Shown here: positions 1 through 64,000 of the stretch, in pieces
How positions within the stretch are numbered: the stretch's first letter is position 1
Layout: every line of letters begins with the position of its first letter
DNA from: a virus
Taxonomy: Duplodnaviria; Caudoviricetes
IMG/VR virus record: IMGVR_UViG_3300030376_005986
Coordinates: 1,929 to 65,928 of that record
DNA length: 64,000 bases
Strand: one strand, 5' to 3'
The notes under the pieces: model-generated
The model's input: only the letters and a program-made list of their open reading frames with translations
Told to the model about the DNA's origin: nothing
The model's database searches: none
Program-made: the position numbers and the translations under genes

Positions 1-2456
1 GCATTCGTTCCCCATGTTCCTCCATCTTGGATCGTTAGCACTGGAGCAGAGGAATATAAATGCAGGAGGCTTGTTGGATTTGAAGTCCCTATTCCAACAT
101 TTCCATTGCTTGAATTTATATTTAGATTATTTGCATTTAATGAACTTTGACCGCCTAAAGACAAGTAACCGTCTTGCGAATGGATATAATTTAAAGTGTC
201 GTCGTCTTGTAAAAGAATACTCGCTTTATCGTCTGTACTTTCAAATTCAGCTACGAAGTTTAAGCCCCCTGCGTTTACATGAAACGGCCTACTAGGAGCG
301 CAATTCACACCAACGCCCGTAGCAGTAACTTGAAGCATTTTAGTGCTACTGTTATGACCAATAACCACGCCAGTATCATGCTGATCCCAAATGTCTACAG
401 CACTTAAACCTGTGCCACTACGTTTAACTTTAATAGCATAAATATCGGCGGCTTGGCTCGCAGAAAAAGTCACCTTACCGTTGCTCGCTATACTTAACCT
501 CTCCGTATTGTCAGTGTAAAACTTTAGATAATCCCCGCCATTGCTTCCGATAATTTTTGCTTTGGTTCCACCCCACCTAATGCTTTGCCCGTCATCAAGG
601 AATGAATCTCCATTGTTTATTCTAACATCGCCATTGACTTGCAGCTTGTAGCTGGGTGTGCAAGCCACTCCAATATTTCCATTTTGATCTATTTTTAAAC
701 GAACATAGGTAGCTGTCCCTACAGATGCGTAACTTTTAAACTCGTAACCACCTTGGACATTGCTGCGAGAAACAAATGTTGCAGTGTCTCCGTTTTGTAA
801 AATGTCAATTGCTCCATGAGCGTGGTTAGAGTCTTGAACACGCAGTCCATAGCCATGATTGTCAACTCCTGTGCTGCCTGAACCATTCGCCGCAACTTGA
901 AAGGTTTGCGTTGGAGAGGTGCTATTTACCCCTAGTTTTCCTGTGACCTTTGCTCCGACAGAGGTAGTCTCAAATTTTATTGCATTATCATAGTATAGTT
1001 TGACAGAGCTATTATTTGTAGCCCGTATCATATATTCTGTTCCAGCAGCGTTTAATATGCCCCCTTCTGCCCCACATAACCAAGCATTGCTTGGGCCGTT
1101 TTTATTTAAAAATAACTGACCTGTGTCGTTGTCTATGTAACCGTTGGTTCCATCATGGTAAATTTGCAGATCGCTTTGGTTGCCTAGCAATATCTTTTTA
1201 TTGTCTGGTATAGAAATGCCATTATTGGGATACAGCCAACTGGAGACTGTTAATGTGCTAGAAAAATTACCAGCTTCAGAGTAAACATTGTTCCAACGGT
1301 TACTGGTTAAACCTAAATCTTTTGCACCATCTGTGTTCGGATACAATGCCGCCGAACTCATGGTCATTATTGCGGTATTGTTGTTTAGGAAAAACAGTTG
1401 TTGCCCATTTGCAGCGTTTAAATAAGTTGACCCAACAGGGTGTTGAATTAATGCGTAATTTCCAGTTCCTCCGCAATCAATGTGCGAGAAGCCAGCGAAA
1501 TCATCATGCCCGATGTAACCTATTTTTGCTCGGCCTAAAACATGGTAAGTGTTTGTGTCGTTTGAAACTGTTAACTGGCCACCAGAAGACAGCCGCATCT
1601 TCTCCGTCATGTGAGCAGACGTAGCTTCGGTGTAAAAAAGAATCGCAGCCGCATCGTTTTGGCCGTCTCGTCTAAATGAAATTTGCGCCCTGCCAGTGTC
1701 GGAATTGTTTGATCCTAAAATATCACCAAAGTTTCCGTCAGAAGTTTTAGTTCCAACCAAAGTTACAGTTGAACGACCGTCCGACTCTTGAAGCGTTAAA
1801 CCACCGTTTATTGTTAATCTGCCAGAGGTGTCCAGAACCATTTTCTCTGAAGCGTCTGTATGCCATTTGTAACTCAGCCCAGCACTGCCAGCGTGGTTCT
1901 GGTTGTTAAAATTGGTAGCTCCACCTTTAGTGTTGATCCATGTCTTTGCGGTATCAGCAGATCGTTCAATACAAAACCCAGATTCAAAGGTGTTATCAAC
2001 TGAATCCTTTAAATGAAGGCGGTATGATGGGGTCGTTAAACCTAGCCCTGCAAAACCACTTGCTAAAATATTAAAGTTGTTTGACGCAGCGGTAGAGAAT
2101 GCTCCAAAACTTCTGACTGAATTCTCAGCTACTATGTATGTGCTTGTGTCGTTGTCTGCTACCCTGATTTTAGCCCTGTTAGTTCTGGACTTTACTAGAA
2201 GACCAACCTCAGCACCGCCTTCAGAATTGAATGTTACCAATTGTGTTTCGCCACTAACAGAGTTCCCAACTTGTAATGGGCCGCTAAGTGTGCCGCCAGC
2301 TAGGGGAAGATGATTGTTTAACTGTAGTACACCATTGGCAGCAGCGTTGCCGACATATAACTTACTGTCATGTAGATTAACTGCTAACTCGCCAGCCGCT
2401 AAACCGCTAGGTACGCCAGCAGTTGCCTTGCGCTTAATCTGAAGTGTGTTAGCCAT
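1..2456 (-). CDS. Long tail fibre / receptor-binding protein (partial, runs off window start; missing from ORF track)
   Basis: My translation from ATG 2456: MANTLQIKRKATAGVPSGLAAGELAVNLHDSKLYVGN..., open to position 3 (...QDGGTWGTN). Has repeated fibre motifs (GNVGIGTSNP, GNIGVACTPSYKLQVNG, ERLSISSNG). Confidence 0.8.
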   Translation of the reverse strand, partial: MANTLQIKRKATAGVPSGLAAGELAVNLHDSKLYVGNAAANGVLQLNNHLPLAGGTLSGPLQVGNSVSGETQLVTFNSEGGAEVGLLVKSRTNRAKIRVADNDTSTYIVAENSVRSFGAFSTAASNNFNILASGFAGLGLTTPSYRLHLKDSVDNTFESGFCIERSADTAKTWINTKGGATNFNNQNHAGSAGLSYKWHTDASEKMVLDTSGRLTINGGLTLQESDGRSTVTLVGTKTSDGNFGDILGSNNSDTGRAQISFRRDGQNDAAAILFYTEATSAHMTEKMRLSSGGQLTVSNDTNTYHVLGRAKIGYIGHDDFAGFSHIDCGGTGNYALIQHPVGSTYLNAANGQQLFFLNNNTAIMTMSSAALYPNTDGAKDLGLTSNRWNNVYSEAGNFSSTLTVSSWLYPNNGISIPDNKKILLGNQSDLQIYHDGTNGYIDNDTGQLFLNKNGPSNAWLCGAEGGILNAAGTEYMIRATNNSSVKLYYDNAIKFETTSVGAKVTGKLGVNSTSPTQTFQVAANGSGSTGVDNHGYGLRVQDSNHAHGAIDILQNGDTATFVSRSNVQGGYEFKSYASVGTATYVRLKIDQNGNIGVACTPSYKLQVNGDVRINNGDSFLDDGQSIRWGGTKAKIIGSNGGDYLKFYTDNTERLSIASNGKVTFSASQAADIYAIKVKRSGTGLSAVDIWDQHDTGVVIGHNSSTKMLQVTATGVGVNCAPSRPFHVNAGGLNFVAEFESTDDKASILLQDDDTLNYIHSQDGYLSLGGQSSLNANNLNINSSNGNVGIGTSNPTSLLHLYSSAPVLTIQDGGTWGTN

Positions 2457-2459
2457 TTA

Positions 2460-3488
2460 CTAAAATGTTCCACAGTCTATTATTGATGAATCTTTAATGA
2501 ATGTAGCTGAATCAAAAATTGTTAAAGGTACATCACTGAAGGCATATTTTTTTGTATCACCACCCCCTGTGACATAAACAAGTTTATCATTACCTACTGG
2601 GTCAGAAGCTCCGTTTGCTACTTCTTCTAAATCAACAAACAAGTTAACAGTTCCTGTTGTGCCTCCACCGCCTAATCCTGTTCCCGCAGATACAGACGTT
2701 ATATCTCCAGCATAACTGCCAGTAACAAAAGTATGTATCTGATCTGCTGTTGCTAAGTTAGCTCCTCCATCTGCTATTGCTTCTGTAGTAGCACTAAGAG
2801 TGTTCCCTGTTTTAGTAAGACCAGCTCCTGCTGTGATTCCATGCGCTCCAGTAAACTGAGAGAACACCATGTTAGACATGGTAACTGTTTCATTAGTAGT
2901 GCAAACCCAACCAGTATCTTGGTAAACAGTTCCTTCCTCTACAAAGAAGAACATATTAGCAGAGAGGTCAGATGCGTTTTGTGCGTCTTCAGCTCTTACT
3001 AATTGCCACTGAGAACTAGTGTAAGTCATTTTCCAAATACCATTTTGAGACGCAGTTGATTGTGCAGTTAAAAGTATTCGGTCATTAGCGGCGAGTGTAA
3101 CACTGTCTACAGTAAGCGCAGAACTCTGTGCGCTAGTTGTATAACCCGCAACATTATCTACTGCTACAAGTTTAACTGAATCACGAACGTCTAATCCAAT
3201 GATCGCATTATCTAGATCAACTTTTCTGACAGCATCGTTTGCGGCTGTAGGAGCAGCAAGGTTAGTTAATCTCTTACTGTTCAAACTTACGTTTGCAGTA
3301 GGGGCTGGCATTAAATTTAAAGGCCCAGCTACTACTGGTTGGTTAGCTGCTTCACCACCAGTCTCTGTTCCTGATCCTATGTAAAGTGTATCAGTAACTT
3401 CATGATAAGCTAACTCCCCTCTTGCCAACGCAGTTGGTGCATTACCGTTAGCATTGTCACTGCGTTTAATTTTAAGTATATTTGCCAT
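2460..3488 (-). CDS. Tail fibre-associated structural protein (342 aa)
   Basis: N-terminus KIKRS...GELAYHEVTDTLYIG is shared with its neighbours; typical phage tail segment AANDRILLTAQSTASQNGIW; ends IDCGTF. Confidence 0.65.
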   Translation of the reverse strand: MANILKIKRSDNANGNAPTALARGELAYHEVTDTLYIGSGTETGGEAANQPVVAGPLNLMPAPTANVSLNSKRLTNLAAPTAANDAVRKVDLDNAIIGLDVRDSVKLVAVDNVAGYTTSAQSSALTVDSVTLAANDRILLTAQSTASQNGIWKMTYTSSQWQLVRAEDAQNASDLSANMFFFVEEGTVYQDTGWVCTTNETVTMSNMVFSQFTGAHGITAGAGLTKTGNTLSATTEAIADGGANLATADQIHTFVTGSYAGDITSVSAGTGLGGGGTTGTVNLFVDLEEVANGASDPVGNDKLVYVTGGGDTKKYAFSDVPLTIFDSATFIKDSSIIDCGTF

Positions 3489-3781
3489 TAGAAAAATCCT
3501 CCGTTAAGTGTCTTGTTATGTATGTCTTGATGGTTTTCAGTTCCAACTGCATCACCCTCAATTCTTAGAAGTTTTTTAATTTCATCAGCGGTCAAGGTTT
3601 GAGATTCTTCCAAACTCATTCCAGCTATAGCAATCTTATGCCTAGCCTGACCTCTGTTCTCTCCACCCGTACCAATATACAACAATCCATCGACCTCATT
3701 GAAAGCGATCTCACCACGACCTAAGTTGCGGGGTGGACCTTCTCTTTTAGTCTCATGCTGTATTTTAGTACGAACAGACAT
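3488..3781 (-). CDS. Small tail-associated protein with the same GEIAFN..LYIG N-terminal module
   Basis: RGEIAFNEVDGLLYIGTGG parallels RGELAYHEVTDTLYIGSG; start/stop coupled to neighbours. Confidence 0.55.
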   Translation of the reverse strand: MSVRTKIQHETKREGPPRNLGRGEIAFNEVDGLLYIGTGGENRGQARHKIAIAGMSLEESQTLTADEIKKLLRIEGDAVGTENHQDIHNKTLNGGFF

Positions 3782-4167
3782 TAGCCAACTTTTTGTACTA
3801 AAACTTTATAAGTAGAACCAACTGGGTTGTAGTTATAAAATATTAACTTACATGTGTTTGCTCCGTCCCTAACAGCAATAACATGTTGGGTATGGCCAAT
3901 ATCAAGCCCAGCATTTTGCTGGTTATAATATGAACCGCTACCGCTAGGTCTAGTTAACTCTATTACATCTACAATAACATCAGTACTTCCTAGCCCGTGA
4001 GTAAATTGAATAGTGTCATATCCATTATTTGCCGAATCACTGTTTTCTGTATCAGAAAACGTAAGACCAGTTCCGTGAGAACCTGTCGTGTGTGCAATCC
4101 AAGTAATTGTAGTAGCGTAACTTGAACTGCTACTGCTATCACCACTGCCTGTTATTTCTGCTGCCAT
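3781..4167 (-). CDS. Putative virion protein (128 aa)
   Basis: FTHGLGSTDVIVDV resembles the LQHNLGTDQIIVQ motif at the end of the 63124 fibre; coupled to neighbours. Confidence 0.45.
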   Translation of the reverse strand: MAAEITGSGDSSSSSSYATTITWIAHTTGSHGTGLTFSDTENSDSANNGYDTIQFTHGLGSTDVIVDVIELTRPSGSGSYYNQQNAGLDIGHTQHVIAVRDGANTCKLIFYNYNPVGSTYKVLVQKVG

Positions 4168-4179
4168 ATGCCTGTTTCC

Positions 4180-4539
4180 TTATACGAATTCTGCGTATGA
4201 AAGTTTTAAATTGCTGGCACTAAAAGCACTAATAGCTCCAGTGTAGTCATCAATCTTGATAGTTCCACCAGTCCCGTCATATGTAGACGAACAGGATTTG
4301 AGTATATAATGGAATGTAGTAGCACTAGCTGTTGCTCCCATAGCTATAGTTAAAGTACTTGTTCCATGATTTTGTATCGTGATCGACTTTCTAGCAGGAT
4401 TTCCTGCCGAACTAATTACTAACGTAGCGTTAGAACCATTGGTTTCGAAATCAGATCTTGGTGTAGCCGTTCCATCAGTAATCATGTTACTAGGCTGCGG
4501 CCCTCCTCCTATGTCTGGTGTGTATCCACTTGTACTCAT
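4180..4539 (-). CDS. Putative small beta-rich virion protein (119 aa)
   Basis: Beta-rich sequence (RKSITIQNHGTSTLTI) in the structural operon. Confidence 0.4.
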   Translation of the reverse strand: MSTSGYTPDIGGGPQPSNMITDGTATPRSDFETNGSNATLVISSAGNPARKSITIQNHGTSTLTIAMGATASATTFHYILKSCSSTYDGTGGTIKIDDYTGAISAFSASNLKLSYAEFV

Positions 4540-4553
4540 ATTATTTTATTTCC

Positions 4554-5351
4554 TTAACTTGGTCTCCCTTGATCGGGATAAATTTGTTGTCGCCTGTCAT
4601 CTTTCTGGGTGCATTCCCAAATCATCTCACTAACTGTATCGTTAAACTCAGCTGTAGCGAAACCATAACTCTCCGAATCATGATCCCAATCACGGGCATG
4701 TTCTTTAGTTACATAAAGTCTTACAGCTCTTTGAACCTCTGGGTCATCTCCATCTACTGTATCGTTATCGGCCCATGTCTTTTTAAATCCTGTCCACTCA
4801 ACTACGAGTGACTCAGAATCTATAAGCCTAGGAGCAATATAAAGTTTACCTCTATACTTAGCCCACATTCCGTTAAAGGCTCGTTCCTCAGTATCTGAAG
4901 AAGTCTGGCTAGCTGCTTGAACATTTGTTGGATCTGTTGTCGAGGATGATGCTGATTTATTAGTTGCAACTTTTAAGTAATCAGTACCTTCCTCTCCTTT
5001 AATCCATTCGGTAATATCTTTAAAAGATTTTTGTTTATAATGCCTCTCATCAAATTTACTTGATGAGTTCGTGTTGGCTGAATCGCTGTCTATCGTGTAA
5101 AGCCTATTAATCACTCCATCTGGAGCAGCGATAACAGATGTCCTTATGTACTCTTCGACAGCAGAATTAAGAGATCCTCCTGACATTACGTCAGTCTTAG
5201 TAACATTTAGTTGCTGAAAACATGGCACATGCTTTTGGAGATGTACTAATGCTTCAATAATATAGTTATCTATAACTGTACTTAAGTTCTCAGGAACCCC
5301 ATACGGGAAAACCTGAGAACGAACATTTGTTTTTAATGTGGCAAAAGTCAT
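4554..5351 (-). CDS. Putative head-tail adaptor (265 aa)
   Basis: Position downstream of the capsid gene and size; no diagnostic motif. Confidence 0.35.
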   Translation of the reverse strand: MTFATLKTNVRSQVFPYGVPENLSTVIDNYIIEALVHLQKHVPCFQQLNVTKTDVMSGGSLNSAVEEYIRTSVIAAPDGVINRLYTIDSDSANTNSSSKFDERHYKQKSFKDITEWIKGEEGTDYLKVATNKSASSSTTDPTNVQAASQTSSDTEERAFNGMWAKYRGKLYIAPRLIDSESLVVEWTGFKKTWADNDTVDGDDPEVQRAVRLYVTKEHARDWDHDSESYGFATAEFNDTVSEMIWECTQKDDRRQQIYPDQGRPS

Positions 5352-5761
5352 TTAGATTTCTTCTTCTTAAACTTACCTACCCTTTTTTTAGGGGCTGGTG
5401 CTGGCTCAGGTGCAACCTCACCAGATTCTTGGCTGTTGACCGCAGGCTGAACATTTTTTTTGAACTGGGGCGGAAGAGACGAGTCCGTCGAGTACTCCCC
5501 TCTTATCTCGTCCCTCCACTTCTCTTCTGGCTGAATTCCCAAGGATTTTTTTTTTAGATAATCATTGTACTCTTCCTTGGTCGACACCATAACCCCTCCT
5601 ATAAATTTGTTTATTGCAGTATTAATCTCGTTTATAAGGAATTTATCCGTAGTTGCTATATATCCATATTCATTATCCACTGTTGGAAATATTAGTTTTT
5701 GACCGTTGCTTAAATACAACGGTGTAGATGGATTGACTTGCTTATAATACCTCTTATTCAT
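5348..5761 (-). CDS. Hypothetical protein with basic C-terminal tail (137 aa)
   Basis: ORF track; ATGA overlap with the downstream gene. Confidence 0.5.
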   Translation of the reverse strand: MNKRYYKQVNPSTPLYLSNGQKLIFPTVDNEYGYIATTDKFLINEINTAINKFIGGVMVSTKEEYNDYLKKKSLGIQPEEKWRDEIRGEYSTDSSLPPQFKKNVQPAVNSQESGEVAPEPAPAPKKRVGKFKKKKSK

Positions 5762-5780
5762 GCCCTGTTAATTTATTATG

Positions 5781-5824
5781 AAAAAGGGCGGCAGGCAAGC
5801 AGTTGTAAGCCCACCTGCCACCCT
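5781..5824 (-). terminator. Intrinsic terminator after the major capsid gene
   Basis: Minus strand AGGGTGGCAGGTGGGC-TTACAACT-GCTTGCCTGCCGCCCT followed by a T-run. Confidence 0.75.
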
Positions 5825-5853
5825 TGTGGCAAAACAATATAGCTAATCTGGGA

Positions 5854-7779
5854 TTAGTCCCCAGATTGCGTGGTATCGTCAGATAGCAAGTCAGTCTCGG
5901 TACTCGCAACTGCGGTGTTTCCGAGAGCAGAATAGTTAGCAGTACTAACTACAGTATCTGGCTCAGCATCGTCAAAGTTCTCAACGATAAGGTTATCGTC
6001 AGGACACTCAACAATAGCAGTCCAAGTAACACTGTTAAGTGTAACTTCCTTGGTTGGTGAACGCATTACGCATCCATAACCACTGTCAATTTTAGCCAAA
6101 TCTTCAAGAGCACCAACTGTGTGTACTTTGCGATTTGAATCAATAACGCCCGGATAAACGCCGCCACCTAAGTCCAAGAACATAAGGAATCGACCGCTAT
6201 CACCAACCTTACGGGAAGCACCTTCAGTGTTAGCCCCACCACCATTGTTGTGTTGGTTGTCGGCCAACTCCTCTGCCTTCATAGCAGAAACAAAATCATC
6301 GAAGTAATGATCGGTGATAATGTTTAGCGTGACACCCTGCGGGTAGAGCAACTCATAGCTGCGAACACGGAAGCCTAGTTTGTTAATAGCACCATCTTTG
6401 ACTTGGTAGTCAAATGTAATAGCACTGTTGCCAGCAGCCGTAACAGTAGCAGCACCGTAGTACTTAACCATTGCAGTCTGAATGCTAGCAGCTGTCTTGC
6501 TGTCTGTGTAACAATCAATGCTATCAGAAGCACGACCACTATTAGAACGAGTACGATACAAAGTGTATAGTTCGTTAAATAGCTCAGCTAAGTTAAGACG
6601 CTGACCCTTAAGATCTTTAACACGACTACAAGCCTGTAATTGCTCATAAACACCAATAGCGTTTGCCTTACGGCTAACTAGGTGAGTGCCAACACCGCCT
6701 GTTGGAGCACCAGTAACGCCACCAACATTAGGAGAATAATGTGCGTACTGGGCTGGAAGTGCAGTCCAGTTAGCCAAAGATTGGCTACTGCTAATACGCT
6801 TACCCCAGAAGAATGAGTTCATCCACTCACGCTGCCACATGGCTCCCAACTGGCGGTTACGCTCAGCAAGAGTAACATCTCCAAATTTAGAGAAATAAGG
6901 GTTGTTAGCACTAAGCTTAGCAAACCATTCTTTGTAAAACTCATCCACACAAAGAGTGTAACGAGAAGTCTGAGTCCAGAATGGAACAACACGATTAGGG
7001 TTTAGTGCAGGGCGATTTTCACACCAGCTTTCGTAATCGCTTACATTGTTAGCTCCAATAACAGCAACACCAGAACTTACTCCTGAATGAGAATGAGAGT
7101 CCCCGTTGGAAACGGCTACTACTGCAACATCAGTCCAAGTAGGTGTTCCAGATGCAACATTCTCGTTAGCTGAAGCAGCAATAATAAACTGAGTGCGAGA
7201 TGCAGCACCTGCCCCAGTACGACCAAAAACGTGAAGAGTAGCTCCCGGTACAAAATGAGAAGCATTAGGGTCTAAACCATAACGACTCTTTAAACGGAGA
7301 ATGTGTGTAACAGCCCCGTAAGTTGTACTGGTCTTCGCAACTGGACGGCCAGAGGCCCCATTAGTACTGTTAGTTGTATAACTACCAGCGGCTACATTTT
7401 CTAGAACAGCCCAAAAGTCATCATTGATGATACTCTTTTGAGAAGCCAAGATAAATGGTTCCATAATAGAGTCTGTACCTTGAATCTTCTTCTGGTTGAC
7501 TAGTGCTCCTACGGGACGGGCAGAGGACATAAGCCAGTCGTATAGACCGTATGTCTTGGTTCCGCAGGCCTTAAGCTCCATATTAGTGGTCATCAATGAT
7601 TGCATATCTCGGTAGTCATCACTACTTTTGAATATACTAAGAAGACCCTCTGGAGTGGCATATGCTATATTAGAACGAGTAATCGTTCCGCATGAATCAT
7701 AGTTGTTAGAGATAGCTGTGGCACATCGCTGGCCATGATCCCCAAACAACATCGCTTGTTTTTCCGCTACAGTAGGCAT
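5854..7779 (-). CDS. Major capsid protein (641 aa, probably with an insertion domain)
   Basis: Strong SD (AGGAGG), biased codon usage, follows an acidic scaffold-like gene and the portal, and is followed by a terminator. Confidence 0.7.
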   Translation of the reverse strand: MPTVAEKQAMLFGDHGQRCATAISNNYDSCGTITRSNIAYATPEGLLSIFKSSDDYRDMQSLMTTNMELKACGTKTYGLYDWLMSSARPVGALVNQKKIQGTDSIMEPFILASQKSIINDDFWAVLENVAAGSYTTNSTNGASGRPVAKTSTTYGAVTHILRLKSRYGLDPNASHFVPGATLHVFGRTGAGAASRTQFIIAASANENVASGTPTWTDVAVVAVSNGDSHSHSGVSSGVAVIGANNVSDYESWCENRPALNPNRVVPFWTQTSRYTLCVDEFYKEWFAKLSANNPYFSKFGDVTLAERNRQLGAMWQREWMNSFFWGKRISSSQSLANWTALPAQYAHYSPNVGGVTGAPTGGVGTHLVSRKANAIGVYEQLQACSRVKDLKGQRLNLAELFNELYTLYRTRSNSGRASDSIDCYTDSKTAASIQTAMVKYYGAATVTAAGNSAITFDYQVKDGAINKLGFRVRSYELLYPQGVTLNIITDHYFDDFVSAMKAEELADNQHNNGGGANTEGASRKVGDSGRFLMFLDLGGGVYPGVIDSNRKVHTVGALEDLAKIDSGYGCVMRSPTKEVTLNSVTWTAIVECPDDNLIVENFDDAEPDTVVSTANYSALGNTAVASTETDLLSDDTTQSGD

Positions 7780-7812
7780 GATATTTTCCTCCTAAAAGGT
7801 AAAGGGATTGTA

Positions 7813-9321
7813 TTAGCCCCAAAGCATATCTGCCAATTCTTTTTCTGGTGTAGAAATCTCTTCTGTGCCTGTGGTCAAATTTGGCGATGAAGCAGATGTT
7901 GACGATGACTCTGGAGACGCTGGCTTATTTGTTGTTTTTGTTTTGCCAGCGGATCTTGATTGCGTCTTTTTCCCCGCAGGAGCACCCCCATATCTTTCTA
8001 ACATTTTCCTAGATTCCTCCACTTGATTGTTAACAGTAGCAGTTATTTCCTTGACTAGCTCTGCTTTAGCTAAGTTTGCGTCTATTGTCCAATGCCTAGA
8101 TTTCTCTGCATTAGACATTCTCTTGAACTCAGAGTTAGTTGCAAATCTTCTTCCATTCCAGTTCTGGCTTTCAAGTGGTAAGCTTTTAACGTAAGCCTCT
8201 TTGTTTGATAAAAATTCATTGATAGCTAAATGGCTTTGATTTTTAGTATTAGGTGAAAACAATCCTATTTCTGTTTTATTTTGTTCTAATTCATAAACCA
8301 TTACACTTAAAGTGTCAGCAGCTTGAGATACTTTATCGAATACAAGAGGGTCAGATTTTTCAGCCTCTTCTAACCCTTTCTCACTCATTACCTTCTCTAA
8401 GTCAGGGCTAACAGATTTTACCATCTCTTTAACCGCATCACTGGCAGACTCTCTTGCTTTTGGTTCTGACTCATTCTTTTTGTGAATTTTATTCTCAAGA
8501 TCATCTATTCTTTCTTGGTATTTCTTTTCAACCTCACTCAATAGTGGGGCCATATCAACTTTCTTTTCTGCTTTCTTGAAATCGGATCGAGAATATTTAG
8601 GTTCATTGTCTCTATAAAAATCTGCGTGCTCTTCTGAGTCAGGATCAAATGATTCATCAGGGTTTTCTTCAGACCACTGCCTTTGATATTCTTTTGAAGC
8701 TTCAACAAAATTAGCGAATTTATCTTTAACTCCTTTATATTTATCTGGATTAGATTTTTCCATCTCAGCAAAAACTTCGTAAGTACTTTGATCATCTTCA
8801 TCTAATGTAGATGAAACATCATTAGGAATGTCTTCATATGATTCCTTATTGCTTTGCTTAATAGCTTCAGCAGCAGCTTGGCCAGCTAGCTTAGCCATGT
8901 CTTCCATAGAAGGAGCAACTTCTCTTCTTCTAGTTTCTTTTACTGGCTCTTCTTCTTTAACTTCATCTACTACTTCTTCTACTGTCTCATCTGCCTCTTC
9001 TTTAACTTCTGGTTCTGGATTTTCATTAGCTTCTTCTTTTTCTTTTTTTGTTTCCATCCCCATCATTTTTCTTAACTCAAGAAGATTGTCTTCAACTTCT
9101 TCACTAGGGTTTTCTTTTTCAGGTTCTTCAACCTGCTCTACCTGTTCTTTGTTTGTTTGAGGATTACTTCCTGTATATTCAATTATTTCAGGAGATTCAA
9201 ATTGCGACTCTTCGTAATTTAATGTTTTTCTTTTCGAAGGTGTTTTCTCCTCATCCATAGCTCCTTCAATTTCTATACCTTGATTGAGCTCCAATTGTGG
9301 TTTCTGTGGTAATGTAGACAT
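7813..9321 (-). CDS. Scaffolding-like protein (502 aa, acidic, coiled-coil)
   Basis: E/K-rich low complexity, lies between portal and capsid genes. Confidence 0.55.
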   Translation of the reverse strand: MSTLPQKPQLELNQGIEIEGAMDEEKTPSKRKTLNYEESQFESPEIIEYTGSNPQTNKEQVEQVEEPEKENPSEEVEDNLLELRKMMGMETKKEKEEANENPEPEVKEEADETVEEVVDEVKEEEPVKETRRREVAPSMEDMAKLAGQAAAEAIKQSNKESYEDIPNDVSSTLDEDDQSTYEVFAEMEKSNPDKYKGVKDKFANFVEASKEYQRQWSEENPDESFDPDSEEHADFYRDNEPKYSRSDFKKAEKKVDMAPLLSEVEKKYQERIDDLENKIHKKNESEPKARESASDAVKEMVKSVSPDLEKVMSEKGLEEAEKSDPLVFDKVSQAADTLSVMVYELEQNKTEIGLFSPNTKNQSHLAINEFLSNKEAYVKSLPLESQNWNGRRFATNSEFKRMSNAEKSRHWTIDANLAKAELVKEITATVNNQVEESRKMLERYGGAPAGKKTQSRSAGKTKTTNKPASPESSSTSASSPNLTTGTEEISTPEKELADMLWG

Positions 9322-9620
9322 TATTCTAAATTAGGGTCTATTTCAAAACTAAGCTTGTATAATTCTTTTTCTGGTTTTGCATATTCATTAAGTATTTTAA
9401 TGAAAGTTATTAGTTTGGCTGCAGTCTCAACATGATTATTAGCTTCCCATTCCCTGCTGGAAAGATGGGTTAAGCTTGCCTCTTTACCTCCCATTGCTTG
9501 ATGGAAGGCTATATCATTCATTACGTATTTCTTGAAGTCATGTGCTCTTTCATCTCTGAGCCACTCTTTGACATCAGCAATTTCTTTATCAGTAGTTGAG
9601 TTCTTTACGTAATTAATCAA
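9321..9620 (-). CDS. Hypothetical protein (99 aa)
   Basis: Coupled between portal and scaffold, a conserved slot in podovirus head modules. Confidence 0.55.
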   Translation of the reverse strand: MINYVKNSTTDKEIADVKEWLRDERAHDFKKYVMNDIAFHQAMGGKEASLTHLSSREWEANNHVETAAKLITFIKILNEYAKPEKELYKLSFEIDPNLE

Positions 9621-11974
9621 ATCGTATCTAAGGTTTGAGGTTGGGGCGGTTGAGGTGATTGCCCCCCTCTTCTAACTAACTGTTCTATTATTTCAGCCTG
9701 CCTTAAAAGCTGGTTGGCATTTGCTTGAGACTGACCTGCTATTTGCTGCGTCATTCCTCCTACGTCTGTAATAACTTGCTGCCTTATTGCTTCACTAGCT
9801 TGCATTAATTGTTGAGCAACTTGTTCTTGTATAGCTTGAGATGCTTGTTGGAATTGAGCATTGAGTTGTTCTTGTCCAGCTTGAGCAGCTTGCTCTTGAG
9901 CTTGAGGATCAACTTCCCCTTCTTGACTAGCTTGAAGTTCTTCAATGGATTTAGCCATCTTCAACCTGAAGTCTCTAGGCACTCCAGCTAATTCAAATAT
10001 TTGATTCAACAATCCTACAGCTTGCTCAGGTCCAACAACCTCCGCAACTAAAGGATTACTCATAGCAGCACCAAACAACTGAGACATTACGTTAGCACTA
10101 GATGGATTATTTATCCTATCCATTCCGTCCCTAACAGAAGAGAATGATTCTAAAGCTATTGCAGTTTTATCAACGACTTCCACAACTGGTTTAGATGTTA
10201 TACCTTCATCTGCATCTTCAACGGTAAACCCAAGCCTTTCCAGCTTTTCTCTAGGAACTGGAGTTTGTAACTGTGCATAGAATTGAGATTCCCCGTAAGC
10301 CATCAAGCCATCATAAACTTGTTTCTTCCAAGCATAAACAGCTCGGTCGACTGCTGAACTAGTGAACTGAAGTCTGTTACTTGTGTAACTAGCAATACTT
10401 CTTACTTCTTCCGCAGTTTGTTCGTGCGATGCAGCCGCACCAACTTCTTGAGCAGATAGAACAAGAACACGCTCCAAAATATCCAAGATTGATCGAACTC
10501 CATTGATTACGTCTGCTGTGTTTTGTTGTGGAAACTTAAAAGAAGTGAACGCCTTGCTAGGGTCGTGCTGCCCTACTCTAGCTTGCCTTGATGAGTACCC
10601 AACAAAATTCAATGTACTATACATATTTTGCCCAGCATCATTAATATCTTCTACTGTTTCAGATCCTACTTGATCTTCATCAACAAATGTAAGGTTAGTT
10701 AAATTTTGTTTTATACTTAATAAGTACTGAGTTAAAAGATTACCAACATGATCTTGAAACGGAAGTATCTCTAAAGATAGAGATGGGTTTACAGTTTGTA
10801 GTTCATTACTATCATAACCATAGTAAACTGAAGGGCAGTAAGGAAGAGGCTCAGCATAAACAACAGTGTCATCTTGAGCTAAACAAAATCTAAACCAAAC
10901 ATCATGGTCGTAGTCAAAGAGTCCAGCTTCCTTGGGGTTAAGCTTTTCAAAATATTCAGTTAACAGCACAGAATAATCATCATACTCACTAGTGTAATAT
11001 TGAACATCCTTCTCACGATCTAACAACAAAGCTCCTGATTCTTTTTGTAAAAACTTTACTGTACCTGAATAACCAGAATTAACATAAAGACCAAAGTTAG
11101 CGTTAGACGTTAACCAGTCTATACTACCTGCACTTATCTTATCCTTGTTATAGTAATACTTATTTCCATTTACATCACCATATCTTTGTATTGTCCAATA
11201 ACCACTATACTTACAGCCTGAATCAGAGTTAAAACTACTCGGTCTATGTGCAACATCCCAAAAGGTTCTAGCAGGATGTGGCATGTGGTATCTTATACCT
11301 TCCCTTGTATATATTTCTTTTTCACTACCATCAGTATCTCTAACAATTTGTTTCTCACTGTGCCAAGATTCTTTAGGGAACTGAAAACAATAACCATAAT
11401 GAAGCATCTGAAAGATACTTTGTGAAAGTGTACTTGAGTAATCGTACTGCTGTGAAATAATTTGAACACGATCTGTAATTATTTCCCCTTTAATCCTATT
11501 AATTTGTGTACTCTTATGAGGCTCATACTTAAACAAAGGAACAAGATTCCTGTCATTAAAAATTCTAGCCCAACGTATAGTAACGTAAGCTTTAACAAGA
11601 GGAACAAATATATTGTAAAACCTAGGAAGGTTTAATGCTTTAGTTGTTTCACCTTTAGCAGAAACATGATCCTCTATAAGATGGGACACTCCCCACGATT
11701 CTAACGCACTTGCGACAGATGCGTCATCATCTTCCTTGTTCATTAAGCTGTGAAGAAGAGTAGGAGAAACTTGTCTAAGTGGGGCGTTCCAAGCTAAGTC
11801 TAAAGCATAGTATAGCTTATGATCTCTTAAGCTTCTAGAAATGCCTTCTTGAATTCTATTGCGAATCCTATTGATCAACTTTTCTACCTTATCTGATTTC
11901 TCTTCAGCGGTGAACGAAGACTTAAGAGCCTCTTGAGAGTACCCGTGATCTTTTAAAATATCTAAATCTATCAT
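9617..11974 (-). CDS. Portal protein (785 aa, Q-rich C-terminal helical barrel)
   Basis: Size, position before scaffold and capsid, and a P22-like Q-rich tail. Confidence 0.65.
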   Translation of the reverse strand: MIDLDILKDHGYSQEALKSSFTAEEKSDKVEKLINRIRNRIQEGISRSLRDHKLYYALDLAWNAPLRQVSPTLLHSLMNKEDDDASVASALESWGVSHLIEDHVSAKGETTKALNLPRFYNIFVPLVKAYVTIRWARIFNDRNLVPLFKYEPHKSTQINRIKGEIITDRVQIISQQYDYSSTLSQSIFQMLHYGYCFQFPKESWHSEKQIVRDTDGSEKEIYTREGIRYHMPHPARTFWDVAHRPSSFNSDSGCKYSGYWTIQRYGDVNGNKYYYNKDKISAGSIDWLTSNANFGLYVNSGYSGTVKFLQKESGALLLDREKDVQYYTSEYDDYSVLLTEYFEKLNPKEAGLFDYDHDVWFRFCLAQDDTVVYAEPLPYCPSVYYGYDSNELQTVNPSLSLEILPFQDHVGNLLTQYLLSIKQNLTNLTFVDEDQVGSETVEDINDAGQNMYSTLNFVGYSSRQARVGQHDPSKAFTSFKFPQQNTADVINGVRSILDILERVLVLSAQEVGAAASHEQTAEEVRSIASYTSNRLQFTSSAVDRAVYAWKKQVYDGLMAYGESQFYAQLQTPVPREKLERLGFTVEDADEGITSKPVVEVVDKTAIALESFSSVRDGMDRINNPSSANVMSQLFGAAMSNPLVAEVVGPEQAVGLLNQIFELAGVPRDFRLKMAKSIEELQASQEGEVDPQAQEQAAQAGQEQLNAQFQQASQAIQEQVAQQLMQASEAIRQQVITDVGGMTQQIAGQSQANANQLLRQAEIIEQLVRRGGQSPQPPQPQTLDTI

Positions 11975-12255
11975 ATCAAAACTGGCTTTCCTTTTTTCTC
12001 TGCTTCTTCAACTGCATTCTTTAACCTGTTAAATCTTTCCTTGAGAGAGCTTTGACCATACAACTTTAAAAACATCTTAACAGGAACTCCTTCTTGGATT
12101 TGACCTGTCGCACCGTTGTATTGCCCAAAGACAACTGTACCTTTTTCCAAATCAAAATCAGGCTTGAGTCGCTTGATATGAATGGAAAAAGAATATCTTC
12201 CTTGTTTGTCCTTATTGACAACAACTTTAATATTATCTTCTGGTGCTTCTCTCAT
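11971..12255 (-). CDS. Hypothetical protein (94 aa)
   Basis: ATGA-coupled on both sides. Confidence 0.5.
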   Translation of the reverse strand: MREAPEDNIKVVVNKDKQGRYSFSIHIKRLKPDFDLEKGTVVFGQYNGATGQIQEGVPVKMFLKLYGQSSLKERFNRLKNAVEEAEKKGKPVLI

Positions 12256-12455
12256 TCGTCCCTAGAAGGAACCTCGTACATGTAATCCTCTAAATCTAAA
12301 TTCTCTACCTCTATCTCAACATGATCAGGACTTGCTGAAGAAACTCTGCCTTCAACATTCTCCATCATAATAGAATCACCAGCAACGTAAGAGTTAAGTA
12401 GCTCAGATAGCTCTTCATTCCCCGGTTTTGATAAGTCTATTTGGATCGTGATCAT
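12252..12455 (-). CDS. Hypothetical acidic protein (67 aa)
   Basis: ATGA-coupled; preceded by a 16-codon ORF MPYKKLGSVLPVKRKK (12452-12502) with an AAGGAG SD. Confidence 0.5.
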   Translation of the reverse strand: MITIQIDLSKPGNEELSELLNSYVAGDSIMMENVEGRVSSASPDHVEIEVENLDLEDYMYEVPSRDE

Positions 12456-12529
12456 TTTTTTCGTTTAACAGGAAGTACAGATCCTAGTTTTTTATATGGC
12501 ATAATATTTCTATCTCCTTAAAAGGAACT

Positions 12530-14068
12530 ATGTCTAACATTTTACTAATGTCTAGTCTAGTCTTGGAATTAAAAAAATGCGACACTATTATCGCGGAGCT
12601 TATGAGCGAACAAGAAGGGGGACCTTGGATGCCACGCCTCAGTCCAAAACAATTTGAAATATTCAATTGCTATGGACGTTACGTTTTAGTTTCAGGCCCA
12701 CGTTATTCAGCTAAAACTTGGGGTGTTCTTCAAAGATTAATGCGTCATGCATGGGAAACCCCATTCGCTAGAATAGGAGTATTCACCAACACTTTAAAGA
12801 ACGCTAAGGTTGGTGTGTGGGATTTGCTTTATCAGAAGATTGTACCCGAATGGACTGAACAATTGGAAGGTTGTGAGCTTGAAACGCCAATGAAAATGGA
12901 TGGAGCCACTCGAATGGAGCATTTTAAAGTAACTAATATGCATGGAGGTGTTTCAGAATTTCAGCTTCATTCACTTAAAATAGAGGACGAAATAGCTCAA
13001 AAAGTTAAAGGAACAGTGTTTTCCTGCATATTTGTATCCGAGCTTACCAACTTTAAAGAGGATTATGTATTCCGTTTCCCAAAGGGTCAGCTTCGTATGC
13101 CGGGAGTTCCATACGACAGCCATATGTGGATAGCTGATACCAACCCTTGTGAGGATGAAGGACAAGACTTTTGGGCTTATAAGATATGGTATGAAGAAGC
13201 AAGGAGAGATGATCACCCAGTACCTCAATATCAGAAGAATCTACACTTAATTGAAACCCAAGTCGCAGATAATACTTTCTTAGATCCTAGGGAATTTGAA
13301 GATCTTAAAGCTACCTTCGCACATGACCCAGACTTGTACGCTTCTTATGTGGAAGGCAAGTGGGTTGAGACATCTAAAGATTCTTTCTTCACTGGAGTAT
13401 TCAGCTCAAGGCATGTAGGAGGAAACGCTGAAGGTAAATATGATAACTGGGATGTTCTCTTACCTCAGGAAGATACAGACATACTTTATACTGGTTGGGA
13501 TTTAGGTGATAAGAACCATGCTGCAGTTATAATGGAAAAAGTAATCACATCAACTGGACCAGCATTCAATGTATTGGATGAGCTTGTGATTATTGGTGAA
13601 GAAGTTTCAATCGAGGATTTTACTATAGCGTTTCAAGAAATGATGCGTGAATGGGAAGAAGTAAATGGTAAGCGTTATCAATGGATTCATTGGTCTGATG
13701 CTAGTGCTGTAGATAGATTCAGATCAGCTGCTGGAACTTGGGATGCAATGATTGTTTCTCAAGTAACTGGAGGTGAAATACAACTAAGTCCATGTCCTAA
13801 GTTTGCTGAATCTGTAAGGTTGAGAGTAATGCTTACTAAACAATTACTTACAGAAGGGAAATTAACAATAAGTGTTAAAGCTGACGGAATGATAGACTCA
13901 TTAAAGGGAGGCCTTAAGAAAACAAAGGGAAAGAGTAAGAGAACCTACGTCAGGAATAATAAACATAAACACGTTTGGGATGCTGCTACATACTGTATAT
14001 TGGGTGAAATGTTTCACGATATACAAATAGGAGGCGACAGCCCGTCATCCAAGCTCCTTAGAATCTAA
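12530..14068 (+). CDS. terL: Terminase large subunit (start may be 12602)
   Basis: LSPKQ motif, Walker A-like SGPRYSAKT, coupling motif ADTNP, RNase H-fold YTGWDLG, HWSD and C-terminal KHVWDAATY. Confidence 0.85.
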   Translation: MSNILLMSSLVLELKKCDTIIAELMSEQEGGPWMPRLSPKQFEIFNCYGRYVLVSGPRYSAKTWGVLQRLMRHAWETPFARIGVFTNTLKNAKVGVWDLLYQKIVPEWTEQLEGCELETPMKMDGATRMEHFKVTNMHGGVSEFQLHSLKIEDEIAQKVKGTVFSCIFVSELTNFKEDYVFRFPKGQLRMPGVPYDSHMWIADTNPCEDEGQDFWAYKIWYEEARRDDHPVPQYQKNLHLIETQVADNTFLDPREFEDLKATFAHDPDLYASYVEGKWVETSKDSFFTGVFSSRHVGGNAEGKYDNWDVLLPQEDTDILYTGWDLGDKNHAAVIMEKVITSTGPAFNVLDELVIIGEEVSIEDFTIAFQEMMREWEEVNGKRYQWIHWSDASAVDRFRSAAGTWDAMIVSQVTGGEIQLSPCPKFAESVRLRVMLTKQLLTEGKLTISVKADGMIDSLKGGLKKTKGKSKRTYVRNNKHKHVWDAATYCILGEMFHDIQIGGDSPSSKLLRI

Positions 14069-14296
14069 CCCATCAAGATCTTCTGGGTTAGCTGACTCAT
14101 CACCTAATAAGTCAGCTATAGATGTCTTTGCGTATTCAGCCATACCGATTGCTGTTAACGCCCCTCCGTAAAATCTTAAACTTATATAGTCTTCTCTTTC
14201 CATATCATTACTAGCGAGCACAACTAAACCATGACCGAAGTGTTCTGAAATAATATTAGACACTTTCCTAGCCATAGCTTTTTGTGTCTCGTTCAT
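14045..14296 (-). CDS. Hypothetical protein (83 aa)
   Basis: ORF track; convergent with and overlapping the terL 3' end. Confidence 0.5.
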   Translation of the reverse strand: MNETQKAMARKVSNIISEHFGHGLVVLASNDMEREDYISLRFYGGALTAIGMAEYAKTSIADLLGDESANPEDLDGLDSKELG

Positions 14297-14300
14297 GTAG

Positions 14301-14963
14301 TTACCTTGATTTCCTGATCCTGAAATAAGACTGTCCGTCTGATCCCTTTACAACACCCTCACTTAATAATGGTCTTTTAGTTACTGGTGGAATTGTTCTT
14401 CTTGAAGGAATAGAAGGCTTAACAGTTGCAGGAGAAGCTAACTTAAAAATAGCAGCATTACGCTCCATTCTTGGAGCTACACCAGTTTTATCTTTTTTAG
14501 ATTTCCTGTACTCATTATTATTTAAGTACTCTATAGCCGCCCCTTTAAAATCCCCAATGTTGATTAACTTTAAAGTCTTAGGGCTACCAGATAAGTCACC
14601 CCTGAAAAATCCATCAACTACAGCATTCTGCATTGATTTAGATAGATTATCAAAGTTTTTAATCTTCCTCTTTGCTAGTTTGATCTTAGATTGAGAATCA
14701 TGATCAAACAATTGCTGCATCTGCTTATTACTTAAAGGCATTCGGCCAGACCTAATTGCGTCATAATTTCCACCTGCTATCCTTTTAAGGACTGGATCAT
14801 TGGCAGTAACAAGGTGTCCAACACCTATTGTTAAATTACCCTTATGATCTTTATAAGCATACCCCGGTCTGCCTTCCTTGCCTCTACCTTCGCTCCTAAC
14901 AATATAATCATATAATGATTGAGCTTGAGTAGGTCTTGATTTTTTTAATCTTGGATCAGCCAT
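14301..14963 (-). CDS. T4-type (GH24) lysozyme: endolysin or virion muramidase
   Basis: E-x8-D-x5-T triad in EGRPGYAYKDHKGNLTIGVGHL. Confidence 0.85.
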   Translation of the reverse strand: MADPRLKKSRPTQAQSLYDYIVRSEGRGKEGRPGYAYKDHKGNLTIGVGHLVTANDPVLKRIAGGNYDAIRSGRMPLSNKQMQQLFDHDSQSKIKLAKRKIKNFDNLSKSMQNAVVDGFFRGDLSGSPKTLKLINIGDFKGAAIEYLNNNEYRKSKKDKTGVAPRMERNAAIFKLASPATVKPSIPSRRTIPPVTKRPLLSEGVVKGSDGQSYFRIRKSR

Positions 14964-14969
14964 ATCTAT

Positions 14970-15257
14970 TTACCATTTAACTTTGTGCGACCAATAACGA
15001 GCTGATAGTTTTGAAGGGTTGCTATCTTGAGCGTTATGCCTTGCGTAATAAGATTTCTTTCTAGCTTTGTCTTTTGCACTAGTAGGATTCTTCCCAGCAC
15101 CTCTAACTCCTTGCTGTCCGAATCTAATAGTTTTTATTTTGTCACCTTCTTTAGCAACAACAACATGAGATTTCTTAGGGTGACTAGGAGTTCTTTTAGG
15201 TTTATTATAACCACTAACTCCCGCTTTAATCAGTCTAGAATCTTTTTTTTTAGCCAT
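14970..15257 (-). CDS. Small basic protein (95 aa)
   Basis: K/R-rich; motifs KTIRFGQQG, KSYYARH, SARYWS recognised from marine phage small proteins. Confidence 0.65.
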   Translation of the reverse strand: MAKKKDSRLIKAGVSGYNKPKRTPSHPKKSHVVVAKEGDKIKTIRFGQQGVRGAGKNPTSAKDKARKKSYYARHNAQDSNPSKLSARYWSHKVKW

Positions 15258-15258
15258 T

Positions 15259-15426
15259 TTACTTTCCTACTTTTTTCATAGCTATCTTATGAGACTCACC
15301 AAATGTCTTACCTTCAGACATAAGTTTTTTCATAGTAGACATATGTTTTTTAGTATGATGAACAGAATGCCTTTTTAAAGTATCCTCTTGCCTTTTGGTT
15401 AGAGCTTTCTTTTTTTTAATAGCCAT
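15259..15426 (-). CDS. Basic His-rich microprotein (55 aa; not in track)
   Basis: MAIKKKKALTKRQEDTLKRHSVHHTKKHMSTMKKLMSEGKTFGESHKIAMKKVGK; fills the gap exactly. Confidence 0.65.
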   Translation of the reverse strand: MAIKKKKALTKRQEDTLKRHSVHHTKKHMSTMKKLMSEGKTFGESHKIAMKKVGK

Positions 15427-15553
15427 AACTATTTCCTTTTTTCTTAGAGGTTTTTTTCTTTTTAGCTTTGTTCGCTGCTTTCGCTGCTGCTGCTTTACCC
15501 TTTGTTGTATAAGGGAACTTCTTTTCTCCTTTTTTAGTTTTTACTGTTGGCAT
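15416..15553 (-). CDS. Basic microprotein (45 aa; not in track)
   Basis: MPTVKTKKGEKKFPYTTKGKAAAAKAANKAKKKKTSKKKGNSYGY. Confidence 0.6.
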   Translation of the reverse strand: MPTVKTKKGEKKFPYTTKGKAAAAKAANKAKKKKTSKKKGNSYGY

Positions 15554-15557
15554 TTTA

Positions 15558-16001
15558 TTAACTCCATTCGTCGGACTCTAGTAACTCCAGTATTGTACCG
15601 TAGTTCTCTATGTCTTTCGCTGTGTCTAGCATAGGCTCATTCTGTGCTTCTGACGACTCTTTGTTCTCTATCCGTTTCCATGTTAGGTTCATCATTCTTT
15701 GCAATTTATCATTTAGCCGAAATCCAACACCTAATATGTTTAAGTTTTTCTTCTCCCAAGCTGCTATATTCTTACTACCATAGTCGCTTTGCTTCTTATC
15801 AAATAAGATTAAATTTTCTACTTTAACTTCCGCTGCTTTCTTCGCCATGCTGGTCTTTAGATCCAGTGCTTGCGACATTATCCCCGCCATGAAAGCTGGG
15901 CTCGGCTTGTCCTTCATTTTCTTTAGCGTTAATATTATCGCCTCCTGAGCTTGTTCCGCTGTCAGGCTGTCCTCCGCTGATAGTGACTTGTTTTGGGTCA
16001 T
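15558..16001 (-). CDS. Nucleotide-modification-associated domain 1 (Nmad1/DUF1599) protein
   Basis: FDKKQSDYG...GVGFRLNDKLQRMMNL...EPMLDTAKDIENY matches the family pattern. Confidence 0.75.
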   Translation of the reverse strand: MTQNKSLSAEDSLTAEQAQEAIILTLKKMKDKPSPAFMAGIMSQALDLKTSMAKKAAEVKVENLILFDKKQSDYGSKNIAAWEKKNLNILGVGFRLNDKLQRMMNLTWKRIENKESSEAQNEPMLDTAKDIENYGTILELLESDEWS

Positions 16002-16476
16002 TGATTTGTATTGGTGTTAGTTGTTGTCCGGGCATGAAGCTAGCTTTCTTTTTAGTTTCTTCGGACTTCAATTGCTTATTATTCACCATATTCCCGCATA
16101 TTTTAGCGGATTCGGTGAGTTGTTTAGATACTTCAACAGCTTTACTTATTGCTTGTAGCTTTATTGCATCATCATCAGATTCATATGCTATATCAGCAGC
16201 AAGCTGCATTAATGGTTCAAGCTTCTCTGCTGATAGGAAAACATAACCAATGCTGGTCTTTACAACTCCTTCATTCTCTATGAAGTCTCCAAGCTTTTTT
16301 AACTCAGAGTATTTCTTTCTTTTAACAGCTACTAATCCAGTACTAGCTGCGGCTTGTTTAGCTTCTTTAGCTGAGAACATCCCCTTTGTAGGTGGGACAA
16401 CAGTAGTCTCACCCTCTGGCATATCCATAGGTCTTTCGTCTTCTTGCATTATTCCTGTATCACTCATTCCATCCAA
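15823..16476 (-). CDS. Hypothetical protein (217 aa), possible terminase small subunit
   Basis: Helical core with a disordered tail, near terL; TerS role is positional inference only. Confidence 0.4.
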   Translation of the reverse strand: MDGMSDTGIMQEDERPMDMPEGETTVVPPTKGMFSAKEAKQAAASTGLVAVKRKKYSELKKLGDFIENEGVVKTSIGYVFLSAEKLEPLMQLAADIAYESDDDAIKLQAISKAVEVSKQLTESAKICGNMVNNKQLKSEETKKKASFMPGQQLTPIQINDPKQVTISGGQPDSGTSSGGDNINAKENEGQAEPSFHGGDNVASTGSKDQHGEESSGS

Positions 16477-16837
16477 ATTCTAATTCGTTATCTCTTCCCC
16501 AGCATGTTGCATCTTTGTATTTAGTTTTCAGTGGCATATAGCACATACAGCCTAATTCAGGCTCTTCATGGCTACCGCAAGTCTTTCTCTTGTGGTTGAA
16601 TATCGGACACTGCCAGCACTCTCGGTATCTCGCCAGCCGTGTGGTCGAGTCCACCATTTGCGTGTAAGGCATCCCGAAGATTGACCACCACATCAATCGG
16701 CCCCCTGTTATCAGGATGTTTGGCAGACACTTGACGAGACCTAATGAACGGCACAAGGAAATGGCCCCCTGCAGTGCGACTGTTGCGAATGCCCCCGCAC
16801 GGAATAGACGCTTGCGATATGAACGAACGATAGACAT
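16460..16837 (-). CDS. Cys-rich putative Zn-binding protein overlapping the upstream gene
   Basis: C-terminus ECWQC...TCG...GCMC...ATCW. Confidence 0.55.
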   Translation of the reverse strand: MSIVRSYRKRLFRAGAFATVALQGAISLCRSLGLVKCLPNILITGGRLMWWSIFGMPYTQMVDSTTRLARYRECWQCPIFNHKRKTCGSHEEPELGCMCYMPLKTKYKDATCWGRDNELEFGWNE

Positions 16838-17309
16838 CTAGTAGTTTTGCTTTGAGTTTGTAAACAGACTTCGCCACATATCTGCAATAATCTGCAGCAC
16901 TTAGGTTTGACCGTTTATTCTTTTCAGATCTAATTGTATTATCCCACCAGTTCTTCTTTGGTGTGATTTCAAGGCCCCAATAAATATGTTCATTCTTAAA
17001 TGCTAGCAATCTTGTATTACTCATTTCCGCCCATAATCCCTTGTCTTGAGCAATGCTTACACAAGCATCATGACCTTTGCCTTTGAAGTCTTGACCTATG
17101 TTTTTGAACTCATCATAGAGACTATTCTTCCAGTTCGCCCTATATGGTATTGGATATAATTCAGCAAAGCCTAAGTCTATTGATTCCTGATCTTCAACCA
17201 GTCTTTCAAGCATTTTTTCCTGCATTACCTCCCATACTAGCTTCATTTGAGGGAGGGTTATAACCCCTGTTTCTGCTATTTTTTTCAGGAGTTTTTCATC
17301 GAAATACAT
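16572..17309 (-). CDS. HU/IHF-like DNA-binding protein with C-terminal extension; first gene of the late block
   Basis: LLKKIAETG.ITLPQMKLVWEVMQEKMLERLVEDQESIDLGFAEL resembles the HU helices and first strand. Confidence 0.45.
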   Translation of the reverse strand: MYFDEKLLKKIAETGVITLPQMKLVWEVMQEKMLERLVEDQESIDLGFAELYPIPYRANWKNSLYDEFKNIGQDFKGKGHDACVSIAQDKGLWAEMSNTRLLAFKNEHIYWGLEITPKKNWWDNTIRSEKNKRSNLSAADYCRYVAKSVYKLKAKLLDVYRSFISQASIPCGGIRNSRTAGGHFLVPFIRSRQVSAKHPDNRGPIDVVVNLRDALHANGGLDHTAGEIPRVLAVSDIQPQEKDLR

Positions 17310-17326
17310 TTTTTTTAAAAAAAACC

Positions 17327-17355
17327 TTGTGCCATTTTTGGCTAATGCCTAGCTT
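17327..17355 (+). promoter_or_regulatory. Sigma70-like promoter for the replication block
   Basis: TTGTGC-17 bp-TAGCTT with an upstream T/A tract (UP-like); predicted TSS about 17362. Confidence 0.5.
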
Positions 17356-17516
17356 TCTCAACGCAGAGGGTGGCAAGGCCAAGAGCAGGTTAGCGGTCTT
17401 CCACAATAACAACAATAAATTTATCCCCCTACGGGTCAAGGGCTCTAGCTAGTTCTGCTCATTCCTAGCGCCACCTCTGCAATTAACTTGACTCGCTGGG
17501 GGAGTTTTTTTGAACA

Positions 17517-17876
17517 ATGACAATAGCACAACTGAACCGAATAAGACTAGATGCACAAAGCTTTAGGATCTATGTATGCCTACTTTGTGAAAGCGACATG
17601 AGCGTTAATAGAATCGCATCGAAGACAGGCATCACATGGAAGACTATCAACAAGAAACTCCCAAAGCTGGAAGCAAAAGGCTTAGTAGTTAAAACAAATA
17701 ACAGATCCAAGGTTAACACCTACACAGGAATAGATCACAGTGTGGAAAATAACCCAACTGTTATGGAAAATAACCTAAGCGTAACTATGGAAAAAGACAG
17801 AGCAGTTGAGGAAAATGAACTAACTGTTATGGAAAATGACCCAGTTAATAGGGAAATATACGAAAAATACTCCTGA
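17517..17876 (+). CDS. Winged-HTH replication initiator-like protein
   Basis: MSVNRIASKTGITWKTINKKLPKLEAKGLV is HTH-like; internal DNA repeats; directly upstream of dnaB. Confidence 0.6.
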   Translation: MTIAQLNRIRLDAQSFRIYVCLLCESDMSVNRIASKTGITWKTINKKLPKLEAKGLVVKTNNRSKVNTYTGIDHSVENNPTVMENNLSVTMEKDRAVEENELTVMENDPVNREIYEKYS

Positions 17877-17985
17877 TAACCAAGGGGTATCATCTATATC
17901 ACATATATATATTATATAATACTAATATCTCTAACACAAGTAAATAATACACATTAATATCTTTATTTAATTAATATCTCTATCA
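17741..17985. repeat. Iteron-like repeats plus AT-rich tract (putative origin)
   Basis: ACTGTTATGGAAAAT(A/G)ACC at 17757 and 17823, further GGAAAA cores near 17744, 17789 and 17810, then an almost purely A/T stretch. Confidence 0.55.
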
Positions 17986-17993
17986 CAAAGGAA

Positions 17994-19376
17994 ATGAGCA
18001 ATAAGAAAACCCACTTAGAAGACCCTACCGCAGAAAAGGCTCTACTAGGTTGCATAATGATGGACCCTGAAGTTGTAGATAAGCTTCTAGGTAAAACAGA
18101 AAAACCACTACAACTCTTAACGAACCACAGTTGCGTCAACGCAATGGTGGTTATCTTAAAACTAAACGAGACAGGTAAGATCGTAGACAGGGTATCTATC
18201 TCCCATGAGCTACTGAAATCCAACAGGGAAACAAATGCCATAGCATTCATGGACGAATGTGAATCATTAACTCCCTCTTCGTTCAACTGGGAGTACTACT
18301 ATGGAATACTAACTGACCTACACAAAGCCAGAGAAACTAAGAAGCTGTGCGATGAGGTATCTCATAGAATATCAACAGATGGTCATGCTGAGCCTGCAGG
18401 GGTACTAGAAGGCCTTTACGAGAGCGTAGAGGGTCTATGCAGGGATAAGGATAAAGAAACGTCTATAAAGACTTATAAGGAAGTAGCACCTGAAGCTGTA
18501 GAATTTTTCCAAACTTGTTTTGAAAATAAAGGTAAGGTCACTGGTATAACAACAGGTCTCACCAACCTAGATAAAATGATCAACGGTCTTAACAATAGAC
18601 ATCTCAATATCATTGCAGCTAGACCATCAGTAGGTAAGACATCACTAGGAATCTGTATAGCAGATGCTGCAGCTCAAGCAGGTAAAAAGGTTCTGTTCTT
18701 TTCCTTAGAGATGTCAGCACCAGAAATCATGATGAGATCCATATGCTCCAAGATGAACCTCAATTACAGAGATTGTCTACAAGGTGATCTGTCAAATGAC
18801 CAATTAAAAAAAATTTCCTTAGGCATTGATTATGTAGCAAAGTACCCCATCTTCATAGATGACTCCCCCTCCTCTACAATCCATCAAATTAAATCTAAAT
18901 CTAAAAGATATAAACGAGACTTCGGTATTGATATGATCATTGTAGATTACCTTCAGATCATAAGCACAAATAAGAAATACGAAACTAGAGATAGAGAAAT
19001 AGCAGCATACTCCTCCGCTCTTAAACAAATAGCCAGAGAACTAAACGTACCAGTAGTATGCTTATCTCAGTTATCCCGCGAAGGAGCAAAGAATGACAGG
19101 AAACCTAGGCTAACTGACCTAAGAGATAGCGGGGCTATCGAGCAAGATGCCGATGTTGTTGTTATGATTCATAGGGACAATGCCATTGACAATAAGATGG
19201 ATAGGCCATATCCATTGTCTTTAATAGTTGCCAAGCAAAGGAATGGGCCTGTAGGGGAAGTAGATGTAGAATTTGTACCCCAATATACTAAAATGAGAGT
19301 TCCTTCTCTAATTGATAATATTAGTGATCTGCCAGATGCACCGCCCAGAGATTCTTTTGGGTATGCGACCAAGTAA
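17994..19376 (+). CDS. dnaB: Replicative DNA helicase
   Basis: AARPSVGKT, FFSLEMS, IIVDYLQ, LSQLSR, DLRDSGAIEQDADVV, KQRNGP. Confidence 0.95.
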   Translation: MSNKKTHLEDPTAEKALLGCIMMDPEVVDKLLGKTEKPLQLLTNHSCVNAMVVILKLNETGKIVDRVSISHELLKSNRETNAIAFMDECESLTPSSFNWEYYYGILTDLHKARETKKLCDEVSHRISTDGHAEPAGVLEGLYESVEGLCRDKDKETSIKTYKEVAPEAVEFFQTCFENKGKVTGITTGLTNLDKMINGLNNRHLNIIAARPSVGKTSLGICIADAAAQAGKKVLFFSLEMSAPEIMMRSICSKMNLNYRDCLQGDLSNDQLKKISLGIDYVAKYPIFIDDSPSSTIHQIKSKSKRYKRDFGIDMIIVDYLQIISTNKKYETRDREIAAYSSALKQIARELNVPVVCLSQLSREGAKNDRKPRLTDLRDSGAIEQDADVVVMIHRDNAIDNKMDRPYPLSLIVAKQRNGPVGEVDVEFVPQYTKMRVPSLIDNISDLPDAPPRDSFGYATK

Positions 19377-19791
19377 TTGCAACAGACAATCAGGATGTGT
19401 AGCTGAATCTATAGTTACAGCTGAACTATTAAAACGAGATTGGGTAGTATCTACCCCCGAAGGGGACTATGCACCCTACGATAAGATAGCTACCAAGAAT
19501 AAGTTCATAAAAAAAATTCAAGTTAAGTCCTCAGACTCTCAAAGAGGGTCCACTTATAGGTGGACTATGAGATCTGGAGCTAGGAAAACTACTGTTCCAA
19601 ACATAGAAGACATAGATATATACGTCTTCGTAGCTCTAAGACACCAGTTATTCCTAATAATTCCCTACGATTTGATCATAGGTAAGAAGACTTTCTCTTT
19701 TCCTTTAAGTAATTCCTGTAAATCTCCGTGGGTAATGCATGTAAATGCATGGGGACTACTAGAAAATAAAGGATATACAGACGTTATTTAA
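19363..19791 (+). CDS. PD-(D/E)XK endonuclease (PDDEXK_5-like); probable start ATG 19363
   Basis: GCVAESIV...PYDKIA...KIQVKS...DIDIYV. Confidence 0.75.
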   Translation: MRPSNCNRQSGCVAESIVTAELLKRDWVVSTPEGDYAPYDKIATKNKFIKKIQVKSSDSQRGSTYRWTMRSGARKTTVPNIEDIDIYVFVALRHQLFLIIPYDLIIGKKTFSFPLSNSCKSPWVMHVNAWGLLENKGYTDVI

Positions 19792-19912
19792 GGATAGATC
19801 CTATTTTCTTAGCCTGTTCTATGGCTCTCTTTAATACTCTCACCGCTTTATAGTCTTTAGTTTCGTCCAGCTCGTTAATAGCTGCCTGCAGCGATAGAAT
19901 TAAATCTGACAT
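19784..19912 (-). CDS. Small helical ORF (42 aa; not in track)
   Basis: MSDLILSLQAAINELDETKDYKAVRVLKRAIEQAKKIGSILK; convergent with the endonuclease. Confidence 0.35.
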   Translation of the reverse strand: MSDLILSLQAAINELDETKDYKAVRVLKRAIEQAKKIGSILK

Positions 19913-20009
19913 AGCTCAGACAGCCTACTACATTTAGGGTTCATGGAAAGTCATTTCATGAAATGGGCTTAAAGTCGCGCAACACGGTATACTTATACAT
20001 ATGGCGACA

Positions 20010-20035
20010 CCCCCCATGCCCCCGCTCCCACCCCC
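20010..20035 (-). other. G-quadruplex-forming motif
   Basis: Minus strand GGGGG-T-GGG-AGC-GGGGG-CAT-GGGGGG. Confidence 0.6.
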
Positions 20036-20162
20036 ATCGGTCTTTCTCGACCTGAATCATTCTAGGAAATAACACCAACAAAATGAAGATTTTCCCTTTT
20101 CTGTTAATACTGAAAACGGAATAAGCAAAAGGGCGATTTTATTCAGTGGACGGGATCAATCA

Positions 20163-20747
20163 TTGATTCCAAAAGCTTCAAATATTCACTTAAACCTAAA
20201 TATTGATATGGCAAATAAACCAACAATAAAAACGGAATCAGTCAACTCGGCTGATAAGACTAATAGACAACCAGAGACGCAACCTGACACGGTTTTTACC
20301 GATCAGGCAAAGTCTAAGACTAGCGAATCTGAAAAGGTCGAAAACGTCACAACTACGGACGCAAGAAAGCCCTTTATTAAGGCTATTCAGAAAGTTGAAA
20401 AAGACGGGAAAGAAATTGAGATTGAAAACGAGATTTTAAACCCAGAATTCATCAGCTTGTGTCAAATTGATTATCCAAAAGCATTCAGCAAAAATGGCCT
20501 TAAAACGGTCATTGAGGCTATCACGGGATCACGGTCGGAAGATCTACCCCATGAGGAATTCAAGGTCATTAAAGCGGCATTCAAGGCCCTTAAGGAGTTC
20601 GGCAAATCTGAATCTCTTAGGGAGGTTACTGATGCGGATGTGGTTGAAATCAAGAAGAAAACCCGCATATATAACGACATTGACAGGACTATGGAAGAAA
20701 AGACTGTTATTCACTGTTCGACCAAGGGCGAGTATTCTAGCAAATAA
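20163..20747 (+). CDS. Hypothetical early protein (probable start ATG about 20208)
   Basis: ORF track; followed by its own terminator. Confidence 0.6.
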   Translation: MIPKASNIHLNLNIDMANKPTIKTESVNSADKTNRQPETQPDTVFTDQAKSKTSESEKVENVTTTDARKPFIKAIQKVEKDGKEIEIENEILNPEFISLCQIDYPKAFSKNGLKTVIEAITGSRSEDLPHEEFKVIKAAFKALKEFGKSESLREVTDADVVEIKKKTRIYNDIDRTMEEKTVIHCSTKGEYSSK

Positions 20748-20752
20748 ATCAC

Positions 20753-20790
20753 AAAGAACCGCCCCCAAGCTGGGGGTGTGTTCTTTTTTT
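20753..20790 (+). terminator. Intrinsic (possibly bidirectional) terminator
   Basis: AAAGAACC-GCCCCCA-AGC-TGGGGGT-GTGTTC-T-run. Confidence 0.75.
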
Positions 20791-20850
20791 GTTTATACCA
20801 GTACTGTTCAAAATCATCAGGTTAATACTAATTTATTAATCTGATAATTT

Positions 20851-21496
20851 CGAACCGACAGGCTAAGTAATGCTTAGTTATGTGACAGTCAAAGACTGTT
20901 ACGTTGTGTTCGACTGGTAGGATTTATGCCTACTATGTTCTTTGGTGTGCCAGCGTGACGCTGCATATGTGGTGTGTCCCAATGGGATGCATAGTGCTAA
21001 GGCCTTACATGTGAATTGGCGGGAGCTGTGTGATCTGATCAGGTCGATCTGTGTCTGCATTTGTGCGATAGGCAGTGTAGTTAACTGCAGAAGCCATAGA
21101 CTTTAAGTCGGTATAGGTTCTGGAGAACAAGTGAGAACAGACAAGGTGGTCGTTGCAAGGGTATGCGAGACTGATTAGGTGCTACCAACTTCGGGGTAGC
21201 TAGTAGTGGGCATGGAGTGCTTCATGTCTGCGAAGGAAGGGTTAGATACTGGGCATTAAGAAGAGTCCTTTGGATACTTACCTCAACTAACCTCATCCTG
21301 TGTCTGGCCTGAGTGTATGGGTATAACATACATCGAGGGTTTTGTTTCGTCCTATTCTTATTTATCAGGGATATGGAGGCGATTAGATGATGCATATAGT
21401 GAGCCGCTTATGTAGTTCACTGACCATCACACTATGAGCCTCCGTGTCCTTTTTTTGTGTCTATTGCGGGTACATGATAGGCACACAAAAGGGACA
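20851..21496 (+). ncRNA. Candidate large structured non-coding RNA (~650 nt), family not recognised
   Basis: No ORF of 60 aa or more; more than 12 hairpins and nested long-range helices (see findings). Strand inferred from context and G-U pairing. Confidence 0.55.
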
Positions 21497-21530
21497 TGAT
21501 TACATGCACCTTAAATGAGAAAGTAAATAT

Positions 21531-21746
21531 ATGGGAAGAAGAAGAGATCATAAGCCTGACCCTAGGATAGTTGAGAGGATAGATCCTCACACTAGACAGC
21601 GTGTTAAGAGCGTTAGGATAAGTGCTAGTAGTTGGTTTAACGCAGCTACTAGGGATAAGAAGCTAGACCCTTCATGGGATCAGCAGACAGTGCCTAAGCA
21701 GAGAGGTAAGAAACCTGACAGGACAAGGAGCAACGACAAGTTATGA
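21531..21746 (+). CDS. Hypothetical early protein (71 aa)
   Basis: First of a coupled series of small ORFs. Confidence 0.55.
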   Translation: MGRRRDHKPDPRIVERIDPHTRQRVKSVRISASSWFNAATRDKKLDPSWDQQTVPKQRGKKPDRTRSNDKL

Positions 21747-21958
21747 GCCTACCTAGAACTAGGGTTATAAGTAAGATACATGAGGAAACTGGTACTAATA
21801 TTCTTGTTACACTTAAGAAGAAAACAGTAATGGTTGAAGGTACTAGGAATGGAGTAGATATAGCCATCATTAAGCTCAAGAGGGAGAAGGGATGGCGAGA
21901 TAGATTTAACGCAATTATTCTGACAGAGGATAATCGCGTACAAAAACAAATAAGATAA
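21743..21958 (+). CDS. Hypothetical early protein (71 aa)
   Basis: ATGA overlap. Confidence 0.55.
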   Translation: MSLPRTRVISKIHEETGTNILVTLKKKTVMVEGTRNGVDIAIIKLKREKGWRDRFNAIILTEDNRVQKQIR

Positions 21959-21962
21959 CAAT

Positions 21963-22154
21963 ATGAGTGAAGAAAAAAGAAAGGGTAAGGTGGAAACAGT
22001 AAACCTACCACCATCATCTGTAGGCATGTTGGATTTTTATCTGACAGCGATCAGAACAGAAGCAACAGCTAGTCCTTTATATAAGACAGCTGTGAATGAA
22101 TTACGTGAATGGGCTAAGAGCCATGATTATTTAATCAACAAAACAGTATCATGA
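21963..22154 (+). CDS. Hypothetical early protein (63 aa)
   Basis: ORF track; coupled. Confidence 0.55.
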   Translation: MSEEKRKGKVETVNLPPSSVGMLDFYLTAIRTEATASPLYKTAVNELREWAKSHDYLINKTVS

Positions 22155-22240
22155 TCATAAACATACTAGGTGTAGCGGCGTTGATCTTCCTATGCTTATT
22201 CTCAACCATGATACTAATAGACTGGTGGGAGGATTTATAA
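22151..22240 (+). CDS. Single-TM microprotein (29 aa; not in track)
   Basis: MIINILGVAALIFLCLFSTMILIDWWEDL; ATGA and TAATG coupling on its two sides. Confidence 0.5.
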   Translation: MIINILGVAALIFLCLFSTMILIDWWEDL

Positions 22241-22386
22241 TGCAAATGAGAAAGCTAAATAGAAAGAAGAGGAAGAAGGAATCTGACAAAGGACAGATAA
22301 CTTTTAAGAACGTGATAGGAGACTACTTTGTTTCTCCTAAGGAAGGACGGGATAGGTTTGCTAAGATAAGAAAGGAAATTAAATAA
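22240..22386 (+). CDS. Basic microprotein (start probably 22240 rather than 22192)
   Basis: TAATG coupling at both ends. Confidence 0.45.
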   Translation: MQMRKLNRKKRKKESDKGQITFKNVIGDYFVSPKEGRDRFAKIRKEIK

Positions 22387-22745
22387 TGGCTAGGACATAT
22401 TATTCACATGATGAGAATCTTTATAATGCAGAAGATCACTCATCTATTCACTCAAGGCCTTCTGATATTTCAAGAGAGGGGGATAAGTTAAGCTTACCTA
22501 TATACCCCCATTCGAGAAATGTTTACATTGGGAGGAAAGGATCTCCAATGCTCCCAACTGATTGTGAGGATGATGAACTACGTGCTCGTTGTTGTGATAT
22601 AAGTAACGAGTTCTTAATTATGTTAGTACTCTTTGATGAGATAATGGAAGTGCTTGAAGATGCTAGTAAAACAGATCTGAAAGCCAAGTACGTATTAAAA
22701 GATTACAAAGACAGGTTACTTAAAGAAGAGGAGGCTAATCCTTGA
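22386..22745 (+). CDS. Hypothetical protein (119 aa)
   Basis: ORF track; coupled. Confidence 0.55.
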   Translation: MARTYYSHDENLYNAEDHSSIHSRPSDISREGDKLSLPIYPHSRNVYIGRKGSPMLPTDCEDDELRARCCDISNEFLIMLVLFDEIMEVLEDASKTDLKAKYVLKDYKDRLLKEEEANP

Positions 22746-22748
22746 CAA

Positions 22749-23432
22749 ATGTGGGCTACAGTAAATGAAGAACAGCACAATGTTGTTCTATACAATAAAG
22801 CTAGTGGCGAAACTAGTGTGCTAGATTATTCAGAGGATACATCCCTTATGTATATATATGGGCCAAGAATATCTACACACTTTAACTTCATACCATTGAA
22901 CCATAGTTATGTAAAAGTTTCTGATTTTGCTCCTCAGCGAAAGTTAATTACAGGTTATCCTTTATCAAAAGATGAACTCAAGCTGGCACATGACATGTTA
23001 AATAGTATGGCTATGAAGCATGGAACTTATCTTAAGTGGGGAGAGAAAGATTGGTTGAGTGGTGGATACTTGAGCCTATACAACAAGATACTTGAATGTA
23101 TGTATGCAATTAAGAATGGATCTAATATATTCTGGCAATTACCTGAGGCACACTTACATCCAGCGATTCAATGCGAGTTACCTAATCTGTTTCTCAGGCT
23201 TATATACAAAGGGTACTGGGAGCAAGATGATGGGCTTAATATGCTGAGAGAGTTTACTGGGAAAGATGTAGGCCTACCTGATATCAAACTTACTGAACAA
23301 CAAAACAGGAAGACGACTAAGCCTTTAGTAATTACATCTAACTCTGAGCATATAATACTGAGAACTCAGAGATTAATAAGTGACAAAAATATTAGTCACA
23401 AAAGTGTAAGGATAATGCACATGGATATATAA
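22749..23432 (+). CDS. Degenerate ABC-ATPase (AAA_21/DUF3696-like) C-terminal half
   Basis: QLPEAHLHPAIQ resembles EEPEAHLHP..Q; LVITSNSEHIILRTQRLI resembles IITTHSEHIL; no Walker A. Confidence 0.6.
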   Translation: MWATVNEEQHNVVLYNKASGETSVLDYSEDTSLMYIYGPRISTHFNFIPLNHSYVKVSDFAPQRKLITGYPLSKDELKLAHDMLNSMAMKHGTYLKWGEKDWLSGGYLSLYNKILECMYAIKNGSNIFWQLPEAHLHPAIQCELPNLFLRLIYKGYWEQDDGLNMLREFTGKDVGLPDIKLTEQQNRKTTKPLVITSNSEHIILRTQRLISDKNISHKSVRIMHMDI

Positions 23433-23483
23433 TTTAGGATACACAAGTAGTCCTGATATTAAGATGCAGGTCGGGTTGATTAT

Positions 23484-23726
23484 TTGCCCGTCATAGCCGC
23501 TTGTGTATCTGTTTTTACACCAATGAAAATAGATCTAGATCAGATACTATCTGAAGAACAGCACATAAGAGTTAAGAGAATGTTATCATGTGATGCTGGA
23601 AAAGAAATGAGACTAAATGCTCTTAAAGAATTCTACAGAAGACCAGAAGTAGCTGATAATATTATTAAGTCAGGCTACAACACAAACCTGTTAGCATATT
23701 TAACAATCATGAACTATGAAGAATAG
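23484..23726 (+). CDS. Hypothetical protein (probable start about 23523)
   Basis: ORF track. Confidence 0.5.
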   Translation: MPVIAACVSVFTPMKIDLDQILSEEQHIRVKRMLSCDAGKEMRLNALKEFYRRPEVADNIIKSGYNTNLLAYLTIMNYEE

Positions 23727-23946
23727 AAAAGCGTATTCAATAATAGATATTAATAAATCAATTAAAGATAACAAACCCGTCAACCCTGAGAGAGTCAAGG
23801 GAGCTATGATATATAATCATAAGACAGGTGGATCTTTGCAGGTGATGTCACAAAAACAGCATCAAGAGTTCAAGAAGCATGGATCAAGGAAAGGGCAATC
23901 AAGTACACTAAGAAATGTTTTAGTAGCTAATGGTAGATTGCAGTAA
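23716..23946 (+). CDS. Hypothetical basic protein (76 aa)
   Basis: ORF track. Confidence 0.5.
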   Translation: MKNRKAYSIIDINKSIKDNKPVNPERVKGAMIYNHKTGGSLQVMSQKQHQEFKKHGSRKGQSSTLRNVLVANGRLQ

Positions 23947-24046
23947 GAATTTCTAGTCAACGATGACTGAAAACAGGAGAACTCCCATCCCGTGTGATCC
24001 TGTCTTGTAACATGGCGTAATGCCTAGGGATAATAGGAGAAGTTAT

Positions 24047-24490
24047 ATGATTAATATAACAGTTCGTTATGGATTGGAGCGTCAAGCTACAATCGAGGTT
24101 GAGGATGGTTCATCTATCGCTCAAGTGTTAGAGAAGGTTCGTCCTGCTCTAGGTTTTGGCAGCAATGTTAAAGCCATGATTGGTGGTGTTACTCAGCCAG
24201 AATCTAACAGTGTTAGATGTGGTGATGTAATCACTGTCGAAACTGCGGCCAATTCAAAGGCAGCAGATGAGGTTTCCGTGACCGTCAAGTATGGTCTTGA
24301 GCGGAGCATCACAACCTCTGTTCCAGTGGGTAGTTCCATTGGTGATGTACTCAGAAGAGTACGTGCAGCACTGGGCTTTGGCGATAATGTCAAAGCGTTA
24401 ATCGACGGGGCTACTCAGCCTGAATCAAACACTGTCGCTGAAGGTGACGTGATCAGTGTTGAAACCGCAGCCAACTCAAAGGCTGTATAA
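24047..24490 (+). CDS. Tandem di-ubiquitin-like (beta-grasp) protein, 147 aa from ATG 24047
   Basis: AGGAG SD at about 24035. Two ~72-aa repeats (ITVRYGLERQATIEV...GDVITVETAANSKA and VTVKYGLERSITTSV...GDVISVETAANSKA) plus a final Val; upstream of E2, E1 and JAB genes. Confidence 0.85.
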   Translation: MINITVRYGLERQATIEVEDGSSIAQVLEKVRPALGFGSNVKAMIGGVTQPESNSVRCGDVITVETAANSKAADEVSVTVKYGLERSITTSVPVGSSIGDVLRRVRAALGFGDNVKALIDGATQPESNTVAEGDVISVETAANSKAV

Positions 24491-24531
24491 CTCTGGCCTT
24501 ACAAGGCTAGCCTTTTAGGAGCAGAACTGCA

Positions 24532-24566
24532 GCCCTCACGGGTAAAACCGTGGGGGCTTTCTGTTT
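24532..24566 (+). terminator. Intrinsic terminator between the Ubl and E2 genes
   Basis: GCCCTCACGG-GTAAAA-CCGTGGGGGC-TTTCTGTTT. Confidence 0.7.
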
Positions 24567-24585
24567 CTATACAATAAATAATAAT

Positions 24586-25434
24586 ATGAAATACGAAGAT
24601 ATAATAAAATCAAAACACTTGATACTAACAGATCAAGGTGTGTTCGAACCTGAATACAGAATGATGTATAAAGGTACAATGGATCAAAGATTAAAGCGTC
24701 ATATAGAATCTCAACCAATGATGGTTAATAATATATCATCAATGGCTGGTATGCCTATGAATTTTTCTAGGCTTGAACCTAAAGGGGAAGATTCTATATC
24801 ACTAAGCTTAGTAACCACTCAATTGAGTAAGCTTAAGTTTAACACAACATTTGAAATAATAACTAAAGATGTGTTTATGCTTTTCTCAAATGATAACGAG
24901 AAAGAATGTATAGATTTTGATGGACTACCTGACAAGTGGTTGTCCCCTACATTTAGGAATGGCGATTCAGAATCTAGAAGTAACAGGCAGACTTACACGT
25001 TGGACTGGGAAGTTCCTGAATATATAAAATTATATATTACAATGGAGTACCACGGGAAAACAGATAACAATACATGGCGACCAGCTAGAAGTTATCTTCA
25101 CTGCAAGATTGAATCTCATGAAAGTAATAAATGGCATGAGGAATCTAAAGGGTGGTTTGTTTTACCTACAGGTAATGTTTATGAGAACAGTGAAATATGT
25201 TTTGGTGAAACTTACATGGAGGACATAGGAATTGTTGATGCAACTAAGAAGAACATAGACTTATTCTATAGTACTCCTTGGAACTCTGACTTAACAAACT
25301 CAACTAAAGGTAGGAACTCATCAGTACTGTTCAGGTTTTGTGCAGATACAAACCAGCAGTTAGGTGTTCCGTGTCCTGCTCATATTCTTATGGAGAGTTT
25401 CAGTAAAACTTACTTAGAAAATATAAGCGTATAA
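24586..25434 (+). CDS. Prokaryotic E2 family D (PRTRC protein B-like) conjugating enzyme; probable start ATG 24586
   Basis: LPTGNVYENSEICFG...LFYSTPWNSDL matches the family pattern P..NVy..g.iC.G...F..s.fN.dL, with putative catalytic Cys in ICFG. Confidence 0.8.
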   Translation: MKYEDIIKSKHLILTDQGVFEPEYRMMYKGTMDQRLKRHIESQPMMVNNISSMAGMPMNFSRLEPKGEDSISLSLVTTQLSKLKFNTTFEIITKDVFMLFSNDNEKECIDFDGLPDKWLSPTFRNGDSESRSNRQTYTLDWEVPEYIKLYITMEYHGKTDNNTWRPARSYLHCKIESHESNKWHEESKGWFVLPTGNVYENSEICFGETYMEDIGIVDATKKNIDLFYSTPWNSDLTNSTKGRNSSVLFRFCADTNQQLGVPCPAHILMESFSKTYLENISV

Positions 25435-25436
25435 CA

Positions 25437-25808
25437 ATGAAAATAAATTCAATACCAAAGTCAATGACGATTATAGATAATCAACTTGTCGCAGAGATGA
25501 GTGATCTAGAAGAGAGGTCAATAAAAAGCGAAGCTATGATTATTACATCTATAATGAGGGAAAGGCCTGAAGAGTTTTCTAATGTAAGATCTTTAGAATC
25601 AATTGGAAGCTTAGGTAGGGAGAAACTGTGGAAGTTGATATGGATCTACCTTAGGCAAGGTAACAGGATAGAGGGAATGGGTGATGAGCATACAGATATG
25701 CTTCTGAATCCACTGTACTTTATTAGATCTAAGATAACCCAATGTGAAAAAAGAACTTTATCACAGAGTATTTTAGATGAATGCATTAGATTACGAACGG
25801 TGGAGTAA
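25437..25808 (+). CDS. Hypothetical helical protein inside the Ubl operon (123 aa)
   Basis: Tightly packed between E2 and E1. Confidence 0.6.
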   Translation: MKINSIPKSMTIIDNQLVAEMSDLEERSIKSEAMIITSIMRERPEEFSNVRSLESIGSLGREKLWKLIWIYLRQGNRIEGMGDEHTDMLLNPLYFIRSKITQCEKRTLSQSILDECIRLRTVE

Positions 25809-26546
25809 ATGTTTATTTTTAATATACCCAATGACATGAACAGACATTATCATATAATAGGAGCAGGCGGAGTAGGTAGTTGGTTACTACCTGCTCTGGT
25901 TAAACTAGCAGATCAACATGATTCCATTACTATACATGATGGAGATGATCTAGAGTTGAAGAACATGGACAGGCAACTGTTCAGAAAAGAAGACATAGGT
26001 TCTAACAAAGCGGAAGCACTTTCATCTAGGTATAAGAATGAAGCTCAGTGCATGATGTATACAGTACCTAGGTATTTCTCAGGAGAACTGGAAGGAGTCA
26101 TTGGTTCACCAGAATACACATGGCTTCTTGGTTGTGCCGATAATCATCCAGCTAGGAAGCTAATACTGGAGGCATGTGATACTCAGGGATACAAATCAAT
26201 CATAGGTGGTAACGGTTACACTGATGCTGATGCATACTTCTATGAGTCTAGTATGCGTGGGACTCCATGTGATCCACGGGTTTATTATCCTGATATACTA
26301 ACTGACACGACAGGTTCACCTATACATGCAGCGGGATGTACTGGTGAAGCACAAGATGAAACACCTCAACTTGTGCTGGCTAATATGTGGGCAGCAGCTC
26401 ACATGTTACATCTACTGTGGTATCACACTGAGATAGCTAAAGATATACCAGAAGATATGGAGGAACATATGCCTATGCTTTCTAGGAACTCAGCTTATAT
26501 GTTTGAGACAGTAAAGAAAGGTATGCTTAAAGGAACATTAAGTTAA
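25809..26546 (+). CDS. ThiF/E1-like Ubl-activating enzyme
   Basis: IIGAGGVGSW, DGDDLELKNMDRQ, GSNKAEAL, GCADNHPAR, then putative catalytic Cys in AAGCTG...PQLVLAN..AA. Confidence 0.9.
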   Translation: MFIFNIPNDMNRHYHIIGAGGVGSWLLPALVKLADQHDSITIHDGDDLELKNMDRQLFRKEDIGSNKAEALSSRYKNEAQCMMYTVPRYFSGELEGVIGSPEYTWLLGCADNHPARKLILEACDTQGYKSIIGGNGYTDADAYFYESSMRGTPCDPRVYYPDILTDTTGSPIHAAGCTGEAQDETPQLVLANMWAAAHMLHLLWYHTEIAKDIPEDMEEHMPMLSRNSAYMFETVKKGMLKGTLS

Positions 26547-26559
26547 GAGAGGAAATCGA

Positions 26560-27762
26560 ATGAGCCATGAATGTAGAATTTGCTTGGAAGCATTCATCCC
26601 AAATCAACCGTGGCAGGTATTATGCGGAAACAAAAACTGTTCGATTGAGAACAGGAAAAGAAACCGAAAGAAAAAATATCTAGAAGATCCAAAGGTAAAA
26701 GAATACAACAGGATATATGATAGTAAAAGGAGAGCTAAGGTTGAATCAAAAAAACCAAAAGGAAATAACTGTAAGCATTGTGGTAGCTGGTATAAATACC
26801 CATTCACCAAAAAAAATAAAGAAGGGGATTTAAATATAAACAGGGCAGTAAAATACTGCAGCTTAAAATGTAGAGAGAAATCTAAAAGTGTAAGACTACA
26901 AGGTGGTGGTCTTGTTTTTTTTAAAGGAGAAATAAAGCATTGGAAAAAAGTGAAAAAACATGAATGCAAAATCTGCAATAATACATTTGATGCAGAAAAA
27001 CTAGTGATAAGAGATGGAAAAAAATTCAAACAATATTTAAAGAATGCTTTATATTGTTCTGATAAGTGTAGGAAAGAAGCAACGAACGTCCTCTCTAGAG
27101 AGCGTTGGTGGCAAGGGGAAAGAGAAAAATACCTTAAGAAAAAAAGAAAAGGCAATTGTGTAGTTTGTGGTTTAATATACCACACCTTCAGTGGAAGACA
27201 GAAAACATGCCTTAAAAAAGAATGCCAAAGAGAAAGCCACCAAAGAGGCGTTAGGGTAAACAAAGGGCAAGAAGAAATACCCGTTGATAAGATACATAAA
27301 ATTAAATGTGAATACGACAAGTGCGGGAAAGTTTTTACTTGTAGAAAATCCACAAATTCAACAGGCAATCTCCCTAAGCACTGCTCCCGTGCTTGCGTTA
27401 AAAATAAACATGCTGATAATGTTAGGCATAGTTTAGATCATAAAATTAAAAGCAGGTTAAGATCTAGGGTAAGGTCTGCTCTAATGAACAACGCAAGGGG
27501 TAAAATAAACAAAGCTAAAAAAACAGAAGAACTTTTAGGTTGTAAAATATCTGAGTTGAAGAGTTTGTTTTCTAAAAAGTTTACACAAGGAATGTCGTGG
27601 AAGAAATTTCTAGCAGGCGAGATACACATAGACCACATCAAGCCGTGTATTTCATTCGATCTAACGAAGGAATCAGAGCAGAGGAAGTGCTTCAACTATA
27701 AGAACCTTCAGCCCCTATGGGCTAAGGATAATCTTAGCAAGGGTGCTAAGATAGCAGCATAA
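26560..27762 (+). mobile_element. HNH homing endonuclease with multiple CxxC Zn-finger repeats
   Basis: C-terminal HIDHIKPC..FDL....QRKCFNYKNLQPLWAKDNLSKG; repeated CxxC...YCS.KC units. Confidence 0.8.
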
Positions 27763-27766
27763 TTTT

Positions 27767-28333
27767 ATGGAGCAGATAACCATAGAAGGGATACTCGACC
27801 AACCCTTAATACAATTGGTCAAGAACGCACCATCTAATCCTATAACAAGGGGACAGATACGTGCCGCCACTAATCTGGTCATACCAGATGGAGTGATAAC
27901 AACGGAAGGCATAACTCAATATGTCTTGGAGAACTATGATGCAAGTAAAGCACCGTCCAAACCTGTGCTAAGGCTTGGAAGGCAAATGGATGGAGGTAAT
28001 GTAATATTTACTGATACATTCAGCGGATCTGAAACAAGGTATTACAGAACCACGGAGTCACTAGTTGCTTACATAGAAGAAGACGTGACGTTTACCGAGG
28101 CAGACTTTGATAATTGCCATGACAAAGAAGATATTATGAATGCTATAGAACGTAAGATTAATGATGAAGTATCTATCGGAGAAGTAGTAGACGAAGCTCA
28201 TCACGAAACTGTAGACAGGGAACTAGATGACAGTAGTGACCTTGACGTTGACTATAACCTTGAGGAAATTTGGGCTGAACATGGTGAAGCTATTGCAGCT
28301 AGCCTTGGATTAGCCATTGAAGAACTAGAATAA
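27767..28333 (+). CDS. Acidic hypothetical protein inside the Ubl operon (188 aa)
   Basis: D/E-rich C-terminal half; immediately precedes JAB. Confidence 0.6.
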   Translation: MEQITIEGILDQPLIQLVKNAPSNPITRGQIRAATNLVIPDGVITTEGITQYVLENYDASKAPSKPVLRLGRQMDGGNVIFTDTFSGSETRYYRTTESLVAYIEEDVTFTEADFDNCHDKEDIMNAIERKINDEVSIGEVVDEAHHETVDRELDDSSDLDVDYNLEEIWAEHGEAIAASLGLAIEELE

Positions 28334-28335
28334 CA

Positions 28336-29406
28336 ATGAACCTAATACTACATAAAGATACTGTTTATGAAACAGTAGAATCAGAATACTACACGGGGCA
28401 TCAACCAGTGAAGATAGTAAAAGGAGAGCCTAGCCTCTCTTGGAAAGGTGGTAAGATACCAATAGAAGAATGGAATAAAATACTAGCATTCTTCAAGTGG
28501 TCTTACGACGAGACTAAAAGCGAGACGCAAGTGCGTCTGTTGTATAACCCTACTGAAAACAAGTGGGCAGCATGGGCGTTCCCTCAGGAACACGGTACAG
28601 GTATGACAACGAAAGAGATAGATGGGGTTGATAAAGATACCCAAAGAGAAAAGTTCTCTGGTTACATTGTCAACGGAACTGTTCATCACCATTGTTCATC
28701 ATCTGCATTCCAGTCAGGAACTGACAAGGACAATGAACAAAGCCAAGACGGGGTGCATATTACAGTAGGACACATGGATACACAAAAGTATGACATACAT
28801 GCTAGAGTGTGTAGATCCAACTCAATGTATTCATGTTCATACAGTGAATGGTTTGATTACCCTGATGAATGGACAAGCATACTTCCTAAGAAGTTTATCA
28901 ATGAAGCTGTCAAAGAAGTGTTAGTTACCCCGCCTAGTGAACCTTCGTTCCCTGAAGAGTGGAAAAGTAATCTTATTAAAGTAGAGAAATCTATTTATTC
29001 TGGGTGGAGCGGAAGAAGAAATTACAGTAATGATGATTGGTATCAATCACAAAAGACTCACTTCAATACGCCGACTAAACTTCCTGCAGAATATACAGAA
29101 GAAGAGAAGAAGGAAGAGATAACTAAGCTTATAAAAGAATGGCTTGATGAGAACGGAGATTCGTTACAAATGGATGCTATGGATCTATTGGAAATGTGGG
29201 AGTATGTATTGATTGCAGATAAGGTTATAGATCTGAATGAAGCTATAGATAAAATGGAAATCACTGAAACGGAATTCGAATCATATTGTCAGTCAATCAC
29301 ACTTGACGAGGCCAACAATCATATGGATGACACAGTTGAAAAAGAAGACATCACCATTGAAGGAGACATTAAGTATACAGATCACTATGGCAGCTATGGA
29401 TTATGA
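28336..29406 (+). CDS. JAB/MPN+ metalloprotease (PRTRC protein A-like deconjugase) with acidic C-terminal extension
   Basis: Upstream Glu in SETQVRLLY; HxH-x7-S-x2-D in TVHHHCSSSAFQSGTDKDNE; DGVHITVG. Confidence 0.85.
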   Translation: MNLILHKDTVYETVESEYYTGHQPVKIVKGEPSLSWKGGKIPIEEWNKILAFFKWSYDETKSETQVRLLYNPTENKWAAWAFPQEHGTGMTTKEIDGVDKDTQREKFSGYIVNGTVHHHCSSSAFQSGTDKDNEQSQDGVHITVGHMDTQKYDIHARVCRSNSMYSCSYSEWFDYPDEWTSILPKKFINEAVKEVLVTPPSEPSFPEEWKSNLIKVEKSIYSGWSGRRNYSNDDWYQSQKTHFNTPTKLPAEYTEEEKKEEITKLIKEWLDENGDSLQMDAMDLLEMWEYVLIADKVIDLNEAIDKMEITETEFESYCQSITLDEANNHMDDTVEKEDITIEGDIKYTDHYGSYGL

Positions 29407-29621
29407 ATCTTGGGGAGCATCAAACAACAGAAGAAGGAGATCCCGTCCTATTCTGGTTGGAAATAGGGGAGGAAGGATTGGATGAGGTGCTAATTGAAAA
29501 CGGAATAGTACCTTGTCATTTACATAGGAACCTAGCCACTGACAAGCTAAGAGCTGACTCCTTGTCATGGGTTAGAGATACAGTAGAAGAGTTAGCTGAA
29601 GAACTAAGAAATAATAACTAA
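29403..29621 (+). CDS. Hypothetical protein (72 aa)
   Basis: ATGA overlap with JAB. Confidence 0.55.
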   Translation: MNLGEHQTTEEGDPVLFWLEIGEEGLDEVLIENGIVPCHLHRNLATDKLRADSLSWVRDTVEELAEELRNNN

Positions 29622-29622
29622 A

Positions 29623-30588
29623 ATGGAAAACATAATATATGAACAACAGATAGATCCTGTTACCGCGAACTTAGCACGACATGTGTATAAGTGTAGACCG
29701 AAAACAAATGTCACAAGAGGTTTACCTGAGTGGCATAAAGCAATGAGAGACTTCAAGATTCACAACAGTTTACTTAATCTAAGTAACTCTCATCATAGAG
29801 GTGGAGGCTTACATGATAGGCATTCATATCATCACCATTGTTTTGATAATACGTATGCTGAGGTGGTTGATACTCTACCAGAACATCATTACCACAAGTT
29901 CTACTTAAGCCCTGAGTCAACTAGATGGAGCTTAGCGGACACCATGAACATAGAGAGCATACCTTACTGGAAATACATAAGGTTATATTATGTCTCTCAT
30001 GTGTTTAATTGGAACGAAAATGCTACTGGAGCAGACCGTGTTAGTTTTAGCAGAAGAGAGCACACCTTTGCTGTGTGGGGTAGAGATGGAAGGGTAAGGT
30101 TAGCACCTAATGCTATGTTATCAGAGGGAAAAGGTATTAGCTTATACAATAGGTTGAACGGGTTAATGGGTTTTAGTTATCAAAGAACTCAAAGTGACGA
30201 TGATCAACCAGTTTTCTCAGTTGAATCAGGAATGCTTAGAATTAATAGAACAATTAAAACTCATAGGAACTACTCAGAAAATATAACAAGTATGCCTGTA
30301 ATGAACGGAGATATAATCGACGTTAAGACAGGAGAACATCATTCAAGATGGATGCATCGTGAACGAGAGATGCCTGACATAATGTCTGACATCAAACTTA
30401 AAAGACAACTACCTTCTCAAATCAGATCTCAGTTTACAAATGCACCAATGAATCCATCTGTAAGGTCAGCGATTCGTGCGGAGATTAATCAAGTTGTTCC
30501 TGATCAAGTTCAAGATATAGAAGCATTAGATAGGTTTCTTAATGAAGGTAGAACTATTCTCTCAGAAAAAGGAGTGTTCATATTATGA
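29623..30588 (+). CDS. Hypothetical protein (321 aa, His-rich segment)
   Basis: ORF track. Confidence 0.65.
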   Translation: MENIIYEQQIDPVTANLARHVYKCRPKTNVTRGLPEWHKAMRDFKIHNSLLNLSNSHHRGGGLHDRHSYHHHCFDNTYAEVVDTLPEHHYHKFYLSPESTRWSLADTMNIESIPYWKYIRLYYVSHVFNWNENATGADRVSFSRREHTFAVWGRDGRVRLAPNAMLSEGKGISLYNRLNGLMGFSYQRTQSDDDQPVFSVESGMLRINRTIKTHRNYSENITSMPVMNGDIIDVKTGEHHSRWMHREREMPDIMSDIKLKRQLPSQIRSQFTNAPMNPSVRSAIRAEINQVVPDQVQDIEALDRFLNEGRTILSEKGVFIL

Positions 30589-30881
30589 GTAAGGAAAGAA
30601 AAATATTAAAAGGTCAAATCCTTTCCAAGGATTTTAAATCTAACAAAGCTAAAGGATTCAGTATTAAAGAGAGCAATAGTACACCAGAATACACATGCCA
30701 AGCTACCATTGGTGACTCTGGCCACACAGTGCTAGATGGAGATGTTCATAAAACTAAGTTACAAATAGGAGCTAAGATTAAAGAGAACATCCTGTCTGGT
30801 CGCTGGCCTGCAGAAACTAGAGCAGAGATAGAAATGCTTAGAAAGCACAGAGAAGAACTAGAAAAGAAAAAGAAAAAATGA
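30585..30881 (+). CDS. Hypothetical basic protein (98 aa)
   Basis: ATGA coupled. Confidence 0.55.
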   Translation: MSKERKILKGQILSKDFKSNKAKGFSIKESNSTPEYTCQATIGDSGHTVLDGDVHKTKLQIGAKIKENILSGRWPAETRAEIEMLRKHREELEKKKKK

Positions 30882-31153
30882 ATCCGTTTGAATATAATTC
30901 TATTCACCTTAACGAGGCTGGATACAGGTTCGGCATAGCCAAACTTAAAGGGAAGACATCCAAGGCTCTGCTTAAAACAAAAGAAGAAGGGGTCTTGGTT
31001 GTGCCTTTATGGGTTAACCCTGACAAGACAAGCAAGGATACACTGTATGCTATATTAGGCAGCGAACCTAAGATCGGAGAGCATTCAGAGGTAGAGATCC
31101 CTCAGGAGGAAGTAAAGAACCTGATATATTCAGAGCCAGTTCGTTTTAATTAA
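30878..31153 (+). CDS. Hypothetical protein (91 aa)
   Basis: ATGA coupled. Confidence 0.55.
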   Translation: MNPFEYNSIHLNEAGYRFGIAKLKGKTSKALLKTKEEGVLVVPLWVNPDKTSKDTLYAILGSEPKIGEHSEVEIPQEEVKNLIYSEPVRFN

Positions 31154-31207
31154 TTTGCTTTTTAAAAAAATAAATGATAATTATTTTTTTTAATTGCTAG
31201 CATACAC

Positions 31208-31465
31208 ATGGAACAGAAAATACTAAATGATACAAGAGAGCTGCTAGAGGCATCTAAAAATACTCTAGTAAAATGTATCGAAGAAATGAATGAGTTCTCT
31301 CACAACTCCAGATTAAAAGGAGGAGATGCAACGGACTGGGTTAAGAGATACCAGACTGTTAGGAATAAGCTGAATGAGTGTGAAGATATACTGGACGATC
31401 TTAAAGAAAAGTATTCCGACACTTGTTTCAACTATGGAGATGAAGAAAATGTCGAAGTTTTATAA
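31208..31465 (+). CDS. Hypothetical coiled-coil protein (85 aa)
   Basis: Follows an A/T inverted repeat (31164-31190). Confidence 0.55.
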   Translation: MEQKILNDTRELLEASKNTLVKCIEEMNEFSHNSRLKGGDATDWVKRYQTVRNKLNECEDILDDLKEKYSDTCFNYGDEENVEVL

Positions 31466-31679
31466 ACTATCACATAGAAATCTGCACCTTGGCGTTCTTG
31501 TAAACTGGGCAACCACTAAAAAGGAAGCCTATAAAATGAGGAGTGATATAAGGAACAGATACAGAAAATGTCCTGAAGACTATGAATCTCCAGTAGAAAT
31601 AAGCGAGGTAGATATTCCTAAAGACAAGGCTGGTTTATGTAGATGGCTTAATAATCAAAACATGAAAGACAATGGATAA
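31374..31679 (+). CDS. Hypothetical protein (true start probably near 31449)
   Basis: ORF track. Confidence 0.45.
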   Translation: MSVKIYWTILKKSIPTLVSTMEMKKMSKFYKLSHRNLHLGVLVNWATTKKEAYKMRSDIRNRYRKCPEDYESPVEISEVDIPKDKAGLCRWLNNQNMKDNG

Positions 31680-31878
31680 ATTAATACATAAATACATGGA
31701 CAACTACAACACATCTAAAAGAAAGGAAGTTGAAATGCCAATAGAGGAGATAAGAATTTATATTGAATCCAATATAAAAAACATTAGCGATGTAACCGCA
31801 TCAAGAATATACGAATTGATGACAGGTAGACCAACGCTAGGTAAAACAGAACAAAACAAAATAAGAGTAATAACATGA
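31672..31878 (+). CDS. Hypothetical protein (68 aa)
   Basis: ORF track; coupled. Confidence 0.5.
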   Translation: MDKLIHKYMDNYNTSKRKEVEMPIEEIRIYIESNIKNISDVTASRIYELMTGRPTLGKTEQNKIRVIT

Positions 31879-32216
31879 GTGAAGATAAAATAATTCCAAT
31901 GGATAAAAAAACAGAAAGCGATCCAACACTGGAGCAAAAAAATCAAGAGAAAATAGCGGGTGAGTTAGGCCAAAAGATATGTGATTTGATAGGAGATTAC
32001 ATAGAAAACAAAGGCTTTCACCCTTTAACAGCAACACTACTGGTAGCAGATATTGCTGCAATGTATTGCGTGCATGGGGGTAATGCTGGAATAGCAGTAT
32101 TATCAGAAGCCTTGGGGTCCAAGTGCAGAGAGATGGCTGGTAAAGAAGTTGAAGCTCACAAAGCTATGGAAGCAATGGAAGAAACAAAGCCTAAAGAAGA
32201 GGAGTCTAAAGAATAA
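31875..32216 (+). CDS. Hypothetical protein (113 aa)
   Basis: ATGA coupled. Confidence 0.55.
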   Translation: MSEDKIIPMDKKTESDPTLEQKNQEKIAGELGQKICDLIGDYIENKGFHPLTATLLVADIAAMYCVHGGNAGIAVLSEALGSKCREMAGKEVEAHKAMEAMEETKPKEEESKE

Positions 32217-32261
32217 TATAATTTTCTTGCATTTAATTTCTAATTGTTTGATTCTTTTTTC

Positions 32262-32411
32262 GTGCCTGTTATTTCAATAACTAAAGATACTCATTTAAAA
32301 TTGAAGAAAGCTTGTGAAGCTACTGGCGTGAAGCTGACTTACGCTGCTGATCAAGCTGTTCTTCTTTATGTTAAACAGAGCGGACAACTTAACAAAAAGA
32401 AATCTAAGTGA
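32262..32411 (+). CDS. Ribbon-helix-helix-like regulator (49 aa, GTG start; not in track)
   Basis: MPVISITKDTHLKLKKACEATGVKLTYAADQAVLLYV: beta strand followed by two helices. Confidence 0.55.
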   Translation: MPVISITKDTHLKLKKACEATGVKLTYAADQAVLLYVKQSGQLNKKKSK

Positions 32412-32735
32412 ATGATTCATCTGGTGGTACAGGGGCGTGGTCACATAGGCAACTTCAAGAATTGCAAAGCTTGTTGGAGGAATATGTTGATAACAGTCCC
32501 GCGAGCAAAAAACCAGATGCAATCCATAGAGAAAGATTTCGTGTCACAATTGACCTCCTTGTATCAGACAACCGAAGACGAGACCCAGACGGGGCAATCA
32601 ATACAGTCATGGATTGCCTCGTCAATGCCGTTAGACGACTCCGTGAGGGAGATAGCAGAGATAGTGGTGCGAGTAAAAAGAGCTCCCAAAGGAAACGAAG
32701 GAGCAATAATAAAACTAGAAAACATAAGTAAATAA
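32408..32735 (+). CDS. RusA-like locus spread over two fully overlapping frames (32412-32735 and 32408-32731)
   Basis: Frame 32408: RVTIDLLVSDNRRRDPDGAINTVMDCL. Frame 32412: IHLVVQG..GNFKN and LDDSVREIAEIVV...EGAIIKL. Confidence 0.5.
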
Positions 32736-33617
32736 ATGAGCCTAAAGTTCAATAAAGCTACAAAGAAGAAAGCCAAGTTAAGGGCAGGCCTATATGGTAC
32801 GTCTGGAAGTGGCAAGACAATGACCGCTCTACTTATTGCCAAAGGCATGGGTGGAAAGACAGCGTTCATTGACACCGAACATGGGAGTGCAAGTAAGTAT
32901 TCAGACTTGTTTGACTTTGATGTTTGTGAGTTGGATTCCTTCAATCCGAAGGAACTTATAAAGGGATTGGAAGACATCCCTACCGAATACGATACCGTTG
33001 TTATTGATTCCATGTCAGCATTCTGGCAAGGAGAGAATGGTATCTTACAACAAGTAGAGAACGCTGGGAAGCGTAGCCAAGGTGGGAATTCTTTTCGTGC
33101 TTGGGCTGACGTTTCTCCTATGCTGAACAGGATCAACGACTTAGTAATGGGTGCTCCTTATCATGTGATTACCACATTAAGAGCGAAGACTGATTACGTT
33201 GTTGAGAAGAACGAAAAAGGAAGACAAGCTCCAAGGAAGATAGGACTAGCCCCTGTTTACAAAGAAGGCTGGGAATATAACTTAGACTTCATTGCCCGTA
33301 TGGACACTGATAACAGCTTGATAGTTGAGAAGACTAGGATTCCTGAGTTCGCTGGAGAAGTAATAAGTAAACCTGACGAAGAGGTAGGTAAGAGATTAGC
33401 TGCATGGTTAGGTCAAGGAGAGAAAGTTCCTACTGACATTGAACAATTAGAAGTTCTTATATCTGAGATAACTACACCTAAAAAGTTTATAGAGATAGCT
33501 ATTAGGAGAGGTACTTTAGATGAGAAGATTAAAGATATATCACTCATTCCAAAGGATCAGGTTAAATCTTTTATTAAGAACTGGAATAGTATTGTTCCTA
33601 TACTTGAGGAGAAATAA
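32736..33617 (+). CDS. AAA_24 / Sak4-like recombination ATPase
   Basis: GLYGTSGSGKT, IDTEHGS, VVIDSMS, KEGWEYNLD. Confidence 0.85.
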   Translation: MSLKFNKATKKKAKLRAGLYGTSGSGKTMTALLIAKGMGGKTAFIDTEHGSASKYSDLFDFDVCELDSFNPKELIKGLEDIPTEYDTVVIDSMSAFWQGENGILQQVENAGKRSQGGNSFRAWADVSPMLNRINDLVMGAPYHVITTLRAKTDYVVEKNEKGRQAPRKIGLAPVYKEGWEYNLDFIARMDTDNSLIVEKTRIPEFAGEVISKPDEEVGKRLAAWLGQGEKVPTDIEQLEVLISEITTPKKFIEIAIRRGTLDEKIKDISLIPKDQVKSFIKNWNSIVPILEEK

Positions 33618-34393
33618 TGGCTTTAGTAAGACCAGATAATTCTGCTCACTGGTACACTAGTGAGGGGAAACCTAAGCACACTAGAGACAACGGAAAGCCA
33701 ACGACCCTGAAAGATGCTAGGGTCGAAGGCTTATTCCCCAGTGTCACCTCAATATTGAACGTCATGTCAAAGCCAGCACTTGAAAGCTGGAAGATAGAAC
33801 AAGGAATACTATCTGCACTTAGACTTGATCAAGGAGAAGATGAATCAACTGAATCATTTGCTAAAAGAATTGTAGCAGATATGAAAGTTGCAACATCATC
33901 AGCAGCTATATTTGGTACTAAAGTTCATAACGCTTTAGAGCAATACAACATAGATAGAACTGAGCCTAAAGAGGATGATGAAGTCTATGATTGGTTTAAA
34001 GAATATCAACCTTGGTTTGATCAGAACATAACCAAGGTTTACCAAGCTGAGCAGGTGTTGGTTAATCATCAACATGGGTATGCTGGAACTGTGGACTTAG
34101 TAGCTGATCATAATCTCTGGGGTAAATGTGTAATAGATTTCAAGACACAAGGGGTTAAAAGAAAAGCTAGGTTTTATGAGACATGGGTATACCAGCTTGC
34201 CGCTTATCAGCAATGCATAGAGGGAGACACAAAGTGTTTATCTCTAGTAATAGATTCTAAGGCTCCAACTGAACCTGTAGAAAAACTATGGGGTACAGAT
34301 GAGGTCGAGGAAGGTTGGGATATATTTAAACTATCCAACCAATTGTATCAGAAAACAAAAAACTACAAGCCTCCAGTAAAGGGGGTATTCTAA
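33617..34393 (+). CDS. PD-(D/E)XK exonuclease
   Basis: FPSVTSIL, GTKVHNALE, YAGTVDL, IDFKT, YQLAAY. Confidence 0.85.
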   Translation: MALVRPDNSAHWYTSEGKPKHTRDNGKPTTLKDARVEGLFPSVTSILNVMSKPALESWKIEQGILSALRLDQGEDESTESFAKRIVADMKVATSSAAIFGTKVHNALEQYNIDRTEPKEDDEVYDWFKEYQPWFDQNITKVYQAEQVLVNHQHGYAGTVDLVADHNLWGKCVIDFKTQGVKRKARFYETWVYQLAAYQQCIEGDTKCLSLVIDSKAPTEPVEKLWGTDEVEEGWDIFKLSNQLYQKTKNYKPPVKGVF

Positions 34394-34400
34394 ACAAGAC

Positions 34401-34787
34401 ATGTATAATAAACTAATAGTAATGGGAAACCTAGTCCGCTCACCAGAAGTGAAGGAGATAGGTAATGATAACACGGTTTGCAACTTCACAATAGCTGCTA
34501 ACCGCAAACGTGGTGACAATGAAGAGGTCGCTTACATTGACTGTGCTTCCTTCGGGAAACAAGGAGAAGTAATCGGCAAGCATGTAGCCAAAGGAGATCG
34601 TCTTCTTATTGAAGGTAGACTTCGTACAGAAAGCTGGGAAACTGATGGGAACAAACGCTCTAAGTTGAGTTGTATTGTTGAGCAGTTTACTTTTGCTAAT
34701 GGGGCTAAGGGTCAGTCAGATTCTGATGCGGCTCAACAAACCCTGAATGCTGCGGCTCAACCATCAGGAGCAGCAAACCCGTTCTAA
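34401..34787 (+). CDS. ssb: Single-stranded DNA-binding protein
   Basis: MYNKLIVMGNLVRSPE, KGDRLLIEGRLRTESWE, C-terminal PF. Confidence 0.93.
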   Translation: MYNKLIVMGNLVRSPEVKEIGNDNTVCNFTIAANRKRGDNEEVAYIDCASFGKQGEVIGKHVAKGDRLLIEGRLRTESWETDGNKRSKLSCIVEQFTFANGAKGQSDSDAAQQTLNAAAQPSGAANPF

Positions 34788-34789
34788 TA

Positions 34790-35080
34790 ATGCCAAGCAG
34801 ATTACCTCAAGCTAACAATAGTGAAGCAGGTATGTCTGCTATTATAGGAATGGTTCTAAACGAGATCGGGGGTCGGATAGTACTGACCCCCGGTTCTGTT
34901 AATGAGTTCATGGAACAGTGTGATGACACGAAACATTTTGTTGATATTAGAACAGCAGGATCAGGCGACCTCATTATAACATCGCTGCATGAGAAAGCAG
35001 ATGGTACGATAGATAAAACTTATCTTGGTATAGACTATGATAAGGAATACCCAAGAGGATGTCTGTCAAAGTTGTCATAA
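34790..35080 (+). CDS. Hypothetical protein (96 aa)
   Basis: ORF track. Confidence 0.5.
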   Translation: MPSRLPQANNSEAGMSAIIGMVLNEIGGRIVLTPGSVNEFMEQCDDTKHFVDIRTAGSGDLIITSLHEKADGTIDKTYLGIDYDKEYPRGCLSKLS

Positions 35081-35358
35081 GAAAAACAATAACAGGATAT
35101 AGATTATATATTAAATCATGTGGGGGAGAAAGCCCCGCTGGTAATAGGTTGTTAAGAGGCAAGCCTTTGCCAAATGATAAATGGGAATACGAGGATGAAG
35201 AGGAGGCAAAGATTAATGCAATAGAGCTTCAGTTATATATAGATGATTATGAAAATAAAAAACAAAGAGGGATAAGAAAAAACAAAAGACTAGAAGAGGA
35301 AGAGCGAAAGTATAGAGAAGTCATTGCGAAACATAATGCGATTAATAGAAAAACTTGA
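35059..35358 (+). CDS. Hypothetical protein (99 aa)
   Basis: ORF track. Confidence 0.5.
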   Translation: MSVKVVIRKTITGYRLYIKSCGGESPAGNRLLRGKPLPNDKWEYEDEEEAKINAIELQLYIDDYENKKQRGIRKNKRLEEEERKYREVIAKHNAINRKT

Positions 35359-35659
35359 TAGGATGCCACCATTTCTTTGTCGGTTAATGGCGAGGCGAGG
35401 GGGTAAGTCCCCATCAAACAAGGAGCTATCTAAAGATAGTGGAATACCTTTAACAACTTTAAGAAGATTATGTGAAAAAAAATCTTGGTCAGATGTTCCA
35501 GTAGGTCTTGCTGAAAAATTCAGTCAGGCTTGCGGGGTTGACCTACTTAGACAAACAAGAAGTCTAGAATATTTTAAGCGGAGGAAGTTCGCTCATATTA
35601 AAAAGAGTCCGAACTTAAAGTACTACAACAAACTATTAAAGCTATGGAAAGAAATGTAA
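35324..35659 (+). CDS. XRE-like HTH protein
   Basis: SNKELSKDSGIPLTTLRRL...LAEKFSQACGVD. Confidence 0.6.
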   Translation: MRNIMRLIEKLDRMPPFLCRLMARRGGKSPSNKELSKDSGIPLTTLRRLCEKKSWSDVPVGLAEKFSQACGVDLLRQTRSLEYFKRRKFAHIKKSPNLKYYNKLLKLWKEM

Positions 35660-36504
35660 AAGAGAATGAGCTAGCACAAAAAGTTTCAGAGTTCCTTATG
35701 GAGAGGGGGACAGAAGAACCTAACGCAATGAATTGGGCATTAAGTATATTCAGAGACTCAATAGAAGAAGAGGATATACAGCCCAACAGTCAGGATATAT
35801 TTAAATATATAGAAGAGCTAAGAGATAAATACAAACCATCTAGTGTTAATTATATAGCTAACAGCATTAAAGGTTTCTTTAACTGGATGGAAGAGAGAGG
35901 TTACACTGAAGGAAATATTATTTCAAAGTTTCCTAAAGGACTCATTAAGATACCAAGAAAAGAAGCAGTAGTTTTTACAGATAAAGATTACTGGGATATG
36001 CTTAAAGCTTCAGAGGGTACAGACTGGAACTGTCTTATTAAGATTGGATGGAATACAGGCATGAGGATTAGTGATTGTGCTAAACTTTTATGGGAGTCAG
36101 TTAACTTAGGTCAGAAAACAATATCACTAAAGCCTTCCAAGACTTCTGATTATGATACCAAAATAGATATACCAATGAGCCCTGAGTTATATGACACCCT
36201 TCTTCAAAAGCATAACATAAAAGACGATGATAAGTATGTGATGAGGAGGATGGCTATAATAGCTATGGTTGGAAATGGTAATATTTCTAGGCATTTTAAA
36301 TATTTCTTAGATAAAAACGGCCTGTACGAAAAGGGAAAAACATTTCATGCTTTCAGGAGGACAGCAATATCCAAATGGTTATCGCATCCTAATGCAGATA
36401 TAATAACAGTTAAGCATTTAAGTGGTCATAAAAGTATAAAGAGTTTGCTTAGGTATATTCACCCTAGCATGGAGAAGAAGAAATTAATAATGGGTATAGA
36501 ATGA
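35644..36504 (+). CDS. Tyrosine recombinase / integrase
   Basis: TGMRISD (R), KPSKT (K), FHAFRRT (HxxR), SGHKS (H), RYIH (Y). Confidence 0.9.
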   Translation: MERNVKENELAQKVSEFLMERGTEEPNAMNWALSIFRDSIEEEDIQPNSQDIFKYIEELRDKYKPSSVNYIANSIKGFFNWMEERGYTEGNIISKFPKGLIKIPRKEAVVFTDKDYWDMLKASEGTDWNCLIKIGWNTGMRISDCAKLLWESVNLGQKTISLKPSKTSDYDTKIDIPMSPELYDTLLQKHNIKDDDKYVMRRMAIIAMVGNGNISRHFKYFLDKNGLYEKGKTFHAFRRTAISKWLSHPNADIITVKHLSGHKSIKSLLRYIHPSMEKKKLIMGIE

Positions 36505-37070
36505 TTGAGTATCCTACAATAGTCCTAGAAGGGGATGAGATTAAGTTAGCTGAGAAGAAAGCTCAGGAGCTTGTTGATTTCTTTATGCCCAGAATTAAGA
36601 GCAAACAAAGATCTGGATCTAGTATACAGAACTTAGATGAAAGACTTAAGAGGCTTCATCAAGATCAAATAACAGGGCAGTTAGCTCAACTAGGCGGGAC
36701 TATGTACCTAACTGGTAGTGACCAGATGTATAAACTTCAAAGGTGGAGTTGCATGAGGACTCCTGACAGGGGCGATGGAGGATATGATATACCCGGACTT
36801 AGTTTAGACTTTAAAGGTTCAAGACTAAGACCCACAAAGAAGCCTACAGATTATGTCCTTGCTGTTAGGGAGAACGAACGTAAGAAAGATTGGACCTATG
36901 GTTTAGTTGTTGTTGATAAGTTTAAGGATAAAGTTTTCTGTCACATAATGGGGTGGGTATGTGACTCAGAGATGAAGGATAGATTGAAAACTGATGGTCA
37001 ATTTTCTGGGGCATATGTTACAAGTAATTCAGAGCTGCATCCTTTTCCGAATATGAAGTGGGAACTATGA
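36501..37070 (+). CDS. Hypothetical protein (189 aa), possibly nuclease-like
   Basis: DGGYDIPGLSLDFKGS loosely resembles a PD-xxK arrangement. Confidence 0.55.
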   Translation: MIEYPTIVLEGDEIKLAEKKAQELVDFFMPRIKSKQRSGSSIQNLDERLKRLHQDQITGQLAQLGGTMYLTGSDQMYKLQRWSCMRTPDRGDGGYDIPGLSLDFKGSRLRPTKKPTDYVLAVRENERKKDWTYGLVVVDKFKDKVFCHIMGWVCDSEMKDRLKTDGQFSGAYVTSNSELHPFPNMKWEL

Positions 37071-37321
37071 ACATGAAAGCAAAGTTAGGGCAAATAAGAG
37101 AGGTCTTGAATAAATCAAGAGTTAGGAACCAGAACAAAACATACCAAGCTGTATGGTGTGAAGATAGTGGAAGGCCATTCCCTTTACTCATGACTGATAA
37201 TGAGCTTCACGATTTAAGGGAAAGAGCAGAAAAACATAAGGAAGATTTACCTGCTTTACAAATACCAATCCCTCCTAGGAGATCTTTCTTTAGTAGATTT
37301 TTTGGAAAATCTCGGCAGTGA
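37058..37321 (+). CDS. Hypothetical protein (87 aa)
   Basis: ORF track. Confidence 0.5.
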   Translation: MGTMNMKAKLGQIREVLNKSRVRNQNKTYQAVWCEDSGRPFPLLMTDNELHDLRERAEKHKEDLPALQIPIPPRRSFFSRFFGKSRQ

Positions 37322-37391
37322 AAAAGGGAGTTTGTCAACTAACTGCTGAGGCCCCGTCCCGTGAGTGCGGTGTTCGGGGCTATCAATTTAA

Positions 37392-37532
37392 AAGGTCAAG
37401 GAGAGTACCTACCAAATCCTCATCCTCAGAGGTTGACGTTGTACGATCTCTTTATCTGGGTAAACATTCAGCATCGTATGCACAAACCCGCTGTATGTTT
37501 TTTAAAGGGAAAGTTCTAACTCTCCTGACCTT
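37392..37532 (+). ncRNA. Candidate small structured RNA closed by a 14-bp terminal helix
   Basis: AAGGTCA(A)GGAGAGT at 37392-37406 pairs with ACTCTCCTGACCTT at 37519-37532, followed by a T-run. Confidence 0.35.
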
Positions 37533-37547
37533 ATTTTTTTTATAAAG

Positions 37548-37922
37548 ATGTCTCAGAAATTACCAACAGAAGTAGATATACTTAACCTAACCTACAAGAT
37601 TAACTGGATGGAACCTCCTGAAGAATCAGGTGCTGAACAGTTAGGACTGTGTGACTTCCAAGAACAAATCATATCTGTAACCAAGTCATTACCTAGGCAG
37701 TCAAGAGCCGAGACTCTATTACATGAAATTATTCATGCGATTAATCACGGCATGGGTGCTCCTAATAAAATAGACGAAGAAAAGTTTACTGGTAAGATGT
37801 CTATAGGTATGGCTACAGCTATCAAGCAAAGCCCTGAGGTTTGGAAGTGGATCATGAAAGAGATCTGCTACAAAACACCAAAGCCTAGAAAGAAAACAGT
37901 TAGTAAGTCCTCCGTAAACTAG
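37548..37922 (+). CDS. HExxH zinc metallopeptidase-like protein
   Basis: LGLCDFQEQIISV....RAETLLHEIIHAI. Confidence 0.7.
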   Translation: MSQKLPTEVDILNLTYKINWMEPPEESGAEQLGLCDFQEQIISVTKSLPRQSRAETLLHEIIHAINHGMGAPNKIDEEKFTGKMSIGMATAIKQSPEVWKWIMKEICYKTPKPRKKTVSKSSVN

Positions 37923-40900
37923 GGAACGGAACAGTTTGTTCTCTAGGGACTCTCCTTGAAAATCCCTTACTAGGTATAACAGATCTGTTGCCTCTAAACC
38001 TAGGAGAACGACCACCTATTCTTTTTAATCCATTATAAAAGTTAACTTCATTTATAAGATACTCGTTTCTTTGAGACTCATTTAAAGAGTTAAGAATTTT
38101 AGATCTTATAGAGCTAGTCACTGGTCCTTGAAGAGCTCCCCTGTAAGCATCTTTCCCTGCATAAATATTTCTAATCTTTTGAACAGGATTCTCATCACCT
38201 GCATTTTGAGAAGCAGCTATCGCTTGTTTAAAATGATGGTTAAAAGAATTCCAGTCCTCAAGCATTGCATAGTTAACCATTAGCGAAACTTGCACAGAGG
38301 TTGGTGAAGATGTTTGACCACCTCCAGTGTAGTTAGATCTCCTGACTCGATCTCTTGGGGCATACCTTCTTATAAGCCTCATGTTATCTCTTACCTTAAC
38401 GGTTCCAGCAATTGGACCTATTCTGTTAACTAAGTATCTAGAATTAGGATACATTTGCTTTGTGAACATAACTAAATTTCTTTCTAAAGCTCCACCACTA
38501 ATACCTTCAAAGGTTACTTTAGATAGGAAGTTCATAGTGTTAGATATTTTATTTTGTATAAAGAAATCATACCCTTGACCAACAGGAATTTCATCGTTAA
38601 GCCACATGTTAAAAGGAGCATTAATCATAGGGAATCCACTAAGACCATAAAGGAGTGTTCTTTGTATGCCCTTACCTATTGTTTGTTCTTCCCAAGGTTG
38701 CCTCCCTGCTTTTACTTCCCCGAACAAGAACTTATATATCATCCTTAGAAGTTCTTCCTGAGTTGCAAAACTAACAGCAGCTACTGTCATCATCCCCATT
38801 AAGACTACAGCTAATTGAATCTTTAAAGAATCTATCCCTCCAGTTTGTTTCCCTCTAGGTGATTTAGATAAATACTGAATACTGTTAAAAGCTGCTGAAA
38901 CAGACCAACCTATAATAGCTAATAAGAAATTTGAGTTCGCTTGAGTTTTAGTTTGGATGGGTCTGTTAGCTACAGTTGCAAGGTTCTCAGAAGTAACAAG
39001 TCCTATCCCTAATTGTGCTCTTTGTTCTGTGGTTAGAAATGTAGCATCTTTATTTGTGTCTAGTTCTTTAAGAAACCTTAACGCTTCAGCGTGGTAGTCT
39101 ATAGCTGAATGACTAAACATTTCTTCAAGTTGAGCCATAGATGTTTCATTTGCTTTGAATATAAACTGATCACCAAACGCATCAGTAGGTGTTAAGACAT
39201 CTGACTTACCTTTGCTTTTAGGGATAGAAGGATCTGGATCGTTATATCTTTCCCATATTTTATTTCCATCTCTTCTATGTAAATCTTTAAGTCTTATCTC
39301 TAAGACAGACATTGCAGTGTTAGCAAATCTAAATGAAATATTATTACCTACTGTATCAAATATTCTAGGTAATGCCATACCCGGAATCTCTGCTAAGAAA
39401 AGTGCTGATCCATTATACCAAGTAGACAGGCCGCTTCTTAAATCACTTCTAGATCTCAGCTCATCTTCTCTTTCTATTCTTCCTCTAGTCTCAACACTCT
39501 CAAGATAGTTATCAATCTTTCCTTGAACATTAATTCTAGATGTGTAACCAGCTTCATTTAATCTTCTTAATGCAGAGTTTATTTTAAATTGACCTAAGCT
39601 AATGTCTTCCACAAAAGGTTTGTTAAGGAACTCATCTAGAAATGTTGACAATACTTTCGATCCTTTACGTGTTTTTACACCCTCTAATGCTCCCTTTCCT
39701 ACACCCTTGGTAAATCCTACTCCAAAAGTAAGTCCACCTTTTACAATCTCCTTGAGCATATCAACAGCAAATCCTTTATGTAATGTAGCGTTACCTCCAA
39801 ACATTGAAACCATTCTCATGTTTGATCTTGTAGCGGTCCCCCAAACATTAACTAAACCTGTTGTAAGTAATTGAATAGCAACCATAACAACATCACCAAA
39901 CACTCTTCGGTAGGTCCTGTTAATTTGCATCTCAAACTTTTTATCTTTCTCAAGGAACCCTTCAAGCTCAACTATCTTAGATTGTATAGCATTTAAATGG
40001 TTCTCTGCTCTTTCGTAATCTAAGAAGACCTTTCCATTTTGCACGCTTTGCTTCTTGTCTTCTAAGAATTCATTTATTAAACCATTGTTAGCTGCGTCTT
40101 GCTTTTCTTTAACAGCAATATCTAATTCACCAGCTACTGCTTTTAATGATGCTATGAAACTGTCTAAGTATTGAACAGCAGACTCATTGATCAAGTTGTG
40201 AACAGTAGCGGTCTCGAAAGATCCATACTCATAATAAAAGTAATTTGCTACAGCCTCTTGTCTTGAGGTTGTGAAAGGAGAATCACTTCTTGTTTTCTTA
40301 TATTCTACTCCAGATGAAGCATCAATAGGCTCATGCATGAATTTATTAAACTTATAAGATTGAGATGTCATCTCTCTTATTAATTCATACAAGGATTCTT
40401 TTGTGTTTAAATTAACAGGCTCTTCCTCTTCACCTAACTTAGTTACATCTACAGATCTATTTGAAAAGAACATAGCAAGATCTGTTAAGTCTTTTATATC
40501 TCCATTTAAAACAGCATCTCTAGCTTCATCGTAAACCCCTTCAGTAAAGTAAGGATCAGTTCCATTTGTTATTCTTCCTTCCCTGTTATCTAAGAAAGGT
40601 AATACATATCGTTGAAAGTTACCCCCTATTAATTCAATTATTGAATCACCTCTTTTATTTTTATCCGCATACAAGTCTAGCTTAAGCTCTCTTTTTTCTT
40701 TATCAGTTTTATCTTCAAGTGAATCAATGTCATCAAACTCTTTTTTATTGTCGTCTAATATGTTTGATATTTTTGAGGATAAACCTAAAGCAAATGTGGA
40801 GAATCTTTTAGGAAGAGTGTACTCAGTATCTTTTAATGCTCTTCGTCCAAACTTTCTTGGGGATTTTTTATCTCTCGCTTTTAACTCTTCATTAGTTCTT

Positions 40901-43900
40901 CTCCCAAGAATAACATCTCCCCTTCCTTTCTTAACATCTAAAGCAAATAAATCACCAAAGGCTTTTACTTGAAGTTTAAGAGCTGCAATATCCTCTTTAG
41001 TTACAGTTTTTATTTTTGTTGAATCGGAAACAGTAGCTACGTCACCTACTGAAGGAAGCCTTCCTGTTACATTTGCTAAAGCAAATAACCTTTGACCTAT
41101 AGAATTCCTCCAGTCAGCAACCCCTATAGGTCCTTTCTGAAATCCGTGAGATCTTGCCGCATCAAACAGTGCAGCTTTTATATCCTCTTCATATTTCTTG
41201 CCCCAATCTACACCACGCTCAAGAGTTAAAGCCCAGTTATCTAAATGAGTTGTCGCAAGTTTAGATGTAAAAGTTCCTACTGAAGATAATAAATTTTGCA
41301 AAGGCCTGAATCCAAAAGCATCTGAATCCATTACATTCCTTAACATCTTCCCATCCCTGATTGTTGGGCCTAGTAATGTTGCGACAGCGTGATCTCTTAA
41401 CTCTATCCAAGCAGGAGTAAATGGATCATCTTGATTTTCAGGATCATTTATCCATTGATTAATGCTATCTATGTATTGAGACAGTTTTAATAACTCCTGT
41501 TCTCTTCCTTCAGTATCACTTAAATCCCATTTAATGCTAACACTTTTCTCTTGTTCTGGATGAGGGAATAATCCTTCGCCTTGAGTTAGTTCCATCTGCT
41601 CCACAGGCTTAGCTTTTATTACCTCTGAAGATATCTTCCTAGCTTTACTGAATTGCTCATGCTCAACTATTCTTCCAGCAACTTCAGCAGCAATTTTTAT
41701 GTCATTGTTTGCTCTTATCTCATTTAAAACTTTCCTTCTCAATGAAAGAAATAATCTGTTAGCAACTGCTAGTTCACCTGTTGCTGTATTGTAATCTTTT
41801 AGTAGCTTGTCTATTGCTCTTTTACGCCCATCAACTTTTACAAGAACACGCTTACCTCCTCTTGTTGCGAACTCTTTGTCTGTTGCGAATAGATTAGAAA
41901 TCTCTTGCTCGTATTCACTGTAAGCTTCAAATGAATCACGCAAAGTTTCTTCAGATACTTTATTTAAAAGAACATCATTCTTATGTTTCTGAAGTATGTG
42001 GTCAGCTGCAAACTTTACTATAGGATCAACCTCAGAGAATACCTTTTCCATTGTTTTTGTATTCCAAGATCCCTTCTTTAAATGTTTTCTATAAAGTCCT
42101 TTCTCTACTATGTAAGCAAAAACAAGATCTCTCCAAGTAGCCTCCTTGCCTTCCCTATTTATACCTTTATGCAAAATGATTTGAGCATCAGCATTGTTCC
42201 ATACAGTGTTATAAAAATTCTCTATGGTTTTAAATATCTCAGGGCCAACAAGTTTATCATCTAGTTGACTTGATAATCTATTTAAATCAAATCCATATTT
42301 AGTTAGCAATTCTAAAGCTTTAGATTCTGCTCCATCAGCTTTCACTTTTTCAAGTAGGTTCTTATAGAACATCTTAAAAGAAGAAACAGAATTGCGAGCA
42401 GCTTGCTTAGTAGAAAACTTATCCTTAACTTCATCCATTAAAGATATTAATTTTTCTTGCTCAGATTCAGAGTCTATAGTTTTAGCCTGCTCCCTTAATC
42501 TCTGATAAGAAATAACAAACTCTTCTGTGTTCTTGAAGAACTCTTTGCTAACCTGCTCCCATATTGAAACAGGAAGTTCGTCTTTTATTTTATGCAACTC
42601 AAGATAACCTTCAGCATTAAATATTAAACCGTTAGTAGTTTCTTGGTTCTCTTCAAGTATCTTTCTAATAGCCTCAGAGTTTTTAACACTTGCAAGGCTT
42701 GCTGCTTTTTTAGAAATTTCAAAAACATCATCAGTCTCTGTGACAAACTCTCCGTCTTTAAATTTAGTTTTGCCAAGCATGTTCTTGAACTCTTCTTCGC
42801 CTTCCATATCTTTCAAAACTTTTTGATACAAGTCGTATATCAAATTATGAAAAGACCCAGCTTCAAGTGACACCCTTCTAGCAGCTTCAACATTACCTTC
42901 TTCTTTTAAGGCTTGATTCCTTACGTTAAACTTAATTGCTTTTTGTAAGTCTTTCGGGGTTTGTATTGAAGCGTTAAGATTAGGACCAGCAGTAAACATT
43001 TGCCTTTCAACAGTGAACTCACCTGATTTGAACTTAGACAAAACTTCTTTAGCAAATTTTCTTTCAGGTGAAACTAAACCCAGCTTGTTAAACACCCATT
43101 CTAAAAGATCAGATAGATAAGACTTAACTCTAGATGTAAACCCAACTGGGTTTGTTTCTGGTAATAGTTTATTAATATCAGCCTGACCTTCTTTAGTCAT
43201 AATGTAAGCAAAGAACTCGTTATCATTTATTAAATGATACATATCACTAGCCCTTTCCCCGTATTTATCTATATAAGACTGAAAACTATCTACGCCTAGT
43301 TGATTAATAGAATCTATTCTAGATAGAATGTCGTTAGCTATTTCAAGCCTGTATCTTAAGCTACCATCTGGAGTACTAGAGATTACTTTCTTTAATGCTT
43401 TCCTTCTCATCTCAGTTACATTCTCTTGCATGTCCTGAGGAATAAACGCATGAAGGTAGTGAGAAAATTCATGAACAAAACTGTCAGCTGTCTTACCTTC
43501 TAAAGGTATAGAAATAGTTTTCATTGCCTCTACAAATGAACCACCTAATTCAAAACCTCTATCAGTTCTAAGTGATGTGCTTATAGAGAGAGTTAATTCT
43601 TTTAAATATTTTTCAGGAATATTACTAAGTAAGATAATAGCCCTGTCCACAAAACCAGCCCCAAGTTTATCTCTGTTATCTTCTAGTAACTGGACTATAC
43701 CATCTGCTCCTATAGCAGATCCGACTTCTTCAGATCGTTCTGAATCACTAGCCTTAACACCTGTTACAAGTGCGTCACTATCATAAGGAGCACCTTTTTG
43801 TATAGGTAGGTCAGGAGAAGGTCTATCAGATTTAACTGTTGTATAATTTTTAGGAAGAGTGTTGCTGAGTGTGACAGATAAATACTTACTAGTAAGTCTA

Positions 43901-46900
43901 TCTAGACTAGCCTCGCCACTGCTTGCATCTCTTAACTTGCTTAATAAAATTTCAGGATTAGAGTCAACCTCTTTAAGTGTTCTTCTTAAACTATTTAATT
44001 GAGTCTGAGCTGATCTTTCTTTTTTATTCAATTCACTTTCAAGTGATTGATCTTCACGATACTGTCTCTTTATTTCTTCTGTTACCTTCCTGCCAGTTCG
44101 AGATCCTTGTTCAATTATTCTTTGTTGAATAGTTTTTACTGAACCAAATTCTATTCTGTTCTTTTTAGCCTCTCTATATTCTTCTTCAGCCTTACCTATT
44201 TGAAGTTCAAGATTTCTTGTTTCATCTTGAATGAACTTACGCTCTTCTAAATCCTCTATAACTCTAGGTTCAAAAGGAATATCAAGAGAACCAGCAAGGT
44301 AATCTAATACCTGAGCTCTTTTATTTGAATCTAAACCAGTAAGCTTTTTAACTATAGCAGATCTTTCTTTCATTCCACTTTCAGCAGCAAACAGCTCTAT
44401 GAATTCATCAAAAATTGAACCTATTATAATTTGTTTTATATATTTCCTGCTACCTTGTTTTAAATCTTGTTCAGTTAACTGGTCTCTGTTTTTAGGCATG
44501 AACTCTCTAGCGTATTCAGTAATCTTATCTTGAATCTCTTTTCTTATTTCTAATTTTTCTTGAGTGAATTCTGAATCAGTCATTCCTTCAGGAGTAATCG
44601 GACCTAAATAGAAACCAGAGTTAGAGAAAGCTGGATGCTCAAGTATTTTAAACGGATCTCTAAGCTCTAATGTTTTATATAACTTGTAATATAAAGTGGC
44701 TGGGGTTTCAGTTCTTCCAGACTTCTTAAGATCAAGTTTAAAGAACTCACCATCTCTACCTTTATTTTTTGCAGTCCCTGTTTCTCTGAATTGATCCTCA
44801 CTAAATCTATTAGATAAAGATATAAGCATTCCAAACATTACTCCGGGGTCCATAGCACCAGCACCACCCGTAAAGAATGAATCAACTATCTGCTTAAAGA
44901 CTATACCTTTCTTTCTTATCTTTCTAGTAGTGATGCCGAACTTGCCAGTAGATTCTGCACTGATCTTAGCTCTCTTATCTAAGATGGCTAATAATTTCCT
45001 ACCTGCCTTAACTCCACCTGATAAGTAATCCCGATTGTCTTCCTCTTTGGCTGTCAGTAAAGTTCTCTTAGGTCTTCCAGTTTTTTTAAGCCATTTAGGG
45101 TCAGTCTTCCTCTTAAGTTTTTTCTCTTTAAGATCCTCTTTAAGTTCAAGCAGCTTAGGTTCTAAATCATTTTCTAATATATCTTCTATTCTCCTGTAAT
45201 CATTTCTATCTAGAGTGATTTGTGAATCAGATTCGCTAGAAATTATAAACTTAAAATCTCTTGCATATGTATATTCTATATTCGTCAGTGGACTTCTCTC
45301 ATAAAAATTCTTTTTAGAATCTCCGTAAGATCTCCTAAGCATAGACCTTTCTTTTTCTTTCTGAGTTGGCTTTGTAAAAACAATTAAGTCCTCTTCTAAA
45401 TCACCAAGTGTTTCTACTCTAGATCTTCTAAGATTCTCCTTTTGATCTAAATGATACTGGTATCTATTGCCATCAAAATATTCTAACTGAGCAGCATCAA
45501 ATCCAAACTGCTCACCAAGCTTCTTATCCATAGAAGTTATAACAGTAGAGATAGCTAATAATTCTTTAGTAAGTTCCCTGAAACTATCCAAAGTTCCTTT
45601 AATATCTGTAAGCTCAGCTAAGGCTGTATATACATCAGATCCTAACCCGTATCTCAAAGTAAAACTATCTATATAGTTTTTTATCCCGTCTTCATCTAAA
45701 TTTAAAACATCAGGGTATGAATCAATATCTCCAGTAGCACTGTAAGATTTTGGGTTTGCTAGTATTTTATCTACAGTAAAGTCACTAGCAGTTGGTGGAT
45801 TTATTTGGTCTTCGGAAGCCCAACCCATTGCTTCCAAAATTAAATAACCTTCATCCTTTTGTTTTAATTTTTCAACAACCTCATTAGTTCTTTTTGCTAT
45901 GAGACTTAATAATATATCTTCTCTTTGAAATGATTTTATATATGACTCATGGATTATATCTCTTTCTTCTTTGATCTTATTAAATCTGTCTACAAAGATT
46001 TTAATCCTGTCTTCTTGTGATGTATATACACTGGATGATTCCATCCTTTGTATATTTTCTTTCTTCAAAAGATCATAAAGTAAGTATTGAGTTTTATCTC
46101 TTGCTTGTAACTCAGTACCATCAAATAATAAAAAGTCAGTGCCTCTAAGTTCTAAGAACTTATTCCAACCAATAAGCATTTCTTTTTGAAACTGAATTAT
46201 TTTTTCTCTAAACTTATTATCTGATAAATCATTACTTTGAATTGTATCTATTAGATTTTTTCTTGCTTCTCTGAATGCTTTGTTAGCCCTTCCTATTTCT
46301 GTATCCTCATAAAATTCACCTGCGATAAATTTCCTTACCTCTTCTTCTTCCTCGCTTCTTTCAAGAACATCAGCAGGAGATACTTCACCTACAGCATCAG
46401 CGTCTGGATCTTTCGCTGCAACAATATCATCCTTAGTAGAGATGAGTTCAGTAAGATTAGCGTCCTTAGCTTCATCTGTTGGACGAAACCTTCTGTACTC
46501 ATCACTCTTATACTTAACTGATTTTAGTTCAATGTCATCGTTATAAAGACTAGATATTTCATTATAGAGGTTAGATATATCAGAACCTTCAACTTTCCCT
46601 TCAGGGCTTATGTAATTTCTTATTCTACTTACAACGTCTTCTGCATAAGCAATGTCTACCCTTAACTTTGAAGGAGTATATTCCAGATCTTCTTGAGAAG
46701 AGTAGTCTAAGTTAGTGGCTTGAATTTCAATTTCATCTGTTGGGGTATCTTTTTCAGTTAGTGTTCGTTCTTCTAAGACAGTTATTCTTTTTTTAATTGA
46801 CTCAAGAAGCTCTTTAGCATAACGGCGATCCTCAGGTTTAAGGCTCTGCCTTTTTTGTCCTGCTTTAGAAAAGAACCTGTCTTTCTGTGGTATTGTTAAA

Positions 46901-49900
46901 TCAGTAACAGGTTTAAAGTTATCAGGGTTATCAGGTTTGTTTTGTATTTCAAAAGTTGATTTGGTTTCTTGTTTACCTTTACTTGTTGTTACCCTTCTTT
47001 TTGTTTCAATAACTACCCCATACTTTGGAAGGTCTATTGCTTTAGGAACTATTCCGTTTATAGCGTTATCAAGTTTCCTTGCGTAAGATTGCAACCTCCT
47101 TAACTCTGTTCTCTCTGATGCAAGTGGGCCTAATTGTTTTTCTGTTAAAGAAGCAAAATGATCTAAGTGTATATTAACAGCATCTTCAAACAACTTAACC
47201 AGATCAGAAATAGTTTTTTCAGCTATGTACGATCTATTTAGATTAGCTATTCTTTTGTATGATTCAGACTTATCTTTTTTAAGATTTGCATATCTAGGAT
47301 CTTTCACTAGATCTATAGCGTTAGATATAAATCCTCCTAAGTTTTCTTTTTGAGAAAATAAAATTTCACCTGAAGTACTATTAAAGAAATCCTTAAGCCT
47401 TTTGGATTTTGCTGCTTGCTTAACAAGAGTAACAAATTCTTCACGATCAAGACCTACCCAACTAATATCTTCAAGGAACCTAGGCCCTCCTTTTTTGCTT
47501 TGATATTCCCAATTCTGTCTTTGAATAACCCCGCTATCATCAACTATTAAAGACTTTGGAATATGTGCAAACACAACAACTTTTTCTCTGCCTTTTATTT
47601 TACTTCTTTGAATTTGAATCTGATCCATTCCGTCCTCGTTCAAGGTATAGGAAACCTCACTAGATCCTTTAGCTTTAATGCTTACCACTAAACCTCTAGC
47701 ACTAGAGAAATCAAGAACGGCATCAGACTTAACTCTGTTTTTATTAAAAAGAGAAACTGGTTTGTTCCCATCCATAAGTTGAACAGAGTCAGTATCCAAC
47801 TTGAATACATTTACGTTACCAAGTGTTACGAAGTCACTGCCATAATCCATAGGGAAGTCTACATACTGGGATAACTTATCTAACATTCTAGAAATAATAG
47901 CCTGCTCTTCATTGTAGTCCCCTTCTTCTAGATTTTTATCAACCAGATTTTCTATATCTGACCCACCTTCAGCGATTACAGCATCAAACAATTTACCTAC
48001 AAAGTCTTCTGGATTGTCTTTGAATGATGGAAGATGTTCTCCAAAATCATACAGATCAAGATCGTCTACTTCCTTTGCAAATTTCTTTACAACTGCACCA
48101 CGTAAATCTTTTTTATTGTAAGTTTTTTTCTTGTTAAGCTTTGCGTTTACAATGGCTTGTTTTATATCAACGATAATTAATCTAATGAAATCATTTAAAT
48201 CTTGAAGTGCAGCAACTGGATAACCAGTTATGTCTACTATCCTTTTTCTTCTTTCTGCTATCTTATTAAGAATATTCTGAGCCTCTTGTTCTCTCTTGCC
48301 TGTTAAGATAATACCGCTAACTCCCCTTGTTTTCTTGGTAGTTTTTTTCTTAGCTTTAGGTTTCGCTTTAACTCCTTCTTTAGTCTTAACTATTTTAACT
48401 CCTTCAGATTTAGTCTCAGTTGTAGTTGACGCATCTTTAGTTGATCTAGTTTTTGATCTTGGCCCTGTTAAGATTTCATCTAGGTCTGCTCTCTGATCAT
48501 CTCCAGCAGCACTCTCAGCTTCTTTTTGAAGGGTTTCAAAATCTTTAAGTATACCCTCTTGTTCTTTAGTAAGCTTACCCCCTTTAGCTACAAGAGAAAT
48601 ACCTTCGCTAGGCTGGCTAGTTTTATAATACTCATCAATAGTTACTTGAAACCCTTCTTGGTTTTCAAATTTAACAATAGCAGTGAATTCAATTGGAGCT
48701 TCAGGTCTTGCTTTAGTAACACGTTTAATATCCCTTATAATACCAACTTGCCTAGACTCACCCCTGCTAGGAACTTCAACTATTAAAGATTTCTCAAGTA
48801 CTTTCTTTATTGCATTTGCTTTTGCAGATTCACTCTTACCTGTTTTAGAATCAGTATCTTTCTTTCCGTAACCTCCATACGTTCTTTTTATAGGCGTTTT
48901 AGATCTGTCCCTTCTTAAGCGTGCCTCTTGTTTGTCTCTTGCTTTTTGAAGATCAGCTGGGGTTATTTTCTTTTTAGTGCGAATGACAGCACCAGCCTCT
49001 TTAGCCATCTTTTCTTCAAGGGCTTTTTGTTCTTTATCGCTAGCTATCTTGCCTTGAAGTATACCTAATTTTGCATTTCTTTCTAAAGAAGTTTCAGTGT
49101 ATTTAGGATCGTTAACAGTATCTATATTTCTTAGACGCTGCTCGCTTTCAACTTCATCTTGTGTTCTGAATGTTCTTGTTCTTCTACCTCTAGTTGCAAT
49201 TAAAGGAACTGGATCAGGTTCGTTTGCACTGTCAGCCCAAATAGATTCTAAAACTTTACCGTTTTTATTAACCTTAGTTATTAAAGCTTCAACCTCTATA
49301 GGGTTTCCATCAAAACCTATTATATTATGAAGATAAGTCTGACCTACTTCGTACTGAGATTCTGGATTGTTATAAGGAGCTTGGCTTTCTGTTAATACGG
49401 GAACAGGTTCAGCAACTCTAGGATCTCTCCCAAAAGGTGCTGATTGACTTGGATCAACTCCAGCTTGTGTTGCAGCATTGTTTAAATTCTCTTTAGACTT
49501 TGTTTCTAAATCAGCTTGAGCTTGAGCTTCGCTAGCTTCTTTATCTGCATTTGAATCACCAATTCTGTCTTTATATTTTAAAAGAACTGATTGAGCTTTT
49601 GATTCTAATTCTGTTGCTTGACTTTCAGAGAGTGATGTTAGACTTGGAATCCTCTCCTTTATATTTTCAATAGCACTATATTCTTCTTGAGTTGGTATAT
49701 ACTCTAGGTCATCTAATTTTTTCTCTATTCTTTCTATTGTTAGACCCATTGTTGAAGCAAGTATAACACTTCCTCCTTCTTCTTTTTTAGCTAGTTCAGC
49801 TACTCTTTTATAAGTTGTATCTACAAGATCTTTGTCTGCTTTTTTATTAACAGCTGTATAATAATTACCCGCACCACCAACAGCACCAATAGGTGCAGCA

Positions 49901-50961
49901 CCAAAAGCCCCCATAGCAGAGGCATCAAGAATACGCCAAGCGTTCTCACCATTAACAATATCATAAGTACTATCAGCTATTCTATTTGCTAGTAGCTGTA
50001 AAGATTCTTGACCTGCTTCTGTTGATCCTTCTACTAAAGCAGATTTGCCAGCAGCTTTCAAAGCACTGCCCATCATTTGCCTCCAGTATTTTTCTTTTAC
50101 TGAATCAGGAAGAGCATCAAAGTATGCTTCAAAAGTTTTTCCTATACCAAATCTTTCTAGCAATCCAGAAGCAACACCAACAGGAATAGCAATAGCAGGA
50201 GACTCTACTCCCGTTTCTTCTCTAACTCCTCTGTATGTATGACCTATGTTTTTTATGACAGACGGGCCAGTCGCAGCTCTTCCCAAAGCTAAAGCTCCAG
50301 TTTTAGCTATTTCTTTTTTAGTTAATCCTTTGAGAGCTTCCTTTCCAACAACCCTTCCTATTGCTCCCACACCACCTGTTGCTATAGCAGTTGGAATCAT
50401 CGAACCTAAATAACCAAACATATAACCAGTAGCTTGTAATGCATAAGCCCCTATATCTTTAGCACTGTCAAAATCCCTAACAGTACGCATAGGGTATTTA
50501 TAAGCTTCACCTTCTAAAAAATCTCCAGCTGCTTTAAGTTTGTCCTTACCTACATCTCCAGCAATATCAGAAAGAGTTTCTGCAAAACCTACATCTCCAG
50601 CAAATCCTCCTAAGAATCCAGCTTGAAGACCTGTGGTAAATGGATTAGGAGGAGCTTCTCCTTGTTTTTCTTCATACTCCTTAACTCTCTGGTCAAAAGG
50701 AATGTATTCTCCTCCAGAAGAATGCCTTGACGCTTCATCTATAGCTCCTACTACTCTTCCAGCAACAGGAGCATACCAAGGAATATCTATCCCTTGGTCT
50801 TGTGGTTGTTGATTTAAATTAGATAAGCTATCAGGAGCAGCAGGCAACTCTCTTGGTTCAAAACCAAAACCCCCAGAGCTTAATTCATTAGGTCCGGGGG
50901 GTAATATTTTACTTTTCTTACCAGAATGTAATCCAACATCTAGCGAATAATCTTTAGGCAT
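37900..50961 (-). CDS. Giant internal virion / ejection protein (4353 aa), polyvalent-type, with a zincin-like HExxH domain
   Basis: Uninterrupted ORF; G/A-rich hydrophobic N-terminal region with VEGSTEAGQE; FVHEFSHYLH at 43441-43480; follows two ejection-like genes. Confidence 0.7.
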   Translation of the reverse strand: MPKDYSLDVGLHSGKKSKILPPGPNELSSGGFGFEPRELPAAPDSLSNLNQQPQDQGIDIPWYAPVAGRVVGAIDEASRHSSGGEYIPFDQRVKEYEEKQGEAPPNPFTTGLQAGFLGGFAGDVGFAETLSDIAGDVGKDKLKAAGDFLEGEAYKYPMRTVRDFDSAKDIGAYALQATGYMFGYLGSMIPTAIATGGVGAIGRVVGKEALKGLTKKEIAKTGALALGRAATGPSVIKNIGHTYRGVREETGVESPAIAIPVGVASGLLERFGIGKTFEAYFDALPDSVKEKYWRQMMGSALKAAGKSALVEGSTEAGQESLQLLANRIADSTYDIVNGENAWRILDASAMGAFGAAPIGAVGGAGNYYTAVNKKADKDLVDTTYKRVAELAKKEEGGSVILASTMGLTIERIEKKLDDLEYIPTQEEYSAIENIKERIPSLTSLSESQATELESKAQSVLLKYKDRIGDSNADKEASEAQAQADLETKSKENLNNAATQAGVDPSQSAPFGRDPRVAEPVPVLTESQAPYNNPESQYEVGQTYLHNIIGFDGNPIEVEALITKVNKNGKVLESIWADSANEPDPVPLIATRGRRTRTFRTQDEVESEQRLRNIDTVNDPKYTETSLERNAKLGILQGKIASDKEQKALEEKMAKEAGAVIRTKKKITPADLQKARDKQEARLRRDRSKTPIKRTYGGYGKKDTDSKTGKSESAKANAIKKVLEKSLIVEVPSRGESRQVGIIRDIKRVTKARPEAPIEFTAIVKFENQEGFQVTIDEYYKTSQPSEGISLVAKGGKLTKEQEGILKDFETLQKEAESAAGDDQRADLDEILTGPRSKTRSTKDASTTTETKSEGVKIVKTKEGVKAKPKAKKKTTKKTRGVSGIILTGKREQEAQNILNKIAERRKRIVDITGYPVAALQDLNDFIRLIIVDIKQAIVNAKLNKKKTYNKKDLRGAVVKKFAKEVDDLDLYDFGEHLPSFKDNPEDFVGKLFDAVIAEGGSDIENLVDKNLEEGDYNEEQAIISRMLDKLSQYVDFPMDYGSDFVTLGNVNVFKLDTDSVQLMDGNKPVSLFNKNRVKSDAVLDFSSARGLVVSIKAKGSSEVSYTLNEDGMDQIQIQRSKIKGREKVVVFAHIPKSLIVDDSGVIQRQNWEYQSKKGGPRFLEDISWVGLDREEFVTLVKQAAKSKRLKDFFNSTSGEILFSQKENLGGFISNAIDLVKDPRYANLKKDKSESYKRIANLNRSYIAEKTISDLVKLFEDAVNIHLDHFASLTEKQLGPLASERTELRRLQSYARKLDNAINGIVPKAIDLPKYGVVIETKRRVTTSKGKQETKSTFEIQNKPDNPDNFKPVTDLTIPQKDRFFSKAGQKRQSLKPEDRRYAKELLESIKKRITVLEERTLTEKDTPTDEIEIQATNLDYSSQEDLEYTPSKLRVDIAYAEDVVSRIRNYISPEGKVEGSDISNLYNEISSLYNDDIELKSVKYKSDEYRRFRPTDEAKDANLTELISTKDDIVAAKDPDADAVGEVSPADVLERSEEEEEVRKFIAGEFYEDTEIGRANKAFREARKNLIDTIQSNDLSDNKFREKIIQFQKEMLIGWNKFLELRGTDFLLFDGTELQARDKTQYLLYDLLKKENIQRMESSSVYTSQEDRIKIFVDRFNKIKEERDIIHESYIKSFQREDILLSLIAKRTNEVVEKLKQKDEGYLILEAMGWASEDQINPPTASDFTVDKILANPKSYSATGDIDSYPDVLNLDEDGIKNYIDSFTLRYGLGSDVYTALAELTDIKGTLDSFRELTKELLAISTVITSMDKKLGEQFGFDAAQLEYFDGNRYQYHLDQKENLRRSRVETLGDLEEDLIVFTKPTQKEKERSMLRRSYGDSKKNFYERSPLTNIEYTYARDFKFIISSESDSQITLDRNDYRRIEDILENDLEPKLLELKEDLKEKKLKRKTDPKWLKKTGRPKRTLLTAKEEDNRDYLSGGVKAGRKLLAILDKRAKISAESTGKFGITTRKIRKKGIVFKQIVDSFFTGGAGAMDPGVMFGMLISLSNRFSEDQFRETGTAKNKGRDGEFFKLDLKKSGRTETPATLYYKLYKTLELRDPFKILEHPAFSNSGFYLGPITPEGMTDSEFTQEKLEIRKEIQDKITEYAREFMPKNRDQLTEQDLKQGSRKYIKQIIIGSIFDEFIELFAAESGMKERSAIVKKLTGLDSNKRAQVLDYLAGSLDIPFEPRVIEDLEERKFIQDETRNLELQIGKAEEEYREAKKNRIEFGSVKTIQQRIIEQGSRTGRKVTEEIKRQYREDQSLESELNKKERSAQTQLNSLRRTLKEVDSNPEILLSKLRDASSGEASLDRLTSKYLSVTLSNTLPKNYTTVKSDRPSPDLPIQKGAPYDSDALVTGVKASDSERSEEVGSAIGADGIVQLLEDNRDKLGAGFVDRAIILLSNIPEKYLKELTLSISTSLRTDRGFELGGSFVEAMKTISIPLEGKTADSFVHEFSHYLHAFIPQDMQENVTEMRRKALKKVISSTPDGSLRYRLEIANDILSRIDSINQLGVDSFQSYIDKYGERASDMYHLINDNEFFAYIMTKEGQADINKLLPETNPVGFTSRVKSYLSDLLEWVFNKLGLVSPERKFAKEVLSKFKSGEFTVERQMFTAGPNLNASIQTPKDLQKAIKFNVRNQALKEEGNVEAARRVSLEAGSFHNLIYDLYQKVLKDMEGEEEFKNMLGKTKFKDGEFVTETDDVFEISKKAASLASVKNSEAIRKILEENQETTNGLIFNAEGYLELHKIKDELPVSIWEQVSKEFFKNTEEFVISYQRLREQAKTIDSESEQEKLISLMDEVKDKFSTKQAARNSVSSFKMFYKNLLEKVKADGAESKALELLTKYGFDLNRLSSQLDDKLVGPEIFKTIENFYNTVWNNADAQIILHKGINREGKEATWRDLVFAYIVEKGLYRKHLKKGSWNTKTMEKVFSEVDPIVKFAADHILQKHKNDVLLNKVSEETLRDSFEAYSEYEQEISNLFATDKEFATRGGKRVLVKVDGRKRAIDKLLKDYNTATGELAVANRLFLSLRRKVLNEIRANNDIKIAAEVAGRIVEHEQFSKARKISSEVIKAKPVEQMELTQGEGLFPHPEQEKSVSIKWDLSDTEGREQELLKLSQYIDSINQWINDPENQDDPFTPAWIELRDHAVATLLGPTIRDGKMLRNVMDSDAFGFRPLQNLLSSVGTFTSKLATTHLDNWALTLERGVDWGKKYEEDIKAALFDAARSHGFQKGPIGVADWRNSIGQRLFALANVTGRLPSVGDVATVSDSTKIKTVTKEDIAALKLQVKAFGDLFALDVKKGRGDVILGRRTNEELKARDKKSPRKFGRRALKDTEYTLPKRFSTFALGLSSKISNILDDNKKEFDDIDSLEDKTDKEKRELKLDLYADKNKRGDSIIELIGGNFQRYVLPFLDNREGRITNGTDPYFTEGVYDEARDAVLNGDIKDLTDLAMFFSNRSVDVTKLGEEEEPVNLNTKESLYELIREMTSQSYKFNKFMHEPIDASSGVEYKKTRSDSPFTTSRQEAVANYFYYEYGSFETATVHNLINESAVQYLDSFIASLKAVAGELDIAVKEKQDAANNGLINEFLEDKKQSVQNGKVFLDYERAENHLNAIQSKIVELEGFLEKDKKFEMQINRTYRRVFGDVVMVAIQLLTTGLVNVWGTATRSNMRMVSMFGGNATLHKGFAVDMLKEIVKGGLTFGVGFTKGVGKGALEGVKTRKGSKVLSTFLDEFLNKPFVEDISLGQFKINSALRRLNEAGYTSRINVQGKIDNYLESVETRGRIEREDELRSRSDLRSGLSTWYNGSALFLAEIPGMALPRIFDTVGNNISFRFANTAMSVLEIRLKDLHRRDGNKIWERYNDPDPSIPKSKGKSDVLTPTDAFGDQFIFKANETSMAQLEEMFSHSAIDYHAEALRFLKELDTNKDATFLTTEQRAQLGIGLVTSENLATVANRPIQTKTQANSNFLLAIIGWSVSAAFNSIQYLSKSPRGKQTGGIDSLKIQLAVVLMGMMTVAAVSFATQEELLRMIYKFLFGEVKAGRQPWEEQTIGKGIQRTLLYGLSGFPMINAPFNMWLNDEIPVGQGYDFFIQNKISNTMNFLSKVTFEGISGGALERNLVMFTKQMYPNSRYLVNRIGPIAGTVKVRDNMRLIRRYAPRDRVRRSNYTGGGQTSSPTSVQVSLMVNYAMLEDWNSFNHHFKQAIAASQNAGDENPVQKIRNIYAGKDAYRGALQGPVTSSIRSKILNSLNESQRNEYLINEVNFYNGLKRIGGRSPRFRGNRSVIPSKGFSRRVPREQTVPFPSLRRTY

Positions 50962-50992
50962 TATTTTCTCTCCGTATTATATATTAATATTT

Positions 50993-53398
50993 TTAATCTG
51001 TGTACTCAACATCTGGATACATTAATTGTAACGCTTCTAGATCTTCAGGACTAATTTCAGCAGGTGGTTCTTCTCCATATAGTGCTGGTTCTCCGTAAGG
51101 AATTGTACCATCCATCTCCATTAGTAATGGATTTTGATTTATTGTATTGTAATTAGGAAGCATTCTTCTACTTATAGTGTTACCTCCAAAAGTGTTTAAC
51201 TCAACAGGATCAGCAGTCTGCTGTCTTACTGGACCCATCTGAGGAAAACTTCTATCTACCATAGGGGGAAGATAACGTGGATCACTTAAAGGCATTAACG
51301 CTCCTTCAGATGAAACTCCTTTTGCATAAAACGGAGGAATAGATTCTCCTTGCATCTCAAGCTGTCTCATGACCTCTCTCATTTCTTCCATATAAGGATC
51401 ACTATATGATCCTTCAGGAAGATAAGAAACATCCTCAACTGGTTGTTGAAGTTGATCTAATCTAATAGGAGTATTTCCTTGAACAGCAGGTGGGTTATTA
51501 GGGCTAGCCATCATTGCTTGACCTCTTGAAGGGGCTCCTGTTGGTGGTAAATACGCAGGCATTGAAGCCCCGTCCATTTCCATCAACCCTGAAGGAGATC
51601 CTACATTTGGTAAAGTTTCAGGTGTAGCATAGTACCTCCCGTCAGCACCCTGTGTAATTACATTTCCAACTCCTGTTTCTCCTTGTACTGTATTATCATA
51701 AGTAGGATTCCCTGTTCCTTTTAATATCATTCCAGCTGATTGACCTGAAGGGACTGTGCTATACCAACGACCATCAGGACTAGAAAACATTCCTCCTACT
51801 TGTTTAGCCGTGTCGTAATCATATCCACTACCCTCTGGGTCAAACACTGGCAATTCAGATGGACCTTCAACAACAGGCTCTTGGTTATCGTCAAACTTTA
51901 ATTCAGGAACCTGAGGGGTTTGACTCATAGGAGATTCAAGGGTTGCTTCTAAATTATTAGGGGTAACACCAAGCAATCTTTGAAGCTCGTCTCTTTCTCT
52001 TTTATATGCATCTATATTATAAAATGGTAAAATTTTATTCGGATCTAACATTGAACCACGTATACCGACTGTTCCATAAGGCTTAACGCTTTCCCCAGTT
52101 TCTGGATCAATGAAACTTTCTTTCTGTTTGTCTGCAATAATTTGATTAACTTCAGCCAACCTATCCCTGTAAGTTTGTTGTGGGTAACTGTCATATGGAA
52201 CATAATTCATATTACCTTGGTTTATAGTTGTAGGTTGATTTTCAGACGCAGATAGCATTGCCTCGCGTCTTGATGGAGCTCCTGTAACTGCTTGAGGCAA
52301 AGTATCTGGACTTAACGGTATCTCTTCAGTTCCATAATAAGGCGATTGTCTTACTTCTTCTGGAATCTCCTCTTGTGAAATTTGGTTTAATGGAACAGGT
52401 TGTGCAGGTTGTGGAGGAGCCTCGCTAACCACAGGTGTTTGAGTGGTCTGAGCTTCTCTTAAAGGAGTAATGTATCTTGGATCTGTTACTGGAATATTGC
52501 TTCTATCTCTCCTAGTTGAAGGAAGCCTAGATGGACTAGTAACATCAATATCATCAGCTGAATCAGCTGTTATAGCTCTACCTGTAACAGGGTTTCTACC
52601 ATATGCATTCTTATAGAATATATTTTGATCCCTACTAGGGTTATGAATGTAATCAATAACAGTAGAAGGAGGAGTTCCTGCTGCTGTAAGACCAGTATCC
52701 CTTCCAGTGTTAGGATCTTTTACTGTAGGCTGCATTCTTCTTACAGTTTGCACGCCCGGAATTTTTTGTATTTCTTTTACAATTTCTGAATCTGATTTTT
52801 CAAAAGATTCAGCAGAATAGATAGCGTTAGATAATCTTCTTGCGAATATAGTAGAAGGCAACTCAACACCTTCTTCAATGTTTCCTGTTTTCTCCCATTC
52901 TTTAAACTCTGGAGACTCAAGAAGACTTTTGTATATAGCTAATTTTTTACTAGATGGAGTGTTAGGCCCAGTATTTGCTTTAGGTAACTGATTATACACA
53001 ACATCTCCATTAGGGGTTGTTGATGCTATTGCTGATTTTTTCCACTCCTGATATTCCTGTGGAGACATGTTACCAATACTTAAATGTTTATCTAAGTATT
53101 GAATGATTGAATTGTATTTATTCCGATTATCAATAAGTATGTCTTTATAGTTGTCAAGAGTTTGGTCATATAACTTATTGTTTTGTCTTTCTTTAATGGC
53201 AGACTCCCTATGCATCATCTCGGCAGCACCTAGCTTCTGCTTCTGTGCTTCATTAAGATAATCATAATACTTGTTACGTTGCTTAGCTGCACTTAGTTGA
53301 GATAAAGCACTAAATATTGAACCAGTATTAGAACCACTACCACCTCCTTGAGGTCGGTATACTGGTTGAGCAGTCTCGTCTATTCTGTAAGTAGCCAT
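50993..53398 (-). CDS. Pro/Gln-rich putative internal virion protein (801 aa)
   Basis: Low complexity; lies in the ejection module. Confidence 0.55.
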   Translation of the reverse strand: MATYRIDETAQPVYRPQGGGSGSNTGSIFSALSQLSAAKQRNKYYDYLNEAQKQKLGAAEMMHRESAIKERQNNKLYDQTLDNYKDILIDNRNKYNSIIQYLDKHLSIGNMSPQEYQEWKKSAIASTTPNGDVVYNQLPKANTGPNTPSSKKLAIYKSLLESPEFKEWEKTGNIEEGVELPSTIFARRLSNAIYSAESFEKSDSEIVKEIQKIPGVQTVRRMQPTVKDPNTGRDTGLTAAGTPPSTVIDYIHNPSRDQNIFYKNAYGRNPVTGRAITADSADDIDVTSPSRLPSTRRDRSNIPVTDPRYITPLREAQTTQTPVVSEAPPQPAQPVPLNQISQEEIPEEVRQSPYYGTEEIPLSPDTLPQAVTGAPSRREAMLSASENQPTTINQGNMNYVPYDSYPQQTYRDRLAEVNQIIADKQKESFIDPETGESVKPYGTVGIRGSMLDPNKILPFYNIDAYKRERDELQRLLGVTPNNLEATLESPMSQTPQVPELKFDDNQEPVVEGPSELPVFDPEGSGYDYDTAKQVGGMFSSPDGRWYSTVPSGQSAGMILKGTGNPTYDNTVQGETGVGNVITQGADGRYYATPETLPNVGSPSGLMEMDGASMPAYLPPTGAPSRGQAMMASPNNPPAVQGNTPIRLDQLQQPVEDVSYLPEGSYSDPYMEEMREVMRQLEMQGESIPPFYAKGVSSEGALMPLSDPRYLPPMVDRSFPQMGPVRQQTADPVELNTFGGNTISRRMLPNYNTINQNPLLMEMDGTIPYGEPALYGEEPPAEISPEDLEALQLMYPDVEYTD

Positions 53399-53410
53399 GT
53401 TATTATTCCT

Positions 53411-54343
53411 TTAGCCTATGGGTAAGTTGTTAAGGTTATATGTTTGAGGGGTAGAGGTAACGTTATATGTTTGAGCTTGAGGAAGTTTCTGGTAGTCATA
53501 CCCTTTCATTAAACCACTCCAACCTGTATTCATAGGGGCATACCCCATCTCATTCATATAAGCCTTCTGCATGGAGTTTTGCATCTGAGCATTATTAAGC
53601 CCAGTTATTGCATCTCCTCCTGTTTGCATAGCATTACCTAACTTACTAGCCCAGTTATGCTTACTTGTTATATGAGTGTCATGACCAGCTCTATTAGCTC
53701 CAATAGCACCCATTAATCTTTGATTAGTTAAAGCATCTCTTCTTCCTAGCACTTGCATCGGAGCCTGCCTAGATCCAGCATAAGCGTTAAATAAACCCAT
53801 CTGCTGCATTGGCATTTGCCTTCCAATATCTTGGAACCTATTAATGTTAGCCATTTCTAATCCACCTAACTCGCGAGCAACACCTCTATTAAGTATTCCT
53901 TGCTGATTAGCCAATGAAGCTGCCATAAATGGGCTCATGCTTCCTCCAGCCCCCATCAATGCTTGTTGTTGATTAAAGTTTCTAGTAGTTGAAGCCAAAG
54001 CGTCTTGATTAGATGCTCTTAAAGCATCCCCGTATCTACCAATAGCTCGCCTGCTTCTTTCAAATTGCCTACCTTCTGGCCCATACTGACCAAGAGTTTC
54101 CTGTCCTTTGCCATATATAGACGCAAGACCAGAAGCTTCTCGGTTTATATCTCCAAACACAGCATCACCTACATCCCTGTACTGAGCCATGTCGCCTTTG
54201 AGGTTTGACTCGTTAGCTTTCATAGCTCCTGCAATCTCAGGGCTTAAAGCTTTACGTTTAATTTTAGTCTTCTTCTTACCGAAGATTCCTCCAAGTACTT
54301 TTCCTCCTGCACTTAAGAAACTACCTGCTGATGATGGGTCCAT
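53411..54343 (-). CDS. Putative DNA ejection/pilot protein (310 aa)
   Basis: G/A/Q/M-rich; N-terminal AGSFLSAGGKVLGGIFG typical of P22 gp7-like proteins. Confidence 0.5.
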   Translation of the reverse strand: MDPSSAGSFLSAGGKVLGGIFGKKKTKIKRKALSPEIAGAMKANESNLKGDMAQYRDVGDAVFGDINREASGLASIYGKGQETLGQYGPEGRQFERSRRAIGRYGDALRASNQDALASTTRNFNQQQALMGAGGSMSPFMAASLANQQGILNRGVARELGGLEMANINRFQDIGRQMPMQQMGLFNAYAGSRQAPMQVLGRRDALTNQRLMGAIGANRAGHDTHITSKHNWASKLGNAMQTGGDAITGLNNAQMQNSMQKAYMNEMGYAPMNTGWSGLMKGYDYQKLPQAQTYNVTSTPQTYNLNNLPIG

Positions 54344-54354
54344 ATCTTTTTTCC

Positions 54355-54564
54355 TTAATCGTTTTCCTGTTTTACTGCTATAAGCTGGGAAGTAAAATAC
54401 TTGTCCAACTTGCTAAAATATTCATCTAGCTGTTCCTCATATTTTGCCATAGATGGAAACCTTTTTACAACATCTTCTGGCAATTTAGGTGGACGCAATC
54501 CACTAGCCTCAACTAAAGCTGAGCTATCCAGAGCTATTCTTTGTATCTCTATGTTGGTAGCCAT
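54355..54564 (-). CDS. Hypothetical structural-module protein (69 aa)
   Basis: TAATG coupled. Confidence 0.5.
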   Translation of the reverse strand: MATNIEIQRIALDSSALVEASGLRPPKLPEDVVKRFPSMAKYEEQLDEYFSKLDKYFTSQLIAVKQEND

Positions 54565-55958
54565 TATTTTTCTGCCAATCTAGTAGACAAAGTAACCCTA
54601 GATATTGTAGCTGGCCCGTTGCCAGAAAGTTTTACCTGATACCCTAGGTATCTACCTCTTGTGTAATTATTAAAGTAAGCCTTATCGTCAGGGTTAATAT
54701 TATTATTAACAACATTAGCACTAGTAGCTGCTGATTGATTGTCTAGTATCTGAGTGTTAGATAACAACTGGTAGTTAATTCCAGATAATAATTCATCAGG
54801 CTGATTAGCTTTACCAAATTTCATTGCTGCTGTTACTGGTACAGTAAAATTCAAATTAAGACCAACCCCTCCATGAGCATCAGCGTCATGTGTTCCAGTA
54901 GCATTTTGCCCTGTACCCATAGTAAAAGATGTAACAGCTCCATCTGTGTTAACAGATGCAACAACAGCTCCATCAGGAATGTTTGTGCCACTAACAGATT
55001 GCCCTACTTTAATGATTGTATTTTCTGCACATGTAACAACATTACTCCCGCTTGTTGTCTCGCAACTTGCAACAGTTTTCGTAGACCCAACCCCTGAATA
55101 TTCAAGAGTAACTCTTTGAAGTAATTTTTCATCGTCAGTATCAAAGTGTAACGCTCCTGATTCTAATATACTGTGATAATCGTTTCGTATATAAGCAGAG
55201 CCATTGTAAATATCCCTTTGGTAATAATCTGTTTCGTATTGCTTTAAACATTTATCAGACGTACTTGCCATTACAAAAGTACTACCCTCTGTTCCATCCT
55301 CACAAAAACTCTCAAAACCCTTAGAACCAAGTGATGCACATAAACTATCAGAAGCCATAGATGTAGCTATGTTTTCCTGAGAATTCCAAAGATCAGGATA
55401 CACCCCTGTTTTAAATGTTATATCCAGTCCGCTAGCAGTAGCAGTTACTGGTTTGCTTATAGTTACCTTTGTGTTTGAATCAATTACTGTAACTACAGAT
55501 CCAGCTTGTATTCCAGATCCAGTAACAGACTGTCCAACTTTCACACCTACAGTTGTTTGAGTGAAATTTATTTTTCCTACTGGAGAAGACCCCGTAGTAT
55601 TTTCACCTGTATTTGTAGAACATCCTCCCTTTACAAAACTTGCAGTCCTTCCAACCACATAAGGATCTCCTTGAATTAAATCACCTAAAGAATCATCACA
55701 ATCACATATACTTGTATCTGTAGAACCAACAATCTCCAAAAGAAAATCTCTTAATGCATATTGATTGTAAGACTGATAGTTAACCATAGATGTGAATCCA
55801 TGATCCATATAACTAGCATGTCCATATTCTAGGTTTAGAACTAAAGTCCTATCAGGGGAGTTGTCTGCTCCTGCCTCGTCAGACCTCCAAGAAAAAAACA
55901 ATTCTCTTGTTCTAGGATTGTAACCAGAAATCGGAGTTTTATGTTTATTCTCAGCCAT
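54564..55958 (-). CDS. Tail nozzle C-terminal part (gp10/gp12-like) with two inserted beta modules
   Basis: GYNPRTRELFFSW...RTLVLN propeller-like start; C-terminal RGRYLGYQV; two VGQSV.G..I..G..V repeats. Confidence 0.5.
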   Translation of the reverse strand: MAENKHKTPISGYNPRTRELFFSWRSDEAGADNSPDRTLVLNLEYGHASYMDHGFTSMVNYQSYNQYALRDFLLEIVGSTDTSICDCDDSLGDLIQGDPYVVGRTASFVKGGCSTNTGENTTGSSPVGKINFTQTTVGVKVGQSVTGSGIQAGSVVTVIDSNTKVTISKPVTATASGLDITFKTGVYPDLWNSQENIATSMASDSLCASLGSKGFESFCEDGTEGSTFVMASTSDKCLKQYETDYYQRDIYNGSAYIRNDYHSILESGALHFDTDDEKLLQRVTLEYSGVGSTKTVASCETTSGSNVVTCAENTIIKVGQSVSGTNIPDGAVVASVNTDGAVTSFTMGTGQNATGTHDADAHGGVGLNLNFTVPVTAAMKFGKANQPDELLSGINYQLLSNTQILDNQSAATSANVVNNNINPDDKAYFNNYTRGRYLGYQVKLSGNGPATISRVTLSTRLAEK

Positions 55959-58900
55959 TTATATTTCCCTAAAAATTTCAATGTGAAACGGATTAGATAT
56001 TATTTCTGCAGGGGTTGAAGCTGAGTCAGTAATTATACATCTATATTGAGTCTCTACCCCTACTTTATTTACTCCTTTAAAACTAATACTGTCATGATCA
56101 GCTACCCTAAGCGATAGCGTGGTTGTGTCATTTTTATAACTAGTGGTTATTTCTTTTTGGAAATATGTATGAGCTGATTCTGGAGTGAATGTAATTGCTT
56201 TATTGTTCCCAGCTTCATTAGGAAAGTTATCAACCTCAAACTCAGTAACAGCCCCAGCACTCCCTCCTGTAATTGCTGTCACCACAGTACCTGATGGAAT
56301 ACCTATACTTGACTGAGAATTAATGGTATCTCCGACCCTGATATTTGCGTTTGAATCACAAGTGATTTTATTCTTAATAAAGTTTAATGTTGGGGTTCCA
56401 GCTTGTGTAGCCTCTGATGATAGAGTTATGGTTGAAGTTCCGCTATCTGTAGTAATTTTTTCTATATATGTCTTATCAGGAATTCCTGTTCCAGAAACAG
56501 TCATGCCTTTTAATATATTAGCATCTTCAGTGCATGTAATTGCTGAGCTATCCAAGGTGACAGTGCATTGTTTTGTGTGATTTACTATATCACATGTTGA
56601 ATCTTTATGGTCACTTATTAATAATTCAGAACTACTATCCCAGAACCTTTCACTTACCAAATCGTTTGCAAGAGTTCCAACCAAGTTTCCTGTTATTGTA
56701 GTTGCTCCTGCGTCTGAATCTGCAGTTAATGTTAAAGTAGCTGTAGGATCATCTGCAATATCAGTATTAACCCACTTAACTTTGGAACCAGACTTAAGTT
56801 TAGTTGGTAAAGGTAACACTGTTATACTCGCACCAGAACCGGGAGAAGGTGGGCTTTCCATGTTAATAGAAACTCCACCTGTATCAACATTAGAATACCA
56901 CTGGAATATATAATCTGGAGTACCTCCCATTGCTTTAACTGTGAAAGGCTTGTGCTCAACCTCAAAAGAACCACCTCCTTGGCGAACTCTACTATTCTTA
57001 GCTAACTCTGTTGATCCTAGTATTGTTCCGCCTACTTCCTTTAAAGAATAACCAACTGTCTCATTAGGCATGACAGACCTACTTTCACCATGAAAATCCT
57101 GAGATTCTAATGATCCTCCAGCTGTTATGGTTTCCTTTCCTGAAGCTCCATCAACCGAAGAAGAAGGAACTGCAATTACAGTTATTACTGTCTCAAATGT
57201 AAGAGTAACATTATTAGCTGTAGCTGTAACTGGATTAGAAATTATAAAAGAACCACTATCTATAATTGATTGAACAGTTGTATTTGCTGGTATGCCAGAA
57301 CCTGTAACGGTTTGCCCTACTATTATATTAGCAGTTGAATCACATTGAATCCGCTTAGGATCTTTTCCGTTAGCTTCAGTTGCTGCTGTATTATCTGTAT
57401 CACATGTATTGTTAGTACTGTTAGTAGCGGCACTTCCCCCTGAATTGATCACACTAATCCTATAAGCAGCTCCAGATGCTGATGATTTTATATCTTTTAT
57501 AGCAAGCCTGCTAAAATAATAACCAGCAGTATTTCCAGAAGGAGCAACCATACCATCTTTTCTTGAAATATGTGATCCGTTGTTTACTCCGCTGGATTGA
57601 TTTCCGTATGTAACATTAGCATAACTTCCTCCAGAAGCTTTTGATTGCCAAGCTAATGATGTAGCCGAAGTACACCACCTTGCCTCAATATAAACTGTGT
57701 CTCCTACTTCAACTGTCTGACTAGAAGGGATAGAAGTAAAACTTGGAGCAGAAGATTGCCCTGCTAATGTCACAGTAGAATCATTACTGTTAACTCCTTC
57801 AGGTTTATCCTCATTTGCAACATTAACTCTGTACTTCTTATTATTTACTTCAGCTGAAGTTGGTTTATTTATTTTAAATGATGATGAGTTTTGATTAGGA
57901 ATATTAACATATCCTGTGCCAAAAGTTAAATTGTTAGTTCCAGTAGCGTTAGCGTTGTTTGATATAGTAAAAGAAGTAGAATCAATTATTGAACTGACAA
58001 CAGTGTTTGATGGAATTCCTGTTCCTGTTATCGGTCCACCAACAATAATACTACTAGTTGGAATTAACCCGTCACTATAACAAAGCATCTGATCATTTGA
58101 TATTACAACATTACTTAAATTCGTAGTAGTGCAACTTCCAACAACTGCGGACACTAAGCTCACTTGCCACTGATAAGTAAAAGGCTCTCTGCCAGAAGAA
58201 GTTGCAACCGACAGTGTTGCATCTCCAGTGTAACTAGCAATAGAACAAGGATTTCCATTAATAGTAAGATTACCGGGGTGTGCAGATATAACAGGGTCAT
58301 TGTCAGAGCACCCTGAAACTTGAGCGATAACTCCAGACTGAGGAATAGAAACAGACTTTATCCCTCCTGTCACATGCCTAGGACCAGAAGCGTCTTCAGC
58401 ACTAATCATTTCTTTATTATAAATAATCCCTGAAGCATTATGAATCCAGTCGATCCTTACTGGCCTAATATCTGAAACACTTATTCTATAGATGCCAGCT
58501 TCAGCCATGTAAAAATGAGAGTCTCCAGCAGAGATAAGAGTGTCTGTGTAAAATGGAGTATTCTCTCCTTGGTAAATTTGTTTAAAAACAAATAGATTGG
58601 CAGAGCTAACTAAAGAACATCTCCATATACTTCTTTCTTTATAGATCATTAAGTGATCACCGAGCACTGCCATTCCAATAATAGCTTCACCTATATCTCC
58701 AACTGTTTGCTGTCCAGATAAAGAAGCCGTTGAAGGATAATAACTGGTAGCGTCAACATAATCAGACCATTGAACTTTAGCTATCTGTTGAGTTGTGTTT
58801 TCTTCAAGGTCAGCAAGAAACATGAACCCTTTATATTCGGCTATGTAATTAACTTTAGTTATCTTTAACTTTACTAAGTCAGGGATGTTTTGAAGTAGAT

Positions 58901-59444
58901 TCTTATTCGCTAAATCAGGTGTTGAATCAAAATACCAGTATAAAGGCTCGTTGTAATTATTTGTGAAAACAATATTATTACCTAATTGAGATGCTTTAAA
59001 TTTAGTTGTACTGTAATCAGCAGAAGTTCCTTCTCCATAACCAGCCCCTCCATTATCTCCTATTAATACCCAGTTCCTAGATCTTTGATTAAGTGCATAT
59101 ACCCTGCTTTTAGTTGCTGCTATCAGCTTACGGGAACCTCCTCCACTTTCAAATTCATAGAGCATTGTTATGTGCTCTCTAATATTATTAGTAGGGTTCT
59201 GTTTAGATCCTAATTGGTCATGAAGATCACTGTTGTTTTTAATAGTCCCGCCAACATTATAATTACCATCATCAAATAATGGCTTAAGACCTCCAGCTCT
59301 CTTTAAACGACCAGCCCCGTCTACCCTAAAGTTTTTTACATACCTGAATTGCTTCTCACTTAAAAGATCAAGAGGCGTGAAAGAATTCATAGGCCCAGTT
59401 AAAGGGCTTACGGGAACATCCTTAAACTTTGGTAGCCTTGGCAT
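55959..59444 (-). CDS. Tail nozzle N-terminal part (P22 gp10-like beta-propeller) with a modular C-terminal extension (1161 aa)
   Basis: Propeller-like blades (FKASQLGNNIVFTN, YKGFMFLA, KVQWSD, LGDHLMIYKERSIW), then repeated G.GIP.(N/G)T.V modules. Confidence 0.6.
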   Translation of the reverse strand: MPRLPKFKDVPVSPLTGPMNSFTPLDLLSEKQFRYVKNFRVDGAGRLKRAGGLKPLFDDGNYNVGGTIKNNSDLHDQLGSKQNPTNNIREHITMLYEFESGGGSRKLIAATKSRVYALNQRSRNWVLIGDNGGAGYGEGTSADYSTTKFKASQLGNNIVFTNNYNEPLYWYFDSTPDLANKNLLQNIPDLVKLKITKVNYIAEYKGFMFLADLEENTTQQIAKVQWSDYVDATSYYPSTASLSGQQTVGDIGEAIIGMAVLGDHLMIYKERSIWRCSLVSSANLFVFKQIYQGENTPFYTDTLISAGDSHFYMAEAGIYRISVSDIRPVRIDWIHNASGIIYNKEMISAEDASGPRHVTGGIKSVSIPQSGVIAQVSGCSDNDPVISAHPGNLTINGNPCSIASYTGDATLSVATSSGREPFTYQWQVSLVSAVVGSCTTTNLSNVVISNDQMLCYSDGLIPTSSIIVGGPITGTGIPSNTVVSSIIDSTSFTISNNANATGTNNLTFGTGYVNIPNQNSSSFKINKPTSAEVNNKKYRVNVANEDKPEGVNSNDSTVTLAGQSSAPSFTSIPSSQTVEVGDTVYIEARWCTSATSLAWQSKASGGSYANVTYGNQSSGVNNGSHISRKDGMVAPSGNTAGYYFSRLAIKDIKSSASGAAYRISVINSGGSAATNSTNNTCDTDNTAATEANGKDPKRIQCDSTANIIVGQTVTGSGIPANTTVQSIIDSGSFIISNPVTATANNVTLTFETVITVIAVPSSSVDGASGKETITAGGSLESQDFHGESRSVMPNETVGYSLKEVGGTILGSTELAKNSRVRQGGGSFEVEHKPFTVKAMGGTPDYIFQWYSNVDTGGVSINMESPPSPGSGASITVLPLPTKLKSGSKVKWVNTDIADDPTATLTLTADSDAGATTITGNLVGTLANDLVSERFWDSSSELLISDHKDSTCDIVNHTKQCTVTLDSSAITCTEDANILKGMTVSGTGIPDKTYIEKITTDSGTSTITLSSEATQAGTPTLNFIKNKITCDSNANIRVGDTINSQSSIGIPSGTVVTAITGGSAGAVTEFEVDNFPNEAGNNKAITFTPESAHTYFQKEITTSYKNDTTTLSLRVADHDSISFKGVNKVGVETQYRCIITDSASTPAEIISNPFHIEIFREI

Positions 59445-59445
59445 A

Positions 59446-60195
59446 TTAATTATCTGAACTATGAACCCCTGTGTATATTAAAAATCTTACTGCAATTCCG
59501 GGTTGAACAACTGATATTGGCTGAGACTCAAACCCTCCAGCAGCATCTTCATCCCCGCCAGCATCAGAAAATAATTCTTTAACTCTGCTCCAACCAGCAT
59601 CACCTCGACCATCACCAAAATGATCTCTTCTTCTTTGCCCCGGATTAATTGGATTATATTGCTCATCATGCCAAACTTTAAGGTCAGCATATTGTTCGTT
59701 ATAATGATTATGAGGAGGAAGCATAGCTTGAGTCATCTCTACACTCTCCGTTCCAACTGTAGACCCTAAAGCATAAGATGAAAAACCAACTGCTTGATCA
59801 GCGGCAGGATTGGCTCCAATTAGCACATGAGCCCTAAAGTCTGGAACATTGAATGTAGTACTTCCGTCTCCACTACCGTGGTCAGTTCCAATTACTGAAA
59901 AAAGACCAGCATATGTCACTCTACTTACAGACTGACCACTGCATTCAAGCCATCCATCGGAAACATTTGTTGAAACATTAGATTTTATATCACCTACTGA
60001 CCATATTCCAGTATTAGATAATAAATCTTTTGCAAACTCTTTTGATGGATTCCCTTCTGCGTCTAAAATATAATTAATAAAATTATACAGTTTACTTGGC
60101 AAGGCAAGTAGCACTGCTTTAAACCTGTCGCACAGTGTTGCCGACGAGGTTAATACTAGGTTTGAAAAATCACTTGGTTTACTTGGTGATGGCAT
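59446..60195 (-). CDS. Phage tail collar domain protein
   Basis: VGDIKS...GWLECSGQSVSRVTYAGLFSVIGT..GDGSTTFNVPDFR. Confidence 0.85.
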   Translation of the reverse strand: MPSPSKPSDFSNLVLTSSATLCDRFKAVLLALPSKLYNFINYILDAEGNPSKEFAKDLLSNTGIWSVGDIKSNVSTNVSDGWLECSGQSVSRVTYAGLFSVIGTDHGSGDGSTTFNVPDFRAHVLIGANPAADQAVGFSSYALGSTVGTESVEMTQAMLPPHNHYNEQYADLKVWHDEQYNPINPGQRRRDHFGDGRGDAGWSRVKELFSDAGGDEDAAGGFESQPISVVQPGIAVRFLIYTGVHSSDN

Positions 60196-60197
60196 AT

Positions 60198-60398
60198 CTA
60201 TTCTCCGCTTTCTATTTTATGTTCTAAATTAACAATAACCCTGAGTGCATCATCAACAAAATGACGCGACTCAGGGCTAGCATTTACAGCATCCTTAAAT
60301 CCTTTAGGATGTTTCTTTATCAGATCGTGAGCGTTCTCGTACTTCGTCATCACGCACCCGTTCGCTAGGGTGAGTAATAGCATTAGCAATGGCATCAT
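60198..60398 (-). CDS. o-spanin-like lipoprotein (probable start 60398)
   Basis: MMPLLMLLLTLANGC lipobox; start embedded in the upstream gene. Confidence 0.65.
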   Translation of the reverse strand: MMPLLMLLLTLANGCVMTKYENAHDLIKKHPKGFKDAVNASPESRHFVDDALRVIVNLEHKIESGE

Positions 60399-60531
60399 CA
60401 ATATACTTGAGTTTTTCATCACGCCTACTATTCGCCTCTGATCTTCTAAGGGCATTTTCAATTTGCTTAGCTATCCCTTTTAAAGCAGGGATCAATGCTA
60501 TAGCTTTTAAGATTGAAAAGATAACACCCAC
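60304..60531 (-). CDS. i-spanin-like protein
   Basis: N-terminal hydrophobic helix plus charged coiled coil, overlapping the lipoprotein gene. Confidence 0.55.
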   Translation of the reverse strand: MGVIFSILKAIALIPALKGIAKQIENALRRSEANSRRDEKLKYIDDAIANAITHPSERVRDDEVRERSRSDKETS

Positions 60532-60537
60532 TTAAAC

Positions 60538-60699
60538 TTACTTGTCTGACTTGTTGATTCCATGTCTCAAGAAAATGGCGAGCAACGAAGTTATAACTAC
60601 GTTAGCTGCTGCACCTAATTCTAGATCACCTGTAAAATAAGCAGCTACCCCGCCTATTGCTCCAGTGATACCAGTCCATAATGTCTTTGATTTTAACAT
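60538..60699 (-). CDS. Holin-like two-TM protein (53 aa; not in track)
   Basis: MLKSKTLWTGITGAIGGVAAYFTGDLELGAAANVVITSLLAIFLRHGINKSDK. Confidence 0.6.
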   Translation of the reverse strand: MLKSKTLWTGITGAIGGVAAYFTGDLELGAAANVVITSLLAIFLRHGINKSDK

Positions 60700-60703
60700 T
60701 TAT

Positions 60704-60868
60704 CTATTTTCCTTCTTTTATTAGTCTATATAACTTAACACCAACATAAGCCAGTGTTACCAAACTTATGAGCAATTTGACACCAATGTCAATTTGCTCA
60801 ACGAAATGATTGCCGACCCCCAGTGTGCCAGCACCAATGATTTTAATATCTTCAATCGAAATTCGCAT
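60704..60868 (-). CDS. Small membrane protein, holin/antiholin-like (54 aa; not in track)
   Basis: ...IDIGVKLLISLVTLAYVGVKLYRLIKEGK. Confidence 0.55.
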   Translation of the reverse strand: MRISIEDIKIIGAGTLGVGNHFVEQIDIGVKLLISLVTLAYVGVKLYRLIKEGK

Positions 60869-60923
60869 GTTCTTTTAATTAAGTATATCACAAACTAAGG
60901 GGTCAGCTAATCAGTGTAGAACC

Positions 60924-61163
60924 TTACCCTTGATCAGGCATCGCGATACTTGTATCGCCGTCGCCTTTATCTCCTTTTTCCAATTCTTGGATAAAAGTAG
61001 CTAAGCTACGGGCTGATTCTTGAATGACCTGATGGTCTCTAGCAGGCAATAGGGCCGATTGTGCCGCTTGGAACAATGTTGCTACCTGTTGCTGCGCGGA
61101 TTGGAACTTATTTTCTTCGTCCATAAGCAAGTTTATTGTATTAAAAAAAACATAATCAAACAA
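60924..61163 (-). CDS. Hypothetical protein
   Basis: ORF track; likely starts at MDEENK. Confidence 0.5.
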   Translation of the reverse strand: MFDYVFFNTINLLMDEENKFQSAQQQVATLFQAAQSALLPARDHQVIQESARSLATFIQELEKGDKGDGDTSIAMPDQG

Positions 61164-61169
61164 GTAATA

Positions 61170-61445
61170 CTACTGTTTCTTATTTTTTGTTTTTCTTTTA
61201 GTGTTCGATACTCTCTTAGGTCTACCTGATGGTTGGCCTAATCGTTTCTTTTCACTAATTTTTTTCTTCTTCTCTGATGAAGACATTTCACCGCTTGTCT
61301 TAGGAGTAGATGCGTTTACACGTTTAGACGGGCGGCAATATGGGGTTCCTCGTTTCTCTCCTTTGGATCTTCCACATGCCTTCCCAGTCTTAACGTCTTT
61401 CCACTTCTCCTTGTGCCAACGCCTTAAGCCTCCAGAGTAAGCCAT
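61170..61445 (-). CDS. Small basic protein (91 aa)
   Basis: GLRRWHKEKWKDVKTGKACGR....PYCRPSKRV..TPKT; K/R-rich. Confidence 0.6.
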   Translation of the reverse strand: MAYSGGLRRWHKEKWKDVKTGKACGRSKGEKRGTPYCRPSKRVNASTPKTSGEMSSSEKKKKISEKKRLGQPSGRPKRVSNTKRKTKNKKQ

Positions 61446-61606
61446 TATCTCCAGCCTCCTCCCATCTCCTTATATCTTTTAGCAGCATAGCTATTTGAAT
61501 AAGCAGATGGATGCACTTTATATTTACTCTTAGCTTCTGATTGAGCTTTAGACCAAAGCGCAGGTTTAGTTGGTTTAGGTTTACTCTGTTTCTTCTTCGT
61601 TGCCAT
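61445..61606 (-). CDS. Basic microprotein (53 aa; not in track)
   Basis: MATKKKQSKPKPTKPALWSKAQSEAKSKYKVHPSAYSNSYAAKRYKEMGGGWR; TAATG coupling. Confidence 0.65.
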   Translation of the reverse strand: MATKKKQSKPKPTKPALWSKAQSEAKSKYKVHPSAYSNSYAAKRYKEMGGGWR

Positions 61607-61663
61607 TAGTCTCCTTTACAGTTACCCTGACAAGTTACATCGAAACAATGTGGGTTATCACAT

Positions 61664-62074
61664 TTATTCTCCATCTGATGTGTCCTCATCTACTTCTTCC
61701 ACATCAACAACTGGCTCAGGAGCAGGTATTGGCTCAGGCTCAGGTGTTGGTTCGACAGTGGTATCAACAGTTATCTCTGGAGACTCAAAGTCCTCCACGT
61801 TTTTAGGTTGAGCTTTCTGTGCCTCAATCTGAGAATCCAGAGAAGCAATCCACTTGTTGTCAGCAGCGAACTGTGACACTAGAGCGTTTGCTTGTTCCTT
61901 AAACTCATTAAGCATAGGCATACTATCCATTGGATATTGGTAAACCCCGTCAATGTATGAACTGTTCCCTTCTTCGTCTGTTGCTGTTAGCCCTATGACC
62001 ACTTCGCATACGCAGTTAGGGTCATTCGATTTGTGGCGAGGTTCTAGCCTCACGCATTTGTATGTATTAGACAT
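61664..62074 (-). CDS. Hypothetical acidic protein (136 aa)
   Basis: ORF track; PEPE tail. Confidence 0.55.
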   Translation of the reverse strand: MSNTYKCVRLEPRHKSNDPNCVCEVVIGLTATDEEGNSSYIDGVYQYPMDSMPMLNEFKEQANALVSQFAADNKWIASLDSQIEAQKAQPKNVEDFESPEITVDTTVEPTPEPEPIPAPEPVVDVEEVDEDTSDGE

Positions 62075-62092
62075 TATTGTTTATCTTTCTGT

Positions 62093-62719
62093 TTAGCTTG
62101 TTGCTTGTGTGTCTACTGGTTCTATTGTAGAAGCCAGCATTTGTGTAAATTTTGCAAGTCCTTCCGCTGGTGGATTTTGTGTAGCTTCCACATCAATAGA
62201 ATAACGAGCAGAGAAGTCTGTTGATCTAGTGTTTTCAGAATGTGATGTAACTGTTCCAGTATGTGAATTGGAATGGCTACCTCCAGCTTCAAAACCTACT
62301 CCCCAGAAGTGACCGCTTACAGATGCATGAACTTCAGACTCTGAATGATCCACTTGTTTATTGTCGTGAGACTCTGTGTTTTGGGAATGACTTTTAACCT
62401 CCATATCAAAATGAACTTTAACATCAGAGATACTCAAGTTAGGTATAGTGACCATTGTTAACAAAGGCATTTTCACCATCTGCTTTAATGGTTTGGTTTG
62501 ACCTTTAATAAGCCGTTCAACTTCAACATCAACGGTACGGGTTTTGGTTTTTTTTGGATCATCTTTATCTGGCTCGAAGCCGATTGACGATACGAAATCG
62601 AGGGTTACGGCTGCTAATTTCTTCTGTCCTTTAGCTGCTGAAACGAGTGGGTCTACGATCAGTTCGGCTATAGGTAGCCCCTGAAAGTCTTTTAGTTGTT
62701 TATCGTCTGCTCCTGGCAT
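62093..62719 (-). CDS. DUF2589 family protein
   Basis: FQGLPIAELIVDPLVSAAKGQKKLAAVTLDFVSSIGF...MPLLTMVTIPNLSISDVKVHFDMEV...ARYSIDVEA. Confidence 0.7.
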   Translation of the reverse strand: MPGADDKQLKDFQGLPIAELIVDPLVSAAKGQKKLAAVTLDFVSSIGFEPDKDDPKKTKTRTVDVEVERLIKGQTKPLKQMVKMPLLTMVTIPNLSISDVKVHFDMEVKSHSQNTESHDNKQVDHSESEVHASVSGHFWGVGFEAGGSHSNSHTGTVTSHSENTRSTDFSARYSIDVEATQNPPAEGLAKFTQMLASTIEPVDTQATS

Positions 62720-62729
62720 AATGATTTAT

Positions 62730-63119
62730 TTATATTGTTGGTATTAGTTTTATTAGGTTATCCCCAATACGAGCCATGCCTTCTGCTTGATCCGTACTGG
62801 AAAATTTTATCTTTACGTTAGCCATCTTGGATTTCCTTAGCTTACCCAAACAGCCAACTGCTTTGTCTCCGTCATGGTCAAGGTTCACCTGTAGATCAAC
62901 CTCGCATGATTCTATTTTTAGTGTGTTATGAGGAACCAGTACGAACAATGGAGCTTCTACATCTTTATCGTTAAGCCTCATCTTCACTGTCTTAGCTGAT
63001 CCGTCCTCATTAAAGTACCCTTCCCTTATATTATTAGAGAGAGATTCCTCCACTGATTTCTGAGCCTGTACCACTGCTGAGTACAAACTATCGAATATGT
63101 TCTGTAATTCTCCTGCCAT
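62730..63119 (-). CDS. DUF2589 family protein (short paralogue)
   Basis: LYSAVVQAQKSVE...YFNEDG...VEAPLFVLVPHNTLKIESCEVDL. Confidence 0.65.
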   Translation of the reverse strand: MAGELQNIFDSLYSAVVQAQKSVEESLSNNIREGYFNEDGSAKTVKMRLNDKDVEAPLFVLVPHNTLKIESCEVDLQVNLDHDGDKAVGCLGKLRKSKMANVKIKFSSTDQAEGMARIGDNLIKLIPTI

Positions 63120-63123
63120 TTTC

Positions 63124-64000
63124 TTATCCTATTACTGTAACGTATATGTACCCGTTAAAACTTCCAAGACCATCAAAATCAAAAGAGACATGGTTGCTAC
63201 TTTTAGTTCCGCTTGAGTCACATGGAATGCAAGCAAAATCAGAACTAGCTAAATCTAAAAATTCTCCATTATTACCACTATCAGTAAATCTATCCTGTAA
63301 AGAGGAAGCACTGTTTGAATCAAAACCATGTCTCGCTTGGACAATTATTTGATCTGTTCCTAAATTATGTTGTAACGTGTAATATTGAGTAGTGGCTGTG
63401 TTTACCGAAATGTATGAGGAGTATTTTTTTGGAACAGACTTACCGTCAGATGTTATACTGCCCGTAACAGCTAAACTCCCAGATGAATAAAGAGTCATTT
63501 TTGGGACGTCAGCGATGTACCATTTATGGTATCCCGAACTGCCAGTCTTTAAATGGTATAACTCGTTACCAGCACTGACGTTTCTGATTTTAAAAATACC
63601 ACCATCAGATTTCAGGTCTATCATTGTTCCGCCAGCACCAGTGGCAATTAACCGAGCTGTCGCAACTGCGTCTTGAGCCGCAATAATTCCGAGAACGTGG
63701 ACATTGTAACTAGGAGATAAACCGAACCCAGTAAAGTTACCTGAAGAAAGTTGTCGGATTGTAGAGTTTCCTAAAGCCGTTGAGCCTGTGAATTTAGGAA
63801 GGTAGTGTTGAGTTCCAGATCCACTGAATCCTCCTCCTCCTCCTCCTCCACCTCCGCTTGCCGCCGCCCAATAGACATCCGAGCCGTTGGTGTGCAGTAC
63901 ATGAGTGTTAGTCCCTAAGCTGCCGTCTTTGTCTTTTATTCCCCCGTCAAATTCTGCTGCACCAGAAAAATAGCTAGTGCCTTCAACCTTTAATCCTTTG
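63124..64000 (-). CDS. Tail fibre C-terminal part (partial; frame is open from the window end, longer than the 166-aa track call)
   Basis: My translation from 63999: KGLKVEGTSYFSGAAEFDGGIKDKDGSLG...SGGGGGGGFSGSGTQHYLPKF... continues in frame into MIDLKSDGG. Confidence 0.7.
   Translation of the reverse strand, partial: KGLKVEGTSYFSGAAEFDGGIKDKDGSLGTNTHVLHTNGSDVYWAAASGGGGGGGGGFSGSGTQHYLPKFTGSTALGNSTIRQLSSGNFTGFGLSPSYNVHVLGIIAAQDAVATARLIATGAGGTMIDLKSDGGIFKIRNVSAGNELYHLKTGSSGYHKWYIADVPKMTLYSSGSLAVTGSITSDGKSVPKKYSSYISVNTATTQYYTLQHNLGTDQIIVQARHGFDSNSASSLQDRFTDSGNNGEFLDLASSDFACIPCDSSGTKSSNHVSFDFDGLGSFNGYIYVTVIG

Follow-up and report, generated by a model that had tools for sequence, protein, structure and literature searches.

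Evidence for a new family of large ornate RNA at a conserved locus of uncultured marine phages

Introduction

Fewer than 12 classes of large non-coding RNAs with complex folds are known in bacteria and phages, and each of them opened new biology, be it ribozymes, RNP machines or RNA nanocages. GOLLD (RF01998) and ROOL (RF03087) are large (~600-800 nt), ornate non-coding RNAs found in phages and prophages; they have many helices and conserved junctions, and their function is unknown. They often occur beside tRNAs. Recent work showed that each of them assembles into multimers made of RNA only (bioRxiv 10.1101/2024.12.08.627333). OLE RNA has ~600 nt, an intricate fold and highly conserved single-stranded blocks. 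It functions in an RNP together with small proteins whose genes lie next to its own (PMC9723947). Structured RNAs of ~70-220 nt lie directly 5' of a small Arg-rich gene, in an early operon with terminators, in the lambda N leader (nutL, RNase III hairpin, N gene) and in the put RNAs of HK022; in the lambda N leader, the duplex with the RNase III site stands just before the gene. Structured RNAs in IMG/VR have been surveyed before, and the motifs reported were all of 29-151 nt (PMC10690425).

Here we analyse an element that is comparable to GOLLD, ROOL and OLE in size and intricacy, and to the lambda N and HK022 leaders in its position 5' of a small Arg-rich gene. It lies in a 64-kb stretch of DNA (hereafter the window, to which coordinates refer unless a contig is named) from a 65.9-kb IMG/VR record with an estimated completeness of 92%. 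An initial annotation, made from sequence alone, had proposed that positions 20851-21496 hold a large structured non-coding RNA on the + strand.

Results

Genomic context and non-coding status

The phage genes of the window include those for a terminase, virion proteins, a DnaB-type helicase, a Sak4-like protein, an exonuclease and an integrase. GenBank phages gave no nucleotide match to the element or the window, with a best helicase identity of only ~34%, and the source is an uncultured marine phage without a close cultured relative. All genes between 17517 and 37922 lie on the + strand. Further along the window, an ORF of 4,353 aa (within 37900-50961, - strand) has no Pfam or PHROG match whatsoever, and the ORFs of 801 aa and 1,161 aa that come after it are likewise nearly unannotatable.

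The element falls in the gap between the stop of a 194-aa ORF (20747) and a start codon at 21531, in which the longest ORF has at most 57 codons. No ORF was found in 20792-21530 with any stop-codon reading, and each of the six frames of 20790-21531 holds several TAA, TAG and TGA codons. Because stops of every kind occur in every frame on both strands, no stop-codon reassignment can open the region, and a recoded ORF is ruled out. A conserved small ORF is ruled out as well: tblastn between lineages detected similarity in all six frames, crossing stop codons, so that the conservation does not derive from a hidden peptide, and the inserts that separate anchor motifs have lengths not divisible by three. 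The GC content of the element is 0.46-0.48, compared with 0.36-0.42 in the flanks, and its GC skew is about +0.27 to +0.28.

We found neither tRNA nor tmRNA near the element, and no second copy of it in the phage. There was no family match to an IscB/TnpB nuclease or a reverse transcriptase (RT) beside it, the neighbours being DnaB, small unknown ORFs and an Arg-rich 71-aa protein. Without an adjacent RT or nuclease, and with variable-patch changes that are not adenine-specific, HEARO/omega RNA, retron msr-msd and DGR template were rejected as identities; DGR-like hypervariation at 20964-21018 was ruled out on the same absence of an RT and of A-specific changes. We also considered pairing between the element and the upstream gene at 19430-19820, and discarded it since the count of short complementarities (6, compared with a mean of 7.1 and sd of 2.3 for other 1.5-kb segments) is at chance level.

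Homologues, synteny and conservation

A near-identical phage, IMG/VR 3300027906_000123 (contigs L002, L005 and L007), carries a copy of the element that is 95% identical. Scanning metagenomes with aligned sequences of the helicase encoded nearby yielded two diverged copies (L010:4729-5584 and L013:5769-6865) and, in a fifth, partial lineage, the 5' end of the element only (L008:7236-7311). A search with invariant blocks added a fourth lineage, IMG/VR 3300030107_005768 (L039, L057, L059 and L077). Beyond these two other records, IMG/VR returned nothing to searches with four different invariant blocks followed by blastn/nhmmer filtering, and a search with the neighbouring protein led to the same two records only; GTDB genomes contained nothing by RNA pattern or by helicase, and GenBank phages no homologue of the element. 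Within the searches made, the family as sampled is therefore confined to one lineage of uncultured marine phages.

In five sequences the element measures 695 (the window copy), 696, 856, 942 and 1,097 nt. Any two lineages are 60-71% identical in nucleotide sequence and 301 columns are invariant, and the element is better conserved than the flanking proteins, which are 28-54% identical; the RNA is under stronger selection than its neighbours. Its surroundings are syntenic throughout, comprising a 119-aa gene, DnaB, a 159-aa gene, variable small genes, a gene with a conserved C-terminus (28-38% across lineages over ~94 residues), the terminator t1, the element, the Arg-rich protein and a second small protein, in that order. 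The distance from the DnaB gene to the element downstream is always 1.3-2 kb. Within the element, the invariant blocks CAGCGUGACGCUG, GCGGGAGCUGU, GCAAGGGUAUGCGA, UAGUAGUGG, CUGCGAAGG and GUGUCCUUUUUUUGUGUCUA alternate with arms that take insertions of 35-200 nt. A conserved core with a plastic periphery is typical for RNAs that have a complex tertiary fold.

The comparison with the closest relative offers some insight into how the locus changes. The window and the contig behind L002 are ~98-99% identical across many kb, and about 30 of the 32 differences between the two within the RNA fall in a single arm of ~65 nt (20953-21018, corresponding to L002:8941-9007), of which the L002 version resembles that of L010 (GGTTCCAAGTGAACTAGC). 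The L002-type arm might be a recombination patch or a fast-evolving peripheral hairpin. The upstream gene (20134-20745) has no nucleotide similarity to its L002 counterpart (L002:8140-8732), and only the C-terminal ~94 residues can be compared, at 33% amino acid identity; nucleotide homology restarts at 20746, 6 nt before t1, the body of the gene having been replaced in L002. Since homology restarts just before t1, it is likely that terminator and RNA act as one module in mosaic exchange.

The gene of the Arg-rich protein (MGRRRDHK...; 21531-21746, + strand) lies directly 3' of the RNA in all four lineages. The protein is very basic, starts with MGRRRDHK and carries QRG[KR]K near its C-terminus; its homologues (L010:5607-5816, L057:2528-2761 and L013:6893-7129) have 69-78 aa and are 43-54% identical. 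No relative was detected in Pfam, PHROG or the Atlas, and the AlphaFold model, a beta-hairpin with two short helices at a pLDDT of 66, was too poor for a fold search. On its conserved adjacency in related phages alone, the protein may be a candidate RNA partner.

Covariation, folding energy and strand

We obtained a consensus fold of 195 pairs in 27 helices by applying RNAalifold to a plain, structure-blind MAFFT alignment (A5). Paired cells amount to 94.3%, as compared with 36-42% when partners are slid by 1-3 columns, and 60 pairs show a compensatory double change, compared with 7-13 in the slid controls. In 500 column shuffles, the paired fraction, the double-change counts and the covariation score never came up to the values observed. 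Compensation was seen in H1, H3, H4, H9-H12, H14, H16, H18-H23, H25 and H26, which are nearly all of the helices that vary, and 104 column pairs were shared by at least three of the single-sequence MFE folds of the four lineages. These counts rest on four lineages only, which limits their statistical depth. A conserved, multi-domain secondary structure of the + strand, with invariant loops and junction strands and with peripheral arms that tolerate insertions, is nevertheless shown by these data, and we consider a chance finding an unlikely explanation.

Positions 20851-21496 fold with -229.6 kcal/mol (z -5.3) on the + strand and with -155.9 kcal/mol (z -1.9) on the - strand. When the range 20806-21495 was folded, the + strand had a z of -6.5, the most extreme of 11 sense-strand windows, the ten control windows of 690 nt from the same phage ranging from +2.4 to -4.2. 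The - strand of 20806-21495 beats its shuffles as well (z -5.8), because H1 and H27 are near-palindromic. The second most extreme value among the sense-strand windows (z -4.2, 12 shuffles) belonged to the control at 26000-26689 (+), which may reflect local mRNA structure or noise.

Several observations bear on the strand. G-U pairs occupy 138 of the 898 paired cells, several of them invariant, and the complementary strand would pair only 79.8% of the cells. The consensus energy is -181 kcal/mol with 195 pairs in the forward direction, compared with -117 kcal/mol and 151 pairs for the reverse complement. When the element is compared with its 95% identical copy in L002, the substitutions seen in the variable arm include U-A to C-G and C-G to U-G. 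Finally, the hairpin H18 (21181-21201, +) is capped by C(UUCG)G in the window and has a UGCG loop in L013. The UNCG tetraloop is a hallmark of RNA and not of ssDNA, and the retention of this motif through the change from UUCG to UGCG likely favours RNA over ssDNA. From the G-U cells, the consensus energy, the UNCG loop and the arm changes we therefore infer an RNA read off the + strand, in the same direction as the neighbouring genes. That the element is a conserved structured + strand RNA is very likely, in the absence of expression data.

With respect to its main claims, the initial annotation held. These were a large structured, ORF-free RNA on the + strand, now supported by covariation in four lineages and by strand asymmetry; G-U-rich pairing indicative of that strand; and a location after a terminator, with more GC than the flanks. 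Of the checks that had been set beforehand, the Rfam scan was negative, covariation was present and folding went beyond that of shuffled sequences.

Architecture of the element

The locus opens with the intrinsic terminator t1 (20752-20791, hairpin called at 20760-20791, +), a GC-rich hairpin with a U7 tract that is kept in all lineages and closes the upstream replication-gene block; its tail GTGTTCTTTTTTTGT is found again at 21444. About 15 nt after the U-tract begins H1 (20806-20855, +), a long hairpin of ~20 pairs, 8 of which show compensatory changes. The outer 3' strand of H1, CGAAC, can alternatively pair in P2, the helix (CGAACCGAC with GUUGUGUUCG) that closes a three-way junction (20850-20913, +) around H3 (20861-20879; 5 covarying pairs) and a hairpin of variable sequence (20883-20903). 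P2 was missed by the MAFFT alignment and a short realignment restores it to the consensus; when the 5' sub-domain was folded lineage by lineage, the same three-way junction was obtained every time, with -24 to -28 kcal/mol for 68-77 nt. The next hairpin, H4 (20914-20936, +), has 4 covarying pairs, was predicted in four of four independent folds and bears a conserved 7-nt loop, which reads AUUYAUG in three of the four lineages and AUACAUG in L057. H5 (20951-20963, +), with the sequence CAGCG-UGA-CGCUG, does not vary and so offers no covariation evidence. It is followed by the variable arm H6-H8 (20964-21032, +), which is rewritten with respect to the near-identical L002 and is interrupted by an insertion of 130 nt in L013.

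The central domain (H9-H17, 21033-21180, +) consists of nested helices round a junction, with covariation in H9, H10, H11, H12, H14 and H16. In H11, CAGACA at 21138-43 pairs with UGUCUG at 21052-57 and covaries twice from CG to UA; H17 is a hairpin with an invariant loop, GCA-AGGGUA-UGC (21155-66). Downstream of H18, the hairpin H19 (21206-21231, +) stands between the invariant single-stranded blocks UAGUAGUGG and CUGCGAAGG, and the H20-H22 arm (21237-21294, +) is extended in other lineages by the hairpin H21 and 40-50 nt. H23 (21308-21338, +) has 6 covarying pairs and a loop GGUAUAA which follows a stem G and so reads GGGUAU. This word occurs at two hairpin loops, those of H17 (21155-21166) and H23 (21314-21332); it is invariant in H17 and has the variants GGGUAG and GGGCAG in H23, so the two copies are not kept identical. 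We noted two candidate pseudoknots, one between AAYUR (21014-18) and the H14 loop UAGUU (21078-82) and one between GGUAU of the H17 loop and AUACU at ~21247. Both can pair in all sequences and vary by transitions only, and we regard them as no more than leads.

Of the individual helices that the initial annotation had listed, most were borne out. The three-way junction closed by CGAAC/GTTCG was recovered in all four lineages, and GTAGG/CCTAC, GCTACC/GGTAGC and GGAGGC/GCCTCC were each confirmed with covariation; CAGCG/CGCTG was recovered too, without any variation. GGTTAG/CTAACC held in part (80% of cells paired), and CATATGT/ACATGTG is specific to the window and sits in the fast-changing arm. 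The final hairpin at 21445-21496 held. The proposed long-range pairing of CAGACA (21138) with TGTCTG (21301) failed, given the covarying partner of CAGACA in H11, and so did the 5' boundary at 20851, as the covarying hairpin H1 places the start of the element ~45 nt further upstream.

The 3' end

The element ends in the 3' junction H24-H27 (21349-21495, +), which includes H24 (GUCCU with GGGAC) and H26, the latter located inside H25. In H25, 21368-80 and 21438-50 form a stem of 13 bp whose 3' strand leads directly into a U7 tract (21450-56), as in a terminator. The stem encloses 57-130 nt and was not called by the terminator scan, and its U-tract doubles as the 5' strand of H27, in which the U-tract and GUGUCUA pair with UAGGCACACAAAA (conserved strand UAGRCACACRAAA). 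H27 encloses 14 nt in the window and up to ~170 nt in L057, and its changes from A-U to G-U are compatible with the + strand only. Furthermore, a 20-nt direct repeat with 85% identity (D2, GTGTYCTTTTTTTGTNTNTA) is present at 20778-20797 and 21444-21463 and recurs in other lineages. It could reflect a pair of terminators built alike, a common recognition site or the scar of an insertion. Given that the tail formed by H25 and U7 repeats that of t1, a terminated 3' end near 21456 is plausible, though only as a possibility, transcript ends not having been mapped.

The pairing at this end is ambiguous. In the consensus fold, H24, H25 and H27 form a tight three-way junction; in single-sequence folds, one 20-bp hairpin (21445-21496) is preferred and H25 is shortened. 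Four near-invariant segments, GUCCU at 21349 (1), GGGAU at 21368 (2), GUCCU at 21446 (3) and GGGAC at 21491 (4), can pair as 1:2, 2:3, 3:4 and 1:4; as the segments show no variation, covariation cannot tell these alternatives apart. Only 34 nt lie between the end of the fold and the start codon at 21531, and there is no clean terminator after H27. We found no sigma-70-like promoter between t1 and H1, candidates picked by eye not being conserved, and an independent transcription unit is thus not shown.

Search against known RNA families

The whole 64-kb window has no match in Rfam 15 at gathering scores. At E<=10, the range 20600-21700 matched no bacterial or phage family, the hits within the element being chance-level eukaryotic microRNA, lncRNA and CRISPR-repeat hairpins far under their gathering scores, and at E<=1 the homologues L010, L013 and L057 had no match. 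The models of GOLLD and ROOL were accordingly unmatched in each of these searches (gathering for the window, E<=10 for 20600-21700 and E<=1 for the three homologues). Group I and group II introns were rejected for want of an Rfam model match and by position, the element lying between a terminator and a start codon and not within a gene. The Rfam covariance models thus upheld the earlier statement that the element matches neither GOLLD, ROOL nor an intron. Large ornate non-coding RNAs can be described as being >400 nt and non-coding, with many covarying helices and conserved unpaired nucleotides, and the element meets this description with its 695-1,097 nt, 27 helices, 60 covarying pairs and 301 invariant columns. 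Fragments of it could possibly sit among the 29-151 nt motifs of the IMG/VR survey (PMC10690425), where the whole RNA is not described.

Discussion

We propose that 20806-21497 (+) encodes, as a gene or module, a large and intricately folded non-coding RNA whose family is absent from Rfam. This RNA would act as a folded molecule, either a trans-acting ornate RNA or an RNP scaffold. Its source would be the rightward (+) transcription from which the downstream accessory genes are expressed as well. H1 and H27, the hairpins of ~20 bp at its two edges, may mark or protect its ends; duplexes of about this length are RNase III substrates in the transcripts of phages T7 and lambda. H25 with U7 may terminate part of the transcripts near 21456, and the Arg-rich mini-protein would be one possible RNP partner. 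Function, expression and ends are inferred here, and we consider this explanation as a whole, a stable trans-acting RNA or RNP with these ends and this source, to be as likely wrong as right.

The rival that must be taken most seriously is a giant cis-acting leader or attenuator, which remains possible. RNA polymerase would either stop at H25 and U7 (21438-21456) or read into the Arg-rich gene and the accessory or anti-defence genes beyond, and the switch might use pairing 1:2 as anti-terminator, 2:3 as terminator and 3:4 as the hairpin formed after read-through, pairings which are untested. In its favour, H25 abuts U7 in the geometry of an intrinsic terminator with a tail that repeats the tail of t1, and at least two conformers are plausible, as single-sequence folds take 3:4 and the consensus takes 2:3 with 1:4. 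All four segments are almost invariant, as would be expected if each keeps several partners. The end of the structure 34 nt before the next gene, without a clean terminator after H27, is equally compatible with a leader and with a stand-alone RNA, and no promoter of its own was found. Against it, invariant segments provide no covariation, so that none of the alternative pairings is demonstrated; a length of 0.7-1.1 kb far exceeds that of known bacterial and phage attenuators and riboswitches; a terminator stem enclosing 57-130 nt is atypical; and no ligand or factor is evident. A bolder version, in which the entire 0.7-1.1 kb fold is a sensor that drives the GUCCU/GGGAY/GUCCU/GGGAC switch at U7 and thereby gates the downstream accessory operon, including the Arg-rich protein, is unlikely, its function being inferred.

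Two further readings appear very unlikely to us. The initial annotation had offered an ssDNA signal as an alternative, and a DNA or ssDNA signal beside the helicase gene, such as a replication origin, a single-strand initiation site or a primosome assembly site, would agree with the constant position relative to DnaB, with the - strand z of -5.8 for 20806-21495 and with G-T wobbles, which are possible in ssDNA too. However, neither iterons nor an AT-rich unwinding block was found, known ssDNA signals, at under ~300 nt, fall far short of 27 helices and conserved junction strands spread over 0.7-1.1 kb, and the conserved UNCG tetraloop is an RNA motif in a fold with strong pairing asymmetry between strands; the motif and the size and complexity of the fold weaken this alternative. 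A degenerate or unrecognised self-splicing intron, ribozyme or mobile RNA element could instead have inserted at the terminator, with the repeat at 20778 and 21444 as its scar. D2 does bracket the element, in other lineages as well, and large size, a conserved core and a variable periphery resemble introns. Yet no group I, group II or ribozyme model matched (E<=10 for 20600-21700, E<=1 for the homologues), no gene is interrupted by the element, only one genomic position is seen with neither an empty site nor a second copy, and no RT, maturase or homing endonuclease was found adjacent.

We therefore return to the large folded RNA as our preferred reading and compare it with the described systems. 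The lambda N and HK022 put leaders share with the element a structured RNA directly 5' of a small Arg-rich gene, in an early operon with terminators, and H27 precedes the Arg-rich gene much as the RNase III duplex precedes N. They are far shorter than the 700-1,100 nt of the element, in which no boxA/boxB motif was identified, and the Arg-rich protein has no similarity to N. Were the switch reading true, the element would be by far the largest phage cis-regulatory RNA known, and in any case its 3' end represents a concrete, testable arrangement of terminator and alternative hairpins. OLE is similar in size, in the intricacy of its fold and in its highly conserved single-stranded blocks, and the adjacency of its partner genes parallels that of the conserved Arg-rich mini-protein gene; it differs in being a chromosomal RNA of Gram-positive extremophiles, whereas the element has no Rfam match and its neighbour protein no detectable family.

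With GOLLD and ROOL the element has in common its phage setting, large size, many helices and conserved junctions. It differs from them in having no cmscan match in sequence or structure, in the lack of tRNA genes nearby and in being found only in one lineage of uncultured marine phages. By analogy with ROOL and GOLLD, an equally novel alternative, for which there are no multimerisation data, is that the RNA might self-assemble into an RNA-only multimer. The location of the element at the entrance of an accessory/anti-defence gene block suggests that it probably matters for infection. With expression and function inferred, we conclude that the element very likely represents a new family of large ornate phage RNA, kin to GOLLD and ROOL in kind and not in homology. 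It would be a further class of large RNA, unrelated in sequence to those described, with a covariation signal that is unusually clear for just four lineages and that makes it ready for probing or cryo-EM.

Follow-up and report, generated by a model that had tools for sequence, protein, structure and literature searches.

Why would a phage carry what looks like a full set of genes for ubiquitin-like protein conjugation? Conjugation of this kind has been shown in bacteria only recently and, to our knowledge, solely in host systems that defend against phages (Bil, CBASS Cap2/Cap3 and Bub). We analysed a window of 64,000 nt from a 66-kb uncultured marine phage genome (an IMG/VR record; CheckV completeness estimate, 92%), in which an earlier note had described four co-oriented genes for a ubiquitin-like protein (Ubl), an E2, an E1 and a JAB protease, each with its characteristic motifs. 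All four genes were verified, in their coordinates, + strand orientation and motifs, within a cassette at 24047-29406 (+) that lies inside the replication operon, in the early region. They had also been called tightly packed; the block in fact holds seven ORFs in the order Ubl, E2, X, E1, HNH, Y and JAB, with a small variable ORF X between E2 and E1, and two genes, for an HNH endonuclease (an insertion) and for the acidic protein Y, between E1 and JAB (Table 1). Contigs of independent marine metagenomes cover the cassette stretch at 99% identity.

Table 1. Features of the cassette and of the adjoining downstream region (positions in the window).
Feature	Position	Strand	Remarks
Ubl gene	24047..24490	+	two tandem predicted beta-grasp units; 147 aa
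Terminator-like hairpin, between Ubl and E2 genes	24531..24568	+	folding/terminator scan
E2-like carrier enzyme, 282 aa	24586..25434	+	invariant Asn197 and Cys205
ORF X, 123 aa	25437..25808	+	small ORF, position kept in most related loci
E1-like adenylating enzyme, 245 aa	25809..26546	+	Pfam ThiF
HNH endonuclease	26560..27762	+	phrog_1271 at 4.7e-8
ORF Y, 188 aa	27767..28333	+	between E1 and JAB
JAMM/MPN+ metalloprotease (JAB), 356 aa	28336..29406	+	exact E...HxHx7Sx2D motif
s72	29403-29621	+	start overlaps JAB stop codon
Z, His-rich	29623-30588	+	translationally coupled downstream ORF

The earlier note had proposed a survey of phage sequences for the same gene order. Among 81 independent phage contigs fetched with the JAB, all from a virus-contig collection, 66 carry Ubl, E2, E1 and JAB in the same order and on the same strand; in the remaining 15 the contig breaks off no more than 2 kb 5' of the JAB gene. 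The conservation of the four-gene order is far beyond chance. The cassette occurs on at least three backbones that are unrelated to one another. In a comparison of six genomes the cassette genes alone were common to all, with TerL related in only 2 of 5. Each of the 13 matches in cellular genomes carries the same phage-type cassette. Among the relatives is at least one integrated prophage, in a Verrucomicrobiota (Limisphaerales) MAG, which suggests a host group for some of the family at least. In PHROG scans, none of the ten longest ORFs in the window matched an integrase.

The JAB protein is a member of the JAMM/MPN+ metalloproteases. Its family comprises more than 600 sequence clusters, and the motif E63...H117-x-H119-x7-S127-x2-D130 is invariant in 74 relatives. 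Beyond the catalytic domain (about residues 30-215) the chain continues as a disordered linker and ends in a helical domain. Foldseek matched Rpn11 (1e-6) and BilC (8e-6), and in VIA-align the best structural match was the bacterial deubiquitinase BilC (Z 12.4, rmsd 3.2 A, 140 residues), followed by Sst2 (12.2), PfJAMM1 (11.6) and Cap3 (10.1). By sequence, the JAB matches PRTRC_A at E 9.5e-4, and 7 of 40 relatives match Prok-JAB.

The Ubl, the presumptive tag, is predicted to be a beta-grasp ubiquitin-like protein of two units. Both units match the family HMM (E 1e-25 and 2.5e-28), and the family profile matches ubiquitin chains in the PDB (E 0.002-0.009). A few family members match ThiS, TUG-UBL1 or BilA: Pfam ThiS is matched by 2 of 50 relatives (best 3e-6), and matches to BilA (E about 1e-3; 1.1e-3 for the window protein with the PADLOC model) are limited to tandem Ubls. 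The gene is preceded by an AGGAG ribosome-binding site. Each of the two repeats has an ETAANSKA end, and one additional Val follows at the C-terminus. Across 62 distinct relatives the penultimate Lys is invariant and the next residue is Ala in most, replaced by Gly, Asn or Gln in a few. Thirty relatives (half) stop exactly at ...KA and the rest go on for another 1 to about 30 variable residues, a pattern that would be expected of a precursor trimmed by the JAB. A single unit is found in most relatives; the tandem form is confined to four lineages, all of which keep Lys-Ala at the internal junction. Eukaryotic polyubiquitin precursors are likewise made of head-to-tail units, with an extra last residue that a deubiquitinase removes. 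The phage Ubl resembles them in its head-to-tail units and the extra residue after the last, but it has two units only, and its internal junction is a putative cleavage site. We know of no characterised Ubl that ends in a residue other than Gly, and the C-terminal Lys-Ala is unlike all of them.

The E1-like protein scores 63.3 bits (E 2.4e-17) against Pfam ThiF (PF00899; gathering threshold 28.1) and belongs to that family. It is a minimal enzyme that consists of a single ThiF/MoeB-type domain. In 73 relatives the residues of nucleotide binding and adenylation (the GxGG motif, D44, D46, N52, R55, Q56, K67, D111, N112 and R116) are invariant, and Cys177 is the single invariant cysteine. Its sequence matches in the PDB are TcdA, UBA7, UBA1, UBA5 and ThiF; in PADLOC it matches Cap2 models (E about 3e-8), and the 25 best matches there are all Cap2-type E1-E2 models. 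The CYS domain and the Zn-binding cysteines that BilD and canonical E1s possess are missing from the protein, and therefore a thioester on E1 is not assured.

In the E2-like protein, an N-terminal beta-rich extension precedes a UBC-like core, and the sequence contains NVYE...ICFG. The family (321 representatives) is highly diverged; with a mean column identity of 13% over 65 relatives, N197 (25174-25176) and C205 (25198-25200) are the sole invariant residues and are candidates for the catalytic pair. The HMM searches that the earlier note had suggested gave a divided answer, with ThiF above its cut-off, the PRTRC models below theirs and the window E2 below that of Pfam Prok-E2_D (E 0.021, 15 bits against 25). 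Prok-E2_D is nevertheless matched by 19 of the 65 relatives (best 5.1e-8). The predicted structure (pLDDT 89) runs from a helix through a beta-meander and the Asn/Cys loop to further helices. In a structure search with this model, at least 23 of the top 30 matches were UBC/UEV proteins, all of them weak (Z <= 4.5); a chain of the BubCD-BubB-BubA complex was also among the matches (Z 3.8), and Foldseek returned no match. The profile matches and the predicted fold point to a probable, divergent UBC-type E2.

These conserved residues bear on two other explanations. The phage proteins could act as a decoy or sponge that jams host Ubl immunity (Bil, CBASS Cap2/Cap3) without conjugating anything, as the phage context and the likeness of the JAB to BilC and Cap3 might suggest. 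Yet all catalytic residues of E1, E2 and JAB are invariant across very divergent sequences, which is unexpected of decoys, and the JAB alone would suffice to reverse host marks, yet the four genes are always kept; we consider a decoy highly improbable. Much the same verdict falls on a sulfur-carrier or biosynthetic system (ThiS/ThiF, MoaD/MoeB) or an MccB-like one for peptide adenylation, with a thiocarboxylate or an adenylated peptide as product in place of a protein conjugate. The best named HMM matches of the E1 are ThiF, MoeB and TcdA, the two ThiS-matching Ubl relatives point the same way, and sulfur assimilation is known to employ JAB-ThiS/MoaD-E1 sets (Iyer et al. 2006). However, an E2-like protein with the invariant Asn and Cys is always present, the Ubl end is not Gly-Gly, the E1 falls far below every equivalog cut-off, and the scanned cassette ORFs include no rhodanese, cysteine desulfurase or cofactor genes. 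We give this explanation very little credence.

The spacer between the Ubl and E2 genes holds a hairpin with an 11-bp stem (8 GC pairs), after which comes TTCTGTTTCT. No other site within 22000-31500 ranks higher as a terminator-like element, and its folding energy is -44.4 kcal/mol (z -7.25). Of 56 distinct loci, 47 have an unusually structured spacer here, and a stable hairpin lies 3' of the Ubl gene in most loci. The remaining ORFs of the block differ in how they are kept. ORF X had no family matches in HMM searches, and its sequence is not conserved between subclades (hhalign probability 0.6%). The HNH endonuclease carries Zn-ribbon-like repeats; it is also present in contigs of independent marine metagenomes but is missing at the corresponding position in the relative L005 and in most others, and is an insertion into the operon, not a component of the pathway. 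ORF Y, conserved at its N-terminus and acidic at its C-terminus, gave no family match in HMM searches and no Atlas lead; it occupies the E1-JAB interval of 38 loci and of Verrucomicrobiota contigs, and is missing where the E1 and JAB genes overlap. Downstream, s72 and Z are both translationally coupled; their homologues were found only in the closest relatives (L003, L004 and L005), and whether these two genes are part of the system is uncertain.

How does the cassette relate to known systems? The earlier note had named PRTRC and Bil as relatives; the resemblance to both stands, but neither set of defining features is present. PRTRC (ParB-related, ThiF-related cassette) belongs to plasmids and conjugative elements. 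Among NCBIfam models, those closest to the E1, JAB and E2 are the PRTRC ThiF, the JAB-like protein A and protein B, respectively; in the E2 gene of one relative, PRTRC_B and Prok-E2_D match over the same stretch. We reject membership on the scores of PRTRC_ThiF (43.1 against 144.75 bits, at 3.1e-11) and PRTRC_A (18.8 against 101.8). PRTRC_B had no match in the window and reached 12.2 against 131.45 bits in the relative G003, and neither PRTRC_C nor PRTRC_E matched in five complete genomes, although a control genome did.

The Bil systems (types I and II) are ISG15-like anti-phage operons that attach their Ubl to tail proteins of phages; they are borne by the bacterial host, in contrast to the phage-borne cassette. 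In both, the Ubl, E2, JAB deubiquitinase and E1 are encoded by separate genes, and the Ubl may have more than one beta-grasp unit and variable residues past a conserved C-terminal residue. In type II BilA these variable residues come after a conserved Gly, which is where BilC cuts (Chambers et al. preprint); a C-terminal Gly exposed by BilC is universal in Bil. The phage Ubl has a conserved Ala after its invariant Lys in place of that Gly, which excludes it from Bil. The enzymes exclude it as well: none of the 65 E2s matches any PADLOC model, and BilD has two adenylation domains, one inactive and one active, plus a CYS domain, and its residue numbers run beyond 490, whereas the phage E1, at 245 aa, has one adenylation domain and half the size.

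Other systems share parts of the design. With type II CBASS the cassette shares the likeness of its E1 domain to Cap2 and of its JAB to Cap3; in Cap2, however, E1 and E2 are fused, CBASS conjugates the CD-NTase and not a Ubl, and HMM searches of the scanned window region found no CD-NTase or effector. Bub (formerly 6E; BubAB, BubCD) likewise brings together a Ubl, E2, E1 and peptidase, and has multi-beta-grasp Ubls, but it works through oxyester intermediates and has a peptidase-E1 fusion without catalytic cysteine; the phage genes are unfused, and their E1 and E2 each keep an invariant Cys. Phages lambda and T1 encode a Ubl-JAB pair, TAPI (Ubl) and TAPK (JAB plus NlpC/P60) (Iyer et al. 2006), which has no E1 or E2, belongs to a tail-assembly module and has a C-terminal Gly on the Ubl, whereas the present cassette lies among replication genes. 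Our search of the literature found no published description of the phage cassette.

The earlier proposal of a complete Ubl/E2/E1/JAB pathway in the early region of a phage is supported by HMM matches, predicted folds, invariant residues and co-occurrence. The analysis identifies the four proteins (the Ubl and the E2 as probable members of their superfamilies) and shows that their catalytic residues are intact and unchanged among relatives, that the Ubl end has the pattern of a precursor, and that the genes strictly occur together, in phages. It is probable that the cassette is a self-contained, phage-owned machine for ubiquitin-like conjugation and deconjugation. The weak scores of the window E2, the non-Gly end of the Ubl and the pared-down E1 speak against it. 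All of its chemical steps, and its target, we infer. The Ubl would be produced as a precursor and, given the strong hairpin 3' of its gene, in excess over the enzymes. The JAMM protease would cut off the residue or residues past the conserved Lys-Ala, and may also cleave the Lys-Ala junction between units, as in polyubiquitin. The E1, probably as a homodimer, would then adenylate the exposed C-terminal Ala and load the Ubl onto Cys177. The Ubl would next pass to the E2, where Cys205 would receive it and Asn197 would play the part of the Asn in the eukaryotic HPN motif. Finally, the E2 would move the Ubl onto an amino group of the target, and the JAMM protease could reverse the mark. As no E3 is apparent, the N-terminal domain of the E2 may choose the target.

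Against whom would such a machine be directed? The earlier note had suggested that it may tag host proteins, regulate proteins of the phage itself, or compete with or reverse host defence based on Ubls. The same machinery could serve a phage or prophage as a Bil-like exclusion system that tags the structural proteins of superinfecting competitors. Defence genes are common on prophages. The JAB is structurally closest to BilC, the cassette moves among unrelated phage backbones, and the Limisphaerales prophage would suit such a role. Sequence membership in Bil is lacking, however, by E2, E1 and Ubl end alike, all 81 contigs are from the virus-contig collection and the cellular matches phage-type, and the window cassette sits within the replication operon with no integrase among the ORFs scanned; we regard exclusion of competitors as unlikely. 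That the cassette alone is common to phages with unrelated backbones favours a host-supplied target, or a role in conflict (host takeover or counter-defence), over a lineage-specific virion protein. We tentatively propose, at somewhat less than an even chance, a widespread and horizontally exchanged 'viral ubiquitin' system of phages, distinct from all bacterial ones. Its minimal homodimeric E1, E2 targeting domain and Lys-Ala tag (with a polyubiquitin-like precursor in some lineages) would mark host proteins or other molecules during infection to take over or disarm the cell, as a mirror of Bil defence.

The phage side thus carries a full kit of its own, and not as a one-off but in many unrelated phages. 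If active, the cassette would extend the known chemistry of the ubiquitin type by a C-terminus other than glycine (Lys-Ala) and by an E1 of 245 aa, and would offer a compact set of four proteins for tests in E. coli. Protein tagging would then be used on both sides of the conflict between phages and bacteria.

The Ubl (tag), E2 (carrier), E1 (activating enzyme) and JAB (JAMM protease) genes that the earlier note proposed for this phage were confirmed as a set. All four pathway genes are there, but the tight packing ascribed to them is not: the block comprises seven genes. A survey of phage contigs bears out the gene order. Using iterated HMMs, seeded with the window and two relatives, we analysed 80 IMG/VR loci retrieved with a JAB profile; Ubl, E2, E1 and JAB follow one another in that order on one strand in 66 of the 81 distinct contigs, and the other 15 all end within 2 kb upstream of JAB.

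Features of the cassette region and phage hallmark genes (window coordinates)
Feature	Position	Strand	Remarks
Large terminase subunit	12530-14068		phage hallmark
DnaB-like helicase	17994-19376		phage hallmark
ORF upstream of cassette	22749-23432	+	227 aa
Ubl	24047-24490	+	147 aa; AGGAG ribosome-binding site upstream
Terminator-like hairpin	24531-24568	+	followed by a T-rich run
E2	24586-25434	+	282 aa
X	25437-25808	+	123 aa
E1	25809-26546	+	245 aa
HNH endonuclease	26560-27762	+	400 aa; between E1 and Y
Y	27767-28333	+	188 aa, acidic
JAB	28336-29406	+	356 aa
s72	29403-29621	+	72 aa; start overlaps JAB stop
Z	29623-30588	+	321 aa
Sak4-like annealing protein and exonuclease	32736-34393		phage hallmarks
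Giant ORF	37900-50961	-	4353 aa; structural arm

The source record, an IMG/VR virus genome, has 65,928 bp, of which the window is bases 1929-65928, with an estimated completeness of 92% (CheckV). Structural genes, including one ORF of 4353 aa, occupy the minus strand, and the cassette sits in a plus-strand block together with replication and recombination genes. At least half of the stretch's sampled words are present in each of eight runs belonging to several marine metagenome studies. Contigs from those runs cover 23500-30700 at ~99% identity, indicating that the sequence is real and recurrent in the sea. Two runs, X3 and X4, gave identical contigs and depths across the whole stretch, and so probably represent a single data set deposited twice, to be counted once. 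Among 50,697 GenBank phage records, neither blastn of the cassette nor tblastn of JAB and of TerL returned a match. A related Limisphaerales prophage has one ORF of 5547 aa or more (L104) and another of 2285 aa (L103), whereas the longest ORFs in other cassette-bearing genomes reach only 1187-2919 aa. The ORF directly upstream of the cassette matches, over short stretches, the PADLOC ATPase models HEC-03B (1.1e-8), PDC-M55A and NsnB; its product might represent a defence-type ATPase, as a fragment or as a decoy. At window positions 20800-21500, 3' of the ORF at 20163-20747, both strands lack a long ORF.

The earlier note's reading, a complete Ubl pathway encoded by the phage, is supported by HMM matches, predicted folds, invariant catalytic residues and the joint occurrence of the four genes. 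E1 is the firmest identification among the four proteins. The HMM check was borne out for ThiF (Pfam, 63.3 bits; cut-off 28.1) but not for the window's E2 or the PRTRC models, which stayed below their cut-offs. E1 also matches the ThiF, MoeB, TcdA, PRTRC_ThiF, Cap2 and UbaA models in part, in every case under the equivalog cut-off, and its sequence matches in the PDB include TcdA, UBA7, UBA1, UBA5 and ThiF. Invariant in 73 relatives are G18, G20, G21, D44, D46, N52, R55, Q56, K67, D111, N112, R116 and N135, together with one cysteine, C177. The phage E1 consists of one adenylation domain; unlike BilD (Chambers et al. preprint), it has neither a CYS domain nor an additional, inactive adenylation domain.

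JAB matches the JAMM motif exactly (E63...H117-x-H119-x7-S127-x2-D130), with no variation across 74 relatives. A predicted model (pLDDT 84.8, built on 40 sequences) matched Rpn11 (1e-6), BilC (8e-6) and AMSH in Foldseek, and VIA-align gave BilC a Z of 12.4 (rmsd 3.2 A over 140 residues), followed by Sst2 (12.2), PfJAMM1 (11.6) and Cap3 (10.1). The helical domain at residues 255-334 has no clear structural match, and a PDB search with the JAB family sequence profile gave nothing meaningful. Clustered at 90% identity, the family exceeds 600 clusters, and many of these lie on contigs of 50-70 kb.

E2 is the weakest link of the cassette, yet several lines of evidence from sequence and predicted structure concur. 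Alone, the window protein scores 15 bits against Prok-E2_D (cut-off 25); at E <= 1e-3 the family comprises 321 representatives, and of the 65 members aligned, 19 match this model, the best at 5.1e-8. N197 and C205 are the sole invariant residues across the 65 sequences (mean column identity 13%), and their spacing parallels that of the HPN-motif Asn and catalytic Cys of eukaryotic E2s. In the confident model (pLDDT 89.2, pTM 0.82), a helix precedes a beta-meander, after which come the Asn/Cys loop and further helices. Foldseek returned no PDB match at E <= 0.001, and in BFVD its matches were limited to uncharacterised proteins of uncultured phages. A structure search independent of Foldseek placed UBC/UEV proteins in at least 23 of the 30 top rows, all of them weak (Z <= 4.5) and including UbcH5c, E2S, UbcH7, Pex4, UbcH10, UBC9 and a Bub-complex chain. 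Neither a PDB search with the family sequence profile (nothing meaningful) nor the PADLOC models (no match for any of the 65 relatives) added to this.

The window Ubl consists of two units, 67% identical to each other, and matches the PADLOC BilA model at E 1.1e-3. Its family profile matches ubiquitin chains in the PDB (E 0.002-0.009), and a few relatives match ThiS (3e-6) or TUG-UBL1. Most informative is the C-terminus, where an invariant Lys is followed by Ala in most relatives and by Gly, Asn or Gln in a few. Of 62 distinct sequences, 30 stop precisely at ...KA; the remainder carry 1 to ~30 unconserved residues past the conserved end, in the window a single one, Val147. Type II BilA shows the same C-terminal pattern around a conserved Gly, where BilC trims (Chambers et al. 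preprint), a correspondence suggesting that JAB trims the Ubl before its C-terminal Ala is activated. Four lineages have tandem Ubls, with Lys-Ala kept at every internal junction even where the rest of the first unit has drifted, which would fit, but does not prove, cleavage as in a polyubiquitin precursor. The Ubl-E2 spacer is unusually well folded in 47 of 56 distinct loci (median z -4.35), and the window's hairpin outranks every other terminator-like site in the region; with it, more tag than enzymes would be made.

From sequence and comparison we infer a cycle in which JAB would trim the Ubl precursor and E1 would adenylate the C-terminal Ala. The Ubl would then be relayed via Cys177 of E1 and Cys205 of E2 and transferred to a target, a mark that JAB could reverse.

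The cassette looks functionally like Bil, and the main rival account of its role is a Bil-like exclusion of rival phages. Membership of Bil itself was rejected, as the conserved C-terminal Gly and, by the PADLOC models, homology to BilB and BilD are missing and the genes sit in a phage rather than a host genome. So was identity with CBASS Cap2/Cap3, whose enzymes are fused and lack a Ubl, and with Bub, which uses oxyester chemistry without a catalytic Cys. Among sequence models, PRTRC ThiF, A and B come closest, all scoring far below cut-offs; PRTRC_C and PRTRC_E found no match in five complete genomes. The lambda TAPI/TAPK phage Ubl-JAB pair differs in having neither E1 nor E2 (Iyer et al. 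2006). A literature search, with subscription journals mostly outside its coverage, found no description of a complete phage-borne E1/E2/JAB/Ubl set. The sole GenBank phage match of E1 is a ThiF with 25% identity, from FpV4-like phages of Flavobacterium. In FpV4 (NC_041872.1, 58902-69504; locus L086), one of these cultured F. psychrophilum phages, it is annotated 'thiamine biosynthesis protein', and gp51, upstream of it, matches Prok-JAB weakly (E 0.0076). The cassette HMMs found no E2 or Ubl there. Given this different arrangement, with the weak Prok-JAB match upstream rather than downstream, we rejected the locus as the same cassette; it may be a different phage ThiF/JAB system.

A small ORF is usual between the E2 and E1 genes across the family, although for X no homology was found between subclades. 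Y, for which Pfam, PHROG, PADLOC and Atlas gave no lead, occurs in roughly half of the family; the remaining half has overlapping E1 and JAB genes. The HNH gene is an insertion in the block. Its product has several Cys-rich Zn-ribbon-like repeats and looks like a homing endonuclease with the operon as its landing site. The closest related loci L003 and L004 have HNH genes of different size at the same spot, and the L005 copy lies elsewhere. An HNH-less variant was not seen among contigs of four marine runs, two of them apparently the same data set. Downstream, s72 is highly conserved (motif GIVPCHLHRNL) and Z is His-rich with a conserved C-terminal motif, NPSVRSAIR. Translational coupling links both genes to JAB; they are found only in the closest relatives and could be lineage-specific partners or substrates.

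Five cassette-bearing genomes are 98-100% complete, and only two of them have a TerL related to the window's. When all window ORFs were compared by jackhmmer, only Ubl, E1 and JAB were common to all five; E2 was common to four (all five by iterated HMM) and Y to three, and structural and replication genes were common only with the two TerL-related genomes. GC ranges from 38% to 61% across these genomes and the window (38.5%). Judged from such gene comparisons, the cassette is independent of any single phage lineage. With DnaB as an anchor, a search for related phages that might lack the cassette retrieved just three contigs, all close and truncated. Species-representative genomes yielded 13 loci, 12 of them in Verrucomicrobiota MAGs, and those cellular loci that are not cut short keep the same gene order. 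One lies on a 125.6-kb Limisphaerales MAG contig (L089, G001:C37), where the cassette spans ~11-15 kb, giant ORFs occupy 37-62 kb and an integrase gene follows at 84.9-85.4 kb. On the far side of that gene the contig rises to 70% GC and carries bacterial genes (TonB-dependent receptor, hybrid histidine kinase, AmpH-like protein), so this relative appears to be an integrated prophage.

Comparison of the window ORFs with the five complete genomes revealed no co-inherited candidate target, which speaks in favour of a target that is generic or supplied by the host, and of the cassette being a module exchanged between phages. Its role is most likely a benefit to the phage, whether host-directed or in counter-defence.

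What the first reader, a model, noticed from the sequence alone, without database searches (positions are those of the whole stretch)
24047..24490. Polyubiquitin-like precursor: two head-to-tail Ubls ending ETAANSKA, capped by one extra Val
Seen in sequence: unit 1 (72 aa) and unit 2 (74 aa) have diverged in the body but share an identical ETAANSKA end; a single Val follows unit 2 before the stop. Established: eukaryotic polyubiquitin precursors are head-to-tail units with an extra terminal residue removed by DUBs. Inference: the JAB cleaves after ...SKA to release two different mature modifiers ending in Ala rather than Gly-Gly, so conjugation would be gated by JAB. The two units may have different targets or form chains.
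Basis: partly seen in the sequence, partly recalled or inferred. Interest (0 to 1): 0.78.

Follow-up and report, generated by a model that had tools for sequence, protein, structure and literature searches.

The report
Phage two-unit ubiquitin-like tag precursor
An uncultured marine phage encodes two ubiquitin-like units fused head to tail, each with the same Lys-Ala tail and one extra residue at the end, next to its own E2, E1 and JAB protease genes. This is laid out like a eukaryotic polyubiquitin gene, but cleavage into two tags is inferred, not shown.

Summary
ORF 24047-24490 encodes 147 aa: unit 1 (72 aa), unit 2 (74 aa), both ending ETAANSKA, then one Val. The units are 68% identical in protein and 61.5% in DNA. 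Four of the eight tail codons differ, all synonymously, so selection rather than recent gene conversion keeps the tails identical.

Both units model as beta-grasp folds with disordered tails. Homologues (40-98% identity) keep both tails and a one-residue cap.

The unit belongs to a large, metagenome-only family with no Pfam model. It occurs as one, two or three units. Lys-Ala/Gly is the usual end (147 terminal units), and 0-82 extra residues follow it; one is commonest. All 47 full-length internal units keep the tail.

Fourteen further phage contigs carry the same cassette (Ubl, hairpin, E2, E1, JAB) with a single Ubl. The cassette is a distant relative of PRTRC (class 6d), whose Ubl ends Gly-x-Lys-Gly with or without a cap.

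Most likely the JAB trims the cap and cuts the junction, releasing two Ala-ended modifiers. Cleavage is inferred. An intact ISG15-like di-Ubl is the main rival.

The scan has noted similar poly-Ubl genes in other phage genomes (for example e1-5355605, same Lys-Ala family).

The parts
24035..24039 (+). Shine-Dalgarno AGGAG, 8 nt before the ATG at 24047
   Evidence: Read from the sequence. Homologues start at this Met.
24047..24490 (+). Di-Ubl gene, 147 aa plus stop
   Evidence: AF2 model with two beta-grasp units. Foldseek top matches are linear di-ubiquitin and ISG15.
24047..24262 (+). Unit 1, residues 1-72
   Evidence: hmmsearch with the single-unit profile covers profile positions 1-74. Strands 2-8, 12-18, 41-45, 61-66 and helix 24-35.
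24239..24262 (+). Tail 1, ETAANSKA (residues 65-72). The inferred JAB site is after Ala72.
   Evidence: E65, N69, K71 and A72 are invariant in 20 homologues. pLDDT is below 50 for residues 68-73. Codons differ from tail 2 only synonymously.
24263..24484 (+). Unit 2, residues 73-146. It starts ADE, with no Met and no spacer.
24461..24484 (+). Tail 2, ETAANSKA (residues 139-146)
   Evidence: At least 90% conserved in homologues. Disordered in the model.
24485..24487 (+). Capping codon, Val147, before the TAA stop
   Evidence: Homologues carry V, E or Q here. One extra residue is the commonest state in the family: 61 of 147 terminal units.
24531..24568 (+). G+C-rich hairpin (11 pairs) followed by a T-rich run, between the Ubl and E2 genes. 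Terminator-like.
   Evidence: A strong hairpin lies at the same place in 15 of 16 related loci, z from -3.7 to -7.7.
24586..25434 (+). E2-like gene (Prok-E2_D type)
   Evidence: P194, N197, C205 and G207 are invariant in 11 orthologues, with Cys 8 residues after Asn. Prok-E2_D matches 7 of 11 orthologues, all below Pfam's cut-off.
25809..26546 (+). E1-like adenylating enzyme (ThiF family, 245 aa)
   Evidence: Pfam ThiF 2.4e-17. PRTRC_ThiF 3e-11, below cut-off. GxGGxGS, R55, Q56 and D111 are invariant; C177 is nearly invariant.
28336..29406 (+). JAB/JAMM metallopeptidase, the proposed processing enzyme
   Evidence: E63, H117, H119, S127 and D130 are invariant in 16 orthologues. Prok-JAB matches 8/16 and PRTRC_A 15/16. 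AF2 model matches Rpn11, CSN5, AMSH, bacterial BilC (8tyx_B) and PfJAMM1.

Best explanation
The gene encodes a precursor of two paralogous ubiquitin-like modifiers. It is translated as one 147-aa chain. The cassette's JAB/JAMM peptidase cuts after the Lys-Ala of each tail (after Ala72 and Ala146). This frees unit 1 and removes Val147 from unit 2. Each freed unit then ends in Ala. The 245-aa ThiF-type E1 adenylates that Ala and passes the unit to the E2 cysteine (C205 of the E2), which transfers it to a target that is still unknown. Until the JAB acts, both ends are blocked, so processing gates conjugation. The tandem layout and the hairpin after the gene both serve to make more tag than enzyme. 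Shown here: the repeat, the fold, conservation of both tails and the cap, the intact catalytic motifs, the conserved cassette and the family-wide end rule. Inferred: every biochemical step.
For: 1. Both tails are under purifying selection. They are identical in protein but 4 of 8 codons differ synonymously. E65, N69, K71 and A72 of the internal tail are invariant down to 40% identity.
2. Family rule. Among 147 terminal units the end is K-A (122) or K-G (25). 41 proteins stop exactly there, 61 carry one extra residue, and others carry up to 82. The longer forms cannot be activated without trimming. None of the C-termini listed stops at the Lys.
3. All 47 full-length internal units in two- and three-unit relatives keep K-A/G. 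The residue after the junction (A, S, N, Q, V...) is drawn from the same set as the first cap residue. An enzyme that trims caps should therefore also recognise junctions.
4. A JAB gene is present in all 16 cassettes that extend far enough, and its metal site is intact.
5. Tandem copies arose many times. There are 22 same-protein sister pairs in the unit tree, 14 with support of at least 0.93, including a three-unit protein with 96-100% identical units. Repeated amplification fits a dosage benefit from released monomers.
6. The AF2 model shows two separate beta-grasp units with disordered tails and low pTM (0.40), so no fixed inter-unit packing is predicted.
7. Precedent. BilC removes a one-residue cap that blocks BilA (PMC10557695). 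BubCD cuts a Ubl-E2 fusion (PMC11601596). Cap3 cuts a linear cGAS-cGAS fusion, and Cap2 accepts Gly or Ala ends (PMC10097602).
8. PRTRC protein C ends G-x-K-G with 0-36 extra residues, which is the same tail logic.
Against: There is no biochemical evidence for any step. Characterised bacterial Ubl2/Ubl3 proteins of Bil and Bub operons work as intact multi-domain units (PMC11601603). About 17 family members have Q, N, S, R, H, F or T after the Lys, so the identity of the activated residue is not fully settled. The within-protein nearest-neighbour count is inflated, because the library holds one representative per 50% cluster. The tree rests on 74 columns. An internal tail could also be conserved as a docking element rather than as a cleavage site.
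Confidence: 0.55

Rival explanations
1. It is an intact two-domain modifier, like ISG15 or BilA. The JAB removes only Val147. The 146-aa di-Ubl is activated at Ala146 and attached whole. The internal tail is kept as a flexible linker or docking element.
For: Foldseek ranks ISG15 next to linear di-ubiquitin. The padloc BilA model gives a weak match across both units (E 1.1e-3). Known bacterial Ubl2/Ubl3 proteins act as intact units (PMC11601603). In this clade the duplication is old and both units are always kept.
Against: In the Bil/Bub Ubl3 structures domains 1 and 2 pack tightly and serve self-assembly rather than activation (PMC11601603). From my own knowledge, the first domain of ISG15 has no activation tail. 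Here all 47 full-length internal units keep the complete K-A/G tail. Linker length after the tail varies from 1 to about 30 residues, and no fixed inter-unit packing is predicted (pTM 0.40). Near-identical triplications such as P0139 look like dosage amplification.
Confidence: 0.27
2. The precursor model is right, but the cut and the activated end are at the invariant Lys. The Ala or Gly after it is then the first cap residue.
For: Lys is the only invariant tail residue across 50 diverse units. None of the C-termini listed ends at Lys, as expected if a cap is obligatory. About 17 members have a non-small residue after Lys.
Against: The position after Lys is Ala or Gly in about 90% of units, and 41 proteins end exactly there. 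PRTRC protein C commonly ends exactly at K-G. In the one case tested, Cap2, Ser, Val, Arg and Trp ends abolished conjugation while Ala was tolerated (PMC10097602).
Confidence: 0.06
3. It is a ThiS/MoaD-type sulfur carrier pair. The E1 makes a thiocarboxylate for a cofactor or for nucleic-acid thiolation, with JAB trimming as for QbsE/QbsD or CysO/Mec (from my own knowledge).
For: Some homologues carry a precomputed ThiS hit. Weak ThiS/SAMP2 similarity. One source names a relative 'sulfur carrier protein ThiS'.
Against: There is no Gly-Gly end. A conserved E2-like gene with an invariant Cys sits next to the Ubl in the cassettes. No sulfurtransferase or thiolation enzyme was detected among the neighbours.
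Confidence: 0.05
4. It is a non-conjugated protein, for example a decoy that occupies host Ubl machinery (Bil, CBASS Cap2/Cap3), with the tandem layout raising avidity.
For: The gene lies in the phage early/replication region. Host Ubl systems act against phages (PMC10557695, PMC11601596).
Against: The phage carries its own complete, motif-intact E1, E2 and JAB in a conserved order in 14 further contigs. A decoy would not need these.
Confidence: 0.05

Closest known systems
Eukaryotic polyubiquitin precursor genes (UBB/UBC/UBI4 type)
   Same: Beta-grasp units lie head to tail with essentially no spacer. Every unit keeps the full activation tail. One extra residue caps the last unit. Copy number changes readily in evolution.
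   Different: There is no detectable sequence relation to ubiquitin (no Pfam ubiquitin hit). The tail ends Lys-Ala, not Gly-Gly. The two units are diverged paralogues (68%), not identical copies. The proposed protease is a JAMM metalloenzyme encoded in the same cassette. The gene is in a bacteriophage.
PRTRC cassette, which matches class 6d of Iyer, Burroughs and Aravind 2006 (PMC1779556): Prok_Ub (protein C), Prok-E2_D (B), DUF2016+Prok-JAB (A), ThiF, alpha-hel2 (F), E and ParB
   Same: It has the same four activities. E1, JAB and E2 give sub-threshold matches to PRTRC_ThiF, PRTRC_A/Prok-JAB and Prok-E2_D. The Ubl tail follows the same rule: PRTRC protein C ends G-x-K-G with 0-36 extra residues.
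   Different: The Ubl does not match Prok_Ub (hhalign probability 0.3). No ParB, protein E, alpha-hel2 or DUF2016 was detected. The gene order differs (Ubl-E2-E1-JAB against C-F-B-A-ThiF). The host is a phage, not a plasmid or ICE. The end is mostly Ala. The Ubl is tandem here.
Bil (BilABCD) and Bub (class 6E) bacterial ubiquitination-like defence systems
   Same: They comprise Ubl, E2, JAB and E1. The JAB pre-processes a capped or fused Ubl (PMC10557695, PMC11601596). [quoted passage not shown] Iyer 2006 already called the 6e polyUbls 'reminiscent of poly-ubiquitin'.
   Different: The Bil E1 has inactive plus active adenylation domains and a Cys domain; here the E1 is a 245-aa single domain. 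The only padloc hit is a weak BilA match (E 1.1e-3). Bil/Bub multi-domain Ubls act intact, with domains 1 and 2 packed together for self-assembly (PMC11601603); here every unit keeps the activation tail.
Type II CBASS Cap2/Cap3
   Same: A bacterial E1/E2 accepts a C-terminal Gly or Ala. The JAB Cap3 cuts a linear head-to-tail fusion exactly at the first C-terminus (PMC10097602).
   Different: The conjugated protein there is a cGAS-like enzyme, not a beta-grasp Ubl. E1 and E2 are fused.

Membership tests
Polyubiquitin-type precursor (architecture, not homology) | Two or more beta-grasp units head to tail in one reading frame | tested here: met
   68% identical units, E 3e-33. Two beta-grasp folds. 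Best structural matches are linear di-ubiquitin.
Polyubiquitin-type precursor (architecture, not homology) | Every unit keeps the C-terminal activation tail | tested here: met
   Both units end ETAANSKA. The internal tail is invariant at 4 of 8 positions in 20 homologues. 47 of 47 full-length internal units in the family keep K-A/G.
Polyubiquitin-type precursor (architecture, not homology) | Extra residue(s) after the last unit | tested here: met
   Val147. Homologues carry V, E or Q.
Polyubiquitin-type precursor (architecture, not homology) | Proteolytic release of monomers | not testable with these tools
   Needs protein biochemistry.
Ubiquitin family (PF00240) | Sequence match to ubiquitin and a Gly-Gly end | tested here: not met
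   No Pfam ubiquitin hit at E 0.1. The end is Lys-Ala.
PRTRC / class 6d cassette | Ubl of family Prok_Ub (PF14454 / PRTRC protein C) | tested here: not met
   No Prok_Ub or PRTRC_C hit for this protein or for 50 family units. hhalign against a PRTRC protein C gives probability 0.3. Only the x-K-G/A tail plus optional cap is shared.
PRTRC / class 6d cassette | E2 of family Prok-E2_D (protein B) | tested here: inconclusive
   Prok-E2_D matches 7 of 11 orthologues, best E 5.1e-4. The window protein scores 15 bits against a 25-bit cut-off. The N-x7-C motif is shared with PRTRC_B.
PRTRC / class 6d cassette | JAB of family PRTRC_A (DUF2016 + Prok-JAB) | tested here: inconclusive
   PRTRC_A matches 15/16 orthologues, best E 1.4e-5, far below the 101.8-bit cut-off. 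Prok-JAB matches 8/16. DUF2016 was not detected. The JAB fold and metal site are confirmed.
PRTRC / class 6d cassette | ParB-family protein, protein E and alpha-hel2 protein F in the cassette | tested here: not met
   None was found among the neighbours by Pfam or NCBIfam. Compare the Cupriavidus cassette.
Bil system (BilABCD) | E1 with inactive plus active adenylation domains and a Cys domain; BilA-type Ubl | tested here: not met
   The E1 is 245 aa with one ThiF domain. The padloc BilA match is only E 1.1e-3, and no BilB, BilC or BilD hits were found.
ThiS/MoaD sulfur carriers | Gly-Gly end and partner sulfur-transfer or cofactor genes, no E2 | tested here: not met
   The end is Lys-Ala. An E2-like gene is present. 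Only weak ThiS similarity was found.
ISG15/BilA-type obligate di-Ubl | First domain lacks an activation tail and packs against the second | tested here: not met
   Unit 1 keeps the full tail. pTM of 0.40 with per-unit pLDDT near 80 suggests no fixed packing. That structural evidence is weak.

The most novel reading that the evidence does not exclude
Phages of this lineage make ubiquitin-like tags from polyprotein precursors, as eukaryotes do with polyubiquitin, and this layout evolved many separate times inside one Lys-Ala-ended Ubl family. The phage's own JAB releases two distinct paralogous tags, which its E1 and E2 attach through a C-terminal alanine to host or phage proteins during infection. 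That would be a virus-run protein-tagging system in bacteria with a non-glycine linkage.
Probability: 0.45. Interest if true: 0.78.

Novelty: new variant of a known kind. Interest (0 to 1): 0.64.

Why it matters
Bacterial ubiquitin-like conjugation has so far been studied as host defence against phages (CBASS, Bil, Bub). Here the phage owns the whole kit.

The tag gene shows the hallmark of eukaryotic polyubiquitin: repeated, tail-bearing units plus a cap. It sits in a family that ends in Lys-Ala rather than Gly-Gly.

If the JAB does cut the junction, three things follow. Precursor-style tag production arose independently of eukaryotes. E1 enzymes of this class use an alanine end. The system could also supply short, orthogonal tag/protease/ligase parts.

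All four proteins are small and could be tested in vitro without the unknown host.

Tried and rejected
No docking evidence could be obtained.
The gene neighbourhoods of the metagenomic one- and three-unit relatives (P0066, P0139, P0039) could not be read. Contexts come only from 17 IMG/VR loci.
There is no expression or transcript-end evidence for the hairpin.
P0076 and P0139 were not found in viral contigs.
- Cultured phages (INPHARED): no match to the Ubl, the 9-kb DNA, a single-unit relative, the E2 or the JAB.
- The E1 gives weak hits only. Flavobacterium phage FpV4 has no matching Ubl, E2 or JAB within 5 kb.
- Salmonella phage Arash has E2, JAB and E1 relatives but no Ubl of this family. 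It is therefore not a model for the Lys-Ala tag.
- P0093 (2353 aa, 15 'stretches') is a false positive. It is an unrelated repeat protein that shares a short KYGLGA-like word.
- Profile searches of the unit, JAB and E2 alignments against PDB sequences gave nothing significant. The JAB call rests on motif, Pfam/NCBIfam sub-threshold hits and fold.
- Recent gene conversion as the cause of identical tails is rejected by the synonymous differences.
- The ORF start at 24020 and the E2 GTG start at 24550 are rejected. The first is not shared by homologues; the second lies inside the hairpin.

Full report
**What is in the sequence**

The window is 64 kb of a 65.9-kb IMG/VR virus record, about 92% complete. 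GC content is about 38%. It carries a large terminase, virion proteins, a DnaB-type helicase and a 4353-aa ORF.

ORF 24047-24490 on the plus strand has AGGAG 8 nt before its ATG and encodes 147 residues. Residues 1-72 and 73-147 align without gaps at 68% identity, E 3e-33. Both copies end ETAANSKA, and a single Val follows the second.

At DNA level the copies are only 61.5% identical, with 28 synonymous and 23 non-synonymous codon differences. In the two tails four of eight codons differ and all four changes are synonymous. The shared octapeptide is therefore kept by selection, not by recent copying.

**Fold**

An AlphaFold2 model built on 20 homologues (mean pLDDT 75) gives two beta-grasp units. 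Residues 68-73 and 143-147 are disordered, and pTM is low at 0.40, which suggests no fixed packing between units. Foldseek ranks linear di-ubiquitin and ISG15 first, E about 1e-9.

No Pfam or NCBIfam family claims the protein. Only weak ThiS/SAMP2 similarity appears.

**Close homologues**

Twenty-nine proteins from marine metagenomes (40-98% identity) have the same two-unit layout.

- In the alignment E65, N69, K71 and A72 of the internal tail are invariant.
- The second tail is at least 90% conserved.
- One extra residue (V, E or Q) ends the protein.

That test was run and did not refute.

**The wider family**

A profile search of 1.84 billion representatives found 286 proteins at E up to 1e-3. 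Cutting them with a single-unit profile gave 135 one-unit, 67 two-unit and 5 three-unit proteins.

- Among 147 terminal units aligned to the end of the profile, the penultimate residue is always Lys and the last is Ala (122) or Gly (25).
- After that residue 41 proteins stop. 61 carry one more residue, 14 carry two, and the rest carry up to 82.
- None of the C-termini listed stops at the Lys.
- About 17 members have another residue after Lys: Q, N, S, R, H, F or T.
- All 47 full-length internal units keep Lys-Ala/Gly.
- The residue after an internal junction is drawn from the same set as the first cap residue.

A one-residue cap is thus the modal state. The longer extensions cannot be activated by an E1 without trimming.

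**Repeated duplication**

In a maximum-likelihood tree of 223 units, 22 pairs of units from the same protein are sisters, 14 of them with support of at least 0.93. One three-unit protein has units 96-100% identical. Tandem copies therefore arose many times, or are homogenised.

In the window's own clade the second units form one group (support 0.85). This points to one old duplication, with both units and both tails kept ever since.

Two caveats apply. The library is clustered at 50% identity, which inflates the within-protein nearest-neighbour counts. The tree rests on 74 columns.

**Gene neighbourhood**

Downstream lie four genes.

- An E2-like gene (24586-25434).
- A 245-aa ThiF-type E1 (25809-26546; Pfam ThiF 2.4e-17).
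- A zinc-ribbon/HNH ORF.
- After a 188-aa ORF, a 356-aa protein (28336-29406) with the JAMM signature.

Seventeen IMG/VR loci were recovered. Fourteen come from further phage contigs of 36-69 kb.

Across orthologues the catalytic residues hold.

| Protein | Orthologues aligned | Conserved residues |
|---|---|---|
| JAB | 16 | E63, H117, H119, S127, D130 invariant |
| E2 | 11 | P194, N197, C205, G207 invariant; Cys 8 residues after Asn |
| E1 | 15 | GxGGxGS, R55, Q56, D111 invariant; C177 nearly invariant |

The JAB model (pLDDT 74) matches Rpn11, CSN5, AMSH, the bacterial BilC (8tyx_B) and PfJAMM1.

**A conserved hairpin**

Between the Ubl and E2 genes lies an 11-pair G+C-rich hairpin followed by a T-rich run (24531-24568). 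A strong hairpin sits at the same place in 15 of 16 loci, with z-scores from -3.7 to -7.7. The other cassette genes abut or overlap.

I read this as a partial terminator or 3' stabiliser that gives more tag than enzyme. This is an inference; there is no transcript evidence.

**Relation to known systems**

Sub-threshold matches point to PRTRC.

- E1 to PRTRC_ThiF, 3e-11.
- JAB to PRTRC_A in 15/16 orthologues and to Prok-JAB in 8/16.
- E2 to Prok-E2_D in 7/11.

A Cupriavidus plasmid cassette confirms the mapping: protein C is Prok_Ub, B is Prok-E2_D, A is DUF2016 plus Prok-JAB, and F is alpha-hel2. This gene set matches class 6d of Iyer et al. 2006 (PMC1779556).

PRTRC protein C from seven plasmids in four phyla ends G-x-K-G, either exactly or with 3-36 extra residues. 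The phage family shares this tail rule, although its body is not detectably Prok_Ub.

The phage cassette lacks ParB, protein E, alpha-hel2 and DUF2016, and its gene order differs. I therefore treat it as a distant relative, not a member. It is not Bil either: the E1 is a single domain, and only a weak BilA hit exists.

**Mechanism**

The best reading is a precursor. The JAB cuts after Ala72 and Ala146. Two Ala-ended paralogous tags are then adenylated by the E1, passed to E2 C205 and attached to unknown targets.

Each step has precedent.

- A native one-residue Ala cap blocks BilA conjugation until BilC removes it (PMC10557695).
- BubCD cuts a Ubl-E2 fusion after Gly (PMC11601596).
- Cap3 cuts a linear cGAS-cGAS fusion at the first C-terminus (PMC10097602).
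- Cap2 accepts Gly or Ala but not Ser, Val, Arg or Trp (PMC10097602).

**Rivals**

The main rival is an intact di-Ubl. Characterised Bil and Bub Ubl2/Ubl3 proteins act as whole multi-domain units (PMC11601603). Against it: in the Ubl3 structures the first two domains pack tightly for self-assembly, whereas here every internal unit keeps the full activation tail. Linker lengths also vary widely, and no fixed packing is predicted.

Minor rivals are cleavage at the invariant Lys, a sulfur-carrier role, and a non-conjugated decoy.

**Novelty**

Iyer et al. 2006 noted two- to three-repeat Ubls in class 6e, 'reminiscent of poly-ubiquitin'. Multi-domain Bil and Bub Ubls are known. Full-text searches found no paper describing a phage-encoded, tail-bearing tandem Ubl or this Lys-Ala family.

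Earlier notes of this scan report similar poly-Ubl genes in other phage genomes, including one with the same ET.AN.KA ends. I treat those as leads, not evidence.

No cultured phage carries this Ubl, E2 or JAB. The first tests would therefore be in vitro.

Noticed in passing
window 24531-24568; same position in L003, L008, L011-L015, L017-L023: A strong G+C-rich hairpin with a T-rich run follows the Ubl gene in 15 of 16 related phage loci, while the other cassette genes abut. It may be a partial terminator or 3' stabiliser that sets the tag-to-enzyme ratio.
   Followed up: partly
window 26560-27762: A 400-aa ORF with five CxxC...CxxxC zinc-ribbon-like repeats and a C-terminal HNH motif (phrog_1271) sits between E1 and JAB. 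It occurs only in the two-unit clade (window, L003 at 368 aa, L004 at 283 aa). The single-Ubl cassettes lack it. It could be a mobile endonuclease or a recruited zinc-finger adaptor.
   Followed up: partly
window 27767-28333 and 29623-30588: The 188-aa ORF before the JAB and the 321-aa ORF after it share a short region by phmmer (E about 1e-3). By eye this looks like a motif of roughly NAP.NP..R..IRA..N.V.PD. ORFs matching the 188-aa protein lie between E1 and JAB in several related loci. They may be paralogous adaptors or substrates.
   Followed up: no
window 24550 versus 24586: The GTG start listed for the E2 ORF lies inside the hairpin. The ATG at 24586 fits the orthologues better.
   Followed up: partly
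P0038 and P0042 (metagenomic three-unit relatives): The first and third units have full Lys-Ala tails and end exactly at KA. The middle unit is a degenerate beta-grasp with no tail. If cut at the tails, these would give one single unit and one two-domain tag.
   Followed up: no
L034 (Salmonella phage Arash, OQ632216.1) 1519-4539: A cultured 181-kb phage has adjacent E2-, JAB- and E1-like genes. The E2 and E1 are annotated 'structural protein'. No Ubl of the Lys-Ala family was found upstream. The cassette is related but probably uses a different tag.
   Followed up: partly
window 37900-50961 (-): A single 4353-aa ORF in a 66-kb phage genome. It was not examined.
   Followed up: no
L026 (Lysinibacillus sphaericus plasmid NZ_CP014857.1) 3940-5870: One of the closest plasmid hits to the E1 is a ThiF gene next to DNA polymerase III gamma/tau and delta' genes, not a PRTRC cassette.
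   Followed up: no
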